Shown: positions 1-64,000 of the stretch, piece by piece | How positions within the stretch are numbered: the stretch's first letter is position 1 | Layout of the letters: every line of letters begins with the position of its first letter | Origin: an uncultured Candidatus Saccharibacteria bacterium | GTDB lineage: Bacteria > Patescibacteriota > Minisyncoccia > Phycocordibacterales > UBA9973 | Length of the DNA: 64,000 nucleotides | Reading direction: 5' to 3' | NCBI GenBank assembly: GCA_964573395.1 | Contig: CAZNJI010000005.1 | Coordinates: 7,759-71,758, forward strand | The notes under the pieces: model-generated | The model's database searches: none | What the model saw: the letters and a program-made list of their open reading frames with translations, nothing else | Told to the model about the DNA's origin: nothing | Program-made: the position numbers and the translations under genes

Positions 1-464
1 GAGCGACTCCATGGAGCTTTCCGAAACGCAACCGGCTTGTTGCCGGCATCGCGGATGCGGTACTCGTTATTGAAGCCAAAGAAAAGTCCGGTGCGCTCAT
101 TACGGCTCGGCTCGGTACGGAATACAACAAAACGGTCATGGCGGTTCCGGGGCCGATCTATTCCGAATATTCAAAAGGAACAAACTGGCTCTTGAAGCTC
201 GGCGCAGTTCCCGTAACAAATGCCAAAGACATAGCGCGAGAACTAGGATTTGAAATGGCAGCATCCAACCAAGAGGCTCACCTCTTCCATGACCTCACCG
301 ACAATGAAGCGCTGGTGCTCAAAGCGCTGGTTACGCCGCTCACGCGCTTTGAACTCGAGGATGTAAGCAAACTTGAAACGCAAGTGCTCAACATTGCGCT
401 TTCGATGCTTGAAATCAAAGGATACATTGCCGAACGAATGGGTAAAGTAGAACGGATACTGTAG
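1..464 (+). CDS. dprA: DNA processing protein DprA (Smf), C-terminal part; 5' end lies outside the window
   Basis: The frame is open from the window start. The translation NRLVAGIADAVLVIEAKEKSGALITARLGTEYNKTVMAVPGPIY matches the conserved DprA Rossmann-core motif. It sits immediately upstream of topA, the usual dprA-topA arrangement. Confidence 0.7.
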   Translation, partial: ATPWSFPKRNRLVAGIADAVLVIEAKEKSGALITARLGTEYNKTVMAVPGPIYSEYSKGTNWLLKLGAVPVTNAKDIARELGFEMAASNQEAHLFHDLTDNEALVLKALVTPLTRFELEDVSKLETQVLNIALSMLEIKGYIAERMGKVERIL

Positions 465-511
465 CCAGGCTTGTTTGCAAAAAAAAGTATTCAGTGTTAC
501 TACTTTCATCT

Positions 512-2722
512 ATGAAGCTACTGATTGTCGAATCGCCGTCGAAGGCGAAGACGATAGAAAAATACTTGGACGGCGAATATACCGTTCGCGCTTCGGTCGG
601 CCACATCCGCGATTTGCCGAAGTCGAACAAGAAAGCGATTGATATCGAAGCAGGATTCGTACCAACCTATGAAATCAGCAAAGGAAAGGAAAAAGTAATC
701 GATGACCTTCGCGCCATCTCGCATAAGGCAAAGGAAATTGTGCTGGCAACCGACCCCGATCGTGAAGGCGAAGCAATTGCATGGCATCTCTCTCAGATTC
801 TGCATGAAGACAAAAAAGTAAAAGCGCCGATTGAACGCGTTACCTTCCACGAAATTACCAAGGAAGCCGTTGAAGATGCGCTCAAGCATCCAAGAAAAAT
901 CGACCTGAATCTCAAAACTGCCCAGGAGGCGCGGCGCGTGCTCGACCGCTTGTTCGGCTATGATCTTTCAGGTCTTATTTGGAAAAAGGTCCGCTACGGG
1001 CTTTCGGCTGGCCGCGTGCAATCTCCTGCGCTTCGCATTTTAATGGAACGAGAGCGAGAAATCCGCGCGTTCATTCCTGAAACCTACTGGGTCATCAGCG
1101 GACTCTTCACCACAAAAAAAGGCGATGCCCTAGAACTTACCTGCGAAGAAGAGCCGCGAGACCGCGCTCTGGTTGAGAAAATTCTGCGTGACGGAAAGTC
1201 TGGCTCGTGGCAGGTAACAGACGTAAAAGAAACCGAAGTGAAGCGTTCTCCGCGCGCACCATTTACAACTTCAACGCTCCAGCAAGCGGCAAGTTCACGC
1301 CTTGGGTTTTCGCCATCGCGCACCATGATGACCGCGCAAAAGCTCTACGAAGCCGGACACATTACCTACATGCGTACCGATTCCACTACCCTTTCAAAAG
1401 GAGCGATCGGTGCCATTGCTTCCGTTATTGAACAAGATCACGGAAAATCGTCCGTCGAAGTTCGCGTCTATAAAACGAAGTCAAAAAACGCCCAGGAAGC
1501 GCATGAAGCGATCCGTCCAACCCACATGCAGGTGCGCTCATCCGGTACGACTGAAGACCAAAAGCGTCTCTATCGCCTCATTTGGGAACGCACGGTGGCA
1601 TCGCAGATGATTGACGCAAAAATTGCGCGAACGAAAATCAGCGCTTCAGTTGGAACAGAGAACTTTCCCCTCTTTTCAGCTACCGGTTCTCGAGTCATCA
1701 GCCCAGGCTGGCTGTTGGTAGATACCGATGCGCGCGGCGAAGACGTTGAATTGCCAAAAGTAGGAGCGGATGAACCACTTACCTTACAAGAACTAACCGA
1801 TCTAGAAAAACAGACTCAGCCGCCATCGCGCTATACCGAAGCAGGGCTCGTGAAAGAGCTTGAAGCGCGCGGCATCGGCCGGCCGAGTACCTACGCATCG
1901 ATCATGTCGACGCTCGAACAGCGCGGATACGTAACCAAAGAAGGGCGAACGCTCATTCCAACCGATACCGGCGACGTAGTATCAAGCTTTCTGGAACAGC
2001 ATTTTGCAAACTACATCAGCGATGATTTCACTGCAGAAATGGAAACCGAACTTGATGACATTGCAAACGGCGACCGAGAGTATGTAAAAACGCTTAAAGA
2101 TTTTTATACACCGTTTTCAAAAGACGTCAAAGCGAAAGACAAGCTTGATAAGGCAACCACGCTTGAAGCGGCTGACGAGAAATTCAAATGCCCTACCTGC
2201 GGCAGCGGGATGGTAGTAAAACTTGGGCGTGGCGGAAAGTTCCTCTCATGTGACCGATACCCCGACTGCGAGGGAGCATTGACGATTGACGGGCAGGAAA
2301 TAAAAGCCGACGAACCGATTGGCAGCGATCCTGAAAGCGGCCTTCCAATTTACACAAAAATTGGGCGCTTTGGCCCGTACGTCCAGCTGGGGGACATGCC
2401 TCCAAAGGTAAAAGGAAAAAAACAAGAAAAGCCGAAAATGGCTTCGATTCCGAAAATGGTTGACCCAAGCACGGTGACAGTTAAGATGGCGCTTCGATAC
2501 CTTTCTCTTCCGCGAACGCTTGGAACCCATCCGGAAACAGGAAAAGAAGTTGTTGCTACCGTCGGACGCTTCGGCCCCTATGTTGCCCACGACGGCAATT
2601 TCCGCTCGATTAAAACCCCGCTTGATCCGTACACTATTACTCTTGAACAGGCACTTGAACTTTTAGCCCAAGAGAAAAAACCGCGCGGTTTTGCCCGAAA
2701 GAAAAAGACTAAAACATCTTAG
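512..2722 (+). CDS. topA: DNA topoisomerase I
   Basis: MKLLIVESPSKAKTIEKYLDGEYTVRASVGHIRDLPKS is the Toprim start of TopA. It has a C-terminal Zn-ribbon (CPTCGSGM, CDRYPDCEG). The ATG at 512 is preferred over the track start at 494. Confidence 0.95.
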   Translation: MKLLIVESPSKAKTIEKYLDGEYTVRASVGHIRDLPKSNKKAIDIEAGFVPTYEISKGKEKVIDDLRAISHKAKEIVLATDPDREGEAIAWHLSQILHEDKKVKAPIERVTFHEITKEAVEDALKHPRKIDLNLKTAQEARRVLDRLFGYDLSGLIWKKVRYGLSAGRVQSPALRILMEREREIRAFIPETYWVISGLFTTKKGDALELTCEEEPRDRALVEKILRDGKSGSWQVTDVKETEVKRSPRAPFTTSTLQQAASSRLGFSPSRTMMTAQKLYEAGHITYMRTDSTTLSKGAIGAIASVIEQDHGKSSVEVRVYKTKSKNAQEAHEAIRPTHMQVRSSGTTEDQKRLYRLIWERTVASQMIDAKIARTKISASVGTENFPLFSATGSRVISPGWLLVDTDARGEDVELPKVGADEPLTLQELTDLEKQTQPPSRYTEAGLVKELEARGIGRPSTYASIMSTLEQRGYVTKEGRTLIPTDTGDVVSSFLEQHFANYISDDFTAEMETELDDIANGDREYVKTLKDFYTPFSKDVKAKDKLDKATTLEAADEKFKCPTCGSGMVVKLGRGGKFLSCDRYPDCEGALTIDGQEIKADEPIGSDPESGLPIYTKIGRFGPYVQLGDMPPKVKGKKQEKPKMASIPKMVDPSTVTVKMALRYLSLPRTLGTHPETGKEVVATVGRFGPYVAHDGNFRSIKTPLDPYTITLEQALELLAQEKKPRGFARKKKTKTS

Positions 2723-2767
2723 ATACTCGTCCGATCATGCTGTGCATGATTTAGGAAAAATAAAAAA

Positions 2768-2789
2768 CCCTCCATGGAAACATGGAGGG
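2768..2789. terminator. GC-rich hairpin downstream of topA (ccctccatggaaacatggaggg) flanked by A/T runs
   Basis: A perfect 8-bp stem with a 6-nt loop, with an A-tract upstream and T-rich sequence on the opposite strand. Confidence 0.4.
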
Positions 2790-2954
2790 AGCTACTCGTT
2801 AGAGCTTAGGACATAATGTTTCTCATCTCTGCCAAAACGTAGGCGGAGAGGAAACGAGTTTTTTCTGAACTAATTGAATCCTACTGTATCACAAAGTGTC
2901 TTTTTTGCAATAGATTCATTTCACTTTTTCAGCAGTCTGGTTTATTGTAATGCT

Positions 2955-4415
2955 ATGGAAGACGTAGAACAGATTCTTTCGCTCACGAAAGAACTAACCG
3001 CCGACGACAAAAAGCTTATCGAGCAGGCCTATCTGTTTGCGGCCCAGGCCCACCAAATCCAGAAACGGCGCAGTGGCGAACCCTACTTAACCCATGTGGT
3101 AGCAGTGGCAAAAAACTGCGCGGCGCTCGGCATGGACGCGAAAACGATTGCCGGCGCGCTCTTGCATGACGTATTGGAAGATACTACTACGCCCCCCGAC
3201 GAACTGAAAAATCTCTTCGGTGAAGAGATTTTATTTTTGGTGGAAGGAGTGACGAAGCTCGGCCATCTGAAATACCGCGGGCGGCAGCGGCACGTTGAAA
3301 GCATGCGGAAGTTTTTCGTAGCAATTGCCGAAGACATTCGGGTGCTCATCATTAAGCTTGCCGACCGCCTGCATAACATCCAAACGCTTGAACACGTTCC
3401 TCCGGAAAAGCAGAAGCGCATTGCACTTGAAACCATCGAGGTGCACGCAGCGCTTGCGGGGCGGCTTGGCATGGATAAGCTCAAGGGCGAACTTGAAGAT
3501 CAGGCATTTCCCTACGCCTATCCAGCCGAATTTGCCAGAACGAAAAAAGTGATGGATGAGCTTGTTCCAGAATCGAAAGAGGCAGTTGAGAACGCCCATA
3601 AAATCATAGAAAAAACGCTTGAGGAATTTGAAGTGAAGTATACAAGCGTGCATTCGCGAATTAAATATACGTACAGCACCTACCGAAAACTGGTGAAGTA
3701 TAAGTGGAACGTTGAGCAAATTTACGACGTCGTAGCGCTTCGCGTTATTACAAATGCCGTCAGTGACTGCTACCAAGTACTCGGGCTCATTCACATGCTC
3801 TGGAAGCCGATGCCGAAGCGCATTAAAGATTACATTGCGCTCCCGAAGCCGAACGGTTATCAATCGCTGCATACTTCCGTTCTTACCGAACACGGCGTCG
3901 TTGAAGTGCAGATCCGTACCGTTGACATGCACCGGGAAGCGGAAATGGGAATTGCGTCGCATCTTTTATACAAAGAAAGCGAACTGGGAAGCACCTCGCC
4001 CGACAAAAAATTCCACTGGCTCGATGAACTCAAAGAACTCAGGAACGTCGTCGGCGACCCTGGCAAATTCCTGCAGCAGCTGCACATGGATTTGTTCAAA
4101 GACCGCATTTTCGTATTCAGCCCGAAGGGGGACGTTATCGACCTACCTGAAGGCGCAACGGCAATTGATTTTGCCTACGCCATCCACTCCGATATCGGAC
4201 ATAAAACCCATGCCGCAAAAATTAACGGGAAAATGGCTGCCCTTGGTGTTTCTCTTCATAATGGCGACATCATAGAAATCGTTACGGGCAAGCAGTCGAA
4301 ACCAACCAGTAAGTGGCTTGAGTACGCCAAAACGAGCAGTGCCCGAAGAAAAATCCGCGCCCACATTGCGGAGCACGGAGGATTTATCGATCGGTTTCTT
4401 TCGCGAGATCGTTAA
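2955..4415 (+). CDS. Small RelA/SpoT-family (p)ppGpp synthetase/hydrolase (HD domain + RelA_SpoT nucleotidyltransferase + TGS)
   Basis: HD motif LLHDVLEDT, synthetase core YRKL..VVALRVI..DYIALPKPNGYQSLHTSV..VEVQIRTVDMH, and a TGS domain DRIFVFSPKGDVIDLPEGATAIDFAYAIHSDIGH. The ATG at 2955 (MEDVEQ) is the likely start. Confidence 0.85.
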   Translation: MEDVEQILSLTKELTADDKKLIEQAYLFAAQAHQIQKRRSGEPYLTHVVAVAKNCAALGMDAKTIAGALLHDVLEDTTTPPDELKNLFGEEILFLVEGVTKLGHLKYRGRQRHVESMRKFFVAIAEDIRVLIIKLADRLHNIQTLEHVPPEKQKRIALETIEVHAALAGRLGMDKLKGELEDQAFPYAYPAEFARTKKVMDELVPESKEAVENAHKIIEKTLEEFEVKYTSVHSRIKYTYSTYRKLVKYKWNVEQIYDVVALRVITNAVSDCYQVLGLIHMLWKPMPKRIKDYIALPKPNGYQSLHTSVLTEHGVVEVQIRTVDMHREAEMGIASHLLYKESELGSTSPDKKFHWLDELKELRNVVGDPGKFLQQLHMDLFKDRIFVFSPKGDVIDLPEGATAIDFAYAIHSDIGHKTHAAKINGKMAALGVSLHNGDIIEIVTGKQSKPTSKWLEYAKTSSARRKIRAHIAEHGGFIDRFLSRDR

Positions 4416-4423
4416 AGACAGAG

Positions 4424-5386
4424 CTAGAGCGAGAAATTTTTAATGTTATACAGATCGAGTTCTTCTTCGCTTTCTTTCACCTCTTCCTTCGAGCGATCGT
4501 CCAGCAGTTCAGGGTTTGCTTCTGCTTCAGCAGAAACGACGGTTGCAGGCTCTGGCGCAGCGGCCGGCGCATCAAATACTTCCATTAAATGGCGCAAATC
4601 CTCAGGAGAGAAAAAGTCGATGGTAATCTTCCCACCAATTTCCTTCCGTTCAATATGCACTCGAGTGCCGAGCGTTTCCTGGAGCTTTGCTTCAAGCTGG
4701 TCGAATTCAGGATCGGGCAAGTAATTTTTCTTTCGAACGCGATCGGTTGCGATTTTTCGGGCAATTCGTTCTGCTTCGCGGACGGTAATTTTCCTAAAAA
4801 GAATTTCCTTGAAAAGCGTCTGCTGCTCTTCAGGCCGGTTCGAGAGCATCATCAGCGGACGCGTATGCCCTTCGCTGATTTTTCCGGCAGAAAGCGCGTC
4901 TAAAATTTCCTGCGGGAGCGAGAGGAGCCGGAGCGAGTTTGAAACATATTCGCGGCTCTTCCCTACCTTTTCGCCAATTTGAGTGTGCGTGAATTTAAAT
5001 TCGTCAGCCAGCCGCAGAAACGCCCGCGCCCGTTCTACCGGATTCAAATCTTCGCGCTGCAAGTTTTCGATGATCGCGATCTCGAGCTTCATCATGTTGT
5101 CGTCTCCCACCCGTATGAGCGCCGGCACCTGCACTAACCCGGCAAGTTTTGAAGCGCGCAACCGGCGCTCGCCAGCAATGAGCTCGTATTCCGTTACCAA
5201 GCCGCCATCCTCGGTTTCCCGTTCAATGCGCGAAACTACGAGCGGCTGTAGCACGCCGTACTGGCGAATCGATTCTGAAAGGTCTTTGAGCGGCCCTGGT
5301 TCAAATTCACGCCGCGGTTGGTACGGATTCGGCTGGATTTTATCGACATCAATGAAGAAAATCGAATTCGTATAGAGGTTTGACAT
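4424..5386 (-). CDS. parB: Chromosome partitioning protein ParB
   Basis: ParB N-terminal box NPYQPRREF..LKDLSESIRQYGVLQPLVV..YELIAGERRLRASKLAG, followed by an acidic low-complexity C-terminus. Confidence 0.85.
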   Translation of the reverse strand: MSNLYTNSIFFIDVDKIQPNPYQPRREFEPGPLKDLSESIRQYGVLQPLVVSRIERETEDGGLVTEYELIAGERRLRASKLAGLVQVPALIRVGDDNMMKLEIAIIENLQREDLNPVERARAFLRLADEFKFTHTQIGEKVGKSREYVSNSLRLLSLPQEILDALSAGKISEGHTRPLMMLSNRPEEQQTLFKEILFRKITVREAERIARKIATDRVRKKNYLPDPEFDQLEAKLQETLGTRVHIERKEIGGKITIDFFSPEDLRHLMEVFDAPAAAPEPATVVSAEAEANPELLDDRSKEEVKESEEELDLYNIKNFSL

Positions 5387-5450
5387 GGCATTAGTGTAAC
5401 ATATCGATTCATTGAAAAAATGCCAAGAAAATGCAAGAATAAAGGCTCTT

Positions 5451-5520
5451 GCCGGAGTGGATATGAAGCAAACTGCTTTGCTTCATATCCGAACGAAGTG
5501 AGGTGGCCGACACTCCGGCA
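5451..5520 (+). ncRNA. tRNA-like structured element (acceptor-stem mimic, not a functional tRNA)
   Basis: gccggagtg..cactccggca forms a 9-bp acceptor-like stem identical to the tRNA-Leu(CAA) acceptor and discriminator A. It encloses a 13-bp hairpin (gatatgaagcaaa/tttgcttcatatc). No D/anticodon/T arms are present. Confidence 0.35.
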
Positions 5521-5568
5521 TCGGTGCTGGTTTTATAGCACGCGAAATACGCAGTATATTTCGCGAGA

Positions 5569-5652
5569 TGCCGGAGTGGCGGAATGGTAGACGCAATCGA
5601 CTCAAAATCGATCGGGAGTAATCCCATGAGAGTTCAAGTCTCTCCTCCGGCA
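5569..5652 (+). tRNA. tRNA-Leu(CAA)
   Basis: Manual fold: acceptor gccggag/ctccggc, anticodon stem aatcg/cgatc with loop cuCAAaa, long variable arm, T-loop ttcaagt. Confidence 0.85.
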
Positions 5653-5657
5653 CACTG

Positions 5658-5741
5658 CCGCGGTGGCGAAATTGGTAGACGCGCTACGTTCAGGTCGTAG
5701 TGAGAGCAATCTCATGGAAGTTCAAGTCTTCTCCGCGGCAC
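5658..5741 (+). tRNA. tRNA-Leu(CAG)
   Basis: Manual fold: acceptor gccgcgg/ccgcggc, anticodon loop uuCAGgu, long variable arm. Confidence 0.85.
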
Positions 5742-5743
5742 AA

Positions 5744-6595
5744 GTGAAAAAACAAAAAATCATCGTTGTCTGCGGCCCAACCGCAACTGGAAAATCTGAC
5801 TATGCAGTCGACCTGGCAAAAAAGGTTGGCGGAGAAATCATTTCGGCCGATTCTCGACAGGTGTATCGCGGGCTCGATATCGGATCGGGGAAAATTACAA
5901 AACGAGAAATGAAAGGCATTCCGCATCACCTGCTTGATGTCGCCGATCCGAAGCGCGTATTTTCGGTATCGCAGTACCAGGCGCTTGCAACCAAAGCGAT
6001 CACTGACATTGCAAAGCACGGAAAGGTTCCCATCGTGTGCGGCGGCACCGGATTCTACATAGATGCGATTGTCTCTGGCACCGTCTTCCCTGCCGTAAAG
6101 CCAAACAGGGCATTGCGCGAGAAACTGCAGAAAGAACCTATTGAAGTTCTGGCAAAAAAATTACAGAAACTCGACCCGAAGCGCTTCGCGCTTATTGATG
6201 CGAAAAATAAAGTCCGCTTGATTCGGGCGATTGAAATTGCGACAGAACTTGGGAGCGTGCCTGAATTGAAGAAAAATTCCCAATACGACATTGTGTGGCA
6301 CTATCTCGATTTCCCAGATGAAGTGTTGAAAAAAAGAATTCACGATCGGCTTTTGAAACGAATAAAAGCAGGCATGGTAAAAGAAGTAGAGCAGCTGCAT
6401 AAAAACGGTGTGTCATGGAAACGGCTTGAAGCGCTTGGGCTTGAGTATCGCTACCTGGCGCTCTTCCTGCAAAAGAAACCATTCGGCTCTGCTCAGGATA
6501 AACTATCCAAAGAGGCAATACTCAATGAACTTGAGCGGGCAATTTGGCAATACGCCAAGCGCCAGCGAACATGGTTTAAGAAATATGCAAAATAA
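5744..6595 (+). CDS. miaA: tRNA dimethylallyltransferase
   Basis: P-loop VVCGPTATGKS..ISADSRQVYRGLDIGSGKIT. The track ORF start overlaps the tRNA, so the in-frame GTG at 5744 just after the tRNA-Leu 3' end is the more plausible start. Confidence 0.8.
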   Translation: MKKQKIIVVCGPTATGKSDYAVDLAKKVGGEIISADSRQVYRGLDIGSGKITKREMKGIPHHLLDVADPKRVFSVSQYQALATKAITDIAKHGKVPIVCGGTGFYIDAIVSGTVFPAVKPNRALREKLQKEPIEVLAKKLQKLDPKRFALIDAKNKVRLIRAIEIATELGSVPELKKNSQYDIVWHYLDFPDEVLKKRIHDRLLKRIKAGMVKEVEQLHKNGVSWKRLEALGLEYRYLALFLQKKPFGSAQDKLSKEAILNELERAIWQYAKRQRTWFKKYAK

Positions 6596-6625
6596 AAGAA
6601 CCGCGCTCTGAGCGGTTCTTTTCAG
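6596..6625. terminator. Rho-independent terminator after miaA
   Basis: gaaccgcgctctgagcggttc hairpin followed by tttt. Confidence 0.7.
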
Positions 6626-6904
6626 TTACTTCGAACCAATGATACCTGAAAAATCGTTGGGTGGTACGAGTAATGATTCTATTAACTGATGAGAGATGAG
6701 TTCAGGTATGCGGCCATAATGCTCTTTTAGAAAAAGCCGTATTGCTTTATCTACCGCTCTGTTGGGTTTATTTTTTAATGCCATAGCAACCCGAACCCAG
6801 TCATAGATATCGCAACGCTCTTTAGCTTGAACCATTCTCGTGAGGTGTGTAAGCACTACCGAATACGTAAGGCTTACTCTTGGTAAAAAAACCATATTCT
6901 GCAT
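6626..6904 (-). CDS. Hypothetical protein (AT-richer than its neighbours)
   Basis: ORF only. No TM segment, so it is not SecE despite lying downstream of tRNA-Trp. Confidence 0.3.
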   Translation of the reverse strand: MQNMVFLPRVSLTYSVVLTHLTRMVQAKERCDIYDWVRVAMALKNKPNRAVDKAIRLFLKEHYGRIPELISHQLIESLLVPPNDFSGIIGSK

Positions 6905-6917
6905 AGAACAATTTTTG

Positions 6918-6988
6918 CGGGTGATGAAGGAATCGAACCCTCGACGACGGTTTTGGAGACCGTAGTTATACCATTTAACTAATCACCC
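6918..6988 (-). tRNA. tRNA-Trp(CCA)
   Basis: Minus-strand fold: acceptor gggtgat/atcaccc, anticodon stem acggt/accgt with loop cuCCAaa, T-loop ttcgatt. Confidence 0.85.
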
Positions 6989-7028
6989 AAATGGACTGCA
7001 AAACTATAACAAAAAAGCAGTCTTTCGA

Positions 7029-7187
7029 CTACTTTTTCGCTTCTTTAAAGGTAATGATTTTACGGAGCTTTTTGCTGTATTTCTTAGCTTCAAGCTTCAC
7101 GTTTGCAAGCTTCTTGCGGTTTTTTCGCGACCAGTACACCTCTCCGGTTTCCTTGTTTACGAGTCGTACGAGATTATCTTGTGGCAT
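7029..7187 (-). CDS. rpmG: 50S ribosomal protein L33 (52 aa, below the ORF-track cutoff)
   Basis: Manual translation: MPQDNLVRLVNKETGEVYWSRKNRKKLANVKLEAKKYSKKLRKIITFKEAKK. The rpmG-tRNA-Trp linkage is the classic arrangement. Confidence 0.8.
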   Translation of the reverse strand: MPQDNLVRLVNKETGEVYWSRKNRKKLANVKLEAKKYSKKLRKIITFKEAKK

Positions 7188-7281
7188 AGTTCCGTTACGA
7201 TAGCACGAGAGTTATTTTTTTACAATAGATGAATATTGACTTTTATCCAAAATATGTTAATATAAGGAAAAATTATTTACT

Positions 7282-7698
7282 ATGGTACCTCAAACAACCA
7301 ACCGCCAATACCGCGCGCAGATTATTGATCGCATACTCTCCCAAAGAAAAAAACCGTTTTGTAGCAGGTCAAAAGAGCTTCAACAAAAAGACTGTGTAGA
7401 AGCGATTACACCAGAAGTACTGAAAAGTAGTTACCTGAAAACATTCTCTCTCGGAAAAAACACCATTTTCAAGTTCGGTGGAATCATTCGCCTCTTTAGT
7501 GACGAACGCAAGGCCACCATGTCCATTTCTGAAGAAAGAATCTTATACGGCCTCGAAACAGAGGAAGATTTTATTCAATACTGGGAAACCTGTGCAAAAG
7601 TACATAAGGTTTGGGAACTGACTGAAGATGAGAAAAAAAATATTGAGATGTTCCTCAGAAATCAGCGTGTCGCAGAATCACGCAAGTATGCCGCCTGA
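7282..7698 (+). CDS. Hypothetical protein
   Basis: ORF preceded by a sigma70-like TTGACT..N17..AATATA promoter at about 7236-7268. Confidence 0.4.
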   Translation: MVPQTTNRQYRAQIIDRILSQRKKPFCSRSKELQQKDCVEAITPEVLKSSYLKTFSLGKNTIFKFGGIIRLFSDERKATMSISEERILYGLETEEDFIQYWETCAKVHKVWELTEDEKKNIEMFLRNQRVAESRKYAA

Positions 7699-7747
7699 AT
7701 GAAACAAAAAACCCGGACAAAATTGTCCGGGTTTTCTTTTTAATACA

Positions 7748-8152
7748 TTACCCAATCGGCTGGCCGATGCTTTCGCAGTAGCGAGCGAAGTCGTCGAATT
7801 GGGAACCGAGTTCGCGGGCAAGCTGATCGATTCTTCCTGGGCTCATGCAATCATTCGGGTAGAAGTTAATCGTCCGAGAAGTATTGACGTATTCGTACGA
7901 GGAAGAATTTGTTCGAGTATCATAGTATCCATCATAAACAGTTGCTCGAAGCGTAAAAGGCCGGTAAGAGCGATATTCGTACAGATCACCCAAATGGTTT
8001 CCGGTACGGAAGTCGTGGCCAATAAGCATTCGGTTCGCAACCATCGAGCGGCCAGTTCCGCGAGGAATGGCAATGCCAATAAGCACTCCAATAATGAGGG
8101 CAACAATACCGATAGCGGCAAACAATCCGCGGCTGTTTTGATTCTGTTCCAT
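7748..8152 (-). CDS. Hypothetical N-terminally membrane-anchored protein
   Basis: MEQNQNSRGLFAAIGIVALIIGVLIGIAIP is a single TM segment followed by a Tyr/Arg-rich soluble domain. Start is taken at an internal ATG (8152). Confidence 0.45.
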   Translation of the reverse strand: MEQNQNSRGLFAAIGIVALIIGVLIGIAIPRGTGRSMVANRMLIGHDFRTGNHLGDLYEYRSYRPFTLRATVYDGYYDTRTNSSSYEYVNTSRTINFYPNDCMSPGRIDQLARELGSQFDDFARYCESIGQPIG

Positions 8153-8197
8153 ATATTCGGATACTACCCCTATTTTCTGATTTGGCAAGCGCCGGGC

Positions 8198-8290
8198 AGG
8201 ATTTGAACAGGAAAAAGGTCGGGAAAACACTCTGTTTTCCCGTGAAGGAAGGATTGGGAAAACCGTGGGTTTCCCAGGGGGTTCATATTT
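8198..8290 (-). repeat. tRNA-3'-end-associated two-hairpin module, copy A
   Basis: 8198-8217 is an exact 20-nt direct copy of 8432-8451 (3' end of tRNA-Tyr). It is followed by hairpin gggaaaac-actct-gttttccc and hairpin gggaaaaccgtgggtttccc. Copy B is homologous. Confidence 0.6.
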
Positions 8291-8298
8291 CTGTCTGG

Positions 8299-8340
8299 CG
8301 CAAATGTAAAAACCTCAGTTCCTCTGAGGTTTTTACATTT
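8299..8340. other. Long perfect hairpin (17-bp stem) aaatgtaaaaacctcag/ctgaggtttttacattt
   Basis: Seen directly in the sequence. Confidence 0.6.
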
Positions 8341-8427
8341 ATCACCAACCCCCGTAGTGGAAGGCAATCGGAGCAACGCGGAGACGTTGGATACCGCTGT
8401 GTGTCCAAGACGGGGGTCGGGGGTTGG

Positions 8428-8513
8428 TGGTGCGCCGGGCAGGATTTGAACCTGCGTAGCCCGAAGGCGCCTGATTTACAGTCAGGTGTAATTGACCACT
8501 CTACCACCGACGC
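8428..8513 (-). tRNA. tRNA-Tyr(GUA), CCA encoded
   Basis: Minus-strand fold: acceptor gcgtcgg.., anticodon stem cctga/tcagg with loop cuGUAaa, long variable arm, T-arm gcagg-ttcaaat-cctgc, 3' gcgcacca. Confidence 0.85.
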
Positions 8514-8567
8514 ATATCTCGCCGTGAGACAAGCCCAGGCGGCGAGAGTAAATATGAAGAGAATAAA

Positions 8568-11261
8568 CTACGAGGCTTTCGCCTTGGCCGTAGCCTTCTC
8601 TGGTAAAGAACTATTAGTTCGTTTCTTTTTTTCAACATCAACACGAATGTCGCTGCCGGTAAAAGAGACGGTAATCGTATCACCCTCGGCAATGTGCCGA
8701 GAAATGATTTTTGTCGCAACTGGATTCAAAATTTTCGTTTGAATTAGACGACTCAACGGACGCGCGCCGTAGTGCGGATTATACCCTTCTTTTGAAAGGT
8801 ACGAAAGCGCATCATCGGTAAGACGGATCTGAATTCCTTTATTCTTAAGCCGTTCAACCAGTTGGTCGACGCGGAGGGTCACAATTGATTTGATTGCCTC
8901 AGGAGACAGGATATCGAAAACCACGATTTCGTCAATTCGGTTCAAAAACTCCGGTCTGAAGTGGTCTTTAAGCGCTCCCGATACGCGATCTTTCACTTGG
9001 ATATACTCATCAGCTGGAGACTGGTTATGGAATCCAATTGTTTCCATCTTCTGAATGAATTGACTGCCGATATTGCTCGTCATAATAATAACGGTATTCT
9101 TGAAGTTCACTATCCGCCCCTTAGAATCAGTAAGTCTTCCATCATCGAGCACCTGCAAAAGCACGTTAAACACTTCTGGATGCGCCTTTTCAATTTCGTC
9201 GAACAGTACTACCGAGTACGGTCGGTGTCGAACTGCTTCGGTGAGCTGGCCCGATTCATCGTAGCCAACGTAGCCTGGAGGGCTGCCAATTAATTTTGAA
9301 ATTGCGTGGCGCTCCATGTATTCGCTCATATCAATGCGAATGAGCGCCTTTTCGTCGTTAAACATGAATTCGGCAAGCGCCTTCGTGAGCTCGGTTTTTC
9401 CTACTCCAGTCGGCCCAAGAAAAATGAATGAGCCAATCGGCTTGTTCGGATCGGAAATGCCGGCACGCGATCGGCGAACCACGTGCGCCACCTTCTCAAT
9501 TGCTTCATCTTGTCCTACTACCCGCTTATGGAGCTCCGCTTCCATGTGCTCAAGTTTTTCCCGTTCTTCTTCAAGCATTTTTACGAGTGGAATACCTGTC
9601 CAACGCGCAACCACTGCCGCAATGTCTTCGGCGGTAATTTCTTCTTTAAGTACCCGGCGCGACTTCTGCAGTTTTTTGAGCTTTGCCATTTTTTGCTCCA
9701 GCTCTTTCTTGAGCATCGGAATATAGCCGTAGCGAATTTCTGCTGCTCGGCCAAGATCGACGCGCTGTTCGGCAGCATCGGCTTCAAGGCGCATCGTTTC
9801 GAGCTCTTTCTTCACTCGAGTAATGTCCTGCAAAAGCTCTTTTTCGTTTTTCCATTTAATTTCGGTTTCCTTTACCTTGTCTTGCGTGTTGGCAATCTCA
9901 GCATCAATTTCCTTCAACCGAGATTTTACCGACTTGCCGTGGCTTCCCTGCTCAAGATCTTTCTTCAGCGCCTCTTTCTCGATTTCAAGGCGCATGATTT
10001 TTCGATGCGATTCTTCAAGAACAGTTGGCTTGTTTTCAAGCTGCATGCGCAAGCTCGATGACGCTTCATCTAAAAGATCGATCGCCTTATCAGGAAGGTA
10101 GCGGTTGGTAATGTAGCGCGTTGAAAGCTGCACTGCCGAAACGATTGAGTCGTCGGTAATGTGCACACTGTGGTAAAGCTCGTACTTTTCTTTCAATCCT
10201 CGAAGAATGGCAATCGTATCTTCCTGGGTCGGCTCTTCAACGTAGACCGGCTGAAAGCGCCGAGCAAGCGCCGGATCTTTCTCGATGTGCTTCTGATATT
10301 CCTTGAGCGTCGTAGCACCAATGGCACGGATCTCTCCGCGGGCAAGCGCCGGTTTTAACATGTTTGCCATGTCCATCATTCCCTCGGCTGCGCCAGCGCC
10401 AACGATGGTGTGAATTTCGTCGATGAAGAGAATAACCTTCCCTTCAAGCCGCTCAACTTCCTTGAGGATGTTTTTCAATCGCTCTTCAAATTCTCCCCGG
10501 TACTTCGTTCCGGCAATGAGCGAGCCGATATCAAGAGAAACAAGCTCTTTGTCTTTGAGTGATTCCGGCACATCGCCGCGGGCAATGCGGTTTGCCAGCC
10601 CTTCCACGACGGCAGTTTTTCCGGTTCCTGGCTCTCCTAAAAGGATGGGATTGTTCTTCGTTCGGCGCGAAAGAATCTGCATAATGCGCATGATTTCCGC
10701 ATCGCGGCCGATAACTGGATCGAGCTTGTCTTCATGGGCAAGCTTGGTGAGGTTTCTGGTAAATTTCGTCAGCATCCGCATTTTTTTCATCTGCGGGTTG
10801 TCGGTATTTTTCGCCTGGCGAACTTCTTCAACAATACCTAAAAGCTCATCGCGGTTAATTTTAAATTTCGCCAAAACTTCCTGCGACTGGCTTGAAACAT
10901 CAAGAAGTGCAATGAAGAGATGTTCGGTAGAAACGAAATTATCTTTCAGTTCCGTGGCAACGCGGAGCGAATGCTCGAAAATCTGCGCCAAGTCGCCCGT
11001 CACGAACATCTGGTATGACGGAGACATAGTGGTATTGGTTTCAGGCGCTTCAATTCCCTCGAGTACCGAATCGGTGAGAAGGATAGTGTCGACATCAAGC
11101 CGTTCCAGAAGCGAAAGAACGGTTGAATCTTCCTGGGTGAGGAGCGCGGCGAGCAAGTGCAGCGGGTTAACGTTATTCTGCCCTCTTTCAATTGCTAATT
11201 CATGTGCTCGTTTGATTGCCTCCTTCGCCTTGGTCGTAAATTGGTTTAGCGGTGGCATCAT
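8568..11261 (-). CDS. clpB: ATP-dependent chaperone ClpB
   Basis: Two AAA+ modules ([15 protein letters not shown]; [15 protein letters not shown]), a long coiled-coil middle domain, and a ClpB N-domain. Confidence 0.95.
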
Positions 11262-11270
11262 ATAAGTGTA

Positions 11271-11311
11271 AAGTTATAAGGTTATAAGGTTATAAAGTTG
11301 AAAGTTAAATG
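11271..11311. promoter_or_regulatory. Five tandem degenerate 8-mers (GGTTATAA-like) upstream of clpB
   Basis: AGTTATAAGGTTATAAGGTTATAAAGTTGAAAGTTAAATGG lies immediately 5' of the clpB start. Confidence 0.4.
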
Positions 11312-11467
11312 GAAAGCGGAAAAAACATCCATGCAGACGGGACAGTGGTGCGGTAAGTTCTGTATTGGAAGTAGTATAGCATAAAAGTCAACAGCATTAA
11401 ATATACTTTTTTGCCGGAAAAAAGTAATGGAAAAGATTTCGAGAAGTAGCCAGTTTGAAGTGAAGAA

Positions 11468-12661
11468 CTAAACTAAATTGTATTTAGCCAATACTTCTTT
11501 CAAGGCGTTTACGGCTTGTTTTAATTGGTGAAGTGTCGTCATTCTGCCGTATGAAAACCGAAGCGCGCCAAGATCTTTTTCGTTTGGATATAAAAATGCA
11601 AGAATCGATGAATCTTTCCCGTCGTCGTTCTTGCAGGCGCTTTTTGAAGAAACGGCGATTCCCCGTGCATCAAGTTCAATGACCATCAATTCGCTCTCAA
11701 TGTGTGGCACAACTACGTGCGTAATGTGAGGCAATCGTTCTGTCTCGGCTCCGCTAATTTTGATGTTTGGAATTTCGGAGGTAAGCAGCGTTTCAAATTT
11801 TTCTTGCAATCGCTTCAGCCGGCGAACTTCTTTTTCTTTTATTTCATGCGCATACACGAGCGCCCATGAGAAATGGTAAATCAAAAAGAGCGGTTCGGTT
11901 CCCGGCCGGATGCCGAACTCCTGGTTGCCTCCGTACTGCTGCTGGCGCAGTTTTACTCCTCGGCGGCAATAGAGCGCCCCAACGCCACGGTGCGTATAAA
12001 GCTTCGTGCTTCCAATGGTCAGTAAGTCGGGATGCAACTGGTCAACATTGAGCGAGCAGTACGGCGCTGCCTGGGTTGCATCAACATGGAATAGTACTGC
12101 CTGATCGGGGTTAAGTTTCTTCCACTGCCGAATTACCTTCGCAATTTCTTTAATGGGCTGCAGGGTGCCAATTTCGTTATGTCCGTACACGCACGAAACT
12201 AGTACAGTCTTTTCGCTCAGAAGCGATGCAACCGATTCAGCGGTTACGATTCCCTGTTCGTTTGGAACGGCATACTTAATGGTTGCCCCCCGAGCAGCCA
12301 GTTCGGTAACGGCCATCAAGACCGATGGATGTTCGAACGAGCTCGTAATAATTTCCATCCGACTGTAAGATTTTTTCTTTCCAAAGAGTGCTTCAATGCT
12401 TCCAATGATTGCCAGCGTATTCGATTCAGTCGCCCCGGAAGTAAACATAATTTCTTCCGCATGCGCACCAAGAACGTTAGCCACGCGCTTGCGCGATTCT
12501 GATAGAATACGGCCAGCTTCAACTCCTTCGCGGTGGAGCGCATGCGGATTAGCGCGAATAATACTACTTGAAAGATGGGGAGTTTTCCTCATCAGGCGCT
12601 CGTCAAGCGGAGCGGCTGAAGCGTAGTCGAGATAGATTCTTTTGTTGGAAAAAAATCTCAT
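11468..12661 (-). CDS. Class V aminotransferase / cysteine desulfurase family protein (NifS/IscS-like)
   Basis: IYLDYASAAPLDERL and a PLP-lysine region STKLYTHRGVGALY. The internal ATG at 12661 is the likely start. Confidence 0.75.
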   Translation of the reverse strand: MRFFSNKRIYLDYASAAPLDERLMRKTPHLSSSIIRANPHALHREGVEAGRILSESRKRVANVLGAHAEEIMFTSGATESNTLAIIGSIEALFGKKKSYSRMEIITSSFEHPSVLMAVTELAARGATIKYAVPNEQGIVTAESVASLLSEKTVLVSCVYGHNEIGTLQPIKEIAKVIRQWKKLNPDQAVLFHVDATQAAPYCSLNVDQLHPDLLTIGSTKLYTHRGVGALYCRRGVKLRQQQYGGNQEFGIRPGTEPLFLIYHFSWALVYAHEIKEKEVRRLKRLQEKFETLLTSEIPNIKISGAETERLPHITHVVVPHIESELMVIELDARGIAVSSKSACKNDDGKDSSILAFLYPNEKDLGALRFSYGRMTTLHQLKQAVNALKEVLAKYNLV

Positions 12662-12700
12662 AATTGAAAAAATGTTGAAATTATTGTAGAATTTGTCGCT

Positions 12701-13177
12701 ATGATACTCGAGAGTATACCATTTATCATCGGCCTCCTTGCGTTTATTGTTCTTGCAGTGGCTGCGCTCTTTATAGCGCACATCCGCCTTTCTCGAAAGC
12801 TCAAGCGGTTCATGCTCGGCAAAAGCGCTTCATCGCTCGAAGAAAGCCTTGAAAGTATCATTGAACGAAATAGCACGATCGAAAAAACGCTCTCGGCCCA
12901 TAAGGAAGCACTTGAAATTATTAATACGCGCCTCTCGGGCAGCATCCGCGGCACATCGCTTGTGCGCTATGATGCATTTCAAAACTCAGGCGGCGCGCAG
13001 AGTTTTGCGGCAGGATTCCTTGATGAGCACGGCAATGGATTTATTCTTTCAGTCGTAACGAATCGAAGCCACGTAGGCGTATACGCAAAACCGGTTGCCG
13101 GCTTTGTAGCAACGGTCGAACTAACGCCGGAAGAATCAGAAGCATTGATGAAAACTAAAGAACAGCAAAAAATATGA
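12701..13177 (+). CDS. Hypothetical membrane-anchored protein (possibly DUF4446-like)
   Basis: N-terminal TM plus a soluble domain. Its stop overlaps the infB start by 4 nt (ATGA). Confidence 0.45.
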   Translation: MILESIPFIIGLLAFIVLAVAALFIAHIRLSRKLKRFMLGKSASSLEESLESIIERNSTIEKTLSAHKEALEIINTRLSGSIRGTSLVRYDAFQNSGGAQSFAAGFLDEHGNGFILSVVTNRSHVGVYAKPVAGFVATVELTPEESEALMKTKEQQKI

Positions 13178-14661
13178 GTACTATCCCCCGCCCTCCAGTT
13201 GTCGCCGTCATGGGACATATCGACCACGGAAAATCGACACTTCTGGATTACATTCGAAAAACAAACATCGTAGCCCAGGAAGCGGGTGGTATTACTCAGC
13301 ACCTTTCGGCGTACGAAATAGTACACGCCGGAAGCAACGGTACTGGTCGCGCCATTACCTTCCTTGATACTCCCGGCCATGCAGCATTTTCAGGAATGCG
13401 AGAGCGCGGCGCCCAAGTGGCAGACATTGCCATCTTAGTTGTTTCTGCCGAAGACGGAGTGAAAGCGCAGACGATTGAAGCACTGAAAACCATTCTTGAA
13501 GCAAAGATTCCCTACATCGTTGCCATCAATAAAATCGATAAGCCGGAAGCGAACATAGAAAAAATAAAAATGAACCTTGCCGAACATGAAGTGCTGGTTG
13601 AAGGATACGGCGGGCAAATTCCGTTCGTTCCCATTTCCGCAGTAACCGGCCAGGGCATCGATGATTTGCTTGAAACTATCCTGCTTGTTGCCGACCTTGA
13701 ACAGTTTACAGGAGACTCAAGCGCTCCGGCTGAAGGCATTGTTATTGAATCGAAACTCGATGCAAAGCGCGGTATTGCCGCAACGATCATTATTAAGAAC
13801 GGAACGCTCAAAAAGGGCGAATTCGTCGTTGCAGGAGATTCATTCGCTTCAACCCGCATCATTGAAAACTTCCTGGGAAAGCAGGTGGAATCAGTCAGTT
13901 TCTCTTCTCCGGTGCAGCTGGTGGGCTTTTCTAAACTTCCCGCAGTTGGAAGCAGCATTACCCTGGTAAAAACAAAACGAGAAGCCGAAAATCTTTCTTC
14001 GGGAAATGCCGAGACACTGAAGCGAAGACACGAACAGGTGCACGTAGCAGAGGGCATGAAAGTAGTACCCCTTATCATTAAAAGCGACGTATTCGGCACC
14101 GCTGAAGCAATTGAACGGGAAATCAAGAAATTGAGCGTTGATGATGTCTATCCGAAAATAATCAGCAAAGGAATCGGGACCGTATCGGAATCTGACATCA
14201 AGCTTGCGCTTGGCGACAAAGAAACGCTCATTGTTGCCTTTAATGTTGGCGTCGAACCAATCGTTCGGGAGCTCGCAGAAAAAGCAGGAATTGCCGTTCA
14301 GCCGTTCACCATTATCTATAAACTGACCGAATGGCTTGCCGAAGAGCTTGAGCGCCGCAGACCGCGAAAAGAAGTGCGTGAAGTGATTGGCAAGGCTAAA
14401 GTGCTAAAAGTCTTCTCTAAAACAAAAGAGCGGCAGGTTATTGGCTGCCGAATCGAAAGCGGGCTGCTTTCAGAACAAGCGAAAGTAAGCGTGCTCCGAC
14501 GCGATTTCGAAATAACGCACGGAACGATCGTTGGGCTTGAGCAAAACAAGCAAAAAACAAAAGAAATTAAAGAAGGGAACGATTGCGGCATTCTGATTGA
14601 AACGAAGAATGATGTTGCACCGGGAGACGTGCTTGAGGCGTACACCATGGTAACGCGCTAA
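13174..14661 (+). CDS. infB: Translation initiation factor IF-2, short form lacking the N-terminal extension
   Basis: G-domain [29 protein letters not shown], plus the IF-2 beta-barrel and C-terminal domains. Confidence 0.9.
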
Positions 14662-14666
14662 ATAAT

Positions 14667-14990
14667 ATGGAACAGAACCGGAAAGAAAAAATAGAAATGC
14701 ACCTGAAGGAAATTATTGCTACCTTTCTTGAGCGCGAATCAAACCGCACGAATCTACTGACGGTTACCCGCGTTCTGCTTGGCGACCGCGGCAAGCGTGC
14801 TCTAGTGTACCTCACTGTTCTTCCTGAAAGCGCAGAGGAAAGCGCCCTTTCGTTTGCAAAGCGAAAGCGCGCGGAGATGCGGGAATTTATCAAACCCTAT
14901 CTGAATACAAAAACAATTCCCTTTCTCGACGTTGCAATTGACACTGGCGAGAAAGCCCGACAAACTATAGATGCTCTGTTAAAAGAGTGA
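14667..14990 (+). CDS. rbfA: Ribosome-binding factor A
   Basis: About 107 aa, placed after infB as in the conserved operon. KH-like sequence VTRVLLGDRGKRALVYLTV. Confidence 0.75.
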   Translation: MEQNRKEKIEMHLKEIIATFLERESNRTNLLTVTRVLLGDRGKRALVYLTVLPESAEESALSFAKRKRAEMREFIKPYLNTKTIPFLDVAIDTGEKARQTIDALLKE

Positions 14991-14992
14991 TT

Positions 14993-15064
14993 GTCCTGGT
15001 GGCCAAGTGGTAAGGCGGAGCTCTGCAAAAGCTCTATACGCGAGTTCGATTCTCGCCCAGGACT
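14993..15064 (+). tRNA. tRNA-Cys(GCA)
   Basis: Acceptor gtcctgg/ccaggac, anticodon stem gagct/agctc with loop cuGCAaa, T-loop ttcgatt. Confidence 0.8.
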
Positions 15065-15143
15065 CCCTAAAACATTTGCTTCGCAAATGTTCGGGCGAAT
15101 AATTTGCCCGAGGCAAATTGTTTTAGCCACAACGTAATACATT

Positions 15144-15227
<84 letters not shown>

Positions 15228-15284
15228 CAAATAAAAAAAGAGTTTTGTGGTCAGGGATAAATACATAATTTGCAGGAATCTCAC

Positions 15285-15371
15285 AAGCTGGGAAACCCAC
15301 GGTTTTCCCAATCCTTCCTCCACGGGGAAACAGCAGTTTCCCCGACCCCCTTCTGGTTCGAATCCTGCTAG
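15285..15371 (+). repeat. tRNA-3'-end-associated two-hairpin module, copy B
   Basis: 15291-15319 is an exact inverted match to 8252-8280. Hairpin ggggaaac-agca-gtttcccc shows a compensatory G-C versus A-T change relative to copy A. It ends with ggttcgaatcctgctag, identical to the sense 3' end of tRNA-Lys on the other strand. Confidence 0.6.
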
Positions 15372-15424
15372 ACTAATCAATGTAACAAAAAATTCCTAGC
15401 AATAAGCTAAGAATTTTTTATTAT

Positions 15425-15498
15425 GTGCGCCTAGCAGGATTCGAACCTGCGACCGTTTGCTTAAGAGGCAACTGCTCTACCGACTGAGCTATAGGCGC
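15425..15498 (-). tRNA. tRNA-Lys(CUU)
   Basis: Minus-strand fold: gcgccta.. acceptor, anticodon loop cuCUUaa, T-arm gcagg-ttcgaat-cctgc. Confidence 0.8.
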
Positions 15499-15509
15499 TT
15501 ATAAAAATG

Positions 15510-15594
15510 TGCCGAGGAGAGGACTTGAACCTCCACAGGTGTAACCCTACCTGCTCCTAAGGCAGGCGCGTCTACCAATTTCGCCACCTCGGCA
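15510..15594 (-). tRNA. tRNA-Leu(UAG)
   Basis: Minus-strand fold: acceptor gccgagg, anticodon stem cctgc/gcagg with loop cuUAGga, long variable arm. Confidence 0.8.
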
Positions 15595-15715
15595 GGCACT
15601 TTTTTATACCATAATTCCCTTTTCTTTTCAAAGATTCCTTTCCATTTATATTGACAAATAAACATTTTTATGCATAATATAATCAAACAATTTTCGTAAA
15701 TTAAAAATAAAAAAT

Positions 15716-16936
15716 ATGGCATCAAACAAACGTCCGCTATTTCTGTTTACCCCTGAAAAAGGTAAGCATTATATCCTCACCAAATTCAACAAGGAAGTTG
15801 AGGAGGTATTCTACGATCCGAATAATCCGACAGAAGACGAGCCCTCTCTTTTATTCCTTATCCCCTACTTTTGGCAATTAGCCCAGTGGCAGCTTGAATG
15901 GACTGAAAGGATGAGCAAAGATGAAGCAATCGCCCGGAGAGAAAAAATTAAAAACGATCCGTTCCGAAGCCTTGAAATCTTGCTCGATCTTCCAACTGCA
16001 ACTGAAGGACAACAATTAACCCAAGAAGGGAAAGAATCTGAGAAAACCGATGAAGCGAAATCGCTTCAGGTTATCGTTGTTCGGAAAGAGCCAGTTTGGT
16101 ACTTGTTTCATTTGGAAGCTCACCCTGTTATTGTTCCGTTTACTACAGAAGACGGGAGCGACTTCCTGCTCATCGTGCAAGCAGCGTATCAAACCAATGA
16201 TGCAATCCTCGCAAAAACAAGCGTGAAAAACTATTTGTCGTTTGCGGAGGTTCAAATTTCAGAGGCGCTGGGAACTATTGGAAGAAATAAAACGTTCGAC
16301 CAAGCCCTAAAAATCGATTCTGAAAATTTCGGAGATTTTGTCTCGGAAGGAATTACTATTGCTGATAACAGCTCTGAGACAAGAAGAAAGAAAAAAAGCG
16401 GCATCATCAAAGTCATCAAATACCTCAACAAAGAAAAGTTTAGAAAGTTAGGATTTGAGCTCACCGATCTCATGTTCACCCGAGTGCTGGTAACCAGAAG
16501 GTCTCATGACATTTTGGAACAAAAAGAAAACCTGAAAAAAGCCGTGCTGCAAAATCAGATCGCAGAAGAGCAGGCAAATGCTTTTAAAAAGCATCGCCAG
16601 GCTCAAATCGACATGCAGCGCAAAGAAGGCATCATTGTTTCAAAGAACATGCGCGACCAACTGCAAGAGGTTTACCGTTTCGACTACCATGAATCTCAAT
16701 TGGTAGACAAAACAACGACAACCATTGCTCAAAACCTGGGAGCAACGCACGGGAAATTAACCCTCCTCGGAGAATCATTTCTGTCTAAAAAATCAGAAAT
16801 GTACAAAGAGGCAGTGCTTGCAAACATGACTACCGAAGAAGAGCCTGATGTTGCAGGCACCATTGAAGAGGCAAACAAACAACAGAAAACGCCAAACAAA
16901 CGAAAAGGAGGTAAATATGGCAAACCAAGGAACTAA
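15716..16936 (+). CDS. Hypothetical protein with a Lys-rich C-terminus
   Basis: 406-aa ORF with ordinary coding composition and no recognisable motif. Confidence 0.5.
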   Translation: MASNKRPLFLFTPEKGKHYILTKFNKEVEEVFYDPNNPTEDEPSLLFLIPYFWQLAQWQLEWTERMSKDEAIARREKIKNDPFRSLEILLDLPTATEGQQLTQEGKESEKTDEAKSLQVIVVRKEPVWYLFHLEAHPVIVPFTTEDGSDFLLIVQAAYQTNDAILAKTSVKNYLSFAEVQISEALGTIGRNKTFDQALKIDSENFGDFVSEGITIADNSSETRRKKKSGIIKVIKYLNKEKFRKLGFELTDLMFTRVLVTRRSHDILEQKENLKKAVLQNQIAEEQANAFKKHRQAQIDMQRKEGIIVSKNMRDQLQEVYRFDYHESQLVDKTTTTIAQNLGATHGKLTLLGESFLSKKSEMYKEAVLANMTTEEEPDVAGTIEEANKQQKTPNKRKGGKYGKPRN

Positions 16937-17603
16937 CAAAAGGCGTAGGCTGCAGCCATGGTGGGTAAAAATAGCATGGTGGACAGCAGTGCTCTTAGCT
17001 TTTGCTATCATCATAGGGCTACTCATTCTCATTTTCAGCATTCCCTGGTATTGGCTGCTGCTTGGAATCGCAGCGATTTATCTCCTTTCGCAAGGAAGAT
17101 CGATCGGATCAGTTACTGTTCCTGGCATAGGATGGAAATGGGTACTTGGAATTCTAATTGGTACTGGAGTTCTACTCAGCCTTCCATCCATCATCGGCTG
17201 GATTAAAACAAAGACTGAAACAGGATATTACGCCTGGGCGAAACGCTACTACGAGAACCTTTCAGAAGAAGAGAAAATCAAAGCTGGAATAGGTTGGAGT
17301 ACCATCAGTCAAGGAGAAACAAAATATTTGTTTCTCCAAAGGGATAAAAGCCGCACTTTTGAATTCGACGGATTAGAGAACGGTGATACCGTTACTGCCC
17401 GCCTGATGCGAAGAGATACTGATTCGCCGCGGATGATTGCCGTTTGGACGGAGGGTAACCCAATTTACATTAATGGCTATCCTTATGGAACAAAAGAAGA
17501 TGTGGATGGTTTTCCTATCGACTTTGAAACAAATCTGAGCCCAGGGTTGTACCTGGTAACAGTCAACAAAAAAATCAAAATGCGCTTTGCCAAAGAATGG
17601 TAA
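16917..17603 (+). CDS. Hypothetical membrane protein (2 TM)
   Basis: MANQGTNKRRRLQPWWVKIAWWTAVLLAFAIIIGLLILIF.. then a soluble C-terminal domain. Confidence 0.5.
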   Translation: MANQGTNKRRRLQPWWVKIAWWTAVLLAFAIIIGLLILIFSIPWYWLLLGIAAIYLLSQGRSIGSVTVPGIGWKWVLGILIGTGVLLSLPSIIGWIKTKTETGYYAWAKRYYENLSEEEKIKAGIGWSTISQGETKYLFLQRDKSRTFEFDGLENGDTVTARLMRRDTDSPRMIAVWTEGNPIYINGYPYGTKEDVDGFPIDFETNLSPGLYLVTVNKKIKMRFAKEW

Positions 17604-17606
17604 CGC

Positions 17607-17638
17607 AAAACGCCATCCGAGTTCGGATGGCGTTTTTT
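17607..17638. terminator. Bidirectional rho-independent terminator
   Basis: aaaacgccatccgagttcggatggcgtttttt. Confidence 0.7.
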
Positions 17639-17648
17639 ACTGCCTCAT

Positions 17649-17981
17649 TTATTTCATCTTCACTGACGGCAGAACGGGAGTATTTATTTTCTGCTCATTG
17701 ACGTTCACGTAGCTGAGCCCGAAAATACTGACGAGAAGGTTTAGTATACCGAAGACGCTTACCATGATGACCATCCCGATGATGCCCCAGAGCATATGCC
17801 GCTGGCCTTTTTCCTTCGCCTCTTTATTGGCGCCGTTGCGAATGAACGCAACCATGCCGTAGAGAAAATACGCAAGGGCAATGGCAAACGCAACGCTAAT
17901 GAGTGGGTTAAATATAAACTTGTTCAGCTTATACACCAGCTCCTGAACGCCGTCTGCGGCATAGACGACAGGGTCAAACAT
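17649..17981 (-). CDS. TrbC/VirB2-like (T4SS pilin-like) small membrane protein
   Basis: About 110 aa with two hydrophobic helices separated by the charged loop NGANKEAKEKGQRHMLWGIIGMVIMVS. It is paralogous to three downstream genes. Confidence 0.5.
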   Translation of the reverse strand: MFDPVVYAADGVQELVYKLNKFIFNPLISVAFAIALAYFLYGMVAFIRNGANKEAKEKGQRHMLWGIIGMVIMVSVFGILNLLVSIFGLSYVNVNEQKINTPVLPSVKMK

Positions 17982-17999
17982 ATCGTAAGAACTCTTTTA

Positions 18000-18407
18000 T
18001 TAGATACAACTTCCAGAAGGGCCAACCGGGCGAGTTCCTGGAGGACAAGGGAGTTTATTCACTGAATTTGCTCCTGCTCCAATGCCAAGTGTGTTTCCAA
18101 TAAAGTACACGATTCCCCATACTGACACAATCACGAAGAGTCCGATAATGCCGGCAACCATCTGCTTTCTTTTTTCAGTACGCTTTGCGGCATCGCTTGT
18201 CGTAACAAACTGAATGACGGTCCAAATGAAATAGAGCGTTGCAAGAATCATCAAGAAGGTGATTCCCATGCGGGCATATTCAAATACTTTTGCCACCCAA
18301 AAATCAACTTGGCCGGTATTTGGAACGCCTGCCGTCTGAGCTAATGTAACTGCAGGTATAATAAGTGAAACACCAAATACAGTTACGGATTGAAGAAACT
18401 TTTTCAT
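18000..18407 (-). CDS. TrbC/VirB2-like pilin-family protein
   Basis: Signal peptide MKKFLQSVTVFGVSLIIPAVTLAQTAG, TM1, loop DAAKRTEKRKQ, TM2 MVAGIIGLFVIVSVWGIVYFIG. Confidence 0.55.
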   Translation of the reverse strand: MKKFLQSVTVFGVSLIIPAVTLAQTAGVPNTGQVDFWVAKVFEYARMGITFLMILATLYFIWTVIQFVTTSDAAKRTEKRKQMVAGIIGLFVIVSVWGIVYFIGNTLGIGAGANSVNKLPCPPGTRPVGPSGSCI

Positions 18408-18480
18408 AATAAAAAATAAATAAATTGGTAATTACTAAACCCGGTACCCGCCTGGGCACGGTATTAAAATTATACCACAC

Positions 18481-20289
18481 CTACTCCTCTTTCAATTGTG
18501 GCGGAAAGTCGAACCTGAACCCGAGCGTATCCGTTGCCAAGCGCACAATGCCCCAAATTGACACCATAATAAAGAGCGCAATAATCGCCCACAGCATGTA
18601 GCGCCTGCCTTCAGCCCGCTTGTCGGTTGAATCCGCCGCCATGTAATACTTGATGACGCCATAAATAAACAAGAGGGTGGCAAGTACGAAGGCAAGCGGA
18701 ACGAATATTCGGGAAACAATGTTTTGAATCGTACAGGAAATAGCCTTAAAACTAGTGAAGCGGAAATTAATTTGGGCACAAGTTAAGCTGGCATCAGAAA
18801 CCGTTTCGCTGGTAAGGTCCTTTCCCCCGCCAAGGTCGCCAAACGGCGAACTGCCGATGACCCCAGAGCTTGCCTTCTTGCAAGTTAAGTTCTGCCAATA
18901 ATAGGTGTTCGCTATGTACAGATACACCGGCTTTCTTGTCTTTACCCCATTCTCATTCGTTACTTCCTGATAGCCGATCGGCTTATCATCGTAGCCGTCG
19001 CAGTCAGTATCGCGGTTTTGGATACTGAAACCGCTCGGGCACATTTTCTTGTAAAAAGGCTCGTTCGGAAGCAGAATCATGTTTCCTTTCGCATCCCTTC
19101 TTCCCGAATATCCGGATCCGTTCGAATCGGCATAGCCGTCGCAGTTGCGGTCTACTTTCGTTGGGCACATCAGTGTCCAGTCAGCCATCGCTTCGCTTGT
19201 ACCAAGCAAATCGGTCCCTGTTCGATCATCGATACCATCGCAATCAGTATCGCGCGGCTGGCAGAGCTGCTGCCACGCCGGCAATTTATCGATAGTTTTT
19301 AAATTCTCACCCGAAATATCATCAGTGCCGTCGCAATTTTGATCGATGTACCGAATTGTCGCAGAGCAATCAAGTTTCCAGCTTTGCGTATTTGTAATGT
19401 CCAAACATATCGGTTGCGGAACATTCGGCTGGGCAACGTATCCCGGTTCTGCAACATTAGCGCAGCTTGGCAGTGTTCCATACTGCTTTGTCGGGTCCTG
19501 ATTCGTATATCCGAGCGGCGTATCATCGTACCCATCGCAGTTCGCATCATGGCCGTTGCTTCTATATCCGCTTGGGCATTGGAGCTTATGAATATTAAAA
19601 TCAGTTCTTTGTTGGGAGTTTTGCGGATTATCAACAAAATACTTTATGCCGGTAAAATCTGAATATCCATCGCAGTTCTGGTCTATTTTTCCCGGACAGA
19701 GCGATCCCCAAATCTGCCACAGTTCCGGTTCGTTTGGGTTAAAGAAACTAATCTTTAACACATCATCAACCCCGTCGCAATTTGCATCTTTATATTGGGT
19801 TGGATCCGGGCAGATGCGATTCCAGTAATCCGTTTTTCTGACATCAATGTTCGGATATCTATCATCTCTCCCATCACAATTATTGTCTTTATTTTCCGAC
19901 GAAAACCCGTTTGGGCACTGCCGGGCAAGCGCTAGTTCTGCATCAGTAACCAACTGGCCATTCTCAATTGTTTCTGAAAACATCCGAGTGCCGTTTAGGT
20001 CTGATCGTCCGTCGCAGTTCTTATCAACCTTTCCCGGACACAACAGCGTCCAAGCAGCCCGAGTGATTGTATTACTCAACATATTCAGCCCGGTAATGTC
20101 TTCATTACTGTCGCAATCTAAGTCTTTAAACGGAAGCGGCCCGAGCTGTCCGAGCCCCTGCGAACCTTGCGCATGTGCCGGCAGCGGCATGCTGAAAAAA
20201 CTTCCGAATATGAGCGGAAAGAAAATTGCCACGAGCAAAATGTTCTTAGCCAGTGATCTCATTGACCGTTGTGACGATTGCGGAAGCAA
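18481..20289 (-). CDS. Secreted Cys-repeat protein with a C-terminal TrbC/VirB2-like pilin domain
   Basis: Signal peptide, ten repeats of ..CP....N/DCDGxxD.., then a C-terminus FVLATLLFIYGVIKYYMAADSTDKRAEGRRYMLWAIIALFIMVSIWGIV matching the neighbouring pilin-like genes. Confidence 0.6.
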   Translation of the reverse strand: MLPQSSQRSMRSLAKNILLVAIFFPLIFGSFFSMPLPAHAQGSQGLGQLGPLPFKDLDCDSNEDITGLNMLSNTITRAAWTLLCPGKVDKNCDGRSDLNGTRMFSETIENGQLVTDAELALARQCPNGFSSENKDNNCDGRDDRYPNIDVRKTDYWNRICPDPTQYKDANCDGVDDVLKISFFNPNEPELWQIWGSLCPGKIDQNCDGYSDFTGIKYFVDNPQNSQQRTDFNIHKLQCPSGYRSNGHDANCDGYDDTPLGYTNQDPTKQYGTLPSCANVAEPGYVAQPNVPQPICLDITNTQSWKLDCSATIRYIDQNCDGTDDISGENLKTIDKLPAWQQLCQPRDTDCDGIDDRTGTDLLGTSEAMADWTLMCPTKVDRNCDGYADSNGSGYSGRRDAKGNMILLPNEPFYKKMCPSGFSIQNRDTDCDGYDDKPIGYQEVTNENGVKTRKPVYLYIANTYYWQNLTCKKASSGVIGSSPFGDLGGGKDLTSETVSDASLTCAQINFRFTSFKAISCTIQNIVSRIFVPLAFVLATLLFIYGVIKYYMAADSTDKRAEGRRYMLWAIIALFIMVSIWGIVRLATDTLGFRFDFPPQLKEE

Positions 20290-20785
20290 TCGTCCATGCT
20301 CCTAATATAAGCAGCGCTCCGATAAGCGTGTACCAGAACATGCGTTTTGCTTTTTCGATGGTTTCCTTGTTGCCGCGAGCCGTGACGAACAAGAAGCCGG
20401 CGTAAATGAAGAATAGGACGATAAATGGAATGGCAACGGTAAGGATGGCATCCATAATCTTTTTAATCAGTTTTGGAATGGTGTCGGTTTCGCCGAGCGG
20501 ATTTTTCAGTTTGATATCGATTTTTACACTATCAGCAGCAGATGATCCCGATTGCTGGCCAGGAATAGATTCGCTATTGTCGGAGGTAGAGCTGCAATCC
20601 GGGTCAAATGTTGCTCCCGAACCGAAATCCCTCTTACCGTCACCATCGTTGTCATTTCCATCATTACATTCAGTAGTGGTAGATCCCACGGAACCTTGTG
20701 CCATTGCTTTTGGCAGACTACCGACTGCTCCAAGCAAATAACATGACAAGAAAATGGTGAGAAAAAATATTCGCATTAGTTTCAT
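20246..20785 (-). CDS. TrbC/VirB2-like pilin-family protein with an acidic Cys-containing N-region
   Basis: ECNDGNDNDGDGKRDF..DPDC, then IPFIVLFFIYAGFLFVTARGNKETIEKAKRMFWYTLIGALLILGAWTI. Confidence 0.5.
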   Translation of the reverse strand: MKLMRIFFLTIFLSCYLLGAVGSLPKAMAQGSVGSTTTECNDGNDNDGDGKRDFGSGATFDPDCSSTSDNSESIPGQQSGSSAADSVKIDIKLKNPLGETDTIPKLIKKIMDAILTVAIPFIVLFFIYAGFLFVTARGNKETIEKAKRMFWYTLIGALLILGAWTIASAIVTTVNEITG

Positions 20786-20789
20786 TATA

Positions 20790-21191
20790 TCATTCAAAAA
20801 ATCTAAGCCCTGCATCATAGCCGAGCGTTACCATGATCATCTTCACGATGAGCCACGAAGAAAGCACCAAGAGCAGCCCGAGAATCGCCTTCCAAAGCAT
20901 TCCTTTTACTTTTGCATGCACACCCGGATTTCCCTGGGCAGTAATGTACAGATATCCCGCATAGAGCAAAATGAAAACGAAGATAGGAAGTACGAGATAC
21001 TCAATCGACTTTTCAATGAGCGTATTAATAAGAGTTAAGAGATGGCTAAAACCGCAATCATTCGTGCATGGCACCAGGCCAGTATCATTTTGCGCATAAA
21101 CGGAGACAAAAAAACCGCTGAAAAGAAAAAAGAGGGTGAAAGCAGCCAATATGTTAGCGAATAAGGCTTTGCAGGGCGCGGTTTGCTTCAT
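20790..21191 (-). CDS. TrbC/VirB2-like pilin-family protein
   Basis: Signal peptide, VPCTNDCG, then LPIFVFILLYAGYLYITAQGNPGVHAKVKGMLWKAILGLLLVLSSWLIV. Confidence 0.5.
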   Translation of the reverse strand: MKQTAPCKALFANILAAFTLFFLFSGFFVSVYAQNDTGLVPCTNDCGFSHLLTLINTLIEKSIEYLVLPIFVFILLYAGYLYITAQGNPGVHAKVKGMLWKAILGLLLVLSSWLIVKMIMVTLGYDAGLRFFE

Positions 21192-22446
21192 AGATTGCTT
21201 CCGTCGGCGACATCCGACCGGAACTGACATTGGTAATCATAGCACGAAAAACATCATCGCTCTTCGCTTCGTCGGGGTCTGGCCATGAAAACACGGAAAC
21301 TGCCGTGCCGAAAAATACGTTCATGTACGGATTATCAGGCCTCAGCACCAATAAATCGCGCCGAGCCGGCGGGATGGACATGGTTTTCGAGAGATAGTCG
21401 GAGAATCCGACGCCGGCAAGCTCAAGCATTGCTGAATACGCGCTCACAAAATTTTGCGAAGCCTTTACCGTTGCAATGCCGGTAAAATCCGCAAACACGA
21501 CCGGCCGCTCCGTTTCTTCCGGCTGCGGCACTTCCGTGACGTCGAAATTAAGGTTCGGGTTTTGCGCTCGTATCTGGAATAAATCGGAAGCAGTGCCTAT
21601 GTAGAATGCGGCTTTTCCGGCGACAAACATATCAAGCGAATTCGGAAGCGATCGATTCCACGAATAGAACTCATTCACCGGGTTGGCAAACGAAATGTAG
21701 TACATGAGCGCTTCTCCGGCTGGAGTGCCTCCCTCGATGGTTCGGTCGAGCTGTGCCCCGTAACGCAGTGTCAGCGGATCTTCCGCAACGATGCGATTGC
21801 CTGTTTGCAGGAACAAATTTGAAAGAATCTTTTTAAAATAGCGAACGTTTACCGATTCGCCAAGCGGCAGCGCCGTTTGGGTTATGGCGCCGGCAGTATC
21901 GCGCTTGACGAAAAACGGTAGGAACCGGTTCAGCTCTTCCCAAGTGCGCGGCGGCGTAATGATGCCGACACGGGCAAGCATGTCTTTATTGTAGTAGAGA
22001 ACGAGCGGGTCAACGGTAAGTGGAAATGCCGCTATCCCCTCTTGGTTCAGAAAAACGCTTGCCCCATCAATGTAGGTATCCCGATATAACCGTTCCGAAT
22101 AGCTGGTAAAAGGAACCGGAAAGAGCTTGTCTTTATTCCGCAAGAACGTACTGCTGGTAACGAGTACTAAGTCGGGGCCAGTGCCGGACGCAAGCGCTTC
22201 AATGAATGATTCGGTAAAAACATCAGGTGCAATCGCCGTATAGACAACTGAATATGGTTTTCCTTTGTTAAATTCATTAATGTACGGCTCAACGTTTTCC
22301 ACCGGAATGGTTCCCCAGAGCGCAACGGTTCCTCCGGCGCCCGGAGTGTTCGATGAACCAATTTTGATAATGCCGGCAAAAACAAGTACGGCGAAAAAGA
22401 AAATGAGTACGAAAACAGCAAGGAGAATAATGTGAAAATTACGCAT
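21154..22446 (-). CDS. N-terminally anchored extracellular solute-binding-protein-like protein (ABC SBP family 1-like)
   Basis: A TM anchor, then a ~400-aa alpha/beta domain with SBP-like segments (LWGTIPVE.., FPLTVDPLVLYYNKDML). Confidence 0.5.
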   Translation of the reverse strand: MRNFHIILLAVFVLIFFFAVLVFAGIIKIGSSNTPGAGGTVALWGTIPVENVEPYINEFNKGKPYSVVYTAIAPDVFTESFIEALASGTGPDLVLVTSSTFLRNKDKLFPVPFTSYSERLYRDTYIDGASVFLNQEGIAAFPLTVDPLVLYYNKDMLARVGIITPPRTWEELNRFLPFFVKRDTAGAITQTALPLGESVNVRYFKKILSNLFLQTGNRIVAEDPLTLRYGAQLDRTIEGGTPAGEALMYYISFANPVNEFYSWNRSLPNSLDMFVAGKAAFYIGTASDLFQIRAQNPNLNFDVTEVPQPEETERPVVFADFTGIATVKASQNFVSAYSAMLELAGVGFSDYLSKTMSIPPARRDLLVLRPDNPYMNVFFGTAVSVFSWPDPDEAKSDDVFRAMITNVSSGRMSPTEAIYEANRALQSLIR

Positions 22447-22457
22447 AGGTAAAATGA

Positions 22458-22982
22458 TTATTTCTTGAAAAGTATAGCATAGTGATGTTCTCCTGCCGGC
22501 AGTTTCTCGCTTAAGAGCTTGAATCCTTTCCGTTCAAACAGCTCTTTTGCGGCCGGAGCGGCAAACACATGATGCGGTGCCGGTCCTAATCCGCCAAATG
22601 ATTCGCTCCAATCAAGCACCAAGACCCGCCCGCTGGGCTTTAATACGCGGAATGCCTCGGTTACGCATGCCTGCTTGTCTTCAAGCTGGAATAAAATATT
22701 CGAGAGGATGACGAAATCAACCGTTCCATCCTCCAGGCTGGTGCCGCGAGGAGCTTCAATGTCTCCCCAGATCGGATGTAGGTTAGAGAGCCCTGCTTCT
22801 TTGGCTTCATGCTGCAAGCGCTCGACCATACCACGTAGCAATTCAATGGCATACACTGTTCCTTTTGGAATGAGTTTCGCCGCAGCCCGGCTCATGAATC
22901 CGCTACCAGCGCCAAAATCAGCAACGACGTCCCCGGGGGAAAGTTGGCAAGCAGTAATCACCTGCTCAGGATTCATGAACAT
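22458..22982 (-). CDS. Class I SAM-dependent methyltransferase
   Basis: Motif I VADFGAGSGFMS and post-I acidic VYAIEL. Confidence 0.8.
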   Translation of the reverse strand: MFMNPEQVITACQLSPGDVVADFGAGSGFMSRAAAKLIPKGTVYAIELLRGMVERLQHEAKEAGLSNLHPIWGDIEAPRGTSLEDGTVDFVILSNILFQLEDKQACVTEAFRVLKPSGRVLVLDWSESFGGLGPAPHHVFAAPAAKELFERKGFKLLSEKLPAGEHHYAILFKK

Positions 22983-23096
22983 ATATATAAGTATACAAGA
23001 GTAAACAGATAGTAGTAAGTAGCTAGTAAATAATCAAACCATCTTTATGATGTGCTTCCTTACTATTCACTACTTACTATTTTCTACTAACTAGGT

Positions 23097-25550
23097 TTAC
23101 AAGCACGTTACCGATGCAAGGCTGTCTCCCGATCGGAGCTTCATGATGGTTACGCCCTGGGTTTGCCTGCCAGTTGAAGGAATGGTGGTAAGGTCAACGC
23201 GAATCACCTGGCCTTTCTTCGACATCGCCACCAGCTCGGTTCCATTCTGCACGACGCGCCCGACCATTATCTTTCCGGTTTTTGCCGTTACCTTCGAAGT
23301 GATGATCCCCGATCCGCCGCGCTTTTGCACTTTGTATTCTTTAAGCGCCGTTTTCTTTCCAAGCCCATTCGCCCCCATCGTCAGAAAGAATCCACTTTTA
23401 CCCTCTTCGGTAATAACGTCCGCACCAATGAGCACATCGCTCTTATCGAGCTTCATGGCGCGCACGCCGCCTGCCGTTCGGCCCATTTCACGAATGTCGC
23501 TTTCCTTGAATCGGATCGATTGACCGTCGGCGGTTGCCAAAATAATTTCTTCCCCTTTTTTCACCCGGAGCACGCTTTCAAGCTCATCGCCTTTATCAAG
23601 TCGTATCGCAATGATGCCGCTTCGGCGAACGTCTTTGAAACTTTCGTATGAAACTTTCTTTGCCGTTCCCTGCTTGGTAATGAGCATAAGCGCCGCGGAA
23701 TCATTCTTGAGCGCCTTCGGCACCGCCAAAATCGACGTCACGCGCTCGTCTCCGGCAAGGGAAAGGTAGTTCATGATCGATTTCCCTTTGGTTGCCCGGC
23801 GCCCTTCCGGAAGATCATACATTTTAATTTGGTACGCCTTTCCGAGATTCGTGAAGAATAGCAGGTCGCTGTGGGTGTCGGCAGTAAGAAGCTGAGTGAC
23901 GAAGTCTTCCTCTTTCGTTTCAAGATCAATGACGCCCACACCGCCGCGCTTCTGAATTTTGTATTCGCTCGGATCAGTCCGCTTCACGTATCCGCCCTGA
24001 GTGAAAACTAAAACGGAATCTTTTTCAGGAATGAGATCTTCGTCAGAAATCGACTTCACTCCCCCCGTCATAACCTTCGTTCGGCGATCATCGCCGTACT
24101 TCTCCTTAATTTCCCGCAATTCATCGGCAATGACTTTGAAAATTTTCTTTGAACTCGCCAGAAGCGCTTCCAAATAGGCAATGAGCTCTTGCTTTTCCTT
24201 CAGCTCGAGTTCAACCGCTTTTCGTTCCAGGCCGGCGAGCTTTTGAAGCCGCATTTCAAGAATGGCGTCAGCCTGCAAGTCAGAGAACTTGAATTCCTTC
24301 ATCAAGTTGAGCTTTGCAACGGCAGCATCTTTTGAACCGCGAATCGTCGTAATGATTTTATCGATATGGTCGAGCGCCTTCTTCAGTCCCAAGAGGATGT
24401 GCTCGCGCTCTTTCGCCTTCTTAAGGTCATACGCGCTTCGGCGGCGAACCACCACCTCGCGATGCCCAATGAACGAAGAGAGGATCGTCTTCAGCGAGAG
24501 CGTTTCCGGAATGCCATCGACGATGGCCACCATGTTGTAATGGAACGTCTGCTCGAGCTGGGTGTGTTTATATAAATAGTTGAGCACTTTCTGCGGATTG
24601 ACGCCGTTTTTCAGCGTAATCACCACGCGAATGTCCCTGGTCGAGAGATCTTCAAGCCCTTTGATTCCCTCAAGCTTCTTTTCCTGTACCAATTCTGCAA
24701 TTGATTCTATGAGATTCGCCTTAATGACGCGGTACGGAAGCGAGGTAACGATGATTTGGTACACTCCGTTTTTTGCTTCAGCAATCTCGGCTTCTCCGCG
24801 GCATACTACTCCGCCGCGGCCGGTTGCATAGGCGTGCAAAAGATCTTGTTTTCCGAATACGATTCCCCCCGTCGGGAAATCAGGCCCTTGTACCAATTCG
24901 GCAAGGTCCTCGTTCGAGGCATCATCATTTTCAATCAAGTACAGGCAGGCATCGATAATTTCGCCCAAATTGTGCGGCGGAATGTTCGATGCCATGCCCA
25001 CTGCAATGCCGAGCGTTCCGTTCAATAGAAGGTTCGGCACCGCAGACGGAAGCACGGTCGGCTCTTTTCTGGTTGCATCGTAGTTCGGGCGGAAATCAAC
25101 CGTGTCTTTCTCGATGTCGCGCAAAAGCTCCGCGGAGAGTTTCGACATGCGCGCCTCGGTGTATCGCATCGCCGCGGCATTGTCTCCATCGATGGAGCCG
25201 AAGTTTCCCTGCCCCTGAATGAGCGGATAGCGCATCGAAAAATCCTGCGCCAAATTCACCATGGCGTCATAGACGCTCGTATCGCCGTGCGGATGATACT
25301 TACCGAGCACGTCTCCGACGACCGTTGCGCTCTTTCTGAATTTTGCGCTCGCTGTCAGGCCGTTTTCATACATCGAGTACAGAATGCGGCGATGCACCGG
25401 CTTCAACCCGTCCCGAACGTCCGGAAGCGCGCGTGCCGTAATGACGCTCATCGCGTAGTCGAGGTAGCTCTCCCGCATTTCGCGGACGATATTGACGGGA
25501 ATCACCTGGCTTCCGGTCGCTATAGGTTCTGGTTTTTGTTCTTTTGCCAT
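23097..25550 (-). CDS. gyrA: DNA gyrase subunit A
   Basis: [22 protein letters not shown], active-site Tyr region, and a C-terminal beta-pinwheel with repeated GRGG/GVG blades. Confidence 0.95.
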
Positions 25551-25581
25551 AATAAATTACAAGCCGAATTCTAACATACTC

Positions 25582-25782
25582 TTAATAGGAGCGGATGGTC
25601 TCCATCAAGCTCTCAGTGAGCGTGGGGCGTTCGCCGGTCGTTGTGGTTGTCGCGTGATTTATCCATACCGTCAGGATAAGCACGGCAATCAATGCGATGC
25701 CGATAATCGAAACAATCATTGAGGCGAGCGTTCGTCTGAACGATTCCGGCTTCGAACGAATGTGTTCAATCAGTTTCTTCAT
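25582..25782 (-). CDS. Small hypothetical membrane protein
   Basis: 66 aa with a single TM, lying between an MBL-fold gene and gyrA. Confidence 0.35.
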   Translation of the reverse strand: MKKLIEHIRSKPESFRRTLASMIVSIIGIALIAVLILTVWINHATTTTTGERPTLTESLMETIRSY

Positions 25783-25800
25783 ACTCCCCTCAGAGCAGCG

Positions 25801-26430
25801 TTAACTCTGCACCTCAAGCGGTATAATGTACGCCTCTTTTCCTTCAAGATCCTTGCGCTTGATGGTGAGCTTTTCGAGCATCTCGTTCTTTTCCTGCCCT
25901 CCCTCTTTCAAGAATCGCTTCAGCGCATCCGCTTCATAATCCATCGGAACGATAATGCTCGGATCGAACGAGACGGAAACTTTGTAGCCTTGGGCCGGAT
26001 CCATGACGTCTTTCCCGCCGATCGGCACGAACAGAATATCCGCCGCGCCGGCAATTTGCCGCGCCTCCGGCGAAAGCGTCGCCTCGTCAGAGAGCGCTCC
26101 CAGAAACGCGACCTTGATGTTGTCGAGCTCGAATCCGTAGACGGTATTGACGTACTCTTTTCCGCCGATCGAGGATAGAGAGTGTGCCCCCTTGAAAAAG
26201 AGCCCTCTGGTTTCGTAGTCTCCTGGGCCATCAATCACGAATGGCTCTTTTCCTCCAAGCGTTACCGTATCGATGCCGCTGTAGTCCGGATGCCGGAGCG
26301 ACGAGAGCACGATGTCCGCCCCGAAACGCGGGGTCTTTGCCGCTTTCGCCGGAGGGTTGATCGCAACCGTAAGATCTCCGAGCGTTATTTTGAAGTATTG
26401 GCGGCCAAAATAGGTAATAACCATCTGCAT
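25801..26430 (-). CDS. MBL-fold metallo-hydrolase (UPF0173-like)
   Basis: About 209 aa with beta-lactamase-fold-like segments (ITYFGRQYFKI, ADILFVPIGG). Confidence 0.55.
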   Translation of the reverse strand: MQMVITYFGRQYFKITLGDLTVAINPPAKAAKTPRFGADIVLSSLRHPDYSGIDTVTLGGKEPFVIDGPGDYETRGLFFKGAHSLSSIGGKEYVNTVYGFELDNIKVAFLGALSDEATLSPEARQIAGAADILFVPIGGKDVMDPAQGYKVSVSFDPSIIVPMDYEADALKRFLKEGGQEKNEMLEKLTIKRKDLEGKEAYIIPLEVQS

Positions 26431-26643
26431 ATTATAGCAGAAAAAGTCATATTTTCCAAGGATGAAAAGGCGGTTCTCTCGGTTGCATAGTCTGCGGCAG
26501 CATGGTAGAGTAATGGTCCCTTTACAAAGGCATATATTTAATCGTTACCCTCTGGAATAACCCCCGCTTTGTCTGCCGTAAACAGGCAGGTGGGAATCTA
26601 GAGCGGTGGTTTTCATCCGCCGCTGGGCGGATATTTTATTTGT

Positions 26644-27777
26644 ATGAAGAAAGAAACAGAATTAGCAGAAGAAAAAGATGCTGCGGTTGAAGCCGAAGCT
26701 GAAGAAACGTCAAAGGAGCTTGAACGGCCGAAAGTTGAAGACCTGGTTGAAGGTCCGGTGATTGCCGTTGAAAAAGCGGCGGTCTACATCGACCTTAAGC
26801 CATTCGGCACCGGTATCATCTATGGGCGCGAATTTATCAGCGCTCGAGACCTGATCAAGAAGATCAACGTCGGCGACCTAGTGAAAGCAAAAGTAGTCGA
26901 CGTTGAAAACGATGACGGTTACATCGAACTTTCCCTGAAAGAAGCGAAACAGGCGCTCATCTGGAGCGAAGCTGAAAGGGCGATCAAAGCCAAAACGGTC
27001 TTTGAGCTTGCCGTCAAAGAAGCAAACAAAGGTGGCGTTATCGTTGAATGGCAAGGCGTGCAGGGATTTCTTCCCGCTTCGCAGCTGAAGCCGGAAAACT
27101 ATCCCCGAGTGGAAGACTCCGATAAGGATAAGATTCTGCAAGAGCTCAAAAAAATCATCGGCAAGAAGCTTGCCGTTACCATCATTTCCGCATCTCCGAA
27201 AGAAGGAAAACTCATCTTCTCTGAAAAGGAATCAAACCCTGAAGAGCGCCAGGAAATTATCGGCAAATATAATGTCGGCGACGAGCTTGATTGCGAAGTA
27301 ACGGGCATTGTCGACTTCGGCGTCTTCTTAAAGATTGAAGAAGGGCTCGAAGGGCTCGTGCATATTTCTGAAATCGACTGGGGGCTTGTTGAAGATCCGC
27401 GAAGCATGTTCAAACTCAAAGACAAGGTTCGCGCAAAGATCATCGACATCAAAGACGGAAAGATCTCTCTTTCTATCAAGGCCTTGAAGGAAAACCCTTG
27501 GAAGGACTACGAAGGCAAGATCAAGAAAGGCGATGTCGTGAAAGGAATCGTCATCAAGTACAACAAGCACGGCGCGCTCGTTTCCATCAAGGAAGGAGTT
27601 GCTGGATTGGTGCACCACTCGACCTTTGGCTCAGACGAAAAGTTGCGCGAAACGCTGCAGCTTGGAAAAACATACACCTTTACGGTAACGCTTTTTGAAC
27701 CGAAAGAGCATCGCATGACGCTCGTCTACGGAGAACAGAAAGATCTTCCGGAAGAATTGAAAGAAAAAGAAGTGTAA
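26644..27777 (+). CDS. rpsA: 30S ribosomal protein S1-like (four S1 domains)
   Basis: Repeated S1 OB-fold signatures (GxV..I..G.F.), 377 aa. Confidence 0.7.
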   Translation: MKKETELAEEKDAAVEAEAEETSKELERPKVEDLVEGPVIAVEKAAVYIDLKPFGTGIIYGREFISARDLIKKINVGDLVKAKVVDVENDDGYIELSLKEAKQALIWSEAERAIKAKTVFELAVKEANKGGVIVEWQGVQGFLPASQLKPENYPRVEDSDKDKILQELKKIIGKKLAVTIISASPKEGKLIFSEKESNPEERQEIIGKYNVGDELDCEVTGIVDFGVFLKIEEGLEGLVHISEIDWGLVEDPRSMFKLKDKVRAKIIDIKDGKISLSIKALKENPWKDYEGKIKKGDVVKGIVIKYNKHGALVSIKEGVAGLVHHSTFGSDEKLRETLQLGKTYTFTVTLFEPKEHRMTLVYGEQKDLPEELKEKEV

Positions 27778-27809
27778 CAAATTAAAAAACCACTCAAGAG
27801 AGTGGTTTT

Positions 27810-28388
27810 TTAATTGTATTCATTCATGGTTTCTTCCGGTGAATGCGTGAGGCGAAAAGTAAGCGCTCGTACCGATTTTTCTATTCCCTCCTTCAGCCCG
27901 TCTTGTTCCATCGGGGTAAAATCATCAAGCAAGAATTTTTCGAAACCGTCCGGCGGAGCGATGCGGGGCAAAAGCGCTTCATGTATCGGCCGCACCCCTA
28001 TCCGAACCCTGAAAAAATGTGGATGCCCCAGGTGGTCGATTATTGATTGCAGGCCGTTGTGCCCGCCGCCCCCTCTTCCGAATGAACACTTAACGGTACC
28101 GAGCGGAATGTCGATATCATCGTACATAACCGCAAGCATTGCGTCAGGAAACTCTCTCGTAAGCTTCGCGGCTGTTTCTCCGGAATGGTTCATGAACGTT
28201 TCCGGCTTTGCCGCTATTACCGAAACGCCCGCAATCGCTCCCTTCCAAATTTTTGCCTGATAGATTTTGTCTGGTGAAAATTCCCCTCCAACGCCTTCGA
28301 TAAGCGCATCAAGGGCCATAAAGCCGCTGTTGTGCCGGTTGTGCGCATAGGACGCACCTGGATTACCGAGACCGATGAAAATATGCAT
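27810..28388 (-). CDS. pth: Peptidyl-tRNA hydrolase
   Basis: MHIFIGLGNPGASYAHNRHNSGF. Start is taken at the internal ATG (28388). Confidence 0.85.
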   Translation of the reverse strand: MHIFIGLGNPGASYAHNRHNSGFMALDALIEGVGGEFSPDKIYQAKIWKGAIAGVSVIAAKPETFMNHSGETAAKLTREFPDAMLAVMYDDIDIPLGTVKCSFGRGGGGHNGLQSIIDHLGHPHFFRVRIGVRPIHEALLPRIAPPDGFEKFLLDDFTPMEQDGLKEGIEKSVRALTFRLTHSPEETMNEYN

Positions 28389-28745
28389 ATGCTCCATCAC
28401 TGTATCAGAAGATATAAAACATGGACAAGAGCACGCCAGAAGGAAATCCGAGTGTGTTCGCTCCGTGAAATGCTTTTCTCGCCCCAGACCTACCCCCGCC
28501 TGCTCGAAAAATATTTCACTTCGCTCAACAAAAACGTGCCTTTTCGAAAGAGATAATTTTTCTAGCGAGCGCAGTCTCAACGCGGAAAGAGCATCTCGCA
28601 GGCGGGTAGCCGAGGGCTAGCAAAAAATTCACGAGAATTTTATTGCGTGCTCTTTCCGCGTTCGAGATAAGTGAGCCTTCATTTTGGCATCTTCTAAGGC
28701 GATTGCAGGCAACCCGTCTTTGTAATACAATCTGGCTACTTATAT

Positions 28746-29324
28746 ATGAATGAAGCTCCCCAGTATCCTCGAGAGTCGAAGTTTCGGGCATTCGTCGAAG
28801 GAGCGCTGTATTTTTTGAGTGCTTTTGCGCTCGCGCTTTTGATTCAAACCTACGTTGCCCGACCGTTCATCGTCAACGGCCAATCAATGGATCCGACTTT
28901 TTCGGACGGCGAATATTTGATCGTCGATGAAATTTCGTACCGATTCAACGATCCGGCACGAGGAGACGTCGTGGTATTCCGAGCGCCTCCTACTCCAGAG
29001 AAATTCTTCATCAAGCGGATCATCGGCCTACCTGGAGAAACGGTAGAAATTAAAAATGGCATCATTACCATAAAAAACGATGAGTACCCGAAGGGTTTCG
29101 TGCTCAAAGAAGAATTCATTACACATCGATCGCATGACACGTACCACACCACCGTACCCGATGGCGCCTACTTCGTCATGGGAGACAACCGCCAAGGAAG
29201 TTATGACTCGAGAAGCTGGGGAAGCCTTCCTGAAGAAAATCTTCGCGGGAAAGCGCTGGTGCGGCTCTTGCCCATCAAAAACATCGACTTCCTTCCAGGC
29301 AAGGTAGAGTACAGCGCGAATTAA
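28746..29324 (+). CDS. lepB: Signal peptidase I
   Basis: SMDPTF and GDNRQGSYDSRSWG boxes. Confidence 0.85.
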   Translation: MNEAPQYPRESKFRAFVEGALYFLSAFALALLIQTYVARPFIVNGQSMDPTFSDGEYLIVDEISYRFNDPARGDVVVFRAPPTPEKFFIKRIIGLPGETVEIKNGIITIKNDEYPKGFVLKEEFITHRSHDTYHTTVPDGAYFVMGDNRQGSYDSRSWGSLPEENLRGKALVRLLPIKNIDFLPGKVEYSAN

Positions 29325-29325
29325 C

Positions 29326-30627
29326 ATGGAAAAGAAAAAGCAAAAAAAGAACGAGCCGCTTACCAGCCCGAAGGGAATGCGAGACATCATCGGCGATGAT
29401 TACTATAAATTCCAAGGGTTTTTCGAAAAAGCCCAGGAGGTAGCCGTCTATTACGGCTTCAAGCCGATTGAAACGCCGATCCTCGAGCAAGACGAAGTGT
29501 TCACGAGCGGCATTGGCGCCGGCACCGACATCGTCGATAAGGAAATGTACACGCTTCGCACCAAAGGCGGCGACCATCTGGCGCTTCGCCCTGAAGGAAC
29601 CGCCGGCGTGGTACGAAGCTACATCGAGCATGGCATGCAGAGCCTGCCGCAGCCGGTCATGCTCTATTATTTCGGCCCGTATTTCCGACACGACAAGCCG
29701 CAGCGCGGCCGCTATCGCCAGCTGTACCAATTCGGGCTTGAAGCGCTCGGAAGCGAAAAAAGCATCGTTGATGCTCTTCTGATTAAGGCGACCTATACCA
29801 TTCTTGAAGAAGCAGGAGCGAAGAACCTTATTGTAGACATCAACTCGCTCGGCGACAAAGAATCCCGCGCGCAATACACCAAAGAACTCGTTGCCTACTA
29901 CAAAAAGTATGCAAATGCCCTTCCGACGGTCGACCGCGAACGACTGAAAACGAACCCGCTCCGTATCCTCGATTCAAAAGAGCCGAAAACGATTGAAATC
30001 AATCAAGACGCTCCCGATGCGGTGAGCTGCCTAAACGCCGCGTCGAAAAAGCATTTCAAAGAAGTGCTCGAATATTTAGGCGAAATGAACATTCCCTACC
30101 AGATAAATAAAAATCTGGTCCGCGGCCTCTCGTACTATACGCACACCATTTTTGAAATAATCGACACGACTACGGCTGAAGACGGCAGCGCACCGCTTGC
30201 CATTGCCGGCGGCGGCCGGTACGACCTCCTGGCAAAAGAGCTCGGCGCAAAGAAAGACGTGCCTGCAATGGGCGTTGGCATCGGGGTTGACCGCATCGTC
30301 GAATCTTCCTGGTACAAGAACTGCATGCCGCGCATCATGAAGAAGCCGAAAATCTACTTTATTCAAGTCGGCTTCGAAGCAAAACTGAAAAGCTTGAATG
30401 TGATTGAGATTCTTCGCAAGGCGCATATGCCCGTTATGCAGGCGCTCTCAAAAGACAGCCTTGCCGCCCAGCTTGCCGTTGCTGAAAAATCAGGCGTTCC
30501 GTACGTGCTTATTTTCGGCCAGAAAGAAGCGCTTGAACAATCGGTAATCGTTCGGCACATGGAAACTCGTTCGCAAGACACCGTTCGAATCGACAAACTG
30601 CTCGAATATCTCAAAAATTTGAAATAA
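29326..30627 (+). CDS. hisS: Histidyl-tRNA synthetase
   Basis: Class II motifs HLALRPEGTAGVVRSY and GGGRYD, plus an anticodon-binding domain. Confidence 0.9.
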   Translation: MEKKKQKKNEPLTSPKGMRDIIGDDYYKFQGFFEKAQEVAVYYGFKPIETPILEQDEVFTSGIGAGTDIVDKEMYTLRTKGGDHLALRPEGTAGVVRSYIEHGMQSLPQPVMLYYFGPYFRHDKPQRGRYRQLYQFGLEALGSEKSIVDALLIKATYTILEEAGAKNLIVDINSLGDKESRAQYTKELVAYYKKYANALPTVDRERLKTNPLRILDSKEPKTIEINQDAPDAVSCLNAASKKHFKEVLEYLGEMNIPYQINKNLVRGLSYYTHTIFEIIDTTTAEDGSAPLAIAGGGRYDLLAKELGAKKDVPAMGVGIGVDRIVESSWYKNCMPRIMKKPKIYFIQVGFEAKLKSLNVIEILRKAHMPVMQALSKDSLAAQLAVAEKSGVPYVLIFGQKEALEQSVIVRHMETRSQDTVRIDKLLEYLKNLK

Positions 30628-30629
30628 TC

Positions 30630-31124
30630 ATGGGAGCCATCATTCAGGAGCCGAATACCGTACTTCGCTCGGAGGCAGTTGCCGTTCCGCTTGATCAGAT
30701 CGCCTCGCCGAAGATCAGAAAAATAATCGCGGACATGAAAGCGGCGCTTGCCGGAGAAGACGACGGCGTGGCACTTGCCGCTCCGCAGATTGGCGTATCG
30801 CTTCGCCTCTTCATTGTTTCAAAAAAAGCGATGAAGGACGCGACTGACGATGTCGCATTCATCAATCCGACACTGGTTCGATTGGGAAAGAAAAAGAAGC
30901 TCGTTTCGGAAGGTTGTCTTTCCGTTCGGTGGAAATACGGCCAAGTAAAGCGTTCAGAAACTGCGACCGTTCGGGCGTACAACGAAGAAGGACATGAATT
31001 CGTCATGAGCGGCAGAGGCCTGCTGGCCCAAATTTTCCAGCACGAAACCGACCACTTAAACGGCATTCTTTTCATCGACTCGGCAATTAACATAGCGGAC
31101 ATGCCGCCTGAAGAAACCACATGA
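30630..31124 (+). CDS. def: Peptide deformylase
   Basis: Motifs EGCLS and QHETDHLNG. Confidence 0.9.
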   Translation: MGAIIQEPNTVLRSEAVAVPLDQIASPKIRKIIADMKAALAGEDDGVALAAPQIGVSLRLFIVSKKAMKDATDDVAFINPTLVRLGKKKKLVSEGCLSVRWKYGQVKRSETATVRAYNEEGHEFVMSGRGLLAQIFQHETDHLNGILFIDSAINIADMPPEETT

Positions 31125-31963
31125 AGTACGCTTTCTTTGGAACGCCAGCGGTAGCGAAAATCGCACTTGAAACGCTTATCGGTAAAAGGCTCGTTCCCCA
31201 ACTGGTTGTTACGGCGCCCGATGCACCAAGCGGTCGAGGCCTGCGGCTTACCCCTTCGCCCGTAAAAACATTCGCACTAGAACAGCAGATTGCGGTTGCA
31301 ACGCCTGAAAAAATAACCAAGGAGTTCATTGCCGAGCTTTCTGCGCAGGGCCCGTGGGATTTTTTTGTCGTAGTGGCATACGGAAAAATTCTTCCAGAAT
31401 CGCTTCTTGCAATTTCAGCGCATGGAGTGCTGAACATTCACCCTTCGCTTCTTCCAAAATATCGCGGGCCGGCACCGCTTGAAAGCGTACTGCTCTCAGA
31501 TGATACCGAAACCGGCGTTACTATCATGCTACTTGATACGGAAGTTGACCATGGCCCTGTGCTGGTGCAGGAACAATGGCCACTTCCGGAAACGGAAACA
31601 TTTGAAACGCTCGCCGAAAAATCGTTTATTCGTGGCGGAGAACTGATTGCGGAACTGGCGCCGAAACTTTTAGATAAAACAGTAACGCCTGCCGAGCAAG
31701 ATCACGCCCAGGCAACATTCACTAAAAAATTCATCAAAGAAGACGGCCTAGTACGTCTGGAAGAAACCCCGTGGGAATTATGGAAAAAATACCGCGCACT
31801 GCACCGGCGCCCGGGATTATATTTTTTTCATGAAAAAGAAGGAAAGAGCATGCGGATAAAAATAAAATCCGCCCGCTGGGAAGGCGGCAGATTCATCATT
31901 GAAACGGTTATTCCGGAAAACGGAAGACCGATACCGTTTGAACGGCTCTACTATTTGCAATAG
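31121..31963 (+). CDS. fmt: Methionyl-tRNA formyltransferase
   Basis: HPSLLPKYRGPAPL motif. The def-fmt gene pair overlaps by 4 nt. Confidence 0.9.
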   Translation: MKYAFFGTPAVAKIALETLIGKRLVPQLVVTAPDAPSGRGLRLTPSPVKTFALEQQIAVATPEKITKEFIAELSAQGPWDFFVVVAYGKILPESLLAISAHGVLNIHPSLLPKYRGPAPLESVLLSDDTETGVTIMLLDTEVDHGPVLVQEQWPLPETETFETLAEKSFIRGGELIAELAPKLLDKTVTPAEQDHAQATFTKKFIKEDGLVRLEETPWELWKKYRALHRRPGLYFFHEKEGKSMRIKIKSARWEGGRFIIETVIPENGRPIPFERLYYLQ

Positions 31964-31971
31964 TGATGAGT

Positions 31972-32069
31972 TGACATACTGCAATCGAAAGCCTCACGCA
32001 AGGCGGGCAAGTCGAGCGGATCAAAAACGTACGAGCGTTTTATGAGTGCTTTTGATTGCAGTATGTCGA
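31972..32069. other. Large inverted repeat (about 19-bp arms, about 57-nt spacer) between the convergent genes fmt and hpf
   Basis: tgacatactgcaatcgaaag .. cttttgattgcagtatgtcga. Confidence 0.5.
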
Positions 32070-32087
32070 ATAAGTAGTAAACAGCTG

Positions 32088-32480
32088 CTATTTTCTTTTT
32101 CGGAAGCTGAAACTTTTAACCGAATTGTATCCTCCTCGCAGCATTTCTTTTACGGCAAGCGCTCCCCGCTTCCAGAGCCGGCGTTCTTTGCCTTTGCTTG
32201 CGGTAATTTCGCGCTTCATTTCGTCTCGAATGTCGTCAATTGCCTCGTAGAGATCGGTTTTTTCAGAAACCGCACGATGCAAAGATCCGGCCGGGGTCGT
32301 AACGTTTACTTCAGCTCGGAAAATTTCTCCCGATTTATGATGATTCGTGGTTTTTTCAAGCTCAACCGATACCTGGCTTTCTGCGCCAGCAAATTGCTCT
32401 AAGAAGGAAAGTCGCTTTTCGGTATAGTCCCGCAGCGCTTCAGTAAGATCTAAATTAGTCGATTTTATGATGATGTTCAT
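32088..32480 (-). CDS. hpf: Ribosome hibernation promoting factor (RaiA/HPF short form)
   Basis: MNIIIKSTNLDLTEALRDYTEKRL.. is a typical HPF fold sequence. Confidence 0.85.
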   Translation of the reverse strand: MNIIIKSTNLDLTEALRDYTEKRLSFLEQFAGAESQVSVELEKTTNHHKSGEIFRAEVNVTTPAGSLHRAVSEKTDLYEAIDDIRDEMKREITASKGKERRLWKRGALAVKEMLRGGYNSVKSFSFRKRK

Positions 32481-32558
32481 ACGATAAACTCTTTGATTAT
32501 TACTGACCTTGCTATGCTTTCAGTGTAGCACGAGCTTAGAAAGTGAGAATGAAAGCAG

Positions 32559-33974
32559 TTACGCCGTCAGAATGAGCATCATGTTGGTGCTGCCGCTTTT
32601 GCCGAACGGAATTCCTGCCGTTGCCACGAAGTGCTCACCTTTTCCAAGTAACCCTTCTTTTACGAGAATCGGTCCGATTTCTTCGATTACTTCTCCCACG
32701 TATTTGAACTTTCTCATCTGAAACGGCTGGCAACCATACACCAGGGTTAATTGCCGAACCACTCGTTCGTGCGGCGTGAGCGCGATAATTGTCTGCTGCG
32801 GTTTGTAGCGCGCAATATTTTTCGGAGTTGAGCCAGTTTCGGTAAGCGCCACAATGTGCTTTGCCCGAATGTCTTCGGCATTGTGCACAACAGATGAACT
32901 GACCGAATCGATAATACTGTCGGTATGCACCTTGTGGCGGCGATGCGTCCCAACACCGCTCTCTGCCTGCACGGCAACTCGCGCCATAACCGTTACCGCC
33001 TCAACTGGAAACTCACCAAGCGCTGTTTCTTCGGAAAGCATCACCGCATCGGCACCATCAAAAATAGCGTTCGCCACATCTGAAATTTCAGCGCGGGTTG
33101 CTACCGGCGAGTGGATCATGCTCTCAAGCATCTGCGTTGCCACGATAACCGGCTTTCCCACTTCGTTGCATTTGCGGACAATCATTTTTTGCACCGCGGG
33201 AACGTTTTCCGGGCCAATTTCAATTGCCAAATCGCCGCGAGCCACCATCACACCGTCTGCAGCCGCAATAATGGCATCAATGTGCGTAACCGCTTCCTGG
33301 GTTTCGATTTTTGCAATAACGAGCGCCTCTTTTTTTGCTTTCTGAATGAGCTTCTTCAGTCCTGTAATATCATCAGCCGTACGAACGAACGAAAGCGCAA
33401 CGAAATCAACATTGTGCGAAAGCCCGAATGCTAAATCTTTTTTATCTTTGACAGTAAGCGCCGGAATCGAAAGGTACGCACCCGGAATGTTTACCCCACG
33501 GCGGCTTTTCGTTGCCCCTCCTACCAACACCCGCGTGTACACATCGGTGCCTACCACTTTTTCAACAACTAATTTCTTTTTTCCGTCATCAAGCATCAGT
33601 ATAAGTCCGGGCTGTATGTCTTTTTGAATATGTGGGTAATTGAAGTACACCTTTTTCTCTGTTCCCGCGCACTTTTTTCCTGAAAGAATCAGTTCTTGTC
33701 CTTTCACGAGCATAACCGAACCTGCTTCAAAGTCTCCAATGCGGATTTTGGGCCCTGAAAGATCAAGCAGCATGCCAATTGGTTTTTTCTTCGCCTTGGC
33801 TACGGCCTGGATGGTTTTCATCTTCTTGCTGTGTTCATCGTGCGACCCGTGGCTCATGTTAATGCGGGCAACATTTAAGCCGGCATCAATCAGGTCTCCG
33901 AAAACCTCTTTGCCTTCCGAGGCTGGGCCAATGGTTGCGACGATTTTTGTCTTTTTAAGCAAGTCGGGTTGCAT
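32559..33974 (-). CDS. pyk: Pyruvate kinase
   Basis: KIVATIGPAS..NVARINMSHGSHDEH and MVARGDLAIE motifs. Confidence 0.9.
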   Translation of the reverse strand: MQPDLLKKTKIVATIGPASEGKEVFGDLIDAGLNVARINMSHGSHDEHSKKMKTIQAVAKAKKKPIGMLLDLSGPKIRIGDFEAGSVMLVKGQELILSGKKCAGTEKKVYFNYPHIQKDIQPGLILMLDDGKKKLVVEKVVGTDVYTRVLVGGATKSRRGVNIPGAYLSIPALTVKDKKDLAFGLSHNVDFVALSFVRTADDITGLKKLIQKAKKEALVIAKIETQEAVTHIDAIIAAADGVMVARGDLAIEIGPENVPAVQKMIVRKCNEVGKPVIVATQMLESMIHSPVATRAEISDVANAIFDGADAVMLSEETALGEFPVEAVTVMARVAVQAESGVGTHRRHKVHTDSIIDSVSSSVVHNAEDIRAKHIVALTETGSTPKNIARYKPQQTIIALTPHERVVRQLTLVYGCQPFQMRKFKYVGEVIEEIGPILVKEGLLGKGEHFVATAGIPFGKSGSTNMMLILTA

Positions 33975-34023
33975 AATGTTTCTGTGTCTTGAAAAAGTGT
34001 TAAAAGAGTACTAGTATAGCGGC

Positions 34024-34338
34024 ATGACAAAAATAGTCAAAATAAGCTTGGTATTTCTAGGGCTTTTCCTTACATTCCGGGCATTGCCGGCGGAAGCCCA
34101 GTATTACCCGTTCTATTACCAGCCGCAGCCATGTTGCCTCAGTTACGCCTGGCACGATCCGCTGACCACACTCAGCTACGCGCCATTTTACGGAGGCTAC
34201 CCGCAATCATACGGATGGAATCAGCCATACCTTGGGAATGGTTTTGGAAACAACTTCGGCGGATGGGGCTACCCGGGATTTTCTTACGGAAACGGCGGAT
34301 ACTTCAACCTTGGCGCAAGCTTCGGTTTCGGCTGGTAG
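34024..34338 (+). CDS. Small secreted Gly/Tyr/Pro-rich protein
   Basis: Signal peptide, then YYPFYYQPQ..GNGFGNNFGGWGYPGFSYGNGGYF low-complexity sequence. Confidence 0.4.
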   Translation: MTKIVKISLVFLGLFLTFRALPAEAQYYPFYYQPQPCCLSYAWHDPLTTLSYAPFYGGYPQSYGWNQPYLGNGFGNNFGGWGYPGFSYGNGGYFNLGASFGFGW

Positions 34339-34611
34339 AACGGTATCACAAACGATGCTATAATCATCGGGCATTTTTAAAATGCTTAGTTCTTTATGTA
34401 TTAATATTCCCCTGTAGCTTGCGGTGGAGTGAGGCTTGGGATGGGACCCAAGCTGCAAGACCTTTTGAGATAGAATTGAGCATGCGAAAATTATATCCAA
34501 AAGGTGTACAGCTCCTGTAAGGAGGTCGCCGAGGCGACTGCCTACCGCGTAACAATTTATTTTGGCAATCATTAATGATGGTTACCAAATAGAACGTTAC
34601 AAAAAAAATAT

Positions 34612-34976
34612 TCCCCTGTAGCTCAGCGGTAGAGCAGTCGCCTGTAACATGAACAATGTTCAAATAGCAGCTTCCCGATCGAAAGACGGGTCGAAAAACG
34701 AAGTGAATTGACTGGAAATCCTGATCACACAGGATAATCAGCAGCCAAGCCCAGCCGTGAATCCAATAAGTTATTGAACTCACAACTGGGAAGGTTCAGA
34801 GACTATCTCGAAAGAGAGTACTCTCAGCCGTATTTTGTTTATAAAAAAATACGGCTAGGCGGAAGCGCTTCGCACCTTCCCTTTTTATTAAGAATGGTGA
34901 TGATATAGTCCATACCCGCAGTAATGCGAGAATATATGTAAGCGATTGGTCGTAGGTTCGAATCCTACCGGGGGAG
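34612..34976 (+). tRNA. tRNA-Asn(GUU) interrupted in the anticodon loop (between positions 35/36) by a ~293-nt intron-like insert (34646-34938)
   Basis: 5' exon: tcccctg-ta-gctc-agcggta-gagc-a-gtcgc-cugu. 3' exon: uaa-gcgat-tggtc-gtagg-ttcgaat-cctac-cggggga-g. Acceptor 7/7 paired (with U6-G67), and the G73 discriminator is typical of tRNA-Asn. The insert ends in G and contains CAGCCAAG and AGACUA P7-like motifs. Confidence 0.55.
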
Positions 34977-36641
34977 CAAAGTCGAACAAACATCCCTGAA
35001 AATAGGATTTTGTTCCGAAACATCAATGATATTTTCAGGTTCGAACTGTATGTTCTTCTGTTTTGCCGCACTTAGTCCATCAATTAGAGTTTGAAACTCT
35101 TCTGCGTTGGTAATACTCATTTTTTCTTCATTCCAGATAAGGTTCGATTTAAACTTCTTCAAAACAACTCGTTTAGCCTTGGTATCATCTGAAGAAAGAA
35201 CATCCACGAAAGATTGTGTTAAATCAACAATTTCACGCATTCGTATTGACCAATCCTGTCTTTGTATTGATTGCGTTTTAAGCTCAGCAACTTCCCTATC
35301 AATTTTTTCAGCATCTTTTTTGTAATCATCGGGAGAAGTTACACCATCGTTTAAATACTGTCGTGCTCGGTCCTTGCGTGCAAGAAGCTGTTCAAGGTGA
35401 CTTTTTCTTCCTTGTTCAATCGTTACAATGTGCTCTACTTCTCTATCTTTCATTTCTTGAATATTTCTCCTGCACCAATCCGCTAAAGCTGGCGATAGTT
35501 GAAGATTTTCCTTAACGTAGCTGATTAAGTAGTCAGTAATACAAGATTCTTCAATATATCGAGCTTTGAGTTTTTTCTTTCTACGACTGACGTTGTAATA
35601 GTAATGGTATGAGAGGTATTTAGGGCTCTTAATTTCTGCAAGTGTTTTGTTGCATTTAGGGCAACAGTCCTTGTTCTGGTAGGAGAATTTATATTTGCAC
35701 TCGCAAATTAATTGAAGCTTTATATCTGGACCAATAAATTCACCGTAAGGAGATTTAATAAAACCACTATAAGGAGTTAAGTGCTCTTTTGTCTTTGGAA
35801 CACTTCTATCTCCAAGCATTCTGCGTACCTTGTAATGTTCTGCCTCGGTTATCATTCGAGGTAATTCTGGAGCAAGCTCATATCGTTCTCCTCCATAGTA
35901 AAAGAAGCCTGCAAAAATAGGGTCTTTCAAAATTTCATAAATACGTGAGTAAGTAATAAATTTCCCACCAATTCTTTTACTCTTCCGTGTTGTGAACTTA
36001 ACTTCATTTACTGCCCACTCATAGAGCTGTGTTCCGGAATAGCTTCCGGAAAGAAACATACTGAACATCTGTTTGATAATGTTAAACCGATCCTCATCTA
36101 CTAACCACTTCCTATTTCCCTTTTCTTCGCTTCGATCATTTTTAAACCCAAGAGCCGCAAGACCATGTGGGTATCCCATGCTAGCTTTCTTTGCCTGCCC
36201 TCGTTTTACGTTTACCGAAAGATCTCGACTAAACTGATTAGCTGAACCAAATTCAACTGACATAAGGAGTGCATTTTCGTTTGGAAGATATACTTTAGTA
36301 GGAGTAATAATTGCTTTGATGATTCCTTTTTGAAGTAAGTCTATTATGAGCCCTCCATCAACCATGTTTCGAGCAAGACGGTCCAATTTCCAGCAGATAA
36401 TTGCATTGATTTTTCCCTCATGTAGGTCTTTAATCATTCGCTTATAAATCTCACGCTCTCCGGCAAAATGTGCCGATTTTGCTTCTTCATACAATTCTGA
36501 CTTCACTATTTCCCAATATGAAATTAGACGCTCTGCCTCTTCCTTTTGGGCTGGAATTGAAAGGACCTGTTTTTCTTCAGATTCTTGCGATTTCCTACAA
36601 TAAATTCCTGGAATTAAATCTTTTATTTGGTTCCTGTCCAT
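34965..36641 (-). CDS. Large serine recombinase (site-specific integrase)
   Basis: Resolvase catalytic domain (IYCRKSQESEEKQ..S, KLDRLARN), a recombinase domain, and a Zn-ribbon CECKYK..CCPKC. The last 4 codons overlap the tRNA-Asn T-arm/acceptor. Confidence 0.9.
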   Translation of the reverse strand: MDRNQIKDLIPGIYCRKSQESEEKQVLSIPAQKEEAERLISYWEIVKSELYEEAKSAHFAGEREIYKRMIKDLHEGKINAIICWKLDRLARNMVDGGLIIDLLQKGIIKAIITPTKVYLPNENALLMSVEFGSANQFSRDLSVNVKRGQAKKASMGYPHGLAALGFKNDRSEEKGNRKWLVDEDRFNIIKQMFSMFLSGSYSGTQLYEWAVNEVKFTTRKSKRIGGKFITYSRIYEILKDPIFAGFFYYGGERYELAPELPRMITEAEHYKVRRMLGDRSVPKTKEHLTPYSGFIKSPYGEFIGPDIKLQLICECKYKFSYQNKDCCPKCNKTLAEIKSPKYLSYHYYYNVSRRKKKLKARYIEESCITDYLISYVKENLQLSPALADWCRRNIQEMKDREVEHIVTIEQGRKSHLEQLLARKDRARQYLNDGVTSPDDYKKDAEKIDREVAELKTQSIQRQDWSIRMREIVDLTQSFVDVLSSDDTKAKRVVLKKFKSNLIWNEEKMSITNAEEFQTLIDGLSAAKQKNIQFEPENIIDVSEQNPIFRDVCSTLLPR

Positions 36642-37009
36642 AATTGGTTATCTATATTATTTTAACTCATTTTTACGTAGCACCCGACCTTTCTGCCTAT
36701 AATGCATGGCATACCGATAATTTATGTAACAATCTAGGTATAAATACTGACGGCCTCTGCCCTAGAACTCCTGCATATGGTTCATTCTCTGAAGTTCCCT
36801 CTCTTAGGCATCATATTTATTGACCATATGAGGTGCTTATTAATGGGCTGGGTGCGGTGTAGGTCGTCGAAACGCATTATTCCCAGCTTTCACATAAACA
36901 CCCCATGTAGCCTTCATTTTCGTGTACATTGACCAATGTACCTTATTAAAGCGGTGTCTTTTTATCGCGAGTATTCACCAAAGTTCGCTGTGTAGATTGA
37001 ATTGTCGAA

Positions 37010-37225
37010 TCATTTTTTTTCCTGTTTAATAGACTCAACAAATAATGTAAGTAGAAAATCACCGATATTATTTATATCTGTATCAGATAGTTTTTGTGCG
37101 CCAGAATGACCTATTTCGTTTTGTAAGACAAAACGTAAATCATCAATCGCTTTTTGACTTAATCTTCTTATCTCTTCCACTGTTGTGTGCCTATTAAATA
37201 AACACAGAACAAAAAAGCCGAGCAC
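37010..37225 (-). CDS. Hypothetical small protein
   Basis: ORF followed by terminator 37211-37252 (aaaaaagccgagc..gctcggctttttt). Confidence 0.3.
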   Translation of the reverse strand: MLGFFVLCLFNRHTTVEEIRRLSQKAIDDLRFVLQNEIGHSGAQKLSDTDINNIGDFLLTLFVESIKQEKK

Positions 37226-37514
37226 CTAATATTAGGTTGTCTCGGCTTTTTTGTAAGGGAATACAACCTAGGTTAAATTAGGTTATATTCCCTTAGAGAA
37301 ATAAGGAAACGTTGCACTGTTCTATAACTCGAATCGCTGTTTCTTGATGGTCACATAAAGCGCCCTCACAAGTTGCTAGAATTTGACTTTAAAAGTTCTG
37401 TAGCAAAACACCCACCACAACTGTAAGGTATTGGAGTACATATTGTTGTGAGGGATGTTTTACTCTCCAATACCTAATTTTATTTTAGTAAATAAAAATC
37501 AAATTGTCTATAAG

Positions 37515-37530
37515 TTGATTTAGAAATCAA
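37515..37530. promoter_or_regulatory. Palindromic site TTGATTTAGAAATCAA (copy 1)
   Basis: Identical 16-mer with 7-bp inverted arms, repeated at 38304. Confidence 0.4.
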
Positions 37531-37544
37531 GAAATCAAGTTTAA

Positions 37545-37691
37545 TTAATCCTCAAAACCACCTAATAAAGCGATTATTATTCCCATAACAACAAGTGAAG
37601 CAATCGCTGTCCAGAAACCGCCCATTAATAATGCAATGATAAAAACAATTACGGCTAATATTCTCATGAATATATGAATAAAAAACTTCAT
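37545..37691 (-). CDS. Tiny hydrophobic protein (48 aa, below track cutoff)
   Basis: Manual translation: MKFFIHIFMRILAVIVFIIALLMGGFWTAIASLVVMGIIIALLGGFED. Confidence 0.3.
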   Translation of the reverse strand: MKFFIHIFMRILAVIVFIIALLMGGFWTAIASLVVMGIIIALLGGFED

Positions 37692-37693
37692 TT

Positions 37694-37924
37694 TTAATCT
37701 TTCTTAACCAAACTATATTCCTTCGGTTTCTTTCCAGTAATCTTATGAATTACTTTATTAGCGATAGTACATCCAATTACTACAGCAATGATTAAAGGTA
37801 TAAGTCCTTGAACAATAAGACCATTAACAATACCTATTACAATCAAAACAATAAATAACCCAACAATATAAGCAATGATTATTCTTCCTGTACTAGGCTT
37901 CTTAATATTTAACTCTTCATTCAT
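37694..37924 (-). CDS. Small membrane protein (2 TM)
   Basis: 76-aa ORF adjacent to the tiny hydrophobic ORF. Confidence 0.4.
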   Translation of the reverse strand: MNEELNIKKPSTGRIIIAYIVGLFIVLIVIGIVNGLIVQGLIPLIIAVVIGCTIANKVIHKITGKKPKEYSLVKKD

Positions 37925-38303
37925 AGTTTAATTTTTTGTTTAAAAACAATAAAACATTCTTTTAATAATTAAATGGGTTTTTGTATATAAAACGCAAAAA
38001 GCCCAACACGAAGGTGGTAGCTTGCGCTACCCATACCAGTTTCCCGGTATGACCAGTGACGGCAGACCCTTCGATGTTGGGTTCTTTGCACGTCACTGGT
38101 TTTTCTTCACCATGCCAGCCCTAGGGGCTGGTTTAGGCTACTTCGCTAAGTATTACACGAAAATATGAAGTTTTCTACAGATAGGTTTAAAAACCCAAAA
38201 ACCCAAGAAATCCATATTTTCTTAGGTAGATAAGAGTCCGGTTTTTAAACCGGAAAACCCGATATTTTGGTTTAAAAACCAAAAAAACAATAACCCTTAA
38301 AAA

Positions 38304-38319
38304 TTGATTTAGAAATCAA
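38304..38319. promoter_or_regulatory. Palindromic site TTGATTTAGAAATCAA (copy 2), 36 bp upstream of the 38356 operon
   Basis: Exact repeat of the 37515 site. Confidence 0.4.
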
Positions 38320-38355
38320 TTAATCAGAAATTGGCTTGTAAACACAAATATAGCT

Positions 38356-39273
38356 ATGATGCCAAATATGGAAAACTCTCCCACCCCTAAAACAATGTTT
38401 ACTGATACATTTCCTGATGATATTACGTCTGACGAAGAATTAGATGTTATAAAAGCTCAATATCCAGATTACGATGATTATTATGTGGCGAGTGGTTCCA
38501 TTAAGGAACGTAGAGAAAGTTTTGATGCAATGTATCAAATATACGCTCCTTATGCCGATAAACACTTTCTTTCCGATCTAAAAAAGCATTTCCATGAACG
38601 AACATGGGAAATGTATATTGGATATACCCTAATAAAAAATGGTGTCTCATTTACATCCACAAATAAAGGACCAGATATTCTTATTGAAACACCTGAAGGG
38701 AAAATATGGATTGAAGCTGTTGTTTGTAACAGTGGAGATGGCCCAGATCGTGTCCCAGCTATGATATATGGTGTAGCCTCAGATGTACCCGATGATGAAA
38801 TGATTATCAGAATGGCAAATAGCCTTGATGCCAAATTTAAAAAATATCAAAAATATATTAATGAAGATATTGTGTCAGTAGAAGATAAATTAATCATTGC
38901 TGTAAACGCCGGTATTTTTAGCCACGTAGTTGATGGAGATATGCCACTTATTCTAAAAGCAATTTTTGCTATCGGATTCCGAACATTATCATTACCAATC
39001 GACGGAAAAGGACCAGTAAAACCAGGGATCTCGACTAGAAATTTTATTGAAAAGAAAAATGGAAGCAAGGTTGCAACCACTTTCTTTTTAGAAAAAGAAC
39101 ATGCTTCAATTAGTGCTGTTTTATATACCAGTAGAACAGTGCTTAATCAAGATGAGCCAGCTGGGACTAATATAATGGTAGTTCGTAATCCAATAGCTAC
39201 TAATCCTCTCCCGGATGATGCGTTCCCATTTATGCATCAAATTATTACTAAAGGAGGCATTATAGAATTATGA
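38356..39273 (+). CDS. Hypothetical protein (possible PD-(D/E)xK-like nuclease), first gene of a 3-gene operon
   Basis: 305 aa with GPDILIETPEGKIWIEAVV resembling a D..ExK core. Its stop overlaps the next start (ATGA). Confidence 0.45.
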   Translation: MMPNMENSPTPKTMFTDTFPDDITSDEELDVIKAQYPDYDDYYVASGSIKERRESFDAMYQIYAPYADKHFLSDLKKHFHERTWEMYIGYTLIKNGVSFTSTNKGPDILIETPEGKIWIEAVVCNSGDGPDRVPAMIYGVASDVPDDEMIIRMANSLDAKFKKYQKYINEDIVSVEDKLIIAVNAGIFSHVVDGDMPLILKAIFAIGFRTLSLPIDGKGPVKPGISTRNFIEKKNGSKVATTFFLEKEHASISAVLYTSRTVLNQDEPAGTNIMVVRNPIATNPLPDDAFPFMHQIITKGGIIEL

Positions 39274-40268
39274 AAACCTGCATTTATTGTAGATCGCAGA
39301 ATCAATCTTTATTTAAAGGGGTTGAGCATCTTATACCCCAAAGTTTTGGTACTTTCAGCTCTGAGACTCCAACGTTAAAATGTGTTTGTGATGAGTGCAA
39401 TGCTTTCTTTGCAAAAGAACTCGACCAAATACTTGCTCGTGACAGCTGGGAAGGTGTAGAGAGATACAAAAAAGGAATTAAATCCAGAGAACAAAGACCT
39501 ATTAAGAGACTAAAATTTAGTCTCGAAAATACCCCAGAAATGGGCGAATTTGGCGGAATGGTTTTTGAAGGTGTTGATGCTACTACAGGAAAATTACTAC
39601 ATCCGAAAGGGCAATTTCATATAAAAAACATTAAAACTAAAAAATTTGATGTCTTCTTTACAGATGCAATAAAAAATATAAAACTTGATGATGAAACGTA
39701 TGGAGTAAAAGGCACGAGAGAAACAAAAATATTTGCAAATTCTGAAGAAGAACACCAAGCTGTTTTTGATGAAGTAAGAAAAATTATTCCGACTTATAAA
39801 ATAAAAGAAAAATTTCAACCTCCATTTATTCAAGGTAGAAAAGATGATGAAGTAATTGAACTTCCAATTTGGATTGAGGGAACTATTGATCATCCTATAA
39901 AAAGAGGATTAATAAAGATTCTTCTAAATTTTTCAGCTTACTATATTGGAAATGAAGAAGTTCTTAAGTCGGAATGGGATAAAGCAAGAGACTACGTTAG
40001 ACTTAATTCAGAACCAATCTTGGGTAAAGCTGATACTAAACCTTTCTGGGGAGATGAAACAGAAGTAATGCGTCTCCCAAATGATAGCTTTAATATTCTT
40101 GTTGAGAATAAAGGTAAAGATGTAATAGGAAAAATCCAAATATATAATTTTTATACCCACACCTTTATTCTCGCTGAGAATCACAGTATTCCTATAGGAA
40201 AAGAAAAAGCTATGCGCTTTACTAAAGGAAAACCTCCATACCGCGCAGAAAAAAGAACAGTGTTTTAA
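39270..40268 (+). CDS. HNH endonuclease-domain protein
   Basis: N-terminal CIYCRS..FKGVEHLIPQSFG HNH motif plus a second Cys pair CVCDEC. Confidence 0.65.
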   Translation: MKTCIYCRSQNQSLFKGVEHLIPQSFGTFSSETPTLKCVCDECNAFFAKELDQILARDSWEGVERYKKGIKSREQRPIKRLKFSLENTPEMGEFGGMVFEGVDATTGKLLHPKGQFHIKNIKTKKFDVFFTDAIKNIKLDDETYGVKGTRETKIFANSEEEHQAVFDEVRKIIPTYKIKEKFQPPFIQGRKDDEVIELPIWIEGTIDHPIKRGLIKILLNFSAYYIGNEEVLKSEWDKARDYVRLNSEPILGKADTKPFWGDETEVMRLPNDSFNILVENKGKDVIGKIQIYNFYTHTFILAENHSIPIGKEKAMRFTKGKPPYRAEKRTVF

Positions 40269-40302
40269 ATATTAATTAAAAACCACCTTTTTAGTTATTT
40301 TT

Positions 40303-40980
40303 ATGAAGCTACTAGAAATATTTAATACTCGGGAATTAGCGACAATAGTATGGGTCATTATTTTATTTGTATATCTTATCCGAAAACCAGAAATTCGCTC
40401 TAGTTTACTGCGATTTTTAAAAAGTGTTTTTAAATTATGGAAAATAGTGCTTAGCATGATTATCTACATCATTTTCTGTATTTTTATTTTGCACAAAATG
40501 TCGTTCTGGAATATGGATTTACTTAAATTAACAATTTTTTGGTTTTTTGGTTGGGCTTCTGTAATGTTTATAAACCTCAACGATATACAAAAAAATAAAA
40601 GTTACCTCAAAAAAGTACTAGTTAATATTTTAGGGTTAACAGTTGTTATTTCATTTATCACAAATTTCTATACATTTCCCTTTATAGCTGAACTGATCCT
40701 TTTACCAATCATTACGATCCTTTTAGTATTCACAGTTATGCCTCAAATTAAAGGCAACCTAAAAGTAAATAGACTCATAAACCAAGTACTAATTGTTTTT
40801 GGACTTATTGTATTAGCTATTAATATAAAGAGAGTAATATGTAATTTCCAAACTTTCTCCTCTATGAACACTCTACTAGAATTTCTTCTACCAATAATCC
40901 TATCCTTAATGTTTTTACCGTATCTTTATTTACTATTCCTTTATTCAGAATGTGAACAAAAGAAAATAAAGGGTAAATAA
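40303..40980 (+). CDS. Polytopic membrane protein (about 6 TM), probably co-transcribed with the HNH gene
   Basis: Hydrophobic throughout; 34-nt gap from the upstream gene. Confidence 0.5.
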   Translation: MKLLEIFNTRELATIVWVIILFVYLIRKPEIRSSLLRFLKSVFKLWKIVLSMIIYIIFCIFILHKMSFWNMDLLKLTIFWFFGWASVMFINLNDIQKNKSYLKKVLVNILGLTVVISFITNFYTFPFIAELILLPIITILLVFTVMPQIKGNLKVNRLINQVLIVFGLIVLAINIKRVICNFQTFSSMNTLLEFLLPIILSLMFLPYLYLLFLYSECEQKKIKGK

Positions 40981-41039
40981 TATTCCGAAGATCTGTACAT
41001 AAGGCGGAGTTCTTCTGGTAATTTGTTACAATCTAACCT

Positions 41040-41801
41040 ATGCCAACAGAGGCTCATTTTACGCTATACCTCGATGAAACTGGGGATCATCTTCTTTACT
41101 CAGAGGAAGAATACCTTCAAAATTCAGAACTAGAAAGTCATTGTACTCTCTTAGGCTACATCCTTCAAAATGACGTTAAGCCTATTGTAAAAGAAGGACT
41201 CAAAGCCTTGAAAAGAGAATTTTGGAAGACGGATGAAGTTATATTACATAGTGTAAAGATACGTCATAAACAAGGATGCTTCGCTTTGTTTCATTACATA
41301 CCTGAAATGTATGAGAAATTTAAGGTTCGATTAATGGAGATTATTAAACTATCTAACCCCGTGATTGTATGTAGTTCACTAGACAAGCGATTATGGATTA
41401 AAAAATATCCAAGGAAATACTACTTTAAAGACGATCCTTATGATCAGGCATTTATTTTTCTTCTGGAAAAATATGCGCGTTTTCTTAACGATCAGAAATA
41501 CGACAAAGTGGTTGGTCGAATATCTGTTGAAAAAAGAGATCCCGCCAGAGACAAATCGCTAAGAGAGACATATACGAGCGTAAAGAGAAATGGTACTCAA
41601 TTTCGCAATAAAAACTTTTTCGATAAACTCTCGGATAAAATGGATTTTGACAGTAAAGGATTCAATATTCCCGGTTTGCAATTGAGTGACTATTGTTCAT
41701 ATCCTTTTTATATAAACCATAAATTTCCTACTCGAGATAATAAATTATATGAACTACTTAAGACATATATTTATAACTGTGGACATAAAAAATGGCCCTA
41801 A
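41040..41801 (+). CDS. DUF3800-like protein
   Basis: N-terminal LYLDETGD resembles the DUF3800 signature (hydrophobic-YIDESG); 253 aa. Confidence 0.5.
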   Translation: MPTEAHFTLYLDETGDHLLYSEEEYLQNSELESHCTLLGYILQNDVKPIVKEGLKALKREFWKTDEVILHSVKIRHKQGCFALFHYIPEMYEKFKVRLMEIIKLSNPVIVCSSLDKRLWIKKYPRKYYFKDDPYDQAFIFLLEKYARFLNDQKYDKVVGRISVEKRDPARDKSLRETYTSVKRNGTQFRNKNFFDKLSDKMDFDSKGFNIPGLQLSDYCSYPFYINHKFPTRDNKLYELLKTYIYNCGHKKWP

Positions 41802-41944
41802 AAAACACAAAAGAGCTCGTATTGAGCTCTTTTGTGACCCCTCATTCGAAGGGAAAATATCACTGAATGATACCTTTTAATTATATATTAAAGAACAATC
41901 TTGTATACATAGTTATTAACAGTCCATCAACGTTCGGAACAAAC

Positions 41945-42451
41945 TCAATGGATAGAAATAAAACCATCATCATAATGCTCTTTAAATTTAATTAAGTTAG
42001 TGTCATCAAGTTTGTTTTGAGAAATATACAATTTTGCCGCCTCGATTATGTCTTTACAAAATGTATGAATATTGATTATCATTTTTCGTGGCTGTATAAC
42101 TCCTTTATTATAATTACCTCCCAAATAACCGAAATGAGATGAACTTTTTTCCGTTAAAACCACAAATTTATCAAAAACGTCCTTAAAATACTTCTCATCT
42201 TGAGTTGTTACATCGTCAGTTCCCTGGTGTAGAGCAGCACATCGAAAAGCCCAACAAATTTTCCCGGGAATGCCTCTACTTGCATATGTAGGCATATTTT
42301 CGTTAAACCATTGTATATATTTCTCTCCTAAACCCCTCTTTCCTTCTTTTATTGAAACGCATATATCTGGAATTGTTAAGGCAATAAATAATGCTCCGAA
42401 GAAGGCTTTATTTTCTAAACATATCTCAATTGAATCACCCAATTCATTCAT
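41945..42451 (-). CDS. Hypothetical protein (downstream gene of a 2-gene operon)
   Basis: 168-aa ORF, 3 nt after the upstream gene. Confidence 0.4.
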   Translation of the reverse strand: MNELGDSIEICLENKAFFGALFIALTIPDICVSIKEGKRGLGEKYIQWFNENMPTYASRGIPGKICWAFRCAALHQGTDDVTTQDEKYFKDVFDKFVVLTEKSSSHFGYLGGNYNKGVIQPRKMIINIHTFCKDIIEAAKLYISQNKLDDTNLIKFKEHYDDGFISIH

Positions 42452-42454
42452 AAA

Positions 42455-42817
42455 CTAAGATTTAACTATCTTCTTTTTTATTGAATCAACAAATAGGCGG
42501 AATGCAGGACGGTTCTCTTTATCGTAAATAATCTTTACTCCCAGTAAGTGGCCTTTATCACAAGAGAGATCTTTTTTTGAGATAGAAACTTTTGGCTCAA
42601 TAATCCTATCATGGTACATACGGCGAAGATTGCCTGGACCATCTTTTTGATAGTGGCAAATGTGAGCTCCGCATTTCTCGCATGAGATAGCGAGCAGCCG
42701 GGAGTACCCGCCTCTTACCTTCTTATATCGATCATTCTTGAAGCTATTCTTTTTCACGTCGTGAGTATAGCATTCCGAACATCCTCCAACGTTCGGAGCC
42801 ATCAAAAAACAGCTCAA
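42455..42817 (-). CDS. Hypothetical Zn-ribbon protein
   Basis: CSEC..CEKCGAHICH Cys/His cluster; 120 aa. Confidence 0.4.
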   Translation of the reverse strand: MSCFLMAPNVGGCSECYTHDVKKNSFKNDRYKKVRGGYSRLLAISCEKCGAHICHYQKDGPGNLRRMYHDRIIEPKVSISKKDLSCDKGHLLGVKIIYDKENRPAFRLFVDSIKKKIVKS

Positions 42818-42871
42818 ATACAGGGCTGTTTTTTGTTGCCCCAGTAGGGTTCAGAACTCAAATTTGTTACT

Positions 42872-43582
42872 ATGATAGTAATGAAAAAGTTTATTATTTA
42901 CACACTACTGTCAGTATGTCTTCTCATAGTATGCGGATATGGTTTGCTTCAAGTTAGCAAATCCCGCACCTTTCAATTCTTTGGTAGCATTGTAAGTCGG
43001 GTTGATACTGAAGAAAAAGTAATTGCCCTTACATTTGATGATGGACCAGAAAGTTATACCAATGAGATATTGAGTGTGCTTAAAAAGAAACAAGTAAAAG
43101 CTACGTTTTATGTAATTGGTGAGAGATTGCAAGAAAACTTAGAGATTGGAAAACGTATTACAGACGAAGGCCACGAATTAGGTAATCACTCGTATACTCA
43201 TCAGCGATTTTTATTCAAATCACAATCCTTTATTGATAGCGAGATACAAAGAACTAATCAACTTATTCGTGAGACAGGATATGGAGGAGCTATCACGTTT
43301 CGCCCGCCATATGGGAAAAAACTATTCGGGCTTCCGTGGTATCTAAATAAACACAACATTGAAACCATTATGGTTGATGTTGAACCCGATACCTATGGAA
43401 CAACATCCGACTTTTTTGTTGAATATACAGTTGCTAATACAAAAGCGGGTTCTATTATTTTGCTTCATCCATTCTGTGAGACCTGCATCGAACAAAGAAA
43501 AGCTGTTCCACTCATAATAGATGCACTAAAGGAAAAGGGTTATACCTTTGTTACTGTTTCTGAGCTACTTTCTAAAAGATAA
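42872..43582 (+). CDS. Polysaccharide deacetylase (NodB-homology domain)
   Basis: TFDDGPESYT.., ATFYVIG.., GHELGNHSYTH motifs; N-terminal TM. Confidence 0.8.
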   Translation: MIVMKKFIIYTLLSVCLLIVCGYGLLQVSKSRTFQFFGSIVSRVDTEEKVIALTFDDGPESYTNEILSVLKKKQVKATFYVIGERLQENLEIGKRITDEGHELGNHSYTHQRFLFKSQSFIDSEIQRTNQLIRETGYGGAITFRPPYGKKLFGLPWYLNKHNIETIMVDVEPDTYGTTSDFFVEYTVANTKAGSIILLHPFCETCIEQRKAVPLIIDALKEKGYTFVTVSELLSKR

Positions 43583-43595
43583 GTTTAGAGAAATC

Positions 43596-43702
43596 AGTTC
43601 TGAAGTTTTGCCTCAGGAAATATCTCAAAAATCTTAGAAAACTCAATATCTCTTTTGATTGCAGTCCAGTTGAGAGTTCTGAACTCGTCCACTAGAGGGA
43701 GC
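43596..43702 (+). repeat. Conserved ~107-bp intergenic repeat R1 (cassette-boundary-like)
   Basis: tAGTTCTGAAGt ..ctcaaaaatcttagaaaactc.. gAGTTCTGAACtcgtccac-agagggagc. Four copies lie in the island. Confidence 0.7.
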
Positions 43703-43708
43703 AAATAT

Positions 43709-43736
43709 TTGACTTATTTATATTTTATGCTATTAT
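43709..43736 (+). promoter_or_regulatory. Sigma70-like promoter after R1 (TTGACT-16-TATTAT)
   Basis: Seen in sequence; conserved with the promoter after R3. Confidence 0.55.
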
Positions 43737-43885
43737 AAAAATAATAGTGTTCTTTGTTGTTTTTATAGGTTCATAGCTAAAAGTTACTTAAAACTTTAGG
43801 TATTTTTTAGCTATGACCACGGTGGTCTAGTTCCCGCTTACGGACAGTAAGCAAAAACGGGCTATCAGCCTATAAATAAATCAAT

Positions 43886-44521
43886 ATGAAATACAACGAG
43901 TTTAACCTCGGTCAGATTGAAGCTGTCTTCAACAAGCTTGGAGGAGTATACGGTGTAAAACGTTTTCTCTCTGGTCAAACGGAAGTAAGAGCAATTCCTA
44001 AAAGCTTTCTCTGGTGGAAAAAAGTTACTATAGGAAAATTTAATTCTATAGGAGAAGTGTGGCGGGCGCTTACTGAAAAAGGTGTGGAATTAAAAGAAGG
44101 TATTCCATATGGCTCCAAAAAATGTGCCCTACGACATCGCTCGGTAACTATGTTAAACAGCCCATTGTTTACCCTAGCCAAGGTAGAAGAAGAAATCGAA
44201 CTTGTATCAGTAAAATTAAAAGATTTAGGTTTCGTAGATAGTGGTTTTGTACCAAAAAAGGAAGTTCTTAAATGGGCTTCACAAATTGGATTAGAACCCT
44301 GTCCTGCAGAAGTAGTAATTGACCTGCTTTTAAATCACCAACTCGAAGAAACAAGAAGAAAAGATGTTCAAATTGTGATGGAACCTATACGTGTCGCAGA
44401 TGACCATCTGAACTTCAGGTTAAGAGAAGATGGTGGGTGTGGGGCGTTACTTTTAGATTGGGATGTTTCTGATAAATTTTCCGACTTTGAGTGTTACGTA
44501 TTTCGTTTAGTAAACAAATAA
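43886..44521 (+). CDS. Hypothetical protein (cassette gene)
   Basis: 211-aa ORF followed by terminator hairpin cctcacgca..tgtgagg-tttttt (44531-44562). Confidence 0.5.
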   Translation: MKYNEFNLGQIEAVFNKLGGVYGVKRFLSGQTEVRAIPKSFLWWKKVTIGKFNSIGEVWRALTEKGVELKEGIPYGSKKCALRHRSVTMLNSPLFTLAKVEEEIELVSVKLKDLGFVDSGFVPKKEVLKWASQIGLEPCPAEVVIDLLLNHQLEETRRKDVQIVMEPIRVADDHLNFRLREDGGCGALLLDWDVSDKFSDFECYVFRLVNK

Positions 44522-44562
44522 CAAAACAAGACCTCACGCAATAACTATGTGTGAGGTTTTTT

Positions 44563-44669
44563 AGTTCTGAAGTATCATCAAAGGAAATACCTCAAAAATC
44601 TTAGAAACTTCTAAATCTCTTTTAATTGCAACCCAGTTAAGAGTTCTGAACTCGTCCACGAGAGGGAGC
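44563..44669 (+). repeat. Intergenic repeat R2
   Basis: Same architecture as R1. Confidence 0.7.
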
Positions 44670-44783
44670 CATTTTTTGAAGCTTATTTCGTAACAGTTAA
44701 TTTTGATACCCAAATAGGGTTCAGAACTTTACATAAGAAAAGCCCGCCATTACTGACGAGCTTTTTTTGTTTTTAATCGTTGA

Positions 44784-45140
44784 TTACTTGGTTTGCAACT
44801 TCCACACTTTTGATGTTTCCATTACATTACCTTTCCTTGTGCGTGTATTGTAATAAAATGCACGCTTCTCGGATTTACCCTCATCAACTGAGTTAGGTAA
44901 TCCTTGAATAAGGAACTCTCCAATCCAACTTTCACCTGAACCATCTTCAGGACCTGCGAGATGCACGGTAGCATTAAACTTTTTCCCAATATCCATTGTG
45001 CTTTTTATAGCGCTGGTGTTAATGGAGAACTGGATTGTCTTTTTATCAAAAAGACTGGCTTGTAGGTCATACTTCGATGGACCATTTGTGATTGCACATA
45101 ATCCTTCAGGAAGTAGTGCTGTTTTGGATGTGATTACCAT
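44784..45140 (-). CDS. Hypothetical protein (cassette gene)
   Basis: 118-aa ORF. Confidence 0.4.
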   Translation of the reverse strand: MVITSKTALLPEGLCAITNGPSKYDLQASLFDKKTIQFSINTSAIKSTMDIGKKFNATVHLAGPEDGSGESWIGEFLIQGLPNSVDEGKSEKRAFYYNTRTRKGNVMETSKVWKLQTK

Positions 45141-45263
45141 AACGATAATTGTTTATTTTGAAGAACAGTGAGGTTACGACCCTCGATTACGTTGCTGAAT
45201 AACTCAGTCTTGTTTACATTGTAGCATACTACAAGATAAATGTCAATATATAGCCAATTTACT

Positions 45264-45370
45264 AGTTCTGAAGTGCCATCATCGGAAACATCTCAAAAAT
45301 CTTAGAAAACTCCAATTCCCTTTTGATAGCAACCCAGTTAAGGGTTCTGAACTCGTCCACTAAAGGGAGC
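45264..45370 (+). repeat. Intergenic repeat R3
   Basis: Same architecture as R1. Followed by a TTGACT-17-TATTAT promoter at 45377-45405. Confidence 0.7.
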
Positions 45371-45526
45371 TAATACTTGACTTTTCTATATTTTTATGCT
45401 ATTATATATTTGTAATAGTACTTTGAGATACTTGGTTATTTAATGTTGATTTTGTTGGGTTTTCTGTGTTCCCTGCTTGGGATTATAGACAACTCAATAA
45501 TTTCTAACAATTAAATAAACAAAAAA

Positions 45527-46000
45527 ATGAACAGTTATCAAAAAAGTGAAAGGGTTACAAAAATCCTTTCTATATTTTCAATTGTGTCGTTTGTTATCGC
45601 CATTATTTCGTTTGTAATTTATGCCTTCGTTGGACGAAAAACATTCGACACTATCGCCGTGACTGGTTTAACAGCGTTCATGCTGCCCATTCTGGTGCTG
45701 CAAGTCGCCATGCCAGCAAACTTCCACATCTTTGGAACAAAAGGTATAGGGATCCCCTGGTCGCTATTTTTCTTCCTGTTTATATTCCCGTTCGCTGACC
45801 TGTGGTTCTTCTCTGGGTTAAGCACTTTATTCAACATTATTCCTGATTATCACTCTGTGATGAACGGATCAATGAAAGAACTGGTGCGTAATCAAGCCAT
45901 GACAGAAGCATGGACATACATCGGGAGTATATATGTGGGACTAATTAGTATCGGCCTGCTGTTAAGAAAAAAACAAAAAGAAAAAATTGTTCTGGGATAA
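45527..46000 (+). CDS. Hypothetical membrane protein (cassette gene)
   Basis: 157 aa with 4 predicted TM. Terminator at 46021-46051. Confidence 0.45.
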   Translation: MNSYQKSERVTKILSIFSIVSFVIAIISFVIYAFVGRKTFDTIAVTGLTAFMLPILVLQVAMPANFHIFGTKGIGIPWSLFFFLFIFPFADLWFFSGLSTLFNIIPDYHSVMNGSMKELVRNQAMTEAWTYIGSIYVGLISIGLLLRKKQKEKIVLG

Positions 46001-46054
46001 CAAACAACCCGCCAACACGGAAACCCGTTCGTTGAGCGGGTTTTCTTTTTGTTT

Positions 46055-46161
46055 AGTTCTGAAGTACTACCACTGGCAACAACTCAAAAATCTTTGAAAA
46101 CTCCAAATCTCTTTTGATGGCAGTCCAATTCAGAGTTCTGAACTTGTCCAAGAGAGGGAGC
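46055..46161 (+). repeat. Intergenic repeat R4
   Basis: Same architecture as R1. Confidence 0.7.
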
Positions 46162-46549
46162 AAAGTAAAAAAGACCTTTTCAGGTCTTAGGTTGATACCC
46201 GCTCCATTTAGTTTTACTTCTTGCATTTAGCACGATGACGCGGACAAGAAAACTGCTTGGAACTAAAAAAACTTCGCGAACAGTTAAAAGTCCCTCTATT
46301 TTATAATAGTCGGAGCGACTGCCTCAACTAAAAACAAACTTTTGCTTTAACTATAGGAGAGTTTGAACCTATAGCATCCCCAAGGATTAACTTTGCTTGG
46401 AGAACCACAAATTTTTAAGCGGATACCGTTCTTGGTATGTATTCTCTCTTCTTCATTATACTAGCACGTTCCCCCCCCCGCCGAATGGCAGGATAAACTC
46501 CAATGTTCAGAGCTCCTAAAAATCTTAAACCAGCAACACTGCGTTGGCC

Positions 46550-47476
46550 CTATTTTGAGAGGATGCTATTTCCTTCATTCATGTAATCAAGCGCTTCAGC
46601 ATAGAGCGGAATTGCTGTCTGGATATCGCCCAAATTTTTATACTCATCAGCCTTTCCTTTCATCTCTACAGACTGGAGGTGCAGCTTTTGAGAACGATCT
46701 AAAATGTCAGATTCATACTTTCTATTTTTTGTTTTTTCTGCATATTCTCGCTGTTCTTTTTCTATGCTTTCAATAAGAACTTGAATTTCCTTATCGCTAT
46801 CTTCTATTCCCTCTTCCGTAAAGTCTTTAATGATCTGCTCAGCCTCATCTCGCACCGATTCTTCTTCTGCAATAAGTTTTCCGCGAAGAACATACAGTGT
46901 TTCAGAATCATCGCCGTCTTCATCTACTTCCTCTAGGATTTCCACGTGCGTAGAAAGAGTGGTTCCTAGTTCAGATGAAAGCGTCAGCGCCTTTCCTTCT
47001 TCTCCGGAATCCTCCAATTTCTGAATATGGCCTGAAGCTTTTTTCCGTAAGAGAGTAGTTTGTTCAACTAGTGAGGTAATAACCTCGTCTTGGTCGGTTT
47101 CGGATAGGCGCTCTTTTTTAACCACCTTTTCAGCCTCTTCGAGCCTTCGGTCAACAAGTTTCGTTGCGTGCTTAATTTTTGATTCAGTTGAAAGAGAGAA
47201 TGCTTCAGTAACCTTCTCATTAACTCGAGTCTTCACTGGATACAAATAGTCTCCCGGGATAGTTTGCTCTGCAGCAGCTGAAACCGACCCCACCGTTACC
47301 ACAAGGAGTAGCGCGACCACAACACCCGATCGGAAAAAATGATGCGCCCAATAGCGCGCATGGCGCGTACCGCGTTTTTGAGAACCTGCCATGGTAATAG
47401 AGGCCTTCATTTGGCTTTTTTCAAGACGACTCAGTCGTATGTGTTCTTTGGTTGTATGAAATTTATGGTTTTCCAT
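46550..47476 (-). CDS. Putative anti-sigma factor (single TM, acidic coiled-coil extracytoplasmic domain)
   Basis: Overlaps the 3' end of the ECF sigma gene. TM HHFFRSGVVVALLLVVTVGSV. Confidence 0.5.
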   Translation of the reverse strand: MENHKFHTTKEHIRLSRLEKSQMKASITMAGSQKRGTRHARYWAHHFFRSGVVVALLLVVTVGSVSAAAEQTIPGDYLYPVKTRVNEKVTEAFSLSTESKIKHATKLVDRRLEEAEKVVKKERLSETDQDEVITSLVEQTTLLRKKASGHIQKLEDSGEEGKALTLSSELGTTLSTHVEILEEVDEDGDDSETLYVLRGKLIAEEESVRDEAEQIIKDFTEEGIEDSDKEIQVLIESIEKEQREYAEKTKNRKYESDILDRSQKLHLQSVEMKGKADEYKNLGDIQTAIPLYAEALDYMNEGNSILSK

Positions 47477-47987
47477 GGTGTCCTCTTTGTTCTATTATTT
47501 TCCTGAGCCTGTGCAATGCTCGGTGAATTCTCACTGATACAACATTTGCTGTCTCATGCAGCAAGTCAGCTATTTCTTTTACTTCATATTCATCAACATA
47601 TCGCAATGTGAGCACCTCACGATACTGAGGAGGAAGATGCTGAAATATTTCAATAATCTCTTGCGCTTCCCGCTTCAGCAGTTCTTGTTCCCCATCGGTT
47701 CCTGGCTCTAATCCTTCTTTTTGCAAATCTTCGATTGAGACACTTTCTTTTCTATCCCGCCACTCATTTACAAACAAATTATGAGCGATAGTATAGAGAA
47801 ATTTTTTTGGGTATTCAATGTGTTCTCCTTTTTGGAGCGTTTTCCACAATCGCATAAAAACCTCTTGCGTCAGCTCCTTTGCCCGAGCCCGATCTGAGAT
47901 TTTAAAAGAAATATGGCGGAAAATTGCATCCGAATATGCTTCGAAGTACTCGTTGAAACGTTCATGCTGGACTTGCTGTTCATTCAT
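47463..47987 (-). CDS. ECF-type RNA polymerase sigma-70 factor
   Basis: Region 2 EVFMRLWKTL..YTIAHNLFVNEWR and region 4 VLTLRYVDEYEVKEIADLLHETANVVSVRIHRAL. Confidence 0.85.
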   Translation of the reverse strand: MNEQQVQHERFNEYFEAYSDAIFRHISFKISDRARAKELTQEVFMRLWKTLQKGEHIEYPKKFLYTIAHNLFVNEWRDRKESVSIEDLQKEGLEPGTDGEQELLKREAQEIIEIFQHLPPQYREVLTLRYVDEYEVKEIADLLHETANVVSVRIHRALHRLRKIIEQRGHHGKP

Positions 47988-48131
47988 ACTGACACGGGGG
48001 CGAATCGATTCTTACACCCTATAGCATACACCACTACTGTAAGATTATGCTTTTTGAGGTGTCAGTAGTTATGTACCTAGAAATAATAATTATTACCAGG
48101 AAAATATTATTCATTAAATGAGAAAAGTATT

Positions 48132-50051
48132 ATGAAAATGAAACTAGCATTACCGCTGTCTGGCATACTTGCATTTCTGCTGTTATTCATCGGAATACCG
48201 AACGCAGACGCCTATATGCACACAGCGACATTAAAAACCGGGTCAAGAGGCTCGCAAGTTGTCGAGCTGCAAAAGACCCTGAACGCCAACGGATACACCG
48301 TATCGTTCTCTGGGGCCGGCGCTCCGGGAATGGAAACTTCCTATTTCGGCATAAAAACAAAAACTGCCGTTATGTCATTCCAGTCAGCTCAAGGGCTTGT
48401 CTCGGATGGCATTGTGGGGCCGATAACTGGAACACGCTTAGCGGCACTGGGTACACCAGTGGGGCCTATCCCAAATCTTCCTCTGGGATGTAGCTCGATT
48501 ATCGGGTACAGCCCGCTCACCGGAGTGAAATGTGATAGCACAACCACTACTCCTCCAGTAACCCAGCCTGATCTTTCAGGCAATAACGGAGTGATTCACC
48601 AGTTCAGCGAACTTTCTCCGTACAGCAACGAGGAAGTAGCTGAAGGGCAAAAAGATATTCGCGTAGCTGGATTTGAAATTGAAGCTTCACGTGATGGAGA
48701 CATAGAAATTCAATCAGTGCGCCTGAGCTTCGACCCGGCGGGAAATACCGGCTCGAATCGCCTCGATCGGTATATCGACTCAGTATCTCTGTGGATGGAC
48801 GACACACGAATCGCAACTGCTCGGGTAGATGATTTCTCACGAGGCAGCGGCAACGTGTACTCTCGAACAATGTCTATCAATAAAGCTATTGTTCGATCCG
48901 GCCAGGAACAGAAATTTTATATTACCGTTGATGCAGTACGAAACCTTGACTCTGCAGATATTAGCGGAGACTCATGGACAGTTGATGTTGAGAGTGTTCG
49001 CTACAAAGACGGTCTCGGTGTAGTAACCACCGACAACAGAACGGGCGATATGAACAGCATGGATGTGCCGATTAACTTCGTCACCTTCAGTTCTGCGGCA
49101 GACACGAACCTTAAAATCAGCCTTGCTTCAGATAACCCCGAAGAAGGATTGGTCATTGTCAGAGACAATAGAACGACAGATGGTGTACTTCTATTGAAAG
49201 GTGCGCTCAAACTCGAAGGTACTTCAGATGTAACCATAGAAGAGCTACCGGTAACCTTTACGGTTTCTGGAACTGCTGCAAATGTTGACGCAGTGCTAAA
49301 CTCAGCAACTCTTATTATTGGCAACGAAGAATACACCGAACGGGTTTCTACCACCGGAACAACCGCAACCGTAATCTTCGATAGACTGGATTATGAAATG
49401 CGTGCCGGAAGAACGGTTGATTTCAGCATTGTTGCTGAAATGAACAGACTTCGACCAGGCATATTCGAAGAGGGAGATACTATCAAGGCTGAAATATCTT
49501 CAGCAAACAGAGACCTCATCGAAGTTGAAAATGAGCGCGGAGATGATCTTTCTAATGCAGATGAAAAATCAGGTACCGCTATCGGAAAAACGATGGAGTT
49601 GCGCAAAAGCGGTATCATGCTCTCTCTTGTGTCAACGAATACCTCATCAGTTTCTGGCGATTCTGCAAACGATGACATCGGAACGTTCAGAATTAAGTTC
49701 AAAGTAAAAGCGCTCGGTGAAGATGCATACATTTCTTCCCTGGGCACTACTGACGGACTTACCTATCTCGTCGATAAAGCAGGAGAAATCGTAGCCTCAG
49801 GAACAACGGCAATAATCACTAACAATACCAGTTCTTCTCTCACTCCAGCGGGTAACTACCGCATTAATGAAGGAGAAGAAGAAACGGTAGAAGTTATGAT
49901 TATGATCCAGCTTCCAGATGCAGGCACAGCCGGACTCTACCGAGGAAGTTTAACGGGGTTAAAATGGGATACTGACGACGATGCTACTCCCGACAATAAC
50001 TACACGTTCAATCTTGATCAATTCAGAACTCCTTATATGATATTAAACTAA
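48132..50051 (+). CDS. Secreted protein with an N-terminal peptidoglycan-binding (PG_binding_1-like) domain and a large beta-rich C-terminal region
   Basis: Signal peptide, then GSRGSQVVELQKTLNANGY..FGIKTKTAVMSFQSAQGLVSDGIVGPITGTRL. Confidence 0.55.
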   Translation: MKMKLALPLSGILAFLLLFIGIPNADAYMHTATLKTGSRGSQVVELQKTLNANGYTVSFSGAGAPGMETSYFGIKTKTAVMSFQSAQGLVSDGIVGPITGTRLAALGTPVGPIPNLPLGCSSIIGYSPLTGVKCDSTTTTPPVTQPDLSGNNGVIHQFSELSPYSNEEVAEGQKDIRVAGFEIEASRDGDIEIQSVRLSFDPAGNTGSNRLDRYIDSVSLWMDDTRIATARVDDFSRGSGNVYSRTMSINKAIVRSGQEQKFYITVDAVRNLDSADISGDSWTVDVESVRYKDGLGVVTTDNRTGDMNSMDVPINFVTFSSAADTNLKISLASDNPEEGLVIVRDNRTTDGVLLLKGALKLEGTSDVTIEELPVTFTVSGTAANVDAVLNSATLIIGNEEYTERVSTTGTTATVIFDRLDYEMRAGRTVDFSIVAEMNRLRPGIFEEGDTIKAEISSANRDLIEVENERGDDLSNADEKSGTAIGKTMELRKSGIMLSLVSTNTSSVSGDSANDDIGTFRIKFKVKALGEDAYISSLGTTDGLTYLVDKAGEIVASGTTAIITNNTSSSLTPAGNYRINEGEEETVEVMIMIQLPDAGTAGLYRGSLTGLKWDTDDDATPDNNYTFNLDQFRTPYMILN

Positions 50052-50108
50052 TAAGGAATGCAATAAAAAAACCACCCCCGAGGGGGTGGTTTTTTGCTTT
50101 CTTCGATG

Positions 50109-50516
50109 CTACTGCTTCTTCATCAGAACCGCAAATACGATGAAATAGATAATGTGTTCATCGACAAGCGGATTGGTTTCAGGCGGAAAAGCGGCAAAGT
50201 ACATTAACGCCATCAGTGCCATGCCGGCAATGCTTCCCCATTTCACAAACCGGTTCAACAGAAGCGTGATCCCAATAAACAGAAGCCCAAGCATAAAGAG
50301 CCAATCGATAACCGGCATCCCCGCAAGGCTTTGAAAGAATTCAACGAACGGCCCTTTGGTACCATTCATCAGAAATCCTGTTGTCGGCGATCCGCCATTC
50401 AGCCATGCCTTCTCAGGGCTGGTGGCAAACCCTAACCCAAACAGCTTATCGAGAAAGGCCCACAAGAATATGAACGCCATCGCGACTCGCAGATATATAA
50501 TTTTTTTCATATTCAT
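50109..50516 (-). CDS. DoxX-like small membrane protein
   Basis: 135 aa with 3-4 TM and a DoxX-like hydrophobic pattern. Confidence 0.45.
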   Translation of the reverse strand: MNMKKIIYLRVAMAFIFLWAFLDKLFGLGFATSPEKAWLNGGSPTTGFLMNGTKGPFVEFFQSLAGMPVIDWLFMLGLLFIGITLLLNRFVKWGSIAGMALMALMYFAAFPPETNPLVDEHIIYFIVFAVLMKKQ

Positions 50517-50558
50517 ATTGTATCAAATAGGAAGGCCTGGTGTGCTACAATTTTCCCC

Positions 50559-51428
50559 GTGGAATCGGCAGCGAAAAAGACTTGGGCCTCCATTTTTATT
50601 GCGATGCTCATTATCGGCATCGGATTCGGAGGATACAAATACCATCTGCTCAACCAAGAACTGAAAGAAACGAAACTCGAACTTGAAACGCGGCTCGAGC
50701 AGCTTGGCATTGCGCTGAACGCTACCGAAGAAGAGAAAGAGCAGCTTCGAACGGTACTGCAAGATGAGCAAGCAAGAAGCGAGGCGCTGGGAGAAGAGCT
50801 TGAAGAGACAACCGAAGAAAAAGAGAAGCTCGAAAAATTGACCGAACTTGACCCTGAACTATTAAAAAAATATTCGAAGGTATATTTTTTAAGCGAGCAT
50901 TACGTGCCCGAGCGGCTCGCAGAAATTCAGGCCGAATACGTACTGCCGGCCGGACGGAAGATTTCAATTCATGACGACGTTGCGCCGTTTCTTGCAGACT
51001 TGCTTGAAGAAGCAACCGAAGACGGGCTGAACCTCCGCGTCGTTTCAGGCTATCGCTCGTTCGAAGAGCAGAAAAACCTTAAATCATCGTACGTGGTTAC
51101 CTACGGCGTTGGCGCAAATCGGTTCTCTGCCGAGCAAGGTTACTCGGAACACCAGCTTGGCACGACGGTTGATTTTGGAACCGTAGCGCTTCCGTATGCA
51201 AACTCAAAATTCGAAACGACGCCGGAGTTTGCCTGGCTGGTAGAGAACGCCGACCGATTCGGCTTTACTCTTTCGTATCCGAAGAATAACGCCTACTATA
51301 AATATGAGCCGTGGCATTGGCGTTTTGTCGGCCGGGATCTCGCTGATGACTTGGCAGACGATGGAACATACCTCTACGATCTCGATCAGCGAGAAATTGA
51401 TTCTTACCTGCTCGAAATATTCGATTGA
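50559..51428 (+). CDS. Membrane-anchored D-alanyl-D-alanine carboxypeptidase (peptidase M15B/VanY-like)
   Basis: SGYRSFEEQ.., SEHQLGTTVDFG, EPWHWRF motifs, after an N-terminal TM and coiled coil. Confidence 0.8.
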   Translation: MESAAKKTWASIFIAMLIIGIGFGGYKYHLLNQELKETKLELETRLEQLGIALNATEEEKEQLRTVLQDEQARSEALGEELEETTEEKEKLEKLTELDPELLKKYSKVYFLSEHYVPERLAEIQAEYVLPAGRKISIHDDVAPFLADLLEEATEDGLNLRVVSGYRSFEEQKNLKSSYVVTYGVGANRFSAEQGYSEHQLGTTVDFGTVALPYANSKFETTPEFAWLVENADRFGFTLSYPKNNAYYKYEPWHWRFVGRDLADDLADDGTYLYDLDQREIDSYLLEIFD

Positions 51429-51926
51429 TTAGCGCACTTCCGAAGGAACGTCATCGCAGGAAACTCGCGGCAAGGTTTCGGTGAAAGAAACCGCATCCCT
51501 ATCAACATAGCGGTATATGCCTTCCGTTTCTGCCAAGTCTCCCCACCCAACCGATGCACCGTCGGCAGTAACGGAAACAATCCGCTCTTCCTGCACGCTC
51601 GTACCTTCAGCGTAGTAGCTGTGCACGACTTCAAGAACTATTTTTGAGCCGTCTTGGCGCCAGATTCCTTTGAATGGCCCAACCAGTTTGTCTTTTTCAG
51701 CTGGAAGCAGATGGTAGACTCCTAAAGCGCTTTGGTCGGCAGAGAGTACGGCTTGCAGGTACGCATAATCGTTTCCGGCGGGCGTTTCAATCGTTCGGAG
51801 GAAACAGAGATTCTGCGAGGCACCTTGGGACAAATCGCGTAAGCGGTTCTGTTCGCGCGTTTGGCGGGCAGAAACGGCAAAGCCGACAAGGAAAAGCACG
51901 AGCACAAAAAAGAGAAGTTTCTTCAT
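51429..51926 (-). CDS. Hypothetical secreted protein
   Basis: Signal peptide MKKLLFFVLVLFLVGFAVSA. Confidence 0.45.
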   Translation of the reverse strand: MKKLLFFVLVLFLVGFAVSARQTREQNRLRDLSQGASQNLCFLRTIETPAGNDYAYLQAVLSADQSALGVYHLLPAEKDKLVGPFKGIWRQDGSKIVLEVVHSYYAEGTSVQEERIVSVTADGASVGWGDLAETEGIYRYVDRDAVSFTETLPRVSCDDVPSEVR

Positions 51927-52039
51927 ATACCGCATTCTAGCAGAAAAATGGGAACTGCAATCTCATAAGAACAGTAGACAGGATTGAAAAGCTATATTTG
52001 AGTAATATAAAGCCTATGGGCATCGTCTATACTACACGT

Positions 52040-52996
52040 ATGAAAACAGGAATTGTCATTACCATTCTTTTGGCCCTTGGGGCGCTCATTCTTGCCACCT
52101 CTGTGCTCAAACCGGATTCGGCTAAAAACGTTACCGATTTTACGAGCTGTAGAGAAGCAGGATACCCCATCCTCGAGTCGTTCCCCGAGCAATGCACGAC
52201 GCCGGACGGCAGAACGTTTACAAATACCGACCAAGTCCAGCCAGTGCCTGGAGTAACCGGAAAAGAAGATTTAATCGTGGTGAACGTACCGGTTCCAAGC
52301 CAGCCGATTACCAGCGGATTCATTGCATCCGGGCAGGCGCGCGGCGGATGGTACTTTGAGGGAAGCTTCCCGCTGACCCTCGTTGACGCTGACGGAAAAA
52401 CCCTTGCACAAACCTACGCAACGGCGCAGGGCGAATGGATGACACAGGAATTCGTTCCGTTCATTTCCCAACCGATTACCTTTGCACAGCCGGCAACCGC
52501 TACTGGCACGCTCATTTTCCATAAAGACAACGCTTCAGGCTTGCCTGAGCATGACGACGAACTGCGAGTGCCGGTGCAATTTGGCGCGACAAACCAGCGC
52601 TCCGTTCAGCTGTATTTCTACGATGACTCGAAAGACCTCGACGCGCAAGGCAACGTACTCTGCAGCAGTAAGGGGCTCGTGGCAGTTTCGCGCAGCATTC
52701 CAAGTTCGGCTACTCCGATTCAAGACGCCGTGAAAGCGCTCCTCGGGCAAGGACCGACTGCGGCTGAAAGAACCCAGGGGCTCGAGAGTGAGTTTCCGCT
52801 TTCAGGGGTAACGCTCCAAAGCGCGAACCTCACCCCGGCAGGAACTCTGACGCTCGCCTTTGCGGATCCGCAGAATAGAACCAGCGGCGGCAGCTGCCGG
52901 GTGGGCATTCTGCGGGCGCAAATTGAAGCGACCGCCAAGCAGTTTCCCGAAGTAAAAACGGTGGTTTTGGCTCCGGCAGCCATTTTTCAGCCTTAA
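52040..52996 (+). CDS. Hypothetical secreted/anchored protein (GerMN/Gmad2-like)
   Basis: N-terminal TM. Weak resemblance to the GerMN domain in VKALLGQGPT..LESEFP. Confidence 0.4.
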   Translation: MKTGIVITILLALGALILATSVLKPDSAKNVTDFTSCREAGYPILESFPEQCTTPDGRTFTNTDQVQPVPGVTGKEDLIVVNVPVPSQPITSGFIASGQARGGWYFEGSFPLTLVDADGKTLAQTYATAQGEWMTQEFVPFISQPITFAQPATATGTLIFHKDNASGLPEHDDELRVPVQFGATNQRSVQLYFYDDSKDLDAQGNVLCSSKGLVAVSRSIPSSATPIQDAVKALLGQGPTAAERTQGLESEFPLSGVTLQSANLTPAGTLTLAFADPQNRTSGGSCRVGILRAQIEATAKQFPEVKTVVLAPAAIFQP

Positions 52997-53118
52997 CCGT
53001 TATCCACTGCTCTAGCCTGAAATCTGTGGTATAGTGCTAGCATGTGGGTTCCCCTCCTTATTTTGGGCGTGGTTCACACTTTAATAAAATAGTTAACTAT
53101 ATAGTTTGAAGTTTATAT

Positions 53119-53418
53119 ATGAATAAAAAATTATACGTTGGAGGAATTTCGTTCCAAGCGTCTGAATCCGATCTGAACGATCTTTTTGCAACGATTGCGC
53201 AGCCGGTTTCTGCTAAGATCATCAGCGATCGAGAAACAGGCCGGTCTCGCGGATTCGGATTCGTTGAGATGCCTTCTGAAGAAGATGCTCAAAAAGCAAT
53301 TGATCAGCTCAATGGAACCGAACAATGGGGGCGAACCATTTCAGTAAGCATTGCGCAGGAAAAGCGCGATAATGGCGGATTCGGCGGCGACCGAAAGCCT
53401 TTCCAAAAGCGTTTCTAG
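53119..53418 (+). CDS. RNA-binding protein (RRM domain)
   Basis: RNP2 KLYVGGISF, RNP1 RGFGFVEM, and a Gly/Arg tail. Confidence 0.85.
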   Translation: MNKKLYVGGISFQASESDLNDLFATIAQPVSAKIISDRETGRSRGFGFVEMPSEEDAQKAIDQLNGTEQWGRTISVSIAQEKRDNGGFGGDRKPFQKRF

Positions 53419-53437
53419 CAACTGTTTTCTTGGCCAG

Positions 53438-53468
53438 AAAAAAATCCCTGATTTCAGGGATTTTTTGT
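53438..53468. terminator. Bidirectional rho-independent terminator
   Basis: aaaaaatccctgatttcagggatttttt. Confidence 0.75.
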
Positions 53469-54548
53469 TTCCGAATCATGCCGTGATTCAATCAGCTTAT
53501 GCTCAAGCTCTTTTATTTCTTTGAGCTCCGCTTCCAGGATTTCGCTGGCGTGTTCGAGTTTTTCAATTTTCTCGGCTACTTCTTTTTTCGAATCATTCCG
53601 CCCGATCCGAAAGAGCGCGCGGTAGCGCTGGCGCAGCAGAACGTAGAGCGTTACTGCAATAATAAGCGCTCCTAAAATGATGGCGCCGATAATCAGCCCC
53701 GTTTCCCCTTCTCCAAACCAGCGCACGCCCAGCTTCGTCTGCTCCGGATCGATGTTAATCCACTTTTCAGTTACCGTATTCCGATCAACGGTGGCAACCT
53801 GCGAATATCCCTTTTCCAAAATGGATTGCAGAATCGTTTTGTCGGAAGTCATGCCGAACGAGAGTTGGTAATAAAATCCGGTAGAGCCCGCAATGCGCAC
53901 GGCCGAGAGCGCTTGTCGCGACAGAAAATAAGAAAGCGAGGCAACATCAAGGATTGCGGCATCAACGTCTCCCAAGGCAAGCTGCTGCAGCGCAATTTCG
54001 TCATCGGTAACCTGGCTGAGCACCACCCGAGGGTAGTTTTCACGAATAAAATAGGCCGCCCCCGAATTGCTCGTTACCGCCACTTGTTTTCCCGAGAGCT
54101 CCGAGAGTTCAACGTCCTTCTTTCCCGAATCGCGCCGAACGACAATGACTGCCGGAACTGAGATATAGGGCTGGGTAACAATGAGCTCTTCCTGTTCGGC
54201 GTTGGCACTATCGACGCGGGCAATAACGTCCCCGCGGCCTTCGAGAATATCGTTTCGTATCTGCGCCCGAGAGCGAGCAGGCAAATAAACAATCTTTGCT
54301 CCAATCTGTTCGGCAATCAATTCAAGGTAATCGATCGAGAGTCCGGCGGGCGGGCTGTTCGGGTTCGTTACGTAGACGAACGGCGGAGCGTTTTTCTCAG
54401 GATAGACGACAATCGTATTATTGCGAGAACGAAGCCAGAGCCGTTCTTCTTTCGAGAGAATGTCCACCTGAGCAAAGGCAGCCGACCATCCAGTAGCTAA
54501 AAAGAAAACGAGGGATAGCGCCCACACTCGAGTCTTTTGCTTTTTCAT
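53454..54548 (-). CDS. Periplasmic substrate-binding-domain protein (SBP family 3-like) with a C-terminal TM and coiled coil
   Basis: Signal peptide, an SBP_bac_3-like fold, TM IIGAIILGALIIAVTLYVLL, and a C-terminal EKLEHASEILEAELKEIKELEHKL. Confidence 0.5.
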   Translation of the reverse strand: MKKQKTRVWALSLVFFLATGWSAAFAQVDILSKEERLWLRSRNNTIVVYPEKNAPPFVYVTNPNSPPAGLSIDYLELIAEQIGAKIVYLPARSRAQIRNDILEGRGDVIARVDSANAEQEELIVTQPYISVPAVIVVRRDSGKKDVELSELSGKQVAVTSNSGAAYFIRENYPRVVLSQVTDDEIALQQLALGDVDAAILDVASLSYFLSRQALSAVRIAGSTGFYYQLSFGMTSDKTILQSILEKGYSQVATVDRNTVTEKWINIDPEQTKLGVRWFGEGETGLIIGAIILGALIIAVTLYVLLRQRYRALFRIGRNDSKKEVAEKIEKLEHASEILEAELKEIKELEHKLIESRHDSETKNP

Positions 54549-54590
54549 CGTACCAATCAGTATATCACGAAGAGAAGTATGTCCGTCAGA

Positions 54591-55697
54591 TTACTCTCGA
54601 AGATTCTTAATTGCTTCGTCGAGTGCGCGATCGTTTCGCAACAGATCGTGGCCTTGTACGTCGAGTTTTTCTTCTTCAAGTCCGAATTGCTTTTTCAATA
54701 CGCGCATTTTTCTGAATGAGTACCACGGAATGAAGTAAATGACGACGATGAGCCCGACAACCGGAATCAGAAGTGCCAACACGTTAATGAGGATTACCAA
54801 AAACCTGACAATCGGACTGTCGGAAACGAGCAGGCGCGCACCAAGCCCCGGGCGTTCGGTGTTGGTTGATTGGTCAACCAAGAATGGCGTTGCGCTGTAC
54901 ACGCCGGCAAGCAGATTGCGTTCGGTCGTATATTCGAAATTTCCTTCAGCATCGTTTTCGACATACGCGTTTGGCGGGCTGATTCGTTTCGTCTGAAGCA
55001 GTTGAATGAATCGTTCGCCGAGCGATTTCTGATCGGCCCCCTCGAATACTAGCTTTGTCATTGCGTTCGGTTCCCCTTTTCCGCGAACGTACATGGCTTG
55101 TCCAGTTCCGATCTCAGGAGAATATTCGGTAATAACCGGCAAAGCTGGCAATTTTCCCGGCACAACTGCAACCGGTAACGTGGGCTGCACTGGTATCGTA
55201 ATGGAATCTTTCTCTGGCGTTACTATGGCGACAATCGCATCTTGCCCCGCTGAAGCTAAGAGATTTGTCCCTTTGCCGTCGTTTGCAAGAATTGATCCGT
55301 CGACAAAGTGGATTGCAGCCTTACCGGTCGATTTTGCCTCAAAGGTAACCTTGAAAGCCGTGCCGGCCGACCCTTGGTACCCCGGATTGAGAATAACACC
55401 TTCAAACGGTATGCGGTTTGATAATCCTTCCGGTTCTTTGGTCCAGAAATTAATAATGCTATCACTTTGGCTCACCGCAACAAGATTGAGAAGATTCGTA
55501 GGAAAGAGGAGCGTGCCGGAAATCGCATTGATGGCCTGATCAACCGAGCGAACCTGTACCGTTACCGTAAACTGAGTGCCGGCCGATACCGAAGCAGGCG
55601 CACCGGTAATCGAAAAAGATGCGGTTTGGGCGAACGCAACACTGGGGATAGTAAGGAAGAAGAGCAGTATTAAAATTCTTACGACGCGTCTCATCAT
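54591..55697 (-). CDS. Signal-peptide protein with a cohesin-like domain and a C-terminal TM anchor
   Basis: QTASFSITGAPASVSAGTQFTVTVQV..AISGTLLFPTNLLNLV. Paralogous to the adjacent gene. Confidence 0.45.
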   Translation of the reverse strand: MMRRVVRILILLFFLTIPSVAFAQTASFSITGAPASVSAGTQFTVTVQVRSVDQAINAISGTLLFPTNLLNLVAVSQSDSIINFWTKEPEGLSNRIPFEGVILNPGYQGSAGTAFKVTFEAKSTGKAAIHFVDGSILANDGKGTNLLASAGQDAIVAIVTPEKDSITIPVQPTLPVAVVPGKLPALPVITEYSPEIGTGQAMYVRGKGEPNAMTKLVFEGADQKSLGERFIQLLQTKRISPPNAYVENDAEGNFEYTTERNLLAGVYSATPFLVDQSTNTERPGLGARLLVSDSPIVRFLVILINVLALLIPVVGLIVVIYFIPWYSFRKMRVLKKQFGLEEEKLDVQGHDLLRNDRALDEAIKNLRE

Positions 55698-55700
55698 ACG

Positions 55701-56567
55701 CTACCGTTTTATTATACGAATTAGTACCGAAAGAAGCACGAGGAATAATAGCAATGACACCACAATCGGCCATGAGTGGATAGCGCCAGGAATTTCCGCC
55801 GTACCAACGGCTGCATTGCCGGCGTAATCAACCGCTCGTACCGTTACTCTATAGCCAAACACCGATCGCGGCAATTGGTACGGGCTCTGCGCTTCTTGCC
55901 ACTCGTTATTGCCAATTTTAACTTGGTACGATGCAACGCCTGAATCTGCATCAGTGGTCATAAATGAAAGGAGCGGCGGCGTACCTCCTTTGCGATTTCC
56001 AGGAATATAGAGCGGCATAAAAAGCTCCGGCGGGTTCGTATCTACTTCATAGGCCGATGCCACTTCACCTCCTGAAACTGCTTGCAGCGTTATCCCCTTG
56101 CCGGTAGCAGTAAGCGCTGTTCCTTGGCCATCGTGCGCGTAGAGCACTGAATCTGCAATGGTAAGCGAAAGCGGGCCAGGGGTTTTGGCCGTAAAGAACA
56201 GTGTTACCAGTTTTAAGGATTTCCTCGTTCCTGCTTGCTGATCATACACTTTATCTATCCCCCCTGGAATCACTCCAGCAAAGCTGACGGTGTTGCCACT
56301 TACTTTCGGCGGTTCAACCCACATGCGAATCGCTGCCCCCGCTTCTTGATACCCCGAGAACGAAACCTGGTCGGGATGAAACGATACTGAAACCGACACC
56401 GAATTAACCGGCACGTCGCCCGCTTCCACTATCACGGCAACTGGTATGCGAGCACCAACACTCAAGACATTCGCTGGAGACTCAAGCGAAACGGTTGCAG
56501 CAACAAGCGAAGCTGCCTGCGAGCAGAGCACCATGATGCTGATAAAAAGTAATGTAGCGTATTTCAT
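55701..56567 (-). CDS. Signal-peptide protein with a cohesin-like domain and a C-terminal TM anchor (paralog)
   Basis: ATVSLESPANVLSVGARIPVAVIVEAG..SVSVSFHPDQVSF, and a C-terminal TM. Confidence 0.45.
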   Translation of the reverse strand: MKYATLLFISIMVLCSQAASLVAATVSLESPANVLSVGARIPVAVIVEAGDVPVNSVSVSVSFHPDQVSFSGYQEAGAAIRMWVEPPKVSGNTVSFAGVIPGGIDKVYDQQAGTRKSLKLVTLFFTAKTPGPLSLTIADSVLYAHDGQGTALTATGKGITLQAVSGGEVASAYEVDTNPPELFMPLYIPGNRKGGTPPLLSFMTTDADSGVASYQVKIGNNEWQEAQSPYQLPRSVFGYRVTVRAVDYAGNAAVGTAEIPGAIHSWPIVVSLLLFLVLLSVLIRIIKR

Positions 56568-56569
56568 AT

Positions 56570-57841
56570 TTATCCAGTCCAATAAAACGCAAGGATGCTA
56601 AAGTCTACTAAGTTCACAATACCATCTTTATTCACATCAACGGATTCTGGCGGATTCGGCTTTAAGTACCAGTATGCCGCGATCGAAAAATCTTTGATAT
56701 CGACTCTTTTGTCTCCGTTGTAATCACCCGAAATTTGGCCTGGGATTCTTCGCTCTACCGTTCGGTTTCCCATAATGAGTTCCATCAAAATGCTCTGGCG
56801 AGGATCATCCTGATAGCGTACCTGTATGCCGTATTTCCCGTTAGGATAGCTAACTGTCTCAAGCACGTACTGGTACTTTCCGTCGGCGGAAGACTGTACA
56901 CCAACACTCTGCACTGCTGGCCCGCCTATTCCCAATACCAATTCTCGGTTTGGAATTGCTGATCCGTTGATGATAACTTCTCCCGGCTTCCGAATTTCGA
57001 TTTTGTCGGTAAAGATACTCGGCGGGAAAATAATTCCGGTAATGCGGGTAACGTGCCCATTATGAATAACCAACGGGTAGTTAATCAGAAGCGATCGGAT
57101 ACCGTCGGTGTCTTCGGCAAAGAGCGTGTAAATTGCCGTCTGATCGTAGCTTTCAGGAATAGCGATTGAAAAAGCGGCAGCGGCATCAGCAAGTGTTTCT
57201 CCGTACGGAACGGAATTTTTTAACACTACCACTTTTGCATTCGGATACGCATACCCCGAAAACTGCACGCCGGAAACGATGGCCGCGCCACCCCCGCCCC
57301 CGCCGCTTGCAGGAGGTGTTGCGCCGGAAGGAGTGAGCGATATTTCATTTGAAGTTGCAATGGCATTACCGAATGCATCAAGCGTTCGAACAACGAAATA
57401 ATAAGCTGTATTGTTCGTCAAAGCGTTTTGCAACGAGCTCGTTACGTTTCCGACGTTCGTAAAACTGTACGATCCGCTGGTGGTACCAACCCCAACTTCG
57501 TATCCACTGACCGAAAAACCAAGTCCGGAAGTTGCCGCATTCCATGAAAGATTCACGAGCCCGTCACCAGCAACTCCTGCAAGCGTTACGTCGGTGACGA
57601 AAGGGAAATACAAGAAGCCGAACCGTCCCGTAAATGAGGCCGAATCGTTAGTACCGGTAAAGAGCAGCTCTCCGCTTGAAAAAAGCTGGAATGCGCTTGA
57701 TGCCGAATAGCCCGAACTGTTTCCAATGACCGGATCGCGGACGATAAAGCTAGAGCTCGTAAAGTCTGCGGCCTGCATCTTCCCTATTCCCATAAAACAA
57801 CAGAAGACGCACATGACCAAGAAATACAGGTGCGTCTTCAT
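56570..57841 (-). CDS. Secreted protein with FN3-like region and a C-terminal dockerin-type repeat pair
   Basis: C-terminal DYNGDKRVDIKDFSIAAYWY....VDVNKDGIVNLVDFSILAFYWTG is two Ca-binding dockerin-like segments. Confidence 0.5.
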   Translation of the reverse strand: MKTHLYFLVMCVFCCFMGIGKMQAADFTSSSFIVRDPVIGNSSGYSASSAFQLFSSGELLFTGTNDSASFTGRFGFLYFPFVTDVTLAGVAGDGLVNLSWNAATSGLGFSVSGYEVGVGTTSGSYSFTNVGNVTSSLQNALTNNTAYYFVVRTLDAFGNAIATSNEISLTPSGATPPASGGGGGGAAIVSGVQFSGYAYPNAKVVVLKNSVPYGETLADAAAAFSIAIPESYDQTAIYTLFAEDTDGIRSLLINYPLVIHNGHVTRITGIIFPPSIFTDKIEIRKPGEVIINGSAIPNRELVLGIGGPAVQSVGVQSSADGKYQYVLETVSYPNGKYGIQVRYQDDPRQSILMELIMGNRTVERRIPGQISGDYNGDKRVDIKDFSIAAYWYLKPNPPESVDVNKDGIVNLVDFSILAFYWTG

Positions 57842-57873
57842 ACGTTGCTTTGGGGATACCAAAAGCCTACATG

Positions 57874-58269
57874 CTAGTTAGCTGACGTAGTTGAGGTTCC
57901 CGATGTCTGAGCACCGATATTGATTGGAGCGACCGTGATAATTTTTTTCGCCACAGGATCGTACAGAATTGCCTTCTTGGCATTCGTGTAAATCAGCACC
58001 TTATCTCCCTGTTTTGCGCCAGAGAAGAACGCTTGCGTCTTTAACTGTTCTGGGTCAGAAACGGTAGCAATGGTTGGAACTTCGTCAGTTGGAACCACAA
58101 TGAGTTTTCCAACTTCGCTCGCAAGTTCCTGGGCCTCTGCCTGAGCGATTTTCTGCGGATCAGCCTGCGCTACGTTAAATTGCCGGTAGAAATACACGGT
58201 TGAAGCCGCCAGAGCGACGGTAAGCACAACGAGTAATGGGAAAACGAATCGCGGAAGTGTTTTTGGCAT
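57874..58269 (-). CDS. Hypothetical N-terminally anchored protein
   Basis: 131-aa ORF with an N-terminal TM. Confidence 0.4.
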   Translation of the reverse strand: MPKTLPRFVFPLLVVLTVALAASTVYFYRQFNVAQADPQKIAQAEAQELASEVGKLIVVPTDEVPTIATVSDPEQLKTQAFFSGAKQGDKVLIYTNAKKAILYDPVAKKIITVAPINIGAQTSGTSTTSAN

Positions 58270-58399
58270 ATAAACTGATTAATCTACTACTAATAAATAG
58301 TGGCTTTAGTATAGCATATTCCAAAAAAGACAAGCTGATTTTTAGCCTGGCAAATGGCTTTAAAACGCTTGGTTTGTCTGCCTAAAATGATATGATAGC

Positions 58400-59338
58400 T
58401 TGGTGAAATTACTCAAAAATCCTTTACTGACGGCACTAACGGTAAGCGTTTTATTGAACGTTTTTTTTACGATAAAAACCATCCTGCAAGAAAATGAAGC
58501 TAAACAAAGCTCCCGTTACGAATACCTTTCAAAGAGAATCTTTGCTGAAAACCAGAATGACATTCTTATTAACTTTACTCCCCTACGCGAAGCATTAAGA
58601 GCTTATGTCGGAAAACAGCCGCATCCAATAGGAGTTTACTTTGAATATTTGCCGGCCGGAACATCCATCGGAGTAAACGATTCGCTTGAAACGAAAATTG
58701 CCAGCCTCATTAAAATTCCGGTCGTTATGGCGGCATACAAAGCGATCGAAGAAAAGAAAATAACGCTCGATCAAGTTATCACCGTCGGTGAAGATGACAT
58801 CGATCCTACGTTCGGCGCACTATGGGAAAAAGGCCCTGGCACTACGCTTACCGTAAAGGAAACAATCGATCTTGCGTTAAAAGAATCAGATAATACGGCA
58901 ACTCGGGCGCTTACCGACGCTTTGCCTGAATTTTCAATCGAGCGAGTGTTCAATAGTCTTGATATTCCTAAAAATAAAGAAGAAAACTATATTTTGATAT
59001 CTCCGAAAAATTACACTTCCATTTTGCGAAGCTTGTATCTGAGTTCGTATTTAGAACAGGAAGATTCAGATGCAATACTAGAAACGCTTACTCAAACGAA
59101 GTACAACGACAAACTGCCTGCAGGAGTCGAAGAAAAGGTACCGGTCGCTCATAAAATTGGAACCTATAACATCGATGACCGCCAAGAATCTGTCTATAGC
59201 GACTGCGGCATTGTGTATGTCCCAAACCGGCCCTACAGCTTATGCATTATGATGCATGGATATGCCGAAGAAGAAGTTCGCCAGCATATGCAACTCATTT
59301 CAAATATGGTGTACCAGTACATAGTGAAAGTTAATTAA
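58400..59338 (+). CDS. Serine hydrolase related to class A beta-lactamases
   Basis: SxxK (ASLIK), SDN (KESDNTA) and a KxG-like HKIGT element, after an N-terminal TM. Confidence 0.5.
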   Translation: MVKLLKNPLLTALTVSVLLNVFFTIKTILQENEAKQSSRYEYLSKRIFAENQNDILINFTPLREALRAYVGKQPHPIGVYFEYLPAGTSIGVNDSLETKIASLIKIPVVMAAYKAIEEKKITLDQVITVGEDDIDPTFGALWEKGPGTTLTVKETIDLALKESDNTATRALTDALPEFSIERVFNSLDIPKNKEENYILISPKNYTSILRSLYLSSYLEQEDSDAILETLTQTKYNDKLPAGVEEKVPVAHKIGTYNIDDRQESVYSDCGIVYVPNRPYSLCIMMHGYAEEEVRQHMQLISNMVYQYIVKVN

Positions 59339-62300
59339 ACTGTTGGTTCCGGTGTAGATTTCTGTACTGGTTCCTCTACCGGTGCCGGGTCAGGAGTTGA
59401 TTCAGGAACGGTTGGTTCTGGGGTTGGCGTAGTTTCTGCTGGTGGTGGAGCCGGCTCAGGTGTTGGTGATGGTTGCGGCTTTGATTCTTCTATAGGAGTA
59501 ACCTCAGGTGTAGTTTCAGGTTCAGGTTGAGGTTGAGGAACTACCGGATCTTCTGCCGGTGCTGGATCAGGAGTTGGTTCTGGTGTAGTTGCTTCAGGAG
59601 CAGCAGGTTCTGGCGTTGGTGTTGGTTCTACTGGTGGCGGAGTTGGTTCAGGCGATGCTGATGGCTCTGGTTGTACTGCTTCTGGAGGAGCAATGTCTAA
59701 CCCTTCAAAGACGCTTTCGTACACAGCCGGGTCTTTACTTGCAAGCGCGGTCCATGAGAAGCGGATATCACGCACTGCAGGCTTATTCAAGAGAATCGTA
59801 AATCCTGTCTTGCTCTTATCAACAATTAAGAACTGGATTCCGGCATTAAAGAACGCTTCGGCTTCTGCATCGGTCATGTCATCAGCTGATTCGAATGAGA
59901 TGGAAGCATTCGTTGCCGGTTCAACCATGTACTCGTTCTCAAAGTCGATTCTGACGCGACGATCACCTTCTTTAATAAGTGCAAATCCGGCAGTGTCTTT
60001 ATTAAAGAGCGGAGGCAATGCGAACTCTACTGCCCCGCCAAAGGTAACAGCTTCATTGAAGACGGTTGCTCCACTGAAGAAGCTTAATCCGTTAAAGTCG
60101 GCCTGGCCGTTGAAGGCGCTCTCTCCTGAAACAGTTAATTTGCCTGCCGTAAGTTCAGCTATCGTAAAGGTTTCGTTCTCTCCAAAGAAGCTTTCAATAA
60201 GTGCGAGTCTTCCTGCGAGCCCTTCTTGAGCAGTCGCAAGTTCCGTAAGGTATGCCGCTCCGTCTACGCCGGCTTCCTGCAGCGCGCTAATTTGAGATGC
60301 AAGCGCATGTACCGCTGAAGCGGTCAGCGCAAGCGATTCCTGCCCTTCGCCAAGCACTGCCAAGCGGTTCGTAATGGTTTCAAGGCCGGTGATTTTACCT
60401 GCTTCAATTTCAGTTGCAGTAATCTTGCCAGCGAACGTTCCGTTGCCAAGCGCGTCGAAGGTAATAATCGGTTCAACCGTGGTACTCGTGGTGCCGTCCT
60501 CGGCGGTTATGGTAACTTCTTTGCCTATCGTAAATGGACTACCATCGGTAAGCACCAATCCTATTCCATCTTCTCCGGCAGGCCGTATCGTATTTACTTC
60601 GAGCGTATCGGTAATTACCTGCGGCGTAATGATTTCAAGCCCAGCAACAAGTCGGTCGGTAATAATTTCAGACATGTTTACTTCCGCTTCGTTTCCGTAA
60701 AGCTCTTTCTGGTTCACAAAATACTCCAATGCAGTTTTGCTAAGGTTTTGCTCGGTAAGCAATGCAGAGTCAGTTCCCGGAGGAGGGAGCAAGTCTTTTA
60801 AGTTTGTACCGTTATAGCTACCAGTTTTTACAAACATCAATACCGAGCCAACATCTTCACCGTCGTAAGAATCAAGCGCAACACCAATTACCGTGCTAGC
60901 TTTAGTCGCCTTCATTGCCACCCCAGGAATTGAAGAGCTGGTGAGTGCATCGCCAACATTAATTGCACCGTTTTCCGTACTTACCTTAACTGGTACGCGC
61001 CCAGAGAGAGCAACCATAACCGGCGTACCACCATCTGGTTGGATATCACCTATTACCAACCCCGGCTTGGTGGTAACAACGCCAAGCAAATTTTTGCCAT
61101 ACGCACCTTCTGATGCTTTTACTCCAGCAGAAAGTTGACTATCGGTCATTACTACTGTTCCCGGCGAGAGAGTGCCACCTTTGGCATAGTACACTTCGGC
61201 CAAATCGGCTCCAGAAACTTTATATGCTGTAACATAGCTTCCGGCATATACAGTTGTTGTACCACTTGTTGCAACCTGCCCTACCTGCAGTTGAACATCA
61301 CCAGCAGTACCGGCTGTTACTATTGTTCCTGTTACCCATATCGAATCAGTCGTAGTTGTTGCTATGGCCAAATTTCCTGAAGTTGTTCCACAAGCAACAT
61401 TTGCTACGGAAAGAGCTTCCTCCATGATATTAAAACTGATATCACAAGTAGAGCCTGTAGGGGCATCTATATCTCCTTTAAAATCTGCCGTTGAGTTTGA
61501 TGAAAACTGCAAGTTCATCTGGAATATCCATGTTTCGTTTGCCCCAACCGGAAAGCCCATATTGTCGGTTGTATCAGAATTATTATCAACATCCTCAGGT
61601 GTCGTAGAAGTAGTTGTAAAGTTTCCGTCGAGTACATTATGAAATGTTGCCCGATCCGATCCGCACTCCCATACTGAACCTGATTCATCCCACTTCAATA
61701 CTTGGCCGTCAGCACAGCCCTGCAACAGCCCAATACCGCCTGTGCCTGCTTCCATTCCCGATGCGCTAGAAGTTGCCCCCGACCCATCACTGCTGGTAAG
61801 ATCAACCGTCCAAACTGAACCAGATGAAGCAACGGTAACATCGCCCTTATCGCCATCGCTTACCCCACCACCACCGCCACAGGCCTGCCATTCCAAAAGC
61901 GCACCGCCACCGGTTTCTGAAGTTAAACAGTATTCATCAGTAGCCGTTCCCTGCGTGGTAAGGTCGCCCCGTTCAATGCCTGCATCAAGCACACTAAACT
62001 CGCTAGTTGAAATAAGCGTTCCGTTCACGTTGAACAAATTGGTAAACGTTCCGCCGGCATCGATGAACTGGATGGCGTTCGTAACCGCAGTATTCGTGTC
62101 TGAGTTATCAATCACCAAAAGCGATTCAGTTGTTCCGGATGATGCTGCGTTGTCGATATAGATGCCGTATTGGTTGCCCGACGACGTTGCATTCGTAAGT
62201 GTTAGTGTTGCCAATTCTTCAGCCGTGCTTCCTGTAAGAGAAAGCGTGCTATTAAGTGCCGCTTCGGTAAAGTTAATGTCATGCTCGTCGGCATCAACCA

Positions 62301-64000
62301 CCAGAATGGTCGCCCCTGCCTGCTGCATTTCTCCCAGGCGATAAATGTTGCTTGAATCATCAGCTTCAAACACCGTTCCAGCGCCGTTGTTAAAGCGAAT
62401 CGTTCCAATGTCATCATCTACTTCTATGTAGTTACTATTGTTTGCGTTGTTGAAATCTCCGAGCGCTCCTATACCTGAGATCGGATCGACTTTGAAAAGG
62501 CCTCCAGTATAGCTTCCACCATTTACCTGCAGTCGTCCGTCAAAAAGGCCGGCATAGTTTGCAGTCGTTGCTCCTGATGCCGTTGCATAGAGCGCGACAT
62601 TCGTTGCACTCGCTCCGGTATGAGTATTGGAAAGATATGCGCCGTAGGTGGTGTTTGCCCCCGTTACCGCGCCGGCAGTTGAAATGTTTAATGCCTTCTG
62701 GCTTGAAATGCCTGCCGTACCGGTAACTGAAAGATCGAGCAGTGTTCCCGATGAAAGCGTGCTTGAAGCAATTGAGAATGCGGTTGCAGTCGTAGCGTTT
62801 ACCGTCCACGCAGTTTCTTCGCCTGAATCAAAGGTAAGTGCCTGATCGCCCGTTGGGTTCGAGATGCCGTTCCATGTCGAGCCGCCACCGACTCCGCAGC
62901 CGGTACATGAATTAACGGTTAAGTCTCCGAGAATTACCAAGTCGCCGTCTTCATCGAGCGTTAAGAGTGCCGTATTCGATGCCTGGCTTCCTTTTGCCAC
63001 ACCGAACACTTGCTGATCAGCCGTTGGGGAAGCACCTACTAAGATTTCAAAGAGCGGATCAGTGGTTGCAGTTGCTGCAGTTTGCGTGGTAGTGAAGAGG
63101 AGTTGATTATCAACGCCTTCATCGTATTCGATTGCCCAGTTCGCATCGTTTCCGAAGACAAAGTTGGTGTCGTCCTGTACTTCCCACACCCCCGTAATGT
63201 TCTCTGCGTCTGAGTCGAAGATGAGGGCTTCGATGGTGTTTTCGCCTGTAGCATCCACTGCATCAAGGCCGTTAATCGTACCAGTACCAGTAAGGGTAAG
63301 CGTTGCAGTTGAGAGAATGGTCGGACTGAGCGTGCCAGTGGAAGCATCATAGAGGAGTCCGCCATCCGTCTTTGGAGCAAGTGATCCCGTAGCAGAGTCG
63401 AAGATGGCCACGAATGAGGTGGCATCAGTGCCGTCAACGACAGTGACCGTTGAAGCAAGAGTAGCAAGATCAACGGTGATGTTGTTTGGAATATCACCAT
63501 CAGTGAGAGAGGCACAGGTTAAGTTGCCATTCGCTGCAATGGTGGTGGCGAAGGTATTTGCGGCACAGTCAGTTGGGTTGGCAGCAAGAGCGGTGGCGGT
63601 GTCAGCGTTGCCGGTTAATCCACCGATGAAGCTGGTGGCAGTGAGTGCATTGGTGCTGGCGTTGTATGTCAGGCCGGCGTCGGTGGCTGGAGCGAGTGAG
63701 CCAGTGGCTGCGGTGCCGAGCGCGACAAAGGTGGTGGTGTCGCCTCCGGCGTCAGCGAAGGTGACGGTGCCCGCGTTGCCGGTGACGGAAGTCTGGTCGC
63801 CGGTGTTAGTGCCGGAGACAGTCGTGGTACCAGAGACGGTGAAGGATTGTCCTTGGATGGAAGTGAGGTTGGCTAGTGTATCAATGGCACTTTCAATGGT
63901 GGTCTCGGTGGTGGCATCAATGGCATCAAGACCGTTGAGTGTGCCAGTGCCGGTTAAGGTGAGCGTATCAGTTGAAAGGGCGATGGCACCAAACGTTGCT
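59335..64000 (-). CDS. Giant repetitive cell-surface protein with a Pro/Thr/Glu-rich C-terminal tail. N-terminus lies outside the window (frame open to window end; the track start is an internal GTG).
   Basis: More than 1550 aa in the window. Internal repeats ATGSLAP(K/A)TD(G/A)GL(L/T)Y(D/N)AST and LTLTGTG(T)(I/L)NGLDA(V/I)DAT. The C-terminal 250 aa is PEPTP/PAPxE repeats. Confidence 0.7.
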   Translation of the reverse strand, partial: ATFGAIALSTDTLTLTGTGTLNGLDAIDATTETTIESAIDTLANLTSIQGQSFTVSGTTTVSGTNTGDQTSVTGNAGTVTFADAGGDTTTFVALGTAATGSLAPATDAGLTYNASTNALTATSFIGGLTGNADTATALAANPTDCAANTFATTIAANGNLTCASLTDGDIPNNITVDLATLASTVTVVDGTDATSFVAIFDSATGSLAPKTDGGLLYDASTGTLSPTILSTATLTLTGTGTINGLDAVDATGENTIEALIFDSDAENITGVWEVQDDTNFVFGNDANWAIEYDEGVDNQLLFTTTQTAATATTDPLFEILVGASPTADQQVFGVAKGSQASNTALLTLDEDGDLVILGDLTVNSCTGCGVGGGSTWNGISNPTGDQALTFDSGEETAWTVNATTATAFSIASSTLSSGTLLDLSVTGTAGISSQKALNISTAGAVTGANTTYGAYLSNTHTGASATNVALYATASGATTANYAGLFDGRLQVNGGSYTGGLFKVDPISGIGALGDFNNANNSNYIEVDDDIGTIRFNNGAGTVFEADDSSNIYRLGEMQQAGATILVVDADEHDINFTEAALNSTLSLTGSTAEELATLTLTNATSSGNQYGIYIDNAASSGTTESLLVIDNSDTNTAVTNAIQFIDAGGTFTNLFNVNGTLISTSEFSVLDAGIERGDLTTQGTATDEYCLTSETGGGALLEWQACGGGGGVSDGDKGDVTVASSGSVWTVDLTSSDGSGATSSASGMEAGTGGIGLLQGCADGQVLKWDESGSVWECGSDRATFHNVLDGNFTTTSTTPEDVDNNSDTTDNMGFPVGANETWIFQMNLQFSSNSTADFKGDIDAPTGSTCDISFNIMEEALSVANVACGTTSGNLAIATTTTDSIWVTGTIVTAGTAGDVQLQVGQVATSGTTTVYAGSYVTAYKVSGADLAEVYYAKGGTLSPGTVVMTDSQLSAGVKASEGAYGKNLLGVVTTKPGLVIGDIQPDGGTPVMVALSGRVPVKVSTENGAINVGDALTSSSIPGVAMKATKASTVIGVALDSYDGEDVGSVLMFVKTGSYNGTNLKDLLPPPGTDSALLTEQNLSKTALEYFVNQKELYGNEAEVNMSEIITDRLVAGLEIITPQVITDTLEVNTIRPAGEDGIGLVLTDGSPFTIGKEVTITAEDGTTSTTVEPIITFDALGNGTFAGKITATEIEAGKITGLETITNRLAVLGEGQESLALTASAVHALASQISALQEAGVDGAAYLTELATAQEGLAGRLALIESFFGENETFTIAELTAGKLTVSGESAFNGQADFNGLSFFSGATVFNEAVTFGGAVEFALPPLFNKDTAGFALIKEGDRRVRIDFENEYMVEPATNASISFESADDMTDAEAEAFFNAGIQFLIVDKSKTGFTILLNKPAVRDIRFSWTALASKDPAVYESVFEGLDIAPPEAVQPEPSASPEPTPPPVEPTPTPEPAAPEATTPEPTPDPAPAEDPVVPQPQPEPETTPEVTPIEESKPQPSPTPEPAPPPAETTPTPEPTVPESTPDPAPVEEPVQKSTPEPTV

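Follow-up and report, generated by a model that had tools for sequence, protein, structure and literature searches.

The window analysed here, a 64-kb stretch of DNA from a small, rarely sampled and uncultivated clade of Paceibacterota (Patescibacteria/CPR), carries on its minus strand a chromosomal array of five VirB2-like pilin genes, lying among the housekeeping genes gyrA, infB and rbfA. The third gene encodes a protein, hereafter the giant pilin, whose size is about five times that of an ordinary VirB2-like pilin, the extra length being a 465-residue acidic ectodomain on the end predicted to face outward. Its longest ORF (18481..20289, minus strand; 602 aa, from TTG 20289) supplies the residue numbering used throughout; the true start is probably ATG 20262 (M10), the start used by the orthologues and by gene callers, which gives 593 aa and a 17-nt overlap with the end (stop codon) of the preceding gene, pilin 2. 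The features of the locus, in order of transcription, are:

21154..22446, minus strand: membrane-anchored solute-binding protein (SBP_bac_1), directly before pilin 1 and overlapping it in 4/4 genomes
20790..21191, minus strand: pilin 1, 133 aa, PF18895, with an N-terminal PCTNDCG cysteine pair
20246..20818, minus strand: pilin 2, 190 aa, PF18895, with an NF033662-like acidic cysteine insert (ECNDGNDNDGDGKRD...DPDC)
18481..20262, minus strand: giant VirB2-like pilin gene (pilin 3), 593 aa from ATG 20262
20170..20262, minus strand: predicted Sec-type signal peptide, residues 10-40 (MRSLAKN...PLPAHA), read from the sequence and its hydrophobic stretch
18775..20169, minus strand: predicted acidic extracellular domain of an orphan family, residues 41-505
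19822..20127, minus strand: super-repeat 1, residues 55-156, with half C-loop DLDCDSNED (Cys59), A-loop C84/C92, B-loop C125/C138 and IDVRKTDYW
19378..19821, minus strand: super-repeat 2, residues 157-304, with C-loop C160/C171, A-loop C198/C206, B-loop C238/C251, insert C276/C295 and LDITNTQSW
18880..19377, minus strand: super-repeat 3, residues 305-470, with C-type loop C308/C319, C-loop C343/C350, A-loop C375/C383, B-loop C417/C430, YIANTYYW and lone Cys470
18751..18879, minus strand: Gly/Ser-rich linker (low-confidence prediction), residues 471-513, holding Cys504
18526..18750, minus strand: VirB2-like helical hairpin, residues 514-588, with the PF18895 match at 520-584
18000..18407, minus strand: pilin 4, 135 aa, PF18895, with an invariant C-terminal LPCPPGTRPVGPSGSCI
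17649..17981, minus strand: pilin 5, 110 aa, PF18895, without a signal peptide

Both the 602-residue reading frame and the signal peptide claimed by an earlier sequence-only reading of this DNA were borne out: hydropathy places a hydrophobic stretch at residues 10-38, and the leader is predicted, from its sequence, to be cleaved between AHA and QG, the same A-Q junction in which the paralogue leaders end. The C-terminal hairpin matches PF18895 (T4SS_pilin, VirB2-like) with 37.8 bits, where the gathering score is 26.6, and its four neighbours score 28.3-41.1 bits, all above threshold. Profile-profile comparison with hhalign aligns it to the pilin-4 family, whose hairpin is the closest to it, with a probability of 98.5% (E = 2e-15, 41% identity). 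That the protein ends in the same two-helix module as its neighbours, as the earlier reading held, is thereby confirmed. By profile the module is a pilin of type IV secretion (VirB2/TrbC-like, PF18895), and its identity as a pilin of type IV pili was rejected. NCBIfam NF045849 stays below its cut-off on the giant pilin (31 vs 40 bits), and PF04956 (TrbC) gives E = 0.88 there as against 6e-5 in pilin 2. In the hairpin, which includes Cys519, a basic loop (AADSTDKRAEGRRY) joins helices 1 and 2; hydropathy shows, besides the signal peptide, two hydrophobic stretches at 519-552 and 563-588 with DKRAEGRR between them, AlphaFold2 places the helices at 514-550 and 555-588, and R558, E560, G561 and R562 of the loop region are invariant in four orthologues. 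With about 560 residues the mature protein far exceeds the roughly 70-130 residues of PF18895 pilins, and we uphold the earlier description of its architecture as unusual. A profile of the pilin module retrieved from PDB sequences only generic transmembrane-hairpin matches, such as HtrII and GPCRs, and the Foldseek match to the Aeropyrum pernix conjugation pilus (8dfu) was non-significant (E = 8.2, TM 0.58 on the target).

The gene order SBP, pilin 1, pilin 2, giant pilin, pilin 4, pilin 5 is identical in four independent assemblies, and a search of related genomes thus found both architecture and synteny conserved. As the same unbroken architecture recurs in NCBI, ENA and Logan assemblies, with orthologues of the giant pilin 41-44% identical and their cysteine positions kept, the idea that assembly or annotation errors produced the ORF, for instance as a chimera or pseudogene fusion, retains practically no probability. 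One-to-one orthologues across the array are 44-64% identical, with pilins 4 and 5 the best conserved, while paralogues are roughly 25% identical overall and 16-32% identical to the giant pilin hairpin. The short cysteine-rich inserts noticed earlier in two of the paralogues are present and are kept in the orthologues. Since the paralogues are stable one-to-one orthologues, each with its own cysteine-pair decoration, they do not resemble a fast-varying set, and the array speaks for functional specialisation of its members and against mere antigenic variation. The insert of pilin 2, as well as an extra N-terminal insert of the orthologues P0004 and P0005, resembles single copies of the NF033662 acidic double-disulfide repeat (E = 1e-3 to 2e-6); the matches in pilin 2 and the P0004 insert are both below the cut-off, and the giant pilin and its units gave no match to this model. 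Promoter and terminator scans of the locus stayed at chance level. Whether the SBP_bac_1 protein forms part of the pilin system is uncertain.

The ectodomain is organised as three super-repeats, each with three Cys-stapled loop types and a TDYW element. The repeats claimed from the sequence are recovered by independent detection: Smith-Waterman comparison of the super-repeats with one another gives z = 23-29 against shuffles, and a DNA repeat finder returns 6-, 5-, 3- and 2-copy families at 60-83% identity. The motif D.[ND]C[DN]G..D occurs nine times in the ectodomain, against a mean of 0.0006 and a maximum of 1 in 20,000 residue shuffles, and a tenth copy, DLDCDSNED at residue 59, is degenerate. 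The earlier count, ten in its title and nine in its list, is defensible at either figure, as nine exact D-x-[ND]-C-D-G-x-x-D loops plus the degenerate one; the notion of ten equal units did not hold. Across the 64-kb window, read in all six frames, a looser loop pattern without the cysteine is found only in this gene (9) and in pilin 2 (1). An alignment of 12 repeat units has 23 invariant columns; in the four proteins D(-3), C(0) and D(+5) are present in 37/37 loops, and [ND](-1) and G(+2) in 35/37 each. The extra C-type loop C308/C319 of super-repeat 3 is confined to this genome. In composition the ectodomain is acidic, with 69 D+E vs 42 K+R, and contains 2 His.

All but one of the 24 cysteines of the giant pilin lie in the ectodomain (23/24), the other being Cys519 of the hairpin. 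The four orthologues have 24, 20, 22 and 24 cysteines, all even numbers; each additional loop or insert brings exactly two, and C276 and C295 of super-repeat 2 are both missing in the orthologue P0002. Such pairwise gain and loss across four orthologues points to disulfides in the ectodomain, in which each loop cysteine would probably be bonded to a cysteine 6-13 residues upstream. The lone Cys59, belonging to a second half-loop at the very start of the domain, may likewise pair with the lone Cys470 of a first half-loop at its very end, which might close the three units into a ring. Further on, Cys504 and Cys519 flank the junction of linker and hairpin, are both conserved in the orthologues, and could join linker and helix. 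This junction bears on an alternative in which the protein is made as a propilin and the ectodomain is its giant, removable pro-region. Cut off near the hairpin, the ectodomain would leave a small ordinary pilin behind and would be released as a soluble calcium-binding protein or serve as an assembly chaperone. Long leaders and extra processing do occur in VirB2-family pilins, for example TraA and TrbC, and the low-confidence Gly/Ser-rich linker 471-513 lies between ectodomain and hairpin. However, the linker has no conserved cleavage motif, and the two conserved cysteines astride the junction may hold it to the helix, so that we consider this alternative improbable. The tripeptide CAQ at 504-506, which MAFFT aligns with the A-Q of the paralogue leaders, was considered as a vestigial cleavage site and rejected, as it is not kept in the orthologues.

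The ligand pattern D1-x-[DN]3-x-[DN]5-G6-x-x-D9 is present across 37 loops of the four orthologues, with two exceptions at position 3 and two at G6, and by virtue of this DxDxDG pattern the Asp/Asn ligands of the loops probably hold Ca2+. Position 12 is mostly Gly, as against Glu or Asp in canonical EF-hand and dockerin loops, and the affinity for Ca2+ is therefore uncertain. The repeats had been likened to thrombospondin type 3 modules, with which they share acidic DxDxDG-type loops and disulfide stapling; this generic calcium-loop pattern is indeed common to both, but the likeness is one of analogy, with no detectable homology. PF02412 (TSP_3) gave no match at E<=1 on the whole protein or at E<=10 on pieces, and searches of PDB sequences with the ectodomain and with the motif profile found no TSP or COMP chain. 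The ectodomain in fact found no PDB chain, and the lone match at the motif level (E = 1.7) was the dockerin loop DANCDGIVD, which shares its nine-residue core with the C-loops of the giant pilin. Set against TSP3 repeats and dockerin or EF-hand-like loops, those of the giant pilin hold their cysteine at loop position 4 rather than behind the loop, and they lack a loop-helix F-hand arrangement.

The only HMM family signal comes from PF11617 (Cu-binding_MopE, putative metal-binding motif), a family of spaced repeats in secreted proteins with the same core D-x-D-C-D-G-x-x-D and a cysteine at loop position 4. It scores 13.6-20.4 bits against a cut-off of 27, with E = 6e-4 to 0.08 on pieces, and aligns 11-14 residues, covering only positions 17-29 of the 30 in the profile. 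This raises the question of whether the repeats are true homologues of TSP3 or of MopE-type copper-binding modules that were recruited here, a view for which one may cite the DxDxDG logic held in common with TSP3 and the fact that the sub-threshold PF11617 matches fall on the DxDCDGxxD half of the profile. Yet PF11617 has no counterpart of the upstream 'C-P-x-K-V' half, the TDYW element or the three-loop super-repeat, 2 His in 464 residues speak against MopE-like copper sites, and the profile and PDB results given above also run counter to it. Likewise, a search of 1.84 billion representative proteins with the ectodomain profile gave two matches and nothing beyond the ectodomain's own family. 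We regard such homology as very unlikely. Instead, the ectodomain appears, on the strength of these searches, to be almost an orphan, a compact new repeat family of which about five members are known, all Paceibacterota-like. A profile of the 12 repeat units retrieved only P0005, a fragment of the same family, and the ectodomain had no match among metagenome contigs, where pilin 4 found a single contig of 1.2 kb; a scan of species-representative genomes gave one partial locus, and a word-indexed search with the hairpin only returned one protein.

The full-length AlphaFold2 model, built from 4 sequences, is poor (pLDDT 54) and gave only non-significant Foldseek matches. A model of the unit 343-470 is better (pLDDT 76), but it had no match with E<=0.001 in the PDB or BFVD and so offers no functional hint.

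VirB2-like arrays of Patescibacteria are already published, with 2-11 genes in 383 assemblies (PMC12102498), and in S. epibionticum such an array is essential for epibiotic growth (PMC10633639; PMC12857230). Like the present array of five, the published ones (Quinonero-Coronel et al. 2025, PMC12102498; Wang et al. 2023, PMC10633639) consist of tandem, divergent PF18895 paralogues with a signal peptide and two-helix hairpin topology in monoderm CPR hosts. What is new here is the giant member of 593 aa with its 465-aa repeat ectodomain, whereas the literature describes small pilins and reports no adhesin; in the assemblies surveyed no PrgB-like adhesin was found (PMC12102498). The supplementary tables of that survey contain neither the present assemblies nor protein lengths. 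The present array further differs from the published ones in having no virB4 neighbour within 64 kb, and about 40% of the pilin genes of Patescibacteria are not near virB4 (PMC12102498). The larger ORFs tested in the window yielded no VirB4, VirB6, VirD4 or virB3, and about 2 kb beyond the window start, where virB4 was sought, only dprA and serS were found. 

Based on these observations we propose, with about even confidence, that the giant pilin, as the third member of a five-gene VirB2-like pilin array, is a low-copy pilin with an outward calcium-loop domain that acts as a pilus or surface adhesin. The protein would be exported by Sec and its leader cleaved between AHA and Q, after which the hairpin would enter the membrane like that of any VirB2 pilin. 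Both hairpin ends would face outward, and the basic loop would be cytoplasmic, becoming luminal once in a pilus. In the T-pilus the two ends of VirB2 point outward, and an Arg facing the lumen is indispensable (bioRxiv 10.1101/2022.09.25.509369). The mature N-terminus, at which ordinary pilins have only a few residues, would thus carry the 465-residue acidic domain. T-pilus geometry, with 5 subunits per 13.4 A rise and a diameter of 76 A (bioRxiv 10.1101/2022.09.25.509369), leaves by our arithmetic an outer surface of about 640 A^2 per subunit, against a cross-section of about 1,900 A^2 for a 50-kDa globule. The ectodomain is therefore too bulky for every subunit of a VirB2-type filament, and a low-copy pilin is most likely, sitting at the tip of the pilus or sparsely decorating it, or else serving as a pilin-anchored surface protein. 

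The same oversize, along with the lack of a T4SS core gene nearby in the 64-kb window and the chromosomal position among gyrA, infB and rbfA, would also suit a membrane-anchored surface protein whose hairpin is a mere two-helix anchor and never enters a filament, with roles such as organising the envelope or S-layer, binding wall polymers in a Ca2+-dependent way, or contacting the host. Against this stand the invariance of those basic-loop residues which in pili touch phospholipid, the conservation of the hairpin, which is 60-68% identical among orthologues while the ectodomain drifts to about 45%, and the linkage of the gene to four pilins of ordinary size in every genome. The anchor-only alternative is a serious one, which we nevertheless hold to be the less likely reading. 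As a low-copy adhesin, the likeliest role, the giant pilin would present a rigid, calcium-stabilised binding surface to a host cell or substrate and so play the part of VirB5 or PrgB in other systems. The proposed place at the pilus tip or cell surface is alike, but VirB5 and PrgB are separate proteins, unrelated in sequence and fold, whereas here the adhesive domain would lie covalently within a VirB2-type pilin. To our knowledge a pilus of this type has never been seen in Patescibacteria.

VirB2-like arrays have only recently been recognised in epibiotic Patescibacteria and are essential in one cultivated species. The present array, with a separate extracellular decoration on each paralogue, offers a concrete candidate for a host-contact component: one paralogue bears a 50-kDa domain, probably stabilised by disulfides and calcium, at the terminus facing outward in known pili. 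We also put forward, as a speculation more doubtful than not, that patescibacterial T4SS pili are heteromers of specialised, stably inherited paralogues, with the giant pilin as a 'pilin-adhesin' at the tip that docks onto the host through a new fold, a three-fold pseudo-symmetric ring with nine Ca2+ loops closed by Cys59-Cys470. Such a pilin-adhesin would fill the place of the VirB5/PrgB adhesins not found in Patescibacteria.

The giant pilin, third gene of a five-gene array, is encoded by a genuine ORF (18481..20289, minus strand; 602 aa counted from a TTG). Met10 (MRSLAKN or MKSLAKK) is the start in all orthologues and according to the gene callers of two public assemblies; it corresponds to the ATG at 20262 and a product of 593 aa, and with it the gene shares 17 nt, stop codon included, with the pilin gene upstream. 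The 602-residue numbering is used throughout for the following regions:

Residues 10-40: typical Sec leader, ending PLPAHA before QG
Residues 41-505: hydrophilic, acidic ectodomain (69 D+E versus 42 K+R; two His)
Residues 514-588: C-terminal hairpin of two long hydrophobic helices, with the basic loop AADSTDKRAEGRRY between them

An assembly artefact as the source of this protein was excluded because the architecture recurs in four independent assemblies.

The spaced Cys/Asp repeats described in the sequence-only reading were borne out: the motif D.[ND]C[DN]G..D occurs nine times in the giant pilin against a mean of 0.0006 in 20,000 shuffles, and a looser Ca-loop pattern, sought in all six frames of the window, was found nine times in the giant pilin, once in the adjacent pilin 2 and nowhere else. 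The count of ten repeats stands as nine exact copies and a degenerate tenth (DLDCDSNED) at the opening of the ectodomain. These are not ten like units, the loops being grouped in three super-repeats (residues 55-156, 157-304 and 305-470), which align with one another at z = 23-29 against shuffles and each carry:

C loop: C-x(6-11)-D-x-N-C-D-G-x-D-D
A loop: W-x-x-L-C-P-x-K-[VI]-D-x-N-C-D-G-x-x-D
B loop: Q-C-P-x-G-[FY]...D-x-x-C-D-G-x-D-D
Fourth element: [IV]-D-[IV]-x-x-T-x-Y-W

An alignment of the 12 units from four orthologues contains 23 invariant columns, and the window protein has an extra C-type loop (residues 308-342) which its orthologues lack. The loops were independently recovered by a DNA-level repeat finder at 60-83% identity, which argues that their duplications are old and maintained by selection rather than the product of recent slippage.

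In the 37 loop instances D(-3), C(0) and D(+5) never vary, and [ND](-1), [DN](+1) and G(+2) hardly do; the conserved residues fall on positions 1, 3, 5, 6 and 9 of a DxDxDG or EF-hand-like Ca2+ loop, with the Cys at position 4. Gly predominates at position 12, which sets the loop apart from canonical EF-hands. The loops are predicted to bind Ca2+. Each of the four orthologues has an even number of Cys (24, 20, 22 and 24), and cysteines are gained or lost pairwise: 276 and 295 are both missing in one orthologue (P0002), and two come with every additional loop or insert. We predict that the ectodomain contains disulfides. At the start of unit 1 a C loop is represented by its second half alone (Cys59) and after unit 3 by its first half alone (Cys470), a split kept in all four orthologues. 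These complementary half-loops suggest a Cys59-Cys470 bond, which would close the three units as a ring.

The ectodomain has few relatives. A word-indexed search of 5.8 billion clusters returned three non-self homologues (41-44% identity), and a word-indexed search with the hairpin alone one protein; an ectodomain HMM, applied without a word filter to 1.84 billion representative proteins, matched two, the orthologue P0003 and the fragment P0005. The 185,579 species-representative genomes yielded one partial locus, in a 'Candidatus Paceibacterota bacterium' MAG, and metagenome contig scans added a single 1.2-kb piece. Every family member is annotated as hypothetical. No Pfam or NCBIfam domain was found in residues 41-505. 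The sole family signal from ectodomain pieces was PF11617 (Cu-binding_MopE, 'putative metal-binding motif'), whose scores of 13.6-20.4 bits fall short of the cut-off of 27 and whose alignment is limited to profile positions 17-29, and TSP_3 and Dockerin_1 were absent among their Pfam matches. The ectodomain found no PDB chain at E<=10, and a 22-column loop profile found one match in the PDB, a dockerin loop (DANCDGIVD, E = 1.7). An AlphaFold2 model of one unit (residues 343-470; 12-sequence alignment; pLDDT 76, pTM 0.58) had no Foldseek neighbour in PDB or BFVD at E<=0.001. The likeness to thrombospondin type-3 repeats noted earlier is thus, on these searches, one of analogy, in acidic, disulfide-stapled Ca loops, and not of membership, and true TSP3/MopE homology, to which the sub-threshold PF11617 signal would correspond, is a less likely explanation.

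The hairpin scores 37.8 bits against PF18895 (T4SS_pilin; cut-off 26.6) and the four neighbouring genes 28.3-41.1 bits. In profile-profile comparisons the hairpin matched the pilin-4 family (98.5% probability, E = 2e-15, 41% identity over 66 columns) and, more weakly, pilin 2 (62% probability); array members share 16-32% identity with the hairpin, in whose loop R558, E560, G561 and R562 are invariant. Likeness of the C-terminal module to its neighbours was thus upheld, and the pilin type needed correction: by these scores and the pilin-4 match it is a type IV secretion pilin of the VirB2 type rather than the pilin of a type IV pilus. Sequence searches with the hairpin matched no solved pilin structure, and the sole structural echo was a non-significant Foldseek match to the Aeropyrum pernix conjugation pilus.

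Architecture and gene order are conserved in the window and three other genomes: gyrA, methyltransferase, solute-binding protein, pilin 1, pilin 2, giant pilin, pilin 4 and pilin 5, then two divergent genes, rbfA and infB. Each pilin paralogue has a 1:1 orthologue (44-64% identity between the window and locus L004) and, except pilin 5, its own conserved Cys-pair decoration, including the short Cys-rich acidic inserts already noticed in two paralogues:

17649-21230 (-): pilin paralogues
Pilin 1: PCTNDCG
Pilin 2: NF033662-like acidic insert
Pilin 4: invariant C-terminal LPCPPGTRPVGPSGSCI
Pilin 5: no decoration, no leader
21154-22446 (-): membrane-anchored SBP_bac_1 protein
15716-17603 (+): two divergent genes of unknown function downstream of the array
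14993-15593: four-tRNA cluster (Cys-GCA, Leu-TAA, Lys-CTT, Leu-TAG)

Pilin 2 of a more distant MAG (L003; 1881-2435) carries 'VDDNCDGQDD...PC', a loop type of the giant pilin, in place of the NF033662-like insert, and in the orthologues P0004/P0005 an NF033662-like module is added ahead of the giant ectodomain; the paralogues thus appear to have traded small acidic Cys modules. In each of the four genomes the SBP_bac_1 gene comes immediately before pilin 1 and overlaps it (outside the window at L002 7823-9121, L004 372-1670, L003 84-1412), with no ABC permease or ATPase adjoining it; its product may work together with the array, one possibility being uptake from the host. The two divergent genes encode proteins of 406 aa and, with hydrophobic segments, 251 aa; synteny extends to both in L002 and L004, and neither matches a Pfam family. 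The tRNA cluster, between rbfA and these genes, is not apparent in the L002 and L004 gene tables, which list protein genes only.

VirB2-like pilins are known from 1,948 Patescibacteria assemblies, with 441 arrays of 2-11 genes each and within-array identity of ~25%; no PrgB-like adhesin was detected in that survey (PMC12102498). The giant pilin is an outsized member of these already described arrays, and what is new here is its orphan repeat domain; none of the texts consulted describes a pilin bearing so extensive an extracellular part. Southlakia epibionticum needs its pilin series to grow on the host (PMC10633639), and a recent review speculates that the pilus is a conduit to the host (PMC12857230). 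In the T-pilus, a 76-A tube with five subunits per 13.4-A layer, both VirB2 termini lie outside (bioRxiv 10.1101/2022.09.25.509369). By that geometry the N-terminal 465-residue domain would point outward, yet could not be borne by every subunit, since by our arithmetic each offers ~640 A^2 of outer surface versus ~1,900 A^2 for a 50-kDa globule. A cleavable pro-domain we regard as less likely. Our preferred reading is that the small, best conserved pilins 4 and 5 would build the filament or membrane assembly, which the giant paralogue would enter as an adhesin, either in few copies or at the tip. Its main rival is a surface protein anchored by the hairpin independently of any pilus; no T4SS core genes, VirB4-sized ones included, were detected among the larger ORFs of the window.

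Elsewhere in the window, a low-GC island (~34900-46000; 31-37% versus ~48% in the remainder) opens with a large serine recombinase (34965-36641, minus strand) and also holds HNH endonuclease, DUF3800 and polysaccharide deacetylase genes, together with several ORFs lacking any Pfam match; the island is probably a mobile element that has integrated. A 1358-aa ORF (59335-63411, minus strand) matches no Pfam family at E<=0.001, and its exact product is absent from the gene-position collection, possibly owing to a different start call. A 430-aa protein (56570-57862, minus strand) carries a dockerin type I domain (29 bits) at its C-terminus and weakly matches a bacterial Ig family; it is a further extracellular protein with a Ca loop in the genome of the giant pilin.

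Follow-up and report, generated by a model that had tools for sequence, protein, structure and literature searches.

The locus raises two questions. The first is whether a tRNA-Asn interrupted in its anticodon loop is still a functional gene. The second is what the partial copy of its 5' end, a short distance upstream, represents. Within the window, that is, the whole 64-kb stretch of DNA analyzed here, the locus is best explained by a combination of a functional intron-split tRNA-Asn and a separate upstream structured unit (probability about 0.85).

The split tRNA-Asn gene and its intron

The original prediction placed a split of about 293 nt in the anticodon loop and joined 34612-34645 to 34939-34976. 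The join was correct to the nucleotide and gives a 72-nt tRNA-Asn(GUU). The intron was located at 34646-34938 (293 nt) between anticodon positions 35 and 36. The proposed intron-aware scan, run as ARAGORN with introns allowed, returned tRNA-Asn(gtt) with i(35,293), and the spliced sequence alone was called by ARAGORN as a clean tRNA-Asn. The split gene was missed in the window by default ARAGORN and by the Rfam tRNA model. No second tRNA-Asn was found in the 64-kb window by ARAGORN or Rfam. The gene is comprised of the following features.

34612-34645, plus strand: tRNA-Asn exon 1 (acceptor 5' strand, D-arm, anticodon-stem 5' strand, C32 U33 G34 U35)
34646-34938, plus strand: group I intron, 293 nt, without an ORF
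34642-34645 (exon CUGU) with 34667-34670 (GCAG), plus strand: intron P1 with U34645.G34667, from the minimum-free-energy fold
34674-34690, plus strand: intron P2
34699-34705 with 34866-34872, plus strand: intron P3
34708-34743, plus strand: intron P4/P5
34744-34794, plus strand: intron P6/P6a
34801-34805 with 34906-34910, plus strand: predicted intron P7, GACUA complementary to UAGUC
34806-34817, plus strand: intron P7.1
34826-34856, plus strand: intron P7.2
34873-34899, plus strand: intron P8
34916-34930, plus strand: intron P9 with a GUAA loop
34938, plus strand: intron terminal G
34939-34976, plus strand: tRNA-Asn exon 2 (U36 A37 A38, anticodon-stem 3' strand, variable loop, T-arm, acceptor 3' strand, G73)

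The covariance-model check suggested for the insert gave 86.7 bits with Rfam RF00028 (E 1e-20, whole window), where the gathering score is 50. As predicted, the insert comes after a U (34645), and its last nucleotide is G (34938). The core motifs were present as claimed but their coordinates were slightly off, CAGCCAAG lying at 34742-34749 and AGACTA at 34800-34805. Some pairs of P8 are non-canonical in the Rfam alignment. The segment from the P7 5' strand to the P3 3' strand contains two hairpins, a subgroup-IA-like arrangement. This architecture and the homology to IA introns in the literature would assign the intron to subgroup IA. Rfam placed P1/P2 on the upstream hairpin 34560-34607; this was rejected as an alignment artefact and the CUGU/GCAG pairing was preferred. 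The first helix of RNAalifold, pairing the exon with ATAGTC, was likewise rejected as an artefact of the P7 pseudoknot.

Alignment A5 contained the window intron, four published introns (GCA_016700035.1, GCA_016699245.1, GCA_016700315.1, and GCA_016700015.1) and those of loci L104 and L054. The intron of GCA_016700035.1 is the one validated in vitro. The core sequences were invariant, and so was the P1 guide GCAGC (7/7 introns). Compensatory changes were found in 22 of 47 pairs, from P2 to P9, and P3, P4, P5, P6, P8, and P9 were supported. The window intron was nearest to the Paceibacteria example in the P7.1 region. The nearest tRNA/intron (L104) and the def-fmt synteny partners of the window were in Patescibacteria MAGs (40-53% amino acid identity), which may point to a Patescibacteria host. 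At least 120 loci in species-representative genomes matched, and of the 120 listed 90 were intron-split tRNAs.

The class was described by Nakagawa et al. (mSystems 2026, PMC13011429; preprint 10.1101/2025.07.03.662931). In 95 complete Patescibacteria genomes 15 of 22 tRNA intron cases were group I introns at tRNA-Asn 35/36 (PMC13011429). Homologues at this site self-splice in vitro, with a terminal G-to-C control included (PMC13011429). An Asn(GUU) host had been expected to be unusual, but tRNA-Asn 35/36 introns are the commonest tRNA intron of Patescibacteria (PMC13011429). As the window intron aligns with the published ones it is a further member of a known, common class and its host is not unusual. 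The intron is ordinary, one more case of a class published in 2025-26.

In the precursor, P1 would arise from pairing of exon CUGU with the intron guide GCAG and would place a U.G wobble at the splice site. Cleavage after U35 would come from an external guanosine bound at P7. The terminal G (34938) would then occupy the P7 site and exon ligation would yield the mature 72-nt tRNA. Catalysis by the window intron is probable, judging from the homologues that self-spliced in vitro.

The spliced tRNA-Asn was identical at 72/72 positions to uninterrupted tRNA-Asn genes of two related metagenomic contigs, L160 and L130. L160 is syntenic with the window, and its pyruvate kinase has 63% amino acid identity. 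The identity to intronless homologues indicates that the exons are intact and have not decayed. It is therefore also hard to see the locus as a dead gene disrupted by an inactive intron relic, with an intact second tRNA-Asn elsewhere serving translation. Such a copy could lie beyond the visible 64 kb of the genome. The catalytic-core motifs and helices, however, are all intact and co-vary with validated introns, and intron-bearing and intronless copies of one anticodon rarely share a genome (PMC13011429). This account is improbable. Annotation tools often choose a different boundary, at 33/34, which would make the gene a tRNA-Thr(UGU). ARAGORN calls Thr(UGU) for many homologous loci, and the boundary ambiguity is documented (PMC13011429). 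At the window locus, however, the ARAGORN call is Asn, the Thr junction would end the intron in A (34936) and not G, and the Asn junction gives the exact match to intronless tRNA-Asn genes. The chance that the gene is tRNA-Thr is negligible. Positions 34612-34976 are thus very probably a functional tRNA-Asn(GUU) gene with a 293-nt ORF-less group I intron at 35/36.

Default tRNA finders miss the gene, so the genome would look as if it had no tRNA-Asn. The locus illustrates a known annotation blind spot. The identical intronless tRNA in two relatives provides a clean natural pair for the study of intron gain and loss.

The structured element upstream of the tRNA

The 17-nt copy of the tRNA 5' end was found as claimed, AATATTCCCCTGTAGCT being exact at 34403-34419 and 34607-34623. 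The estimated chance expectation of such a pair is about 0.008 in the 17-kb region searched. The further claim that no tRNA body follows was wrong. Degenerate similarity runs on to 34429 (25/28 aligned positions), and tRNA nt ~17-32 recur in inverted form at 34533-34548. The 17-mer is not an isolated fragment but the 5' end of a conserved structured element with the following parts.

34403-34429, plus strand: direct partial copy, a 5-nt leader and tRNA nt 1-12 (17/17 exact at 34403-34419), then degenerate D-loop and D-stem
34426-34524, plus strand: conserved core (GAGUGAG, hairpin 1, GCAAGA, hairpin 2, UGUACAG, hairpin 3), from model R1 and covariation
34434-34453, plus strand: core hairpin 1
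34461-34504, plus strand: core hairpin 2
34512-34524, plus strand: core hairpin 3 with a CUGUAAG loop
34525-34538, plus strand: hairpin GTCGCC-GA-GGCGAC, made of local anticodon-stem sequence
34533-34548, plus strand: inverted tRNA fragment (nt ~17-32), overlapping the GTCGCC-GA-GGCGAC hairpin
34541-34548 with 34421-34427, plus strand: closing pairing of the element
34562-34588, plus strand: spacer hairpin between the element and the tRNA, in the same place in L160; mistaken for the intron P1 by the Rfam model

Folding of the upstream segment gave z = -4.7. L160 carries an orthologous upstream unit with 78% identity. No promoter or terminator was assigned to the element by the scan.

The family was searched with model R1, and the main covariation count was made on the model-fitted alignment. 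At least 114 core copies were found in Patescibacteria-type genomes and metagenomes. What the copies share is a ~90-nt core of three hairpins whose junction motifs are invariant (GAGUGAG, CGCAAGA, UGwACAG, and a CUGUAAG loop). This core either sits within a long basal stem of its own or is joined to a copy of part of the neighboring tRNA, either its first ~21 nt or the inverse of its last ~34 nt. Paired cells made up 95.7% of the core pairs, compared to 64.8% in shuffles and 38-51% with slid partners. Compensatory changes on both sides were seen in 27 of 29 core pairs. An independent MAFFT/RNAalifold run on 14 sequences recovered the three hairpins and showed compensatory changes in 13 of 25 pairs. 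Counted pair by pair with one position excluded, G.U exceeded A.C (67 vs 15, p 5e-9), which makes the core fold strand-specific. A small-ORF reading of the core was dropped because the stems co-vary.

The unit was also found upstream of intronless tRNA-Asn and of tRNAs for Thr, Val, and others, and the parts of it taken from a tRNA agree with the local one. The core adjoins tRNA genes with or without introns and is often joined to a partial copy of the tRNA in question. No tRNA is nearby at half of the core copies, and cores far from tRNAs are enclosed by their own long basal stem. In 43 of 120 metagenome copies the unit lies between direct repeats of the tRNA end. At tRNA 3' ends a mirror-image layout is also seen, made up of inverted and direct 3' copies.

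Copies on the same contig were as diverged as unrelated ones (mean identity 45% compared to 47%). Near-identical copies within a genome, as sought for a MITE or a recent insertion, were not found. A fixed-length target duplication was not seen; the flanking repeats ranged from 12 to 45 nt and were missing in most tRNA-less copies. Clustering of neighboring ORFs yielded no partner protein (transposase or guide nuclease) for the core. No Rfam 15 model overlapped the core, with thresholds of E up to 10 for the window and E up to 1-10 for related loci, and there was no match at gathering level. RNase P RNA, SRP RNA, tmRNA, 5S, and 6S, as well as known small ribozymes and omega/HEARO RNAs, were rejected as identities of the core since they gave no Rfam match at permissive thresholds. 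A phage attP origin was also rejected, with 0 matches in 2.9 million viral contigs. No account of the core turned up in the searchable literature on the element, the LOOT context, and GIY-YIG at tRNA genes, and it appears to be undescribed.

The recombinase island and the competing readings of the element

On the other side of the tRNA lies a recombinase gene with the following features.

34965-36641, minus strand: large serine recombinase, 558 amino acids, with Resolvase and Recombinase domains
34970-34980 and 46156-46166: candidate 11-nt repeats GGGAGCAAAGT of the island

[quoted passage not shown] A low-G+C island, of which it is the first gene, reaches to about 46171. An exact-protein match of the recombinase was found on one 7.6-kb contig only, which ends at the tRNA; pyruvate kinase had no exact-protein match. 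The analysis shows that tRNA-Asn is a recurrent docking site of serine-recombinase islands in these bacteria.

Whether the ~145-nt unit (34403-34548) is a small structured RNA module, on the same strand as the tRNA and transcribed with or like it, is roughly an even call. The unit would consist of a displaced tRNA leader and first ~23 nt fused to the three-hairpin core, and would be closed by the hairpin and the inverted fragment, both taken from the same tRNA. It probably came to be transcribed with, or like, the tRNA after capture of the tRNA 5'-end copy. An RNase P cut at the true tRNA 5' end would detach the module from the tRNA. The module would belong to an old multi-copy family that is independent of the intron.

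The repeat and the 187 nt between its copies might instead be a functionless attL-like scar of integration or duplication at the tRNA 5' end. The direct repeats of the tRNA end around the unit, seen in 43 of 120 metagenome copies, fit such a junction, and the mirror-image 3' copies are in keeping with it. This tRNA is also a hot spot of serine-recombinase islands, and tycheposons provide a precedent for partial-tRNA remnants (10.1101/2020.12.28.424599). Between the direct repeats there is no recombinase, the serine recombinase being on the other side of the tRNA. Three hairpins kept through compensatory changes in 114 copies, and the G.U over A.C strand asymmetry, are however not expected of a scar. 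In L160 the unit kept 78% identity while pyruvate kinase kept only 63% at the amino acid level, and the core also occurs far from tRNAs within its own long basal stem. A scar is thus unlikely.

The unit could also be a recognition module, as RNA or DNA, of a tRNA-targeting mobile element, in which a recombinase provided in trans would use the tRNA-identical and tRNA-complementary flanks of the core as guides or att half-sites. In favor of this, the core is constant whereas its tRNA-derived flanks correspond in every case to the local tRNA (Asn, Thr, Val, Ile), and the junction falls after nt ~21 in different tRNAs. Syntenic def-fmt/tRNA-Asn loci carry the element in some cases and lack it in others, and in the window the tRNA-Asn gene has a serine recombinase beside it. 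Against it, the core has no consistent companion among recombinases, transposases, or guide-RNA nucleases, and recombinase loci mostly lack the core and vice versa. The age and divergence of same-contig copies indicate that the element has not moved recently. The viral contigs gave no match, and the tRNA-derived segments pair with each other and so are not free for a target. This explanation is slightly less probable than a scar.

The structured RNA module is thus preferred for the unit at this locus. The broader proposal, that the family is an undescribed, widespread group of structured RNAs of Patescibacteria-type genomes and a new RNA class with a tRNA-linked function, is tentative, at slightly under even odds. 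If it is true, the role may be in tRNA processing, mimicry, or tRNA-gene targeting. The element is a more valuable lead than the intron, being abundant, strongly co-varying, without an Rfam family, and recurrently joined to parts of the neighboring tRNA. Should it prove to be a functional RNA, a phylum of very small genomes would have a candidate new RNA class.

Comparison with known systems

The window intron resembles the Patescibacteria tRNA-Asn 35/36 introns in host tRNA, insertion site, the U before and the G at the end, the core sequences, the IA-type hairpins between P7 and P3', and the lack of a homing-endonuclease gene. Like them it is overlooked by default annotation tools. It differs in an extra 11-bp hairpin (34826-34856), absent from the six other aligned introns. 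The window exon sequence had no match in the accessible part of the tables of PMC13011429, and that study makes no mention of upstream tRNA copies or neighboring recombinases. Classical bacterial tRNA introns are found in Leu(UAA) at 34/35, fMet at 33/34, and Arg/Ile at 36/37 and are mostly of subgroup IC. Like the window intron as predicted, they are self-splicing group I introns of a bacterial anticodon loop and use a loop U for the P1 wobble. The window intron, in contrast, lies at 35/36 and is IA-type with P7.1/P7.2.

The upstream element shares with ERIC, BOX, and Correia-type elements, which are short multi-copy intergenic repeats that can fold as RNA, its short length, intergenic location, multiple copies, and RNA folding. 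Unlike those elements as generally described, it is equally diverged within and between contigs, has conserved single-stranded junction motifs, and shows no fixed-length target duplication.

Phage T4 SegB is a free-standing GIY-YIG homing endonuclease in a tRNA region (PMC2330249). Similarly, four loci of other lineages (L027, L057, L069, and L088) have a GIY-YIG gene of 85-88 amino acids upstream of an intron-bearing tRNA-Asn. These genes sit behind a displaced exon-1 copy, in the same position as the element of the window. The window has no GIY-YIG gene, and the proteins of the four loci, putative endonucleases, consist of the catalytic domain only. LOOT RNA was also present in L027.

Tycheposons are tRNA-targeting islands that leave partial-tRNA repeats (10.1101/2020.12.28.424599). 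The window resembles them in that its tRNA adjoins an accessory island whose site-specific recombinase is of the large serine type, and in that partial tRNA-end copies lie nearby. It differs in that the copy is on the 5' side at a distance of only 204 nt, that the repeats enclose no integrase, and that the copy is joined to a conserved structured core that co-varies.

Identity of the interrupted tRNA-Asn gene

ARAGORN with introns allowed identified a tRNA-Asn(gtt) interrupted after position 35 by an intron of 293 nt. The exons spliced in silico gave a regular cloverleaf. The split in the tRNA-Asn gene is real, and the original prediction interpreted it correctly. The Rfam group I intron model matched at 86.7 bits (gathering score 50, E 1e-20). 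Both predicted core motifs were present, although their positions had been given 1-2 nt off. The expected U before the intron and terminal G were also found, the 5' exon ending in CUGU and the intron in G34938. Default ARAGORN predicted eight tRNAs in the window and none at the 34200-35200 locus.

Parts of the tRNA-Asn(GUU) gene
34612-34645, exon 1 (ARAGORN with introns allowed)
34646-34938, group I intron of 293 nt (ARAGORN with introns allowed; Rfam model)
34939-34976, exon 2 (ARAGORN with introns allowed)

The spliced tRNA was identical (72/72) to uninterrupted tRNA-Asn genes of two metagenomic contigs, L160 and L130. The junction is thus exact and the exons are without decay, the intron being present or absent among relatives with identical exons. 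L160 is syntenic with the window (pyruvate kinase 63% amino acid identity) and carries the same upstream element. A tRNA-Thr(UGU) with its boundary 2 nt upstream was rejected as the intron would end in A. The def-fmt genes adjoining tRNA-Asn were also found in named Patescibacteria MAGs at 40-53% amino acid identity. Judged by sequence, the window lineage is probably of Patescibacteria type.

An Asn host had been considered unusual. This is out of date. Group I introns at 35/36 have been described in Patescibacteria for tRNA-Asn(GUU) as well as for the Asp and Tyr tRNAs, and they are often missed by standard tools or miscalled as Thr(UGU) 33/34 (Nakagawa et al., mSystems 2026, PMC13011429; preprint July 2025). 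One genome per species was scanned with a pattern across P7', the terminal G, TAA and the T-arm, giving at least 120 loci. Among the 120 matches listed 90 were intron-split tRNAs, of which 46 were called Asn(GUU) and the remainder were mostly the known Thr(UGU) miscall.

Eight other tRNA genes, none interrupted, were located in three small groups between 5570 and 15593.

Other tRNA genes of the window
5570-5741, two tRNA-Leu
6917-8513, tRNA-Trp and tRNA-Tyr
14993-15593, tRNA-Cys, Leu, Lys and Leu

A folded unit upstream of tRNA-Asn

A 17-nt copy of the tRNA 5' end had been noted upstream, with no further tRNA body. The 17-nt match (34403-34419 and 34607-34623) is exact, but the copy continues in degenerate form and an inverted tRNA copy follows.

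Parts of the upstream unit
34403-34419, exact 17-nt copy
to 34429, degenerate continuation of the tRNA 5' copy
34426-34524, structured core of three hairpins
34533-34548, inverted copy of tRNA nt ~17-32

The segment folded into a closed multi-hairpin structure (z = -4.7 against shuffled controls) and had no Rfam match at E up to 10. Units linked to tRNAs began with the leader and tRNA nt 1-21, followed by the core (GAGUGAG to CUGUAAG), a hairpin formed from the anticodon-stem sequence of the local tRNA, an inverted copy that reaches back to ~nt 22 and is paired with the core start, an A/T-rich spacer of 40-80 nt and finally the intact tRNA. The tRNA-derived segments matched the local tRNA in every case. 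Copies distant from tRNAs were closed by their own long basal stem of variable sequence. The same design was present upstream of intronless tRNA-Asn, tRNA-Thr and tRNA-Val, and an orthologous unit (78% identity) precedes the intronless tRNA of L160, so the element is independent of the intron. The core also adjoined Ser and other tRNA genes, with a mirror-image form at the 3' end of tRNA-Ile.

Loci with mirror-image units at tRNA 3' ends were L160 (3170-3400), L081 (2712-2900), L133, L139, L186, L207 and L233. In these the tRNA was followed by a palindromic spacer, an inverted copy of its 3' end, an opposite-strand structured core or core-like segment and then, in direct orientation, a 15-36 nt copy of that end. 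The seven-base loop of hairpin 3, CUGUAAG (34512-34524), was invariant in all core copies. It is built like an anticodon loop (U33, GUA anticodon, A37), with the UGU motif common to Asn, Asp, His and Tyr tRNAs. This may be mimicry or coincidence.

The leader and tRNA 5' end were copied 70-310 nt upstream in approximately 10 of the 66 listed intron-bearing tRNA-Asn loci, in different lineages. A homologue of the structured core lay between the repeats in L054, L081 and L101, and an 85-88 amino acid GIY-YIG nuclease gene in L027, L057, L069 and L088. A metagenome scan with a core pattern of 25 specified bases gave at least 120 matches, with ~1 expected by chance (estimate). The same pattern had no matches in 2.9 million viral contigs. 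A covariance model based on the window copy detected 114 copies from 100 sources, some contigs carrying two or three. In this model-fitted alignment 95.7% of cells were paired, compared to 64.8% after shuffling and 38-51% when the partners were slid, and 27 of 29 pairs changed on both sides. As a control for model fitting, 14 copies were aligned with plain MAFFT; RNAalifold again gave the three hairpins, and compensatory changes were seen in 13 of 25 pairs. G.U pairs outnumbered A.C mismatches (67 to 15, p 5e-9, one odd position excluded), placing the fold on the strand shown, which is the tRNA strand in the window. Identity was 45% between core copies of the same contig compared to 47% between unrelated ones. 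The copies are old and separately maintained rather than products of recent transposition.

In the upstream unit a displaced copy of the tRNA 5' end is joined to a folded element that is conserved and strand-specific. No description of the unit was found in the searchable literature. There is roughly an even chance (0.5) that it would be a small structured RNA, made together with the tRNA or in a similar way and freed by normal 5' processing. A functionless integration scar is disfavoured by the covariation of the core and the retention of the unit in L160. The unit might instead serve a tRNA-targeting mobile element as its recognition module. This reading is attractive because the tRNA-derived segments follow the local tRNA, but it lacks a partner protein and any sign of recent mobility. 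Among genes neighboring the core no consistent recombinase, transposase or nuclease partner was found, the sole recurrent mobile gene being a serine recombinase beside tRNA-Asn.

The GIY-YIG gene (Pfam PF01541, E 4e-15 to 6.5e-18 in the four scanned) was also recognized by eye in L112, and in all five loci it lies between a displaced exon 1 copy and the real tRNA. The displaced copy in L027, L112 and L069 has a GC-rich hairpin within the D-loop, and this hairpin is nearly identical between L027 and L112. The arrangement suggests a free-standing homing-endonuclease cassette beside tRNA-Asn. L065, a Pirellulales MAG, has two tandem extra copies of exon 1 ~300 nt upstream of tRNA-Asn. One of them extends ~20 nt into the intron, up to a run of masked N. 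These may reflect tandem duplication of exon 1 and the intron start or an assembly problem.

The serine-recombinase island

The stop of a large serine recombinase gene (558 amino acids, Resolvase and Recombinase domains) overlaps the 3' end of tRNA-Asn. The gene begins an island of low G+C content (0.31-0.37 compared to ~0.49) extending to ~46.2 kb.

Features of the island
34965-46171, low-G+C island, directly after tRNA-Asn
34965-36641, minus strand, large serine recombinase
38016-38139, minus strand, LOOT RNA (Rfam RF03000, 84 bits)
39270-40268, HNH_5 protein
41040-41801, DUF3800
42872-43582, polysaccharide deacetylase
43590-43712, 44557-44679, 45258-45380 and 46049-46171, four copies of a 123-nt repeat

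Homologous recombinases adjoined tRNA-Asn in at least 10 of the 120 listed genome loci, abutting its 3' end in at least six, and lay within 3 kb of the core in at least 10 listed metagenome loci. Their recurrence makes tRNA-Asn a recurrent docking site. L160 carries other cargo genes at the same position.

Several unknown ORFs are also present in the island. The two edges of the island share an 11-nt repeat, GGGAGCAAAGT (34970-34980 and 46156-46166), a candidate core for an attachment site. The same recombinase is found on a public contig of 7.6 kb, L001, which terminates exactly at the tRNA boundary. The LOOT RNA shares the strand of the recombinase gene and lies 1.4 kb upstream of it. Another copy of LOOT (L027, 1-120) lies ~3 kb upstream of a homologous recombinase beside tRNA-Asn, and LOOT may be a component of these islands. 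The 123-nt repeats (77-82% identity) have the look of a cassette array, three of the four beginning 8-49 nt past the stop of a plus strand ORF. Every repeat ends ..GAGGGAGC, resembling the tRNA-Asn 3' end, and contains the motifs AAAATCTTAG and CTTTTGATT, both found directly after tRNA-Asn in L160 and L081. The repeats may be serial integration junctions.

Intron structure and relation to published introns

[quoted passage not shown] The intron was aligned with six others, four of them published in the Nakagawa et al. supplement (among these the example validated in vitro) and two from the close relatives L104 and L054. Guide GCAGC, GGTGAATTG, AATCnGCAGCCAAGC, GAAGGTTCAGAGACTA, AGCGC, GATGAnATAGTCC and terminal G|TAA were invariant. 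Compensatory changes were seen in 22 of 47 predicted pairs across P2-P9 of the seven introns. Two hairpins (34806-34817 and 34826-34856) follow the P7 5' strand and precede the P3 3' strand, an arrangement which in the predicted fold is that of subgroup IA. The second hairpin is an insertion found only in the window intron among the seven. At 293 nt the intron is too short for a homing-endonuclease gene, and no ORF was credited to it. The Rfam model placed P1/P2 on a hairpin upstream of the tRNA (34560-34607) and treated exon 1 as an insertion, so its automated 5' boundary is wrong by ~85 nt.

The closest intron among the matches listed, L104, had only ~80% identity over part of its length. 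Exon 1 had no match in the accessible portion of the Nakagawa et al. tables. The published Patescibacteria introns are nearly all subgroup IA, the majority without endonuclease genes, and one Asn and one Asp example self-spliced precisely in vitro (PMC13011429). The upstream unit, a side observation, is more novel than the intron itself. The intron matches the published arrangement exactly (PMC13011429) and is an ordinary further member of this recently published class.

Follow-up and report, generated by a model that had tools for sequence, protein, structure and literature searches.

An AT-rich region begins at the 3' end of a gene for tRNA-Asn(GUU) in the window, the whole 64,000-nucleotide stretch analysed here from an ultra-small (CPR) bacterium. 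GC content drops from 0.48 to 0.35 (0.351 across 34978-46161, against 0.481 on either flank), and the island windows deviate in tetranucleotide distance from the rest of the window (z = 5.6-10.2). An earlier note had described the AT-rich drop, a switch in gene content and horizontally acquired DNA at this tRNA, and had proposed a k-mer check; all are borne out, the region carrying small hypothetical, membrane and nuclease genes. Its single 11.5-kb island, however, is instead five tandem units: a 7.8-kb serine recombinase element, E1, followed by four small recombinase-less cassettes, all stacked at the end of the tRNA gene and each closed by a "P arm" and the core GGAGC.

The tRNA gene is split by a group I intron of 293 nt (34646-34938, forward strand; Rfam RF00028, 86.7 bits, E 3.5e-21), located in the anticodon loop after U35. 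The 5' exon (34612-34645, forward strand, read directly) terminates in U, and the intron terminates in G. Because of this split, ARAGORN called no tRNA at the locus on the unspliced sequence, whereas splicing in silico gives a canonical 73-nt tRNA that ARAGORN names tRNA-Asn(gtt). The intron is part of the host tRNA and not of the island; the earlier note was right to take tRNA-Asn as the boundary, but overlooked the intron. The 3' exon (34939-34977, forward strand) forms the B arm of attL. It contains the T-loop motif TTCGAA (34956-34961) and the core GGAGC (34973-34977), which comprises the last acceptor-stem bases, the discriminator and C74 and is common to every P arm.

E1 spans 34978-42799 (7,822 bp). 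Its large serine recombinase (LSR) of 558 amino acids (34965-36641, minus strand) contains Pfam Resolvase (1.2e-16) and Recombinase (6.4e-07) domains, confirming the earlier identification. The gene reaches 12 nt into tRNA-Asn(GUU), so that, as previously noticed, its last codons lie within the tRNA 3' end: the last four codons and the stop (34965-34967) are encoded by the tRNA, and the C-terminus reads TLLPR*. About 65 bp inside the gene is an invariant AGTTCGAACCT (FEP codons). Reading into a tRNA 3' end is a hallmark of the whole recombinase family, which is CPR-wide (397 homologues at E<1e-10). Among the best 120 homologues, at least 85 are located at a tRNA, 75 terminate 1-2 codons beyond the core, 10 continue through the tRNA T arm (..GSNLRP..) and 21 bear C-terminal tails. 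The recombinases of loci L119 and L120 overlap tRNA-Asn by 13 nt, and that of L117 does likewise, at a tRNA-Asn that also bears an intron. In the AF2 model of the tailed homologue P0033, the body was predicted with pLDDT 80-93 and the tail with low confidence (pLDDT 50-69).

Directly upstream of the recombinase lies a gene with a GTG start for a 56-aa protein (37010-37180, minus strand). In each of the six recombinase-bearing elements examined, a homologue (34-47% identity, E down to 2e-12) is encoded at this position, and no Pfam family matched; the protein is a candidate directionality factor or regulator. E1 also carries a LOOT RNA (38016-38139, minus strand; Rfam RF03000, 84 bits, gathering score 46.4); in L115, L117, L119 and L120 such an RNA likewise lies upstream of the recombinase, 0.5-2 kb away. 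The cargo begins with a gene pair (38356-40268, plus strand) encoding a 305-aa PD-T7-5/PD-T7-1-like protein and a 332-aa HNH nuclease (PADLOC 4.9e-15 and 1.6e-14; Pfam HNH_5 3.7e-07), a putative anti-phage defence module. Four further proteins are encoded at 40303-42757: a 225-aa membrane protein and a DUF3800 protein on the plus strand and, on the minus strand, one protein of 168 aa and another of about 100 aa, the latter with a probable GTG start at 42757.

The right end of E1 was located by pattern and translation scans. Its attR (42754-42799, minus strand) is a class-2 P arm (TCCGAACATCCTCCAACGTTCGGAGC) that encodes, on the minus strand, a displaced recombinase tail, LRTLEDVRNAILTT*, matched by the recombinase tails of P0029, P0100 and others. 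This arm is the only one of its kind in the window, differing from the family consensus at 3 positions, against 7 for the next best match. Regex and translation scans found the matching tail class at the far ends of the elements in L115 (6.5 kb), L116 (7.0 kb), L119 (9.6 kb) and L117, where the P arm at 8 kb is followed by three further cassettes.

Each of the four cassettes, 0.7-1.0 kb long, closes with a 107-nt direct repeat (nhmmer E 1e-32 to 1e-34). Cassette A (42800-43702, plus strand) consists of a polysaccharide deacetylase gene (42872-43582; Pfam 3.8e-34) and repeat c1 (43596-43702); L100 carries this gene-plus-repeat unit too (82% amino acid identity), the similarity stopping at the core. 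Cassette B (43703-44669, plus strand) contains a promoter (43709-43736), a 211-aa ORF (43886-44521), a terminator (44528-44560) and repeat c2 (44563-44669). Cassette C (44670-45370) contains a minus-strand ORF of 118 aa (44784-45140), which has a promoter of its own (45246-45218), and repeat c3 (45264-45370). It also lies between two repeats in L111, where the body is 92.6% and c3 86% identical; the preceding repeat reaches only 73%, and identity is 40% past the core. Cassette D (45371-46161, plus strand) contains a promoter (TTGACT-N17-TATTAT, 45377-45405), a conserved 5' leader of about 120 nt, a 157-aa membrane protein ORF (45527-46000), a terminator (46019-46045) and repeat c4 (46055-46161). 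Its promoter and leader share 85% identity with the DNA immediately after tRNA-Asn in L003 and L002. The DNA adjoining tRNA-Asn in L006 corresponds to that after the first repeat in L003; L003 therefore carries an additional cassette whose insertion point is precisely the core. Cassettes thus recur in other genomes with cores as their breakpoints.

The last intact junction lies at 46161, rather than at about 46520 as formerly placed. The 388 bp beyond it (46162-46549) are non-coding and of intermediate GC content (0.407). They contain a hairpin (46171-46188) and, at about 46354-46405, what may be a decayed P arm; an nhmmer repeat search found nothing significant there. This flank is either ancestral DNA or a very old remnant. 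The motif GTTCAGAGCTC at 46505, on which the former boundary was partly based, is not significant (23 matches with up to 2 mismatches against 15.1 expected), the signal that truly recurs being the palindrome GAGTTCTGAAC within the repeats, and the "taagcg" at 46428 is irrelevant. Nor does the right edge lack a recognisable site, as had been thought: the class-2 arm and all four 107-nt repeats carry GGAGC. Overall, the earlier observation was confirmed in part and its interpretation supported in part.

At every junction the core GGAGC is preceded on the left by the tRNA (B arm) or a P arm, and the right sides are unrelated. The P arms fall into two classes, one of about 30 bp (class 2, TTCGAACATCNTCCCAAGTTNGGAGC) and one of 107 bp (class 1, the repeats). 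In both, the T-loop motif is set 5 bp farther away from the core than it is in the tRNA: the gap between TTCGAA and GGAGC measures 10 nt in the tRNA, as against 15 nt in class-2 arms, and in class 1 there are 14 nt after TTCTGAA. For LSRs, the ZD motif was reported at positions 16-24 of attP and, in attB, 5 bp nearer the centre (Rutherford et al. 2013, PMC3783163), and the spacing observed here is this published attP/attB geometry. Both classes encode, on the recombinase strand, a C-terminal tail with a conserved stop; class-1 tails terminate P0033, P0045 and P0062, and class-2 tails terminate P0029, P0073, P0100 and others, while the recombinase ORFs in L002 and L115 extend through a repeat. 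Across 29 full class-1 copies, drawn from the window, from GTDB relatives and from 32 metagenome loci, conservation runs from the minus-strand stop codon to exactly GGGAGC, with unrelated flanks, and the ten class-2 arms have similarly sharp junctions. The tails appear to be real coding sequence: the frame is open in 25 of the 29 class-1 copies, dN/dS (0.49) is the lowest among the six frames, a moderate signal of purifying selection, and codon-position entropy is 0.71/0.54/0.83.

Some observations count against the integration model below, among them the moderate strength of the selection signal on the tail and its low AF2 confidence. The right-hand (P'/B') half-sites are very diverse, comprising promoters, terminators and coding sequence, which is unusual for an LSR, an enzyme that binds all four half-sites. 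Class-1 arms also far exceed a 25-bp half-site, and a second invariant motif, AGTTCTGAA, at their outer end falls outside the model.

The locus is probably a tandem stack of five units inserted successively at the tRNA-Asn 3' end by large serine recombinases. In the free circle, attP would lie inside the 3' end of the recombinase gene, as argued by the cores, the tail-coding P arms and the homologues that read in frame into tails, and a full-length enzyme with a tail of 14-36 aa would be made. Crossover within GGAGC would join the gene body to the tRNA, and the integrated protein would therefore end in ..LLPR*. With attP inside the recombinase gene, insertion would alter the enzyme's own tail, swapping it for two tRNA-encoded codons, and the tail-coding P arm would stay at the far end as attR. 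The tRNA would remain intact, since only bases after C74 change, and would not be duplicated, since the crossover sits at its extreme end. New arrivals would insert at the tRNA and displace older units outwards, making E1 the newest unit and the four class-1 cassettes older. With less certainty, the cassettes, each with its own promoter or terminator, one gene and a P arm, may have been moved as units by a recombinase acting in trans. Against this, no same-species genome without the insertion was found, the predicted empty site was absent from the metagenome contigs searched, and the predicted attP was absent from the viral contigs searched. Logan contigs ending inside the tRNA or a repeat are accounted for by assembly-graph branching and not by excision. 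The locus is judged to be a variant form of SCC-like, tRNA-seeded accretion.

A possible, though rather unlikely, alternative is that full-size recombinase elements arrived successively and each later lost its recombinase and most cargo, the small units being wreckage and the repeats leftover gene ends. P arms do originate as recombinase gene 3' ends, degenerate or partial copies are known (L003b; partial matches in L115, L096 and L105), and Tycheposon islands have been accounted for likewise (10.1101/2020.12.28.424599). However, random deletions would not yield units starting exactly at the core. In addition, two genomes share cassette C at 92.6% identity, with both breakpoints at cores and different neighbours; one conserved P' type (AATACTTGAC.. 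promoter plus leader) follows tRNAs and repeats in many genomes, and recombinase fragments between repeats are absent from most arrays. A single integration extending to the composition change near 46.5 kb, with incidental internal repeats, would fit the uniformly low composition over 35-46 kb and the one recombinase gene, but is improbable given the cognate P arm at 42754-42799, at a distance similar to that in sister elements (6.5-9.6 kb), the four further junctions with an identical core, and the separate occurrence of cassettes A, C and D in other genomes. Still less credible is a prophage or phage satellite using the integrase for lysogeny: LSRs are classic phage integrases, and a sister element (L120/L121) has a GP3_package-like gene and a 1578-aa protein, yet E1 is only 7.8 kb, its PHROGs matches were all to families of unknown function with no structural or packaging genes, and the recombinase family, repeat pattern and predicted attP were absent from IMG/VR. 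That the repeats are host intergenic REP- or MITE-like repeats, structured RNAs or terminators in a merely fast-evolving region is the least plausible reading, for although they lie between genes beside terminators, match no Rfam family and contain a palindrome (GAGTTCTGAAC), they occur only downstream of tRNA-Asn and in direct orientation (in 5/5 metagenome loci with tRNA-Asn), have no other copy in the 64 kb or elsewhere on a 232-kb contig (both pattern matches there falling within the tRNA-Asn array), end at the tRNA-type core, are fused in frame with two divergent recombinase clades, and have a conserved block that begins at the stop codon.

How does successive insertion at tRNA-Asn compare with known systems? 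Canonical phage LSRs (A118/LI, Bxb1, phiC31) have an attP of about 50 bp outside the int ORF. The domain set, the short common core and the failure to create long direct repeats are the same here, as is the 5-bp shift of the ZD-type motif between attP and attB (PMC3783163). In contrast, the P arm here encodes protein, class-1 arms extend over 107 bp and include a second invariant motif, and a further invariant motif lies inside the gene. SSV-type "suicidal" archaeal integrases also carry the attachment site inside the recombinase gene and target a tRNA gene, so that their free and integrated products differ, as would those here; these are tyrosine recombinases, known only in Archaea according to a review, and integration divides their gene into two large parts that are inactive (PMC8371274). 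The bacterial serine recombinase described here would instead shed only a tail of 14-36 aa and retain all recognised domains.

Integrons use the tyrosine recombinase IntI, attC sites that are folded single-stranded hairpins, and promoterless cassettes driven by Pc. They likewise array small, mostly single-gene cassettes beside one primary insertion site, each closed by a family-specific recombination site, whereas the cassettes here have their own promoters and the sites are double-stranded LSR-type arms. In the tycheposons, the tRNA-seeded additive islands of Prochlorococcus, repeated tRNA-proximal integration also displaces older material, and elements and remnants are separated by att repeats in hosts with streamlined genomes; a tyrosine recombinase is carried by 474 of 501 described tycheposons (10.1101/2020.12.28.424599). 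Tycheposons leave partial tRNA copies, whereas here the tRNA stays single, an LSR takes the place of the tyrosine recombinase and the repeats are P arms coding for recombinase tails.

In staphylococcal and enterococcal SCCmec and composite SCC, the Ccr enzymes are large serine recombinases and the target gene is rlmH. There too, LSRs direct insertion to the 3' end of a single conserved housekeeping gene, elements accumulate in tandem, and recombinase-less units bounded by an identical short att core are part of the stack and able to move with it; anti-phage defence genes are among the SCC cargo (PMC11470126, PMC6222049). Unlike in SCC, the target is tRNA-Asn, the hosts are CPR bacteria, and one recombinase, probably only distantly related to Ccr, is accompanied by a LOOT RNA and a conserved 56-aa protein. 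The P arms are long, coding and recognisable, and attP would overlap the 3' coding end of the recombinase, so that integration would alter the protein itself.

The AT-rich region between a tRNA-Asn gene and 46161, the last intact junction, comprises one recombinase-bearing element, E1, and four adjacent recombinase-less cassettes, A-D. The composition shift described in the earlier note is real: GC content is 0.351 over 34978-46161 vs 0.481 on each flank, and 4-kb windows within the region lie 5.6-10.2 SD off the tetranucleotide profile of the remaining window. A tetranucleotide deviation (z = 3.5) with a strong GC-skew swing was also observed at the right window end (60001-64000). E1 (34978-42799; 7,822 bp) contains a large serine recombinase (LSR), a conserved 56-aa protein (37010-37180, minus strand), a LOOT RNA (Rfam RF03000; 38016-38139, minus strand), a defence-like pair, a membrane protein, DUF3800, two small ORFs and, at its far end, a class-2 P arm, that is, a tail-coding block of ~30 bp ending in the core GGAGC. 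The defence-like pair consists of a PD-T7-5/PD-T7-1-like protein and an HNH nuclease (PADLOC 5e-15; Pfam HNH_5). Each cassette ends in a class-1 repeat of 107 nt (c1-c4): cassette A (42800-43702) carries a polysaccharide deacetylase, cassette B (43703-44669) a promoter, a 211-aa ORF and a terminator, cassette C (44670-45370) an oppositely oriented 118-aa ORF that has a promoter of its own, and cassette D (45371-46161) a promoter, a conserved leader, a 157-aa membrane ORF and a terminator. The 388 bp between 46161 and the DUF5667 stop codon have a GC content of 0.41 and one hairpin, and fragments at ~46354-46405 resemble a broken class-2 arm. The idea that a terminator-type flank marks the ancestral end of the array is weakened by the class-2 arm of the relative's locus L005 and the terminator-type left end of cassette A.

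The ORF at 34965..36641 (minus strand) encodes a 558-aa protein with Pfam matches to Resolvase (1.2e-16) and Recombinase (6.4e-07). It contains the N-terminal resolvase catalytic and recombinase domains and the zinc ribbon with a coiled-coil insertion that characterize LSRs; four cysteines (C314, C316, C328 and C331 in the numbering of the homologue P0033) and R16 and S18 of the catalytic region are invariant, and in the AF2 model of this homologue the Cys cluster is followed by long helices (385-483). The earlier claim that the last codons (..TLLPR*) are encoded by the tRNA 3' end holds. ARAGORN reported no tRNA at the recombinase 3' end in the window because a group I intron of 293 nt (34646-34938; Rfam, 86.7 bits) splits the anticodon loop; 34612-34645 joined to 34939-34977 is a canonical tRNA-Asn(GUU). 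The anticodon-loop intron is also present in L002 (~1860-2375, minus strand), where it contains an HNH-type ORF, and in L117 (11705-12016, minus strand), and tRNA-Asn is intron-less in L003, L005, L006, L007, L119 and L120; within CPR bacteria, this tRNA group I intron is thus polymorphic, present in some and absent from others. Eight tRNA genes (Leu x4, Trp, Tyr, Cys and Lys) form two clusters at 5570-15593, and no elements adjoining them were seen.

The host belongs to the CPR/Patescibacteria. For the flanking pyruvate kinase, the best matches come from Saccharibacteria and Paceibacteria MAGs (51-67% identity), in which the gene order HisRS, 164-aa ORF, formyltransferase, 130-aa ORF, pyruvate kinase and tRNA-Asn is kept. 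Exact-protein look-ups of the pyruvate kinase and the sigma factor found no record, and that of DUF5667 returned as its sole result a 1.6-kb Logan contig running into repeat c4.

The earlier note had found no matching sites at the right edge. Alignment with L003 exposed a repeat family, and four direct repeats of 107 nt were then located by nhmmer at 43596-43702 (c1), 44563-44669 (c2), 45264-45370 (c3) and 46055-46161 (c4), with E values of 1e-32 to 1e-34 across the four copies and none in the rest of the 64 kb. Scanning public metagenome contigs with the repeat pattern yielded 32 more loci, many with 2-3 direct copies spaced 0.6-1.8 kb apart; the repeats lie downstream of tRNA-Asn in the same orientation in all five metagenome loci that include this tRNA, and both pattern matches on a 232-kb contig fall inside a tRNA-Asn array. 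In an alignment of 29 full copies, the conserved block starts at a fixed point and stops exactly at GGGAGC, the bases that also end the tRNA (acceptor end, discriminator and C74), and the flanks past it are unrelated, being promoters, terminator hairpins or recombinase genes. The class-2 block of ~30 bp is TTCGAACATCNTCCCAAGTTNGGAGC; its window copy at 42754-42799 has 3 mismatches to the consensus and is unique in the window, where the next best site has 7. In sister elements the class-2 block is on the recombinase strand, and its distance from the tRNA-side core is 6.5 kb in L115, 7.0 kb in L116, 8 kb in L117 and 9.6 kb in L119; L117 has three more copies behind the first. GGAGC is common to the tRNA end, all five P arms of the window and ~40 elsewhere, with immediate divergence on both sides, and the junctions have the short common core without long target duplication that is typical of LSRs. 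Degenerate, displaced tRNA 3' ends are ruled out as the origin of the repeats, which resemble one another far more than they resemble the tRNA and are coding.

Read on the recombinase strand, the class-1 repeats form an open frame, LPLVD[EK]FRTLNW..IKR[DE]LEFSKIFE.FP...LQN*, whose stop codon is the outer edge of the conserved block. This frame is open in 25 of the 29 copies, has the lowest dN/dS of the six frames (0.49) and shows codon-position entropies of 0.71/0.54/0.83. The peptide is the C-terminus of the LSR homologues P0033, P0045 and P0062, and in L002 and L115 the recombinase ORF runs right through a repeat. A translation scan revealed the second, shorter tail class, L[RQ]TW[DE]DVR..*. 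The window copy at 42754-42799 encodes LRTLEDVRNAILTT*, and the window LSR joined to it would end in ..VCSTL-LRTLEDVRNAILTT*, in agreement with homologues, P0029 (..VCPTLLRTWDDVRKAIIDSS*) among them. Another LSR clade, divergent at 24% identity (L002, P0124 and P0127), enters the class-1 tail in the same frame. The AF2 model of a tail-bearing homologue shows a low-confidence tail and gives no functional hint, and a search with the reconstructed tail-bearing C-terminus returned just 9 small ORFs. The stop of the displaced tail (TGA) overlaps a GTG at 42754-42757, the likely true start of the next ORF (~100 aa, 42455-42757; L005 has a 75% identical gene elsewhere); therefore, a circular form would couple translation of this ORF to that of the recombinase across attP.

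The search for homologues returned 397 LSRs (E<1e-10) under names such as Paceibacteria, Parcubacteria and Nomurabacteria. Among the best 120 of them, 75 stop 1-2 codons past the core, 10 continue into a reverse-translated T arm (..[GD]SN[LQ]RP..), 15 end in a class-2 tail and 6 in a class-1 tail, with another or a truncated C-terminus in the remaining 14. The recombinases of L119 and L120 overlap tRNA-Asn by 13 nt, as does that of L117 overlap its intron-bearing tRNA-Asn. No report on this LSR family, its tRNA-Asn target or tRNA-Asn islands in CPR was found in the searchable library.

All junctions have the form (tRNA or P arm)-GGAGC-(variable), which suggests the following mechanism. The attP would sit within the recombinase gene, at its 3' end. 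A crossover inside GGAGC would join the gene body to the tRNA, so that the protein stops two codons on, in the T stem, and the tail-coding P arm would remain at the far end as attR. With the crossover at its extreme 3' end, the tRNA would stay whole without being duplicated, for which reason the earlier note had no tRNA direct repeat to see. The predicted attP of E1 is CAACGTTCGGAGC joined to AAAGTCGAACAAAC, and the predicted site after loss of E1 is CCGGGGGAGC joined to CATCAAAAAACAGC. A single-cassette circle would, for example, have the c3 end GGGAGC joined to CATTTTTTGAAGC, and the fully empty site is predicted to be GGGGGAGC joined to AAAGTAAAAAAGACC.

The spacing of the T-loop motif bears on this geometry. 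The end of TTCGAA and GGAGC are separated by 10 nt in the tRNA, as against 15 nt in class-2 arms, and TTCTGAA of class 1 ends 14 nt before GGAGC. In LSRs, the distal zinc-ribbon (ZD) motif occupies attP half-site positions 16-24 and lies 5 bp nearer the centre in attB (Rutherford et al.; PMC3783163). Counted from AG within GGAGC, the motif lies at ~16-24/25 in the P arms and at 11-19 in the B half-site, and the variable right-hand half-site (P') of E1 has an inverted TTCAG at 21-25. The attP half-site thus appears to be the longer one, with the ZD motif shifted by ~5 bp, and the tRNA/P-arm geometry, as read from sequence, appears to fit the published attP/attB rules. Two short sequences are conserved farther out. 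AGTTCTGAA is invariant at the outer end of the class-1 repeats (positions 1-10 of each), and AGTTCGAACCT (35036-35046; recombinase codons Q/K-F-E-P, with the FEP codons), the reverse complement of tRNA T-arm sequence, is the same, all wobble positions included, in six recombinases that share just 45-57% identity. Both are perhaps DNA-level sites and candidate accessory binding sites, ~100 and ~65 bp from the core, respectively. The length of the class-1 arm, the variable right-hand half-sites, AGTTCTGAA and AGTTCGAACCT are left without explanation by the model.

Comparison of loci points to units coming and going at the cores. The DNA right after tRNA-Asn of L006 (AGTTAGGGTTGTCGGCTAATTCTAGTACC..) is the DNA after the first repeat of L003; compared with L006, L003 therefore carries an additional cassette, whose insertion point is exactly the core. 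Cassette C recurs in L111 between two repeats, with 92.6% identity in the body and 86% in its own repeat, but just 73% in the preceding repeat and 40-54% outside, and with a different right-hand neighbour. Cassette A recurs in L100 (82% aa), where similarity stops at the c1 core, and the cassette D gene has homologues in front of repeats in L097 and L108. The promoter and leader behind c3 (and c1) come directly after the tRNA in L002 and L003, where other genes follow them. Insert polymorphism was thus seen between species, for one cassette (L006 vs L003) and for cassette neighbours; the recombinase-less cassettes may be independently mobile units or remnants. On the premise that insertion takes place at the tRNA, E1 would be the latest arrival. 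The order is reversed in L002 and L115, where cassettes lie between the tRNA and the recombinase and the ORF runs into a class-1 arm, consistent with later insertions. No E1-free genome of the same species was found, and the predicted empty attB and the predicted attP had no match in metagenome_contigs and viral_contigs, respectively. L005 was rejected as an empty site, since its class-2 P arm (8731), ~850 bp downstream of tRNA-Asn, marks a site already visited; two short tRNA-Asn 3'-end-like fragments, CCCCGGAGCA and CCTACCCGGGAGCC, also lie downstream of that tRNA (9380-9560, minus strand). Logan contig ends at 34948 and 42546 are ruled out as signs of excision: sister Logan contigs stop at the same tRNA spot, and such contigs end in tRNA or repeat because the assembly graph branches at shared sequence.

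Several accessory features recur. A 52-58-aa protein upstream of the recombinase, with no match to a Pfam family, is kept in 6/6 elements and is a candidate directionality factor. In 5/6 elements examined, a LOOT RNA is found upstream of the recombinase gene at a distance of 0.5-2 kb; in relatives it was located in L115 (8136-8255 and 672-798, the second copy near a second serine recombinase), L117 (9326-9457), L119 (8033-8159) and L120 (8035-8155). It is on the strand of the recombinase in the window and on the opposite strand in the others. Nothing on LOOT RNA function or role was found in the searchable library, and this orphan RNA is now tied to a mobile element. A strong promoter (TTGACT-N17-TATTAT) with a ~120-130-nt leader occurs at 45371-45526 and 43703-43885 in the window, in L003 (3957-4110, minus strand) and in L002 (~1630-1790, minus strand). 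Promoter and leader are ~85% identical across genomes, the downstream genes differ and Rfam gave no match at E<=1; this may be an undescribed cis-regulatory leader.

Sister elements carry Shedu (SduA_C), OLD/TOPRIM ATPase, AbiEi/AbiEii and KAP NTPase genes, one of these elements having a packaging-like gene; SLFN_AlbA_2 and an MrcB_N/NucS-like nuclease were also observed. Defence genes lie at 2124-7311 in L115, 3767-5127 in L117, 3414-7560 in L119 and 137-2227 in L116. By gene content, the tRNA-Asn stacks appear to serve as defence islands in CPR genomes, and stacked units often carry anti-phage genes, PD-T7-like here and Shedu, OLD/TOPRIM and AbiE in sisters.

A large part of bacterial diversity belongs to the CPR/Patescibacteria, whose genomes are tiny and whose means of gaining genes are little understood. 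The locus offers a concrete, family-wide route of gene gain, with a single recombinase family, a single target tRNA and a stack of elements and cassettes. The widest reading, which we regard as rather unlikely, is a dedicated CPR gene-capture platform at tRNA-Asn, in which LSRs would insert and excise their own elements as well as free single-gene cassettes bearing their own promoters, and the tail swap would act as a sensor of the free or integrated state that helps to set direction, possibly with the 56-aa protein and LOOT RNA. If true, the integron would have a serine-recombinase counterpart that encodes its own directionality switch, and the orphan LOOT RNA would have a biological home. 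The att sites are readable from sequence, which makes natural attP/attB pairs available in the hundreds for this compact LSR family, whose target is a universally conserved tRNA end, which is relevant to the discovery of genome-engineering tools. An attP within a bacterial serine-recombinase gene also provides a testable case of protein-level control of directionality.

Among known systems, SCC elements share the use of LSRs, one conserved target gene and tandem composite arrays with recombinase-less units; there are one recombinase unit and four recombinase-less units in the window and one and three in L117, and L115 has five repeats on the tRNA side of the recombinase. SCC elements target the 3' end of rlmH (orfX) via Ccr, whereas the target here is tRNA-Asn and the hosts are CPR. 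The attP within its own ORF is shared with SSV-type integrases, and has otherwise been described for archaeal tyrosine integrases only (PMC8371274). However, the SSV-type enzyme is an archaeal tyrosine recombinase split into inactive halves; here, bacterial serine recombinases of two LSR clades have ORFs that cross the core in frame into P arms, and just 14-36 C-terminal residues would be exchanged between the free and integrated forms. The tRNA-seeded islands of Prochlorococcus (tycheposons) follow the same accretion logic, but no tyrosine recombinase is present here, and P arms, rather than partial tRNA copies, form the flanking repeats. Integrons use the tyrosine recombinase IntI, promoterless cassettes driven from Pc and attC hairpins, unlike the serine recombinase, the cassettes' own predicted sigma-70-like promoters right after the preceding core and the repeats observed here, whose conservation is of coding rather than hairpin type. 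A prophage is contradicted by just three PHROGs matches, all of unknown function, and by the absence of both the recombinase family and the 107-nt repeat pattern from IMG/VR (viral_contigs). Overall, integrons, prophages and tycheposons are excluded by their defining features, and the overall logic is closest to that of SCC elements.

Follow-up and report, generated by a model that had tools for sequence, protein, structure and literature searches.

Four genes encoded on the same strand lie in a region of low GC content (0.29 to 0.37, compared with about 0.48 in the flanks) within the window, by which we mean the whole stretch of 64,000 nucleotides that was analyzed (Table 1). An earlier note on this DNA had described the first three as co-directional, with genes 1 and 2 overlapping by ATGA and gene 3 following after 34 nt, and all of these features are present. 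The overlap occupies positions 39270 to 39273, and a Shine-Dalgarno sequence, AAAGGAGG, is located approximately 13 nt upstream of it. Because the relatives of gene 1 begin at the position of its Met14 (MFTD...), the true start of gene 1 may be 38395 instead of 38356.

Table 1. Features of the island region, in window positions
Feature	Coordinates	Strand	Length	Description
Large serine recombinase	34965..36641	-		Pfam Resolvase (1.2e-16) and Recombinase (6.4e-7)
Palindrome, copy 2	37515..37530		16 bp	Exact 16-bp core
LOOT RNA (Rfam RF03000)	38016..38139	-		Divergent from gene 1; 84 bits (gathering score, 46.4), E value of 4.5e-15
GGTTTAAAAACC, three copies	38184..38280			Alternating orientation; between LOOT and gene 1
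Extended palindrome AATTGATTT-AG-AAATCAATT	38302..38321			9-bp arms; candidate operator; 35 nt upstream of gene 1
Palindrome TTGATTTAGAAATCAA	38304..38319		16 bp	16-bp core of the extended palindrome
Gene 1	38356..39273	+	305 aa	Putative PD-T7-5/PD-T7-1-like PD-(D/E)xK-fold nuclease
Gene 2	39270..40268	+	332 aa	Putative stand-alone HNH_5 nuclease with conserved C-terminal region of ~270 aa
Gene 3	40303..40980	+	225 aa	Polytopic membrane protein, ~6 to 7 TM
Gene 4	41040..41801	+		DUF3800 protein (RNase H-like defense-associated domain)
GC-rich hairpin	41806..41836		13-bp stem	After gene 4; from terminator scan

The 16-bp inverted repeat that had been reported ahead of the genes was recovered together with a second, identical copy. 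Since only 0.07 matches were expected by chance, the palindrome exceeds what chance would produce, and it is a candidate operator for the genes downstream. A search of all other fetched loci recovered it from L141 alone, and L141 is the window's own island. Three copies of GGTTTAAAAACC were found, a number that was also reached in 3 of 100 shuffles, and a scan for sigma-70 promoters gave sites no more common than in shuffled sequence. The terminator scan revealed no comparable plus-strand terminator between genes 1 and 4. The strong hairpin that follows gene 4, a perfect palindromic stem that was scored on the minus strand, likely ends the transcription unit of genes 1 to 4, which are probably cotranscribed.

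At its 3' end, the recombinase gene extends over the 3' half of a tRNA that contains an intron. Comparison of positions 34501 to 35100 with positions 44001 to 49000 by blastn gave no convincing flanking direct repeats, as would be anticipated with a serine recombinase. The region can be read as an integrative island, low in GC and about 11.5 kb long (approximately 34.97 to 46.5 kb), that would be moved by the large serine recombinase and would have been inserted at the intron-containing tRNA gene of a probable CPR/Patescibacteria genome. The placement of the genes in an island by the earlier note is upheld, and the island is a mobile one with defense-type cargo. Like the defense-island cargo of integrative elements, the region is low in GC and tRNA adjacent and carries a recombinase and stacked, variable defense-type genes. 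Unlike described serine-recombinase islands, it contains a LOOT RNA in its backbone and probably resides in a CPR lineage, a group for which descriptions of such islands are scarce.

LOOT was found in 13 related loci, in 9 of which a serine recombinase is located 0.45 to 7.5 kb away. The slot beside LOOT varies in content: L153 and L018 carry a homolog of gene 1 there, and L079, L085, and L065 carry one of gene 2. LOOT is a backbone element of this type of serine-recombinase island. The motif goes unmentioned in the main text of Weinberg et al. 2017, and no functional description of LOOT was found in the literature searched; this orphan RNA motif here gains a genomic context, namely islands that carry a serine recombinase and a cargo slot of variable content.

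Gene 1 had been noted to contain a PD-(D/E)xK-like segment. This segment (GPDILIE...IWIE) is conserved, with G105, P106, D107, I119, and E120 invariant across the gene 1 family. The same note had matched the gene combination to no recognizable system, a statement that has to be revised, as gene 1 matches the PADLOC-DB models of two single-gene systems, PD-T7-5 (PDLC04110; E value of 4.9e-15, 53.5 bits, residues 68 to 259 aligned with positions 43 to 234 of 346) and PD-T7-1 (PDLC04073; E value of 1.6e-14, residues 67 to 262 aligned with positions 150 to 344 of 452). In the same profile test, the gene 1 homolog at L084 gave an E value of 1.2e-20. The predicted model of gene 1 has a restriction-endonuclease-like core that led the fold search to PD-(D/E)xK nucleases, and a profile of gene 1 found nothing at E values of <0.5 among PDB sequences. 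Residues E85, D107, and E120 may constitute a metal-binding acidic triad.

Both PD-T7-5 and PD-T7-1 are catalogued as PD(D/E)xK nuclease systems (PMC10952713). They are single-protein PD-(D/E)xK nuclease-like anti-phage systems of Escherichia coli, and five of the single-protein systems of Vassallo et al. 2022 consist of a putative DNase domain alone (PMC9519451). Gene 1 resembles them in its alignment over about 190 residues, in the putative restriction-endonuclease-like core of its model, and in standing alone on mobile elements, with neither a conserved partner nor an adjacent methylase. It differs from them in that only these central ~190 residues align, so that its full-length architecture is not equivalent to that of the validated E. 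coli proteins. Gene 1 covers approximately 55% of the PD-T7-5 model, of which the C-terminal 110 positions are unmatched, and 43% of the PD-T7-1 model, of which N-terminal positions 1 to 149 are unmatched; the CPR gene 1 family has 67 N-terminal and 45 C-terminal residues of its own. Amino acid identity to the proteobacterial relatives is 22 to 34%, and the host here is a probable CPR bacterium. Because only the central part aligns, we regard gene 1 as only distantly related, rather than orthologous, to PD-T7-5 and PD-T7-1. Distant homologs of gene 1 are located on plasmids of Acinetobacter and Erwinia, and a literature search found PD-T7-5 mentioned in papers on Acinetobacter and on Erwinia. 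Gene 1 thus appears to belong, as a remote member, with PD-T7-5 and PD-T7-1; it is a putative single-protein defense nuclease that, acting alone, would most likely cleave either the DNA of the phage or DNA present in an infected cell.

The description of gene 2 as an HNH motif followed by a long segment of no recognizable partner domain also stands. Residues 4 to 56 match Pfam HNH_5 (PF14279; 30.4 bits against a gathering score of 27.5), and C4, C7, H20, C40, C43, and N44, which form a CxxC...H...CxxCN pattern, are either invariant or conserved to at least 90% and include the putative Zn-binding Cys pairs and catalytic His and Asn. The remaining C-terminal region of about 270 residues was confidently modeled (pLDDT of 89.8 for the protein). 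Fold searches of PDB and BFVD gave no neighbor beyond the HNH core, a profile search of PDB sequences gave nothing at E values of <0.5, and no PADLOC v2 model spans the full protein. The HNH core weakly matches PtuB of Septu (PADLOC E values of 6e-4 to 3e-2). In contrast to the PtuA-PtuB system, however, the island has no PtuA-type ATPase around gene 2, and in contrast to HNH_5 proteins and PtuB, gene 2 adds the ~270 residues that have no PDB or BFVD neighbor. An IscB-type, RNA-guided HNH protein was considered and rejected: the NCBIfam guided_IscB model scored 13.8 bits against a cutoff of 175, there is no RuvC domain, and the RNA that lies nearby is LOOT, which is encoded on the other strand.

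Homologs of gene 2 occur in many lineages and in highly variable contexts, where their defense-type and mobile neighbors include type II restriction-modification, AbiV, TIR/ThsB-like, SAVED, Schlafen/AlbA_2, and PDC-S39/S66 genes as well as integrases. By this guilt of association, gene 2 is a candidate single-gene defense nuclease of the stand-alone His-Me (HNH_5) type. We further propose, tentatively, that the gene 2 family could represent an uncharacterized, widespread single-protein anti-phage nuclease in which the ~270-residue region serves as a sensor or specificity module; this family-specific region would probably provide target recognition or control of activation. In a weaker variant of this reading, gene 2 would cooperate with PD-T7-5-like nucleases where the two are adjacent.

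The many lineages and variable contexts of gene 2 would also fit a selfish element, and homing endonucleases often carry HNH domains (PMC5714182). A selfish rather than a defensive nature is conceivable for gene 2 and perhaps for gene 1, either as a free-standing homing-type HNH endonuclease or as an addiction module that stabilizes the island, and the C-terminal part of gene 2 does have a weak PHROG match (phrog_35254; E value of 4e-6). However, the neighbors of gene 2 are mostly defense genes and integrases rather than conserved genes of the host, introns, or inteins; the BFVD fold search found no viral protein of significant structural similarity; and the family is uniform in length and architecture, with full-length members of about 335 aa in at least 247 clusters (50% identity; E values of <=1e-30). 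We consider a selfish role quite unlikely.

Gene 4 was assigned to Pfam DUF3800 (PF12686; 33.4 bits against a cutoff of 21), as the earlier note had suspected. DUF3800 is the effector domain of type VII retrons, and gene 4 shares with these effectors both this domain and the DE and QxxD motifs (PMC7736814), which are seen in its translation as an N-terminal YLDETGD and a C-terminal QLSD. Unlike the type VII retrons, the island has no reverse transcriptase domain among its scanned open reading frames, and the Rfam search gave LOOT as the sole structured RNA nearby and no retron msr/msd. The product of gene 4 may act as a DUF3800 RNase H-like effector.

The approximately six transmembrane segments previously assigned to gene 3 agree with the 6 to 7 hydrophobic segments found by Kyte-Doolittle analysis. 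Gene 3 has no match in Pfam, PADLOC, PHROG, NCBIfam, or PDB, and its profile gave nothing at E values of <0.5 among PDB sequences. Nineteen relatives were found, and the close ones among them, which lie in other islands with a serine recombinase, are preceded by a small HTH_3 gene. We take gene 3 to be an unrelated membrane protein, the closest relatives of which may each be regulated by the small HTH gene that accompanies them.

Co-occurrence, for which the earlier note had called, was examined by tblastn and profile HMMs in 60 loci with a homolog of gene 1, 80 with one of gene 2, and 11 with one of gene 3, not counting the window's own island. That note had proposed a single abortive-infection system of the "nuclease plus membrane effector" design; in such a model, the nucleases would sense or cut and the membrane protein would kill. 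Genes 1 to 3 are indeed co-directional, tightly packed, and free of an internal terminator, and they lie within a defense-type island. Tight packing, however, is the norm in small CPR genomes. The full trio was found only in L141 (the same island, with the same sequence, in a Logan assembly), and gene 3 homologs were beside gene 1 or gene 2 homologs in none of the 151 other loci, all 11 gene 3 loci being without both; the close relatives of gene 3 are instead paired with their own HTH_3 gene. The proposal of a three-gene system is therefore abandoned as highly improbable. Because genes 1 to 3 almost never occur together elsewhere, we regard them as separate pieces of island cargo.

The pairing of genes 1 and 2 is nearly as rare. 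A gene 2 homolog adjoins gene 1 in 1 of the 60 gene 1 loci (59 are without gene 2), and a gene 1 homolog adjoins gene 2 in 2 of the 80 gene 2 loci (78 are without gene 1). In all three of these 140 loci (L002, L084, and L090), the order of the two genes is the reverse of that in the window. The closest relatives of gene 1 are found without gene 2, and vice versa: P0002, with 77% identity to gene 1, is flanked by unrelated small open reading frames and a 216-aa open reading frame, and L061, L154, and L155, with 70 to 79% identity to gene 2, have an unrelated gene of 192 to 200 aa upstream. No conserved neighbor was found among the 23 closest (CPR-type) gene 1 loci, and the recurrent neighbors of gene 1, present in up to 10 of the 60 loci, all belong to one syntenic element of distant alphaproteobacterial loci. 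For gene 2, the commonest neighbor families reach at most about 5 to 6 of the 80 loci. Families of 240 aa (6 loci) and 192 aa (3 loci) are as frequent beside gene 2 as gene 1 is, and neither matched a PADLOC model. We also considered and rejected an HNH protein with a variable PD-(D/E)xK partner from one superfamily, as the 240-aa family (PPDG...EVEVVEH) and the gene 1 family aligned with an hhalign probability of 0.1%.

The three paired loci are nevertheless diverged lineages, with gaps of 0 to 45 nt between the two genes and only 27 to 55% identity to the window proteins, and in the window the genes overlap by ATGA, with a good Shine-Dalgarno sequence ahead. Three such loci exceed the random expectation for two rare families, and some functional synergy is therefore possible. 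Genes 1 and 2 might form a facultative two-nuclease module in which each nuclease can work alone and the two join forces where they lie side by side, so that, for instance, both strands are cut or one nuclease licenses the second. Against this stand the rarity and reversed order of the pair, the closest relatives that lack it, and the other neighbors of gene 2, a pattern that would arise if cargo genes from a limited set were stacked in islands at random. We regard such a module as unlikely.

In our favored reading, genes 1 to 4 are probably independent, separately exchangeable cassettes that were stacked in the cargo region of the island, and not a dedicated multicomponent system. Homology, fold, conserved residues, the missing conserved partnership, and the island context form its basis, and the closest relatives of genes 1 and 2 (70 to 79% identity), which have other neighbors, count in its favor. 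Counted against it are the ATGA overlap, the occurrence of the pair in three diverged loci, the partial match to the PD-T7-5 model, and the absence from the gene 1 family of the canonical Lys of the (D/E)xK motif at E120+2, where V, A, or I is found.

The analysis removes a false lead, in that positions 38356 to 40980 do not encode a new three-component system of nucleases and a membrane effector. A PD-T7-5/PD-T7-1-like single-protein nuclease in the CPR/Patescibacteria would widen the range of a kind of defense that has been validated only in E. coli. The gene 2 family, a large and uniform group of HNH proteins, is a reasonable candidate for defense screening.

Genes 1, 2, and 3 lie in the same direction, as the earlier note had described, with the TGA of gene 1 and the ATG of gene 2 sharing an ATGA at 39270-39273, AAAGGAGG approximately 13 nt 5' of this overlap, and 34 nt between the stop of gene 2 and the start of gene 3. 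The remaining features named in that note are likewise present. A terminator scan found no + strand terminator between genes 1 to 4 and placed a hairpin with a 13-bp stem 3' of gene 4 (41806-41836). Cotranscription of the four genes is plausible here, but it would be a trait of the island rather than of a system.

Coordinates of features in the window and in fetched loci (L numbers)
Feature	Position	Strand	Remarks
Gene 1	38356-39273	+	ORF, 305 aa
Gene 2	39270-40268	+	ORF, 332 aa
Gene 3	40303-40980	+	ORF, 225 aa
Large serine recombinase gene	34965-36641	-	Resolvase and Recombinase domains; opens low-GC block
Region of class I tRNA gene and group I intron RF00028	34560-34978		Intron (86.7 bits) interrupts the tRNA gene
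LOOT RNA RF03000	38016-38139	-	84 bits; divergent from gene 1
Two small membrane ORFs	37694-37924, 37545-37691	-	LOOT directly upstream
LOOT in other loci	L015:3169-3294, L145:2308-2428, L065:3026-3145, L018:6101-6221, L085:3517-3645, L142:2234-2361		
LOOT in other loci, continued	L004:9885-10005, L153:4743-4858, L003:9967-10093, L008:4137-4258, L155:1228-1358, L079:5783-5908		
Small gene plus gene 3 homolog	L142:4750-5720, L145:4740-5720, L147:4759-5696		
PPDG family, ~240 aa	L070:3798-4505, L071:7029-7736, L082:6978-7730, L083:1160-1912, L154:2741-3475, L155:2584-3318		

The proposal that genes 1 to 3 form one defense system did not survive comparison with other loci, where the partners rarely or never adjoin, and the trio is not a conserved entity. 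Among 60 genomic loci fetched for gene 1 homologs (the closest 23 mostly from Patescibacteria/CPR MAGs and the rest mainly from Proteobacteria), with more than 1.1 kb of flank upstream in 58 and downstream in 53, a gene 2 homolog adjoins in one (L002) and gene 3 and gene 4 homologs in none. Among 80 metagenomic loci fetched for gene 2 homologs, with flanks usable in approximately 58 to 60, a gene 1 homolog adjoins in two (L084 and L090) and a gene 3 homolog in none. The order in L002, L084, and L090 is gene 2 followed by gene 1, opposite to that of the window. Profile HMMs run on six-frame ORFs gave the same outcome, and clustering of all flanking ORFs revealed no conserved partner, the commonest neighbor family of gene 2 occurring at 5 of the 80 loci. 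It is the closest relatives of genes 1 and 2 that disagree most clearly with the operon reading: a recombinase island holds P0002 (77% to gene 1), which has small unrelated ORFs on one side and a 216-aa ORF on the other, and L061, L154, and L155 (79, 73, and 70% to gene 2) carry at the place of gene 1 an unrelated upstream gene of 192 to 200 aa, which overlaps the gene 2 homolog in L154 and L155.

In six loci, the neighborhood of the gene 2 homolog also includes a member of an unannotated family of approximately 240 aa with an invariant PPDG...E-x-E-V-V-E-H, possibly another PD-(D/E)xK nuclease. It had no PADLOC match, and kinship with gene 1 was not detected (hhalign probability, 0.1%).

Gene 1 has no match in Pfam; its residues 67-262 match the PADLOC models PD-T7-5 (E 4.9e-15) and PD-T7-1 (E 1.6e-14), and it matches phrog_8571 (E 4.9e-26). 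Both systems were identified by Vassallo et al. 2022 in a selection in E. coli; that study notes five single-protein systems with a putative DNase domain alone (PMC9519451). Both are classed in a review table as PD(D/E)xK nuclease systems (PMC10952713). The close-range family is small (24 proteins), with invariant residues that include E85, G105-P106-D107, and I119-E120; gene 1 lacks the canonical Lys at E120+2, and its AlphaFold model, built from the family alignment, is confident (pLDDT 90.8). Because its match spans no more than ~55% of the PD-T7-5 model and leaves the termini unmatched, gene 1 is, as judged by sequence comparison, a distant relative of PD-T7-5/PD-T7-1 and not an orthologue. 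We consider it rather probable that it would act, like them, as a stand-alone defense of the PD-(D/E)xK DNase type. In L045, L048, L049, L052, and L060, a weaker second gene 1-like segment follows the homolog by approximately 600 to 1600 nt, which suggests tandem paralogues of a PD-T7-5-like gene in several proteobacterial loci.

The HNH motif noted earlier at the start of gene 2 corresponds to Pfam HNH_5 (residues 4-56; 30.4 bits against a cutoff of 27.5). The CxxC...H...CxxCN residues are kept throughout the family, and the remaining ~270 residues are conserved and confidently modeled (pLDDT 89.8; pTM 0.86). With E cutoffs of 1e-3, 1e-10, and 1e-30, an exhaustive profile search gave 2145, 970, and 247 representatives, respectively. 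Of the 150 matches listed, most are 320 to 360 aa long and match the profile end to end, and the shorter entries match it only in part. The family is a well-defined single-protein architecture. Gene 2 is an HNH_5 protein but neither a Septu PtuB, no PtuA being present in the island, nor an IscB (13.8 bits against a cutoff of 175). A pooled set of 39 genes flanking gene 2 homologs includes type II methylases and restriction enzymes, AbiV, TIR/ThsB-like and SAVED proteins, and also Schlafen/AlbA_2, PDC-S39, PDC-S66, and integrases; on account of this pool, we regard gene 2 as a defense-island gene without a fixed partner. It would be a stand-alone HNH nuclease whose C-terminal region sets specificity or activation. 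A role in defense is conceivable, at somewhat below even chances, and a selfish or homing role is quite improbable.

Hydropathy agrees with the description of gene 3 as a polytopic membrane protein (~6 to 7 hydrophobic segments). It has 19 relatives and no match in Pfam, PADLOC, PHROGs, NCBIfam, or PDB. Homologs at 44 to 52% identity are preceded by an overlapping or abutting gene of 78 to 86 aa, with HTH_3 in two of three contexts and no domain match in the third; these homologs lie in other serine-recombinase islands, where the pair stands divergent from an N6_N4 DNA methylase. The layout is that of a controller protein and restriction gene, the restriction enzyme's place being taken by a 7-TM membrane protein. 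Remoter homologs occur in unrelated contexts. Gene 3 would function independently of the other genes, and its participation in defense seems unlikely. Gene 4, previously called DUF3800-like, is a DUF3800 protein. This RNase H-like effector domain belongs to type VII retrons (PMC7736814), but no reverse transcriptase is present here, and gene 4 would be an independent DUF3800 nuclease-like effector.

Genes 1 to 3 lie within a low-GC block at approximately 35 to 46.5 kb (GC 0.29-0.37, against ~0.48 in the flanks). The adjoining intron-split tRNA gene, missed by ARAGORN, has its 5' half at ~34610-34650 and a 3' half, ...GCGATTGGTCGTAGGTTCGAATCCTACCGGGGGAGCA, that ends at ~34978, and probably carries a Thr anticodon. 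Its 3' end is overlapped by the stop of the recombinase gene (34965), which places the island's integration at this tRNA. Rfam and a covariance model made for this analysis (R1), applied to the loci retrieved for homologs of genes 1, 2, or 3, located LOOT in 13, with a serine recombinase 0.45 to 7.5 kb away in 9 of them; LOOT recurs in the backbone of serine-recombinase islands on CPR-type contigs. No description of its function was found in the literature searched. The place beside LOOT is occupied in L153 and L018 by a homolog of gene 1 and in L079, L085, and L065 by one of gene 2; it behaves as a variable slot for defense-type cargo. In the window, two such cassettes (genes 1 and 2) are stacked with genes 3 and 4. 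LOOT and cargo are codirectional in most loci and divergent in the window and L079. Two noncoding stretches, 36642-37000 and 37230-37470, lie between the small ORFs and the recombinase gene; their GC is above that of the rest of the island, and they contain hairpins (e.g., AAAAAAGCCGAGCACCTAATATTAGGTTGTCTCGGCTTTTTT at ~37214-37255). They do not match Rfam and could represent terminators or additional RNAs of the island.

The inverted repeat reported before gene 1 is the palindrome TTGATTTAGAAATCAA at 38304-38319, whose arms lengthen to 9 bp at 38302-38321. It is no chance feature, because an identical 16-bp copy lies at 37515-37530 (0.07 matches expected). Both copies have a central AG on the + strand, and none was found in the other fetched loci outside the window's island. 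The palindrome is a candidate operator of some regulator, and the copies could be operators or site-specific recombinase sites. They flank a 789-bp segment in which LOOT and both small membrane ORFs lie. In the interval from LOOT to gene 1, GGTTTAAAAACC occurs three times in alternating orientation (38184-38195, 38240-38251, and 38269-38280); three matches across the whole window were reached in only 3 of 100 shuffles.

LOOT has been described from OD1/OP11/TM7 lineages; together with the closest gene 1 homologs and the sources named for several gene 2 homologs, it points to a probable CPR/Patescibacteria origin of the window. The gene 2 family is the sole component here that might be new, and the finding is one of known kinds of genes in an understudied lineage.
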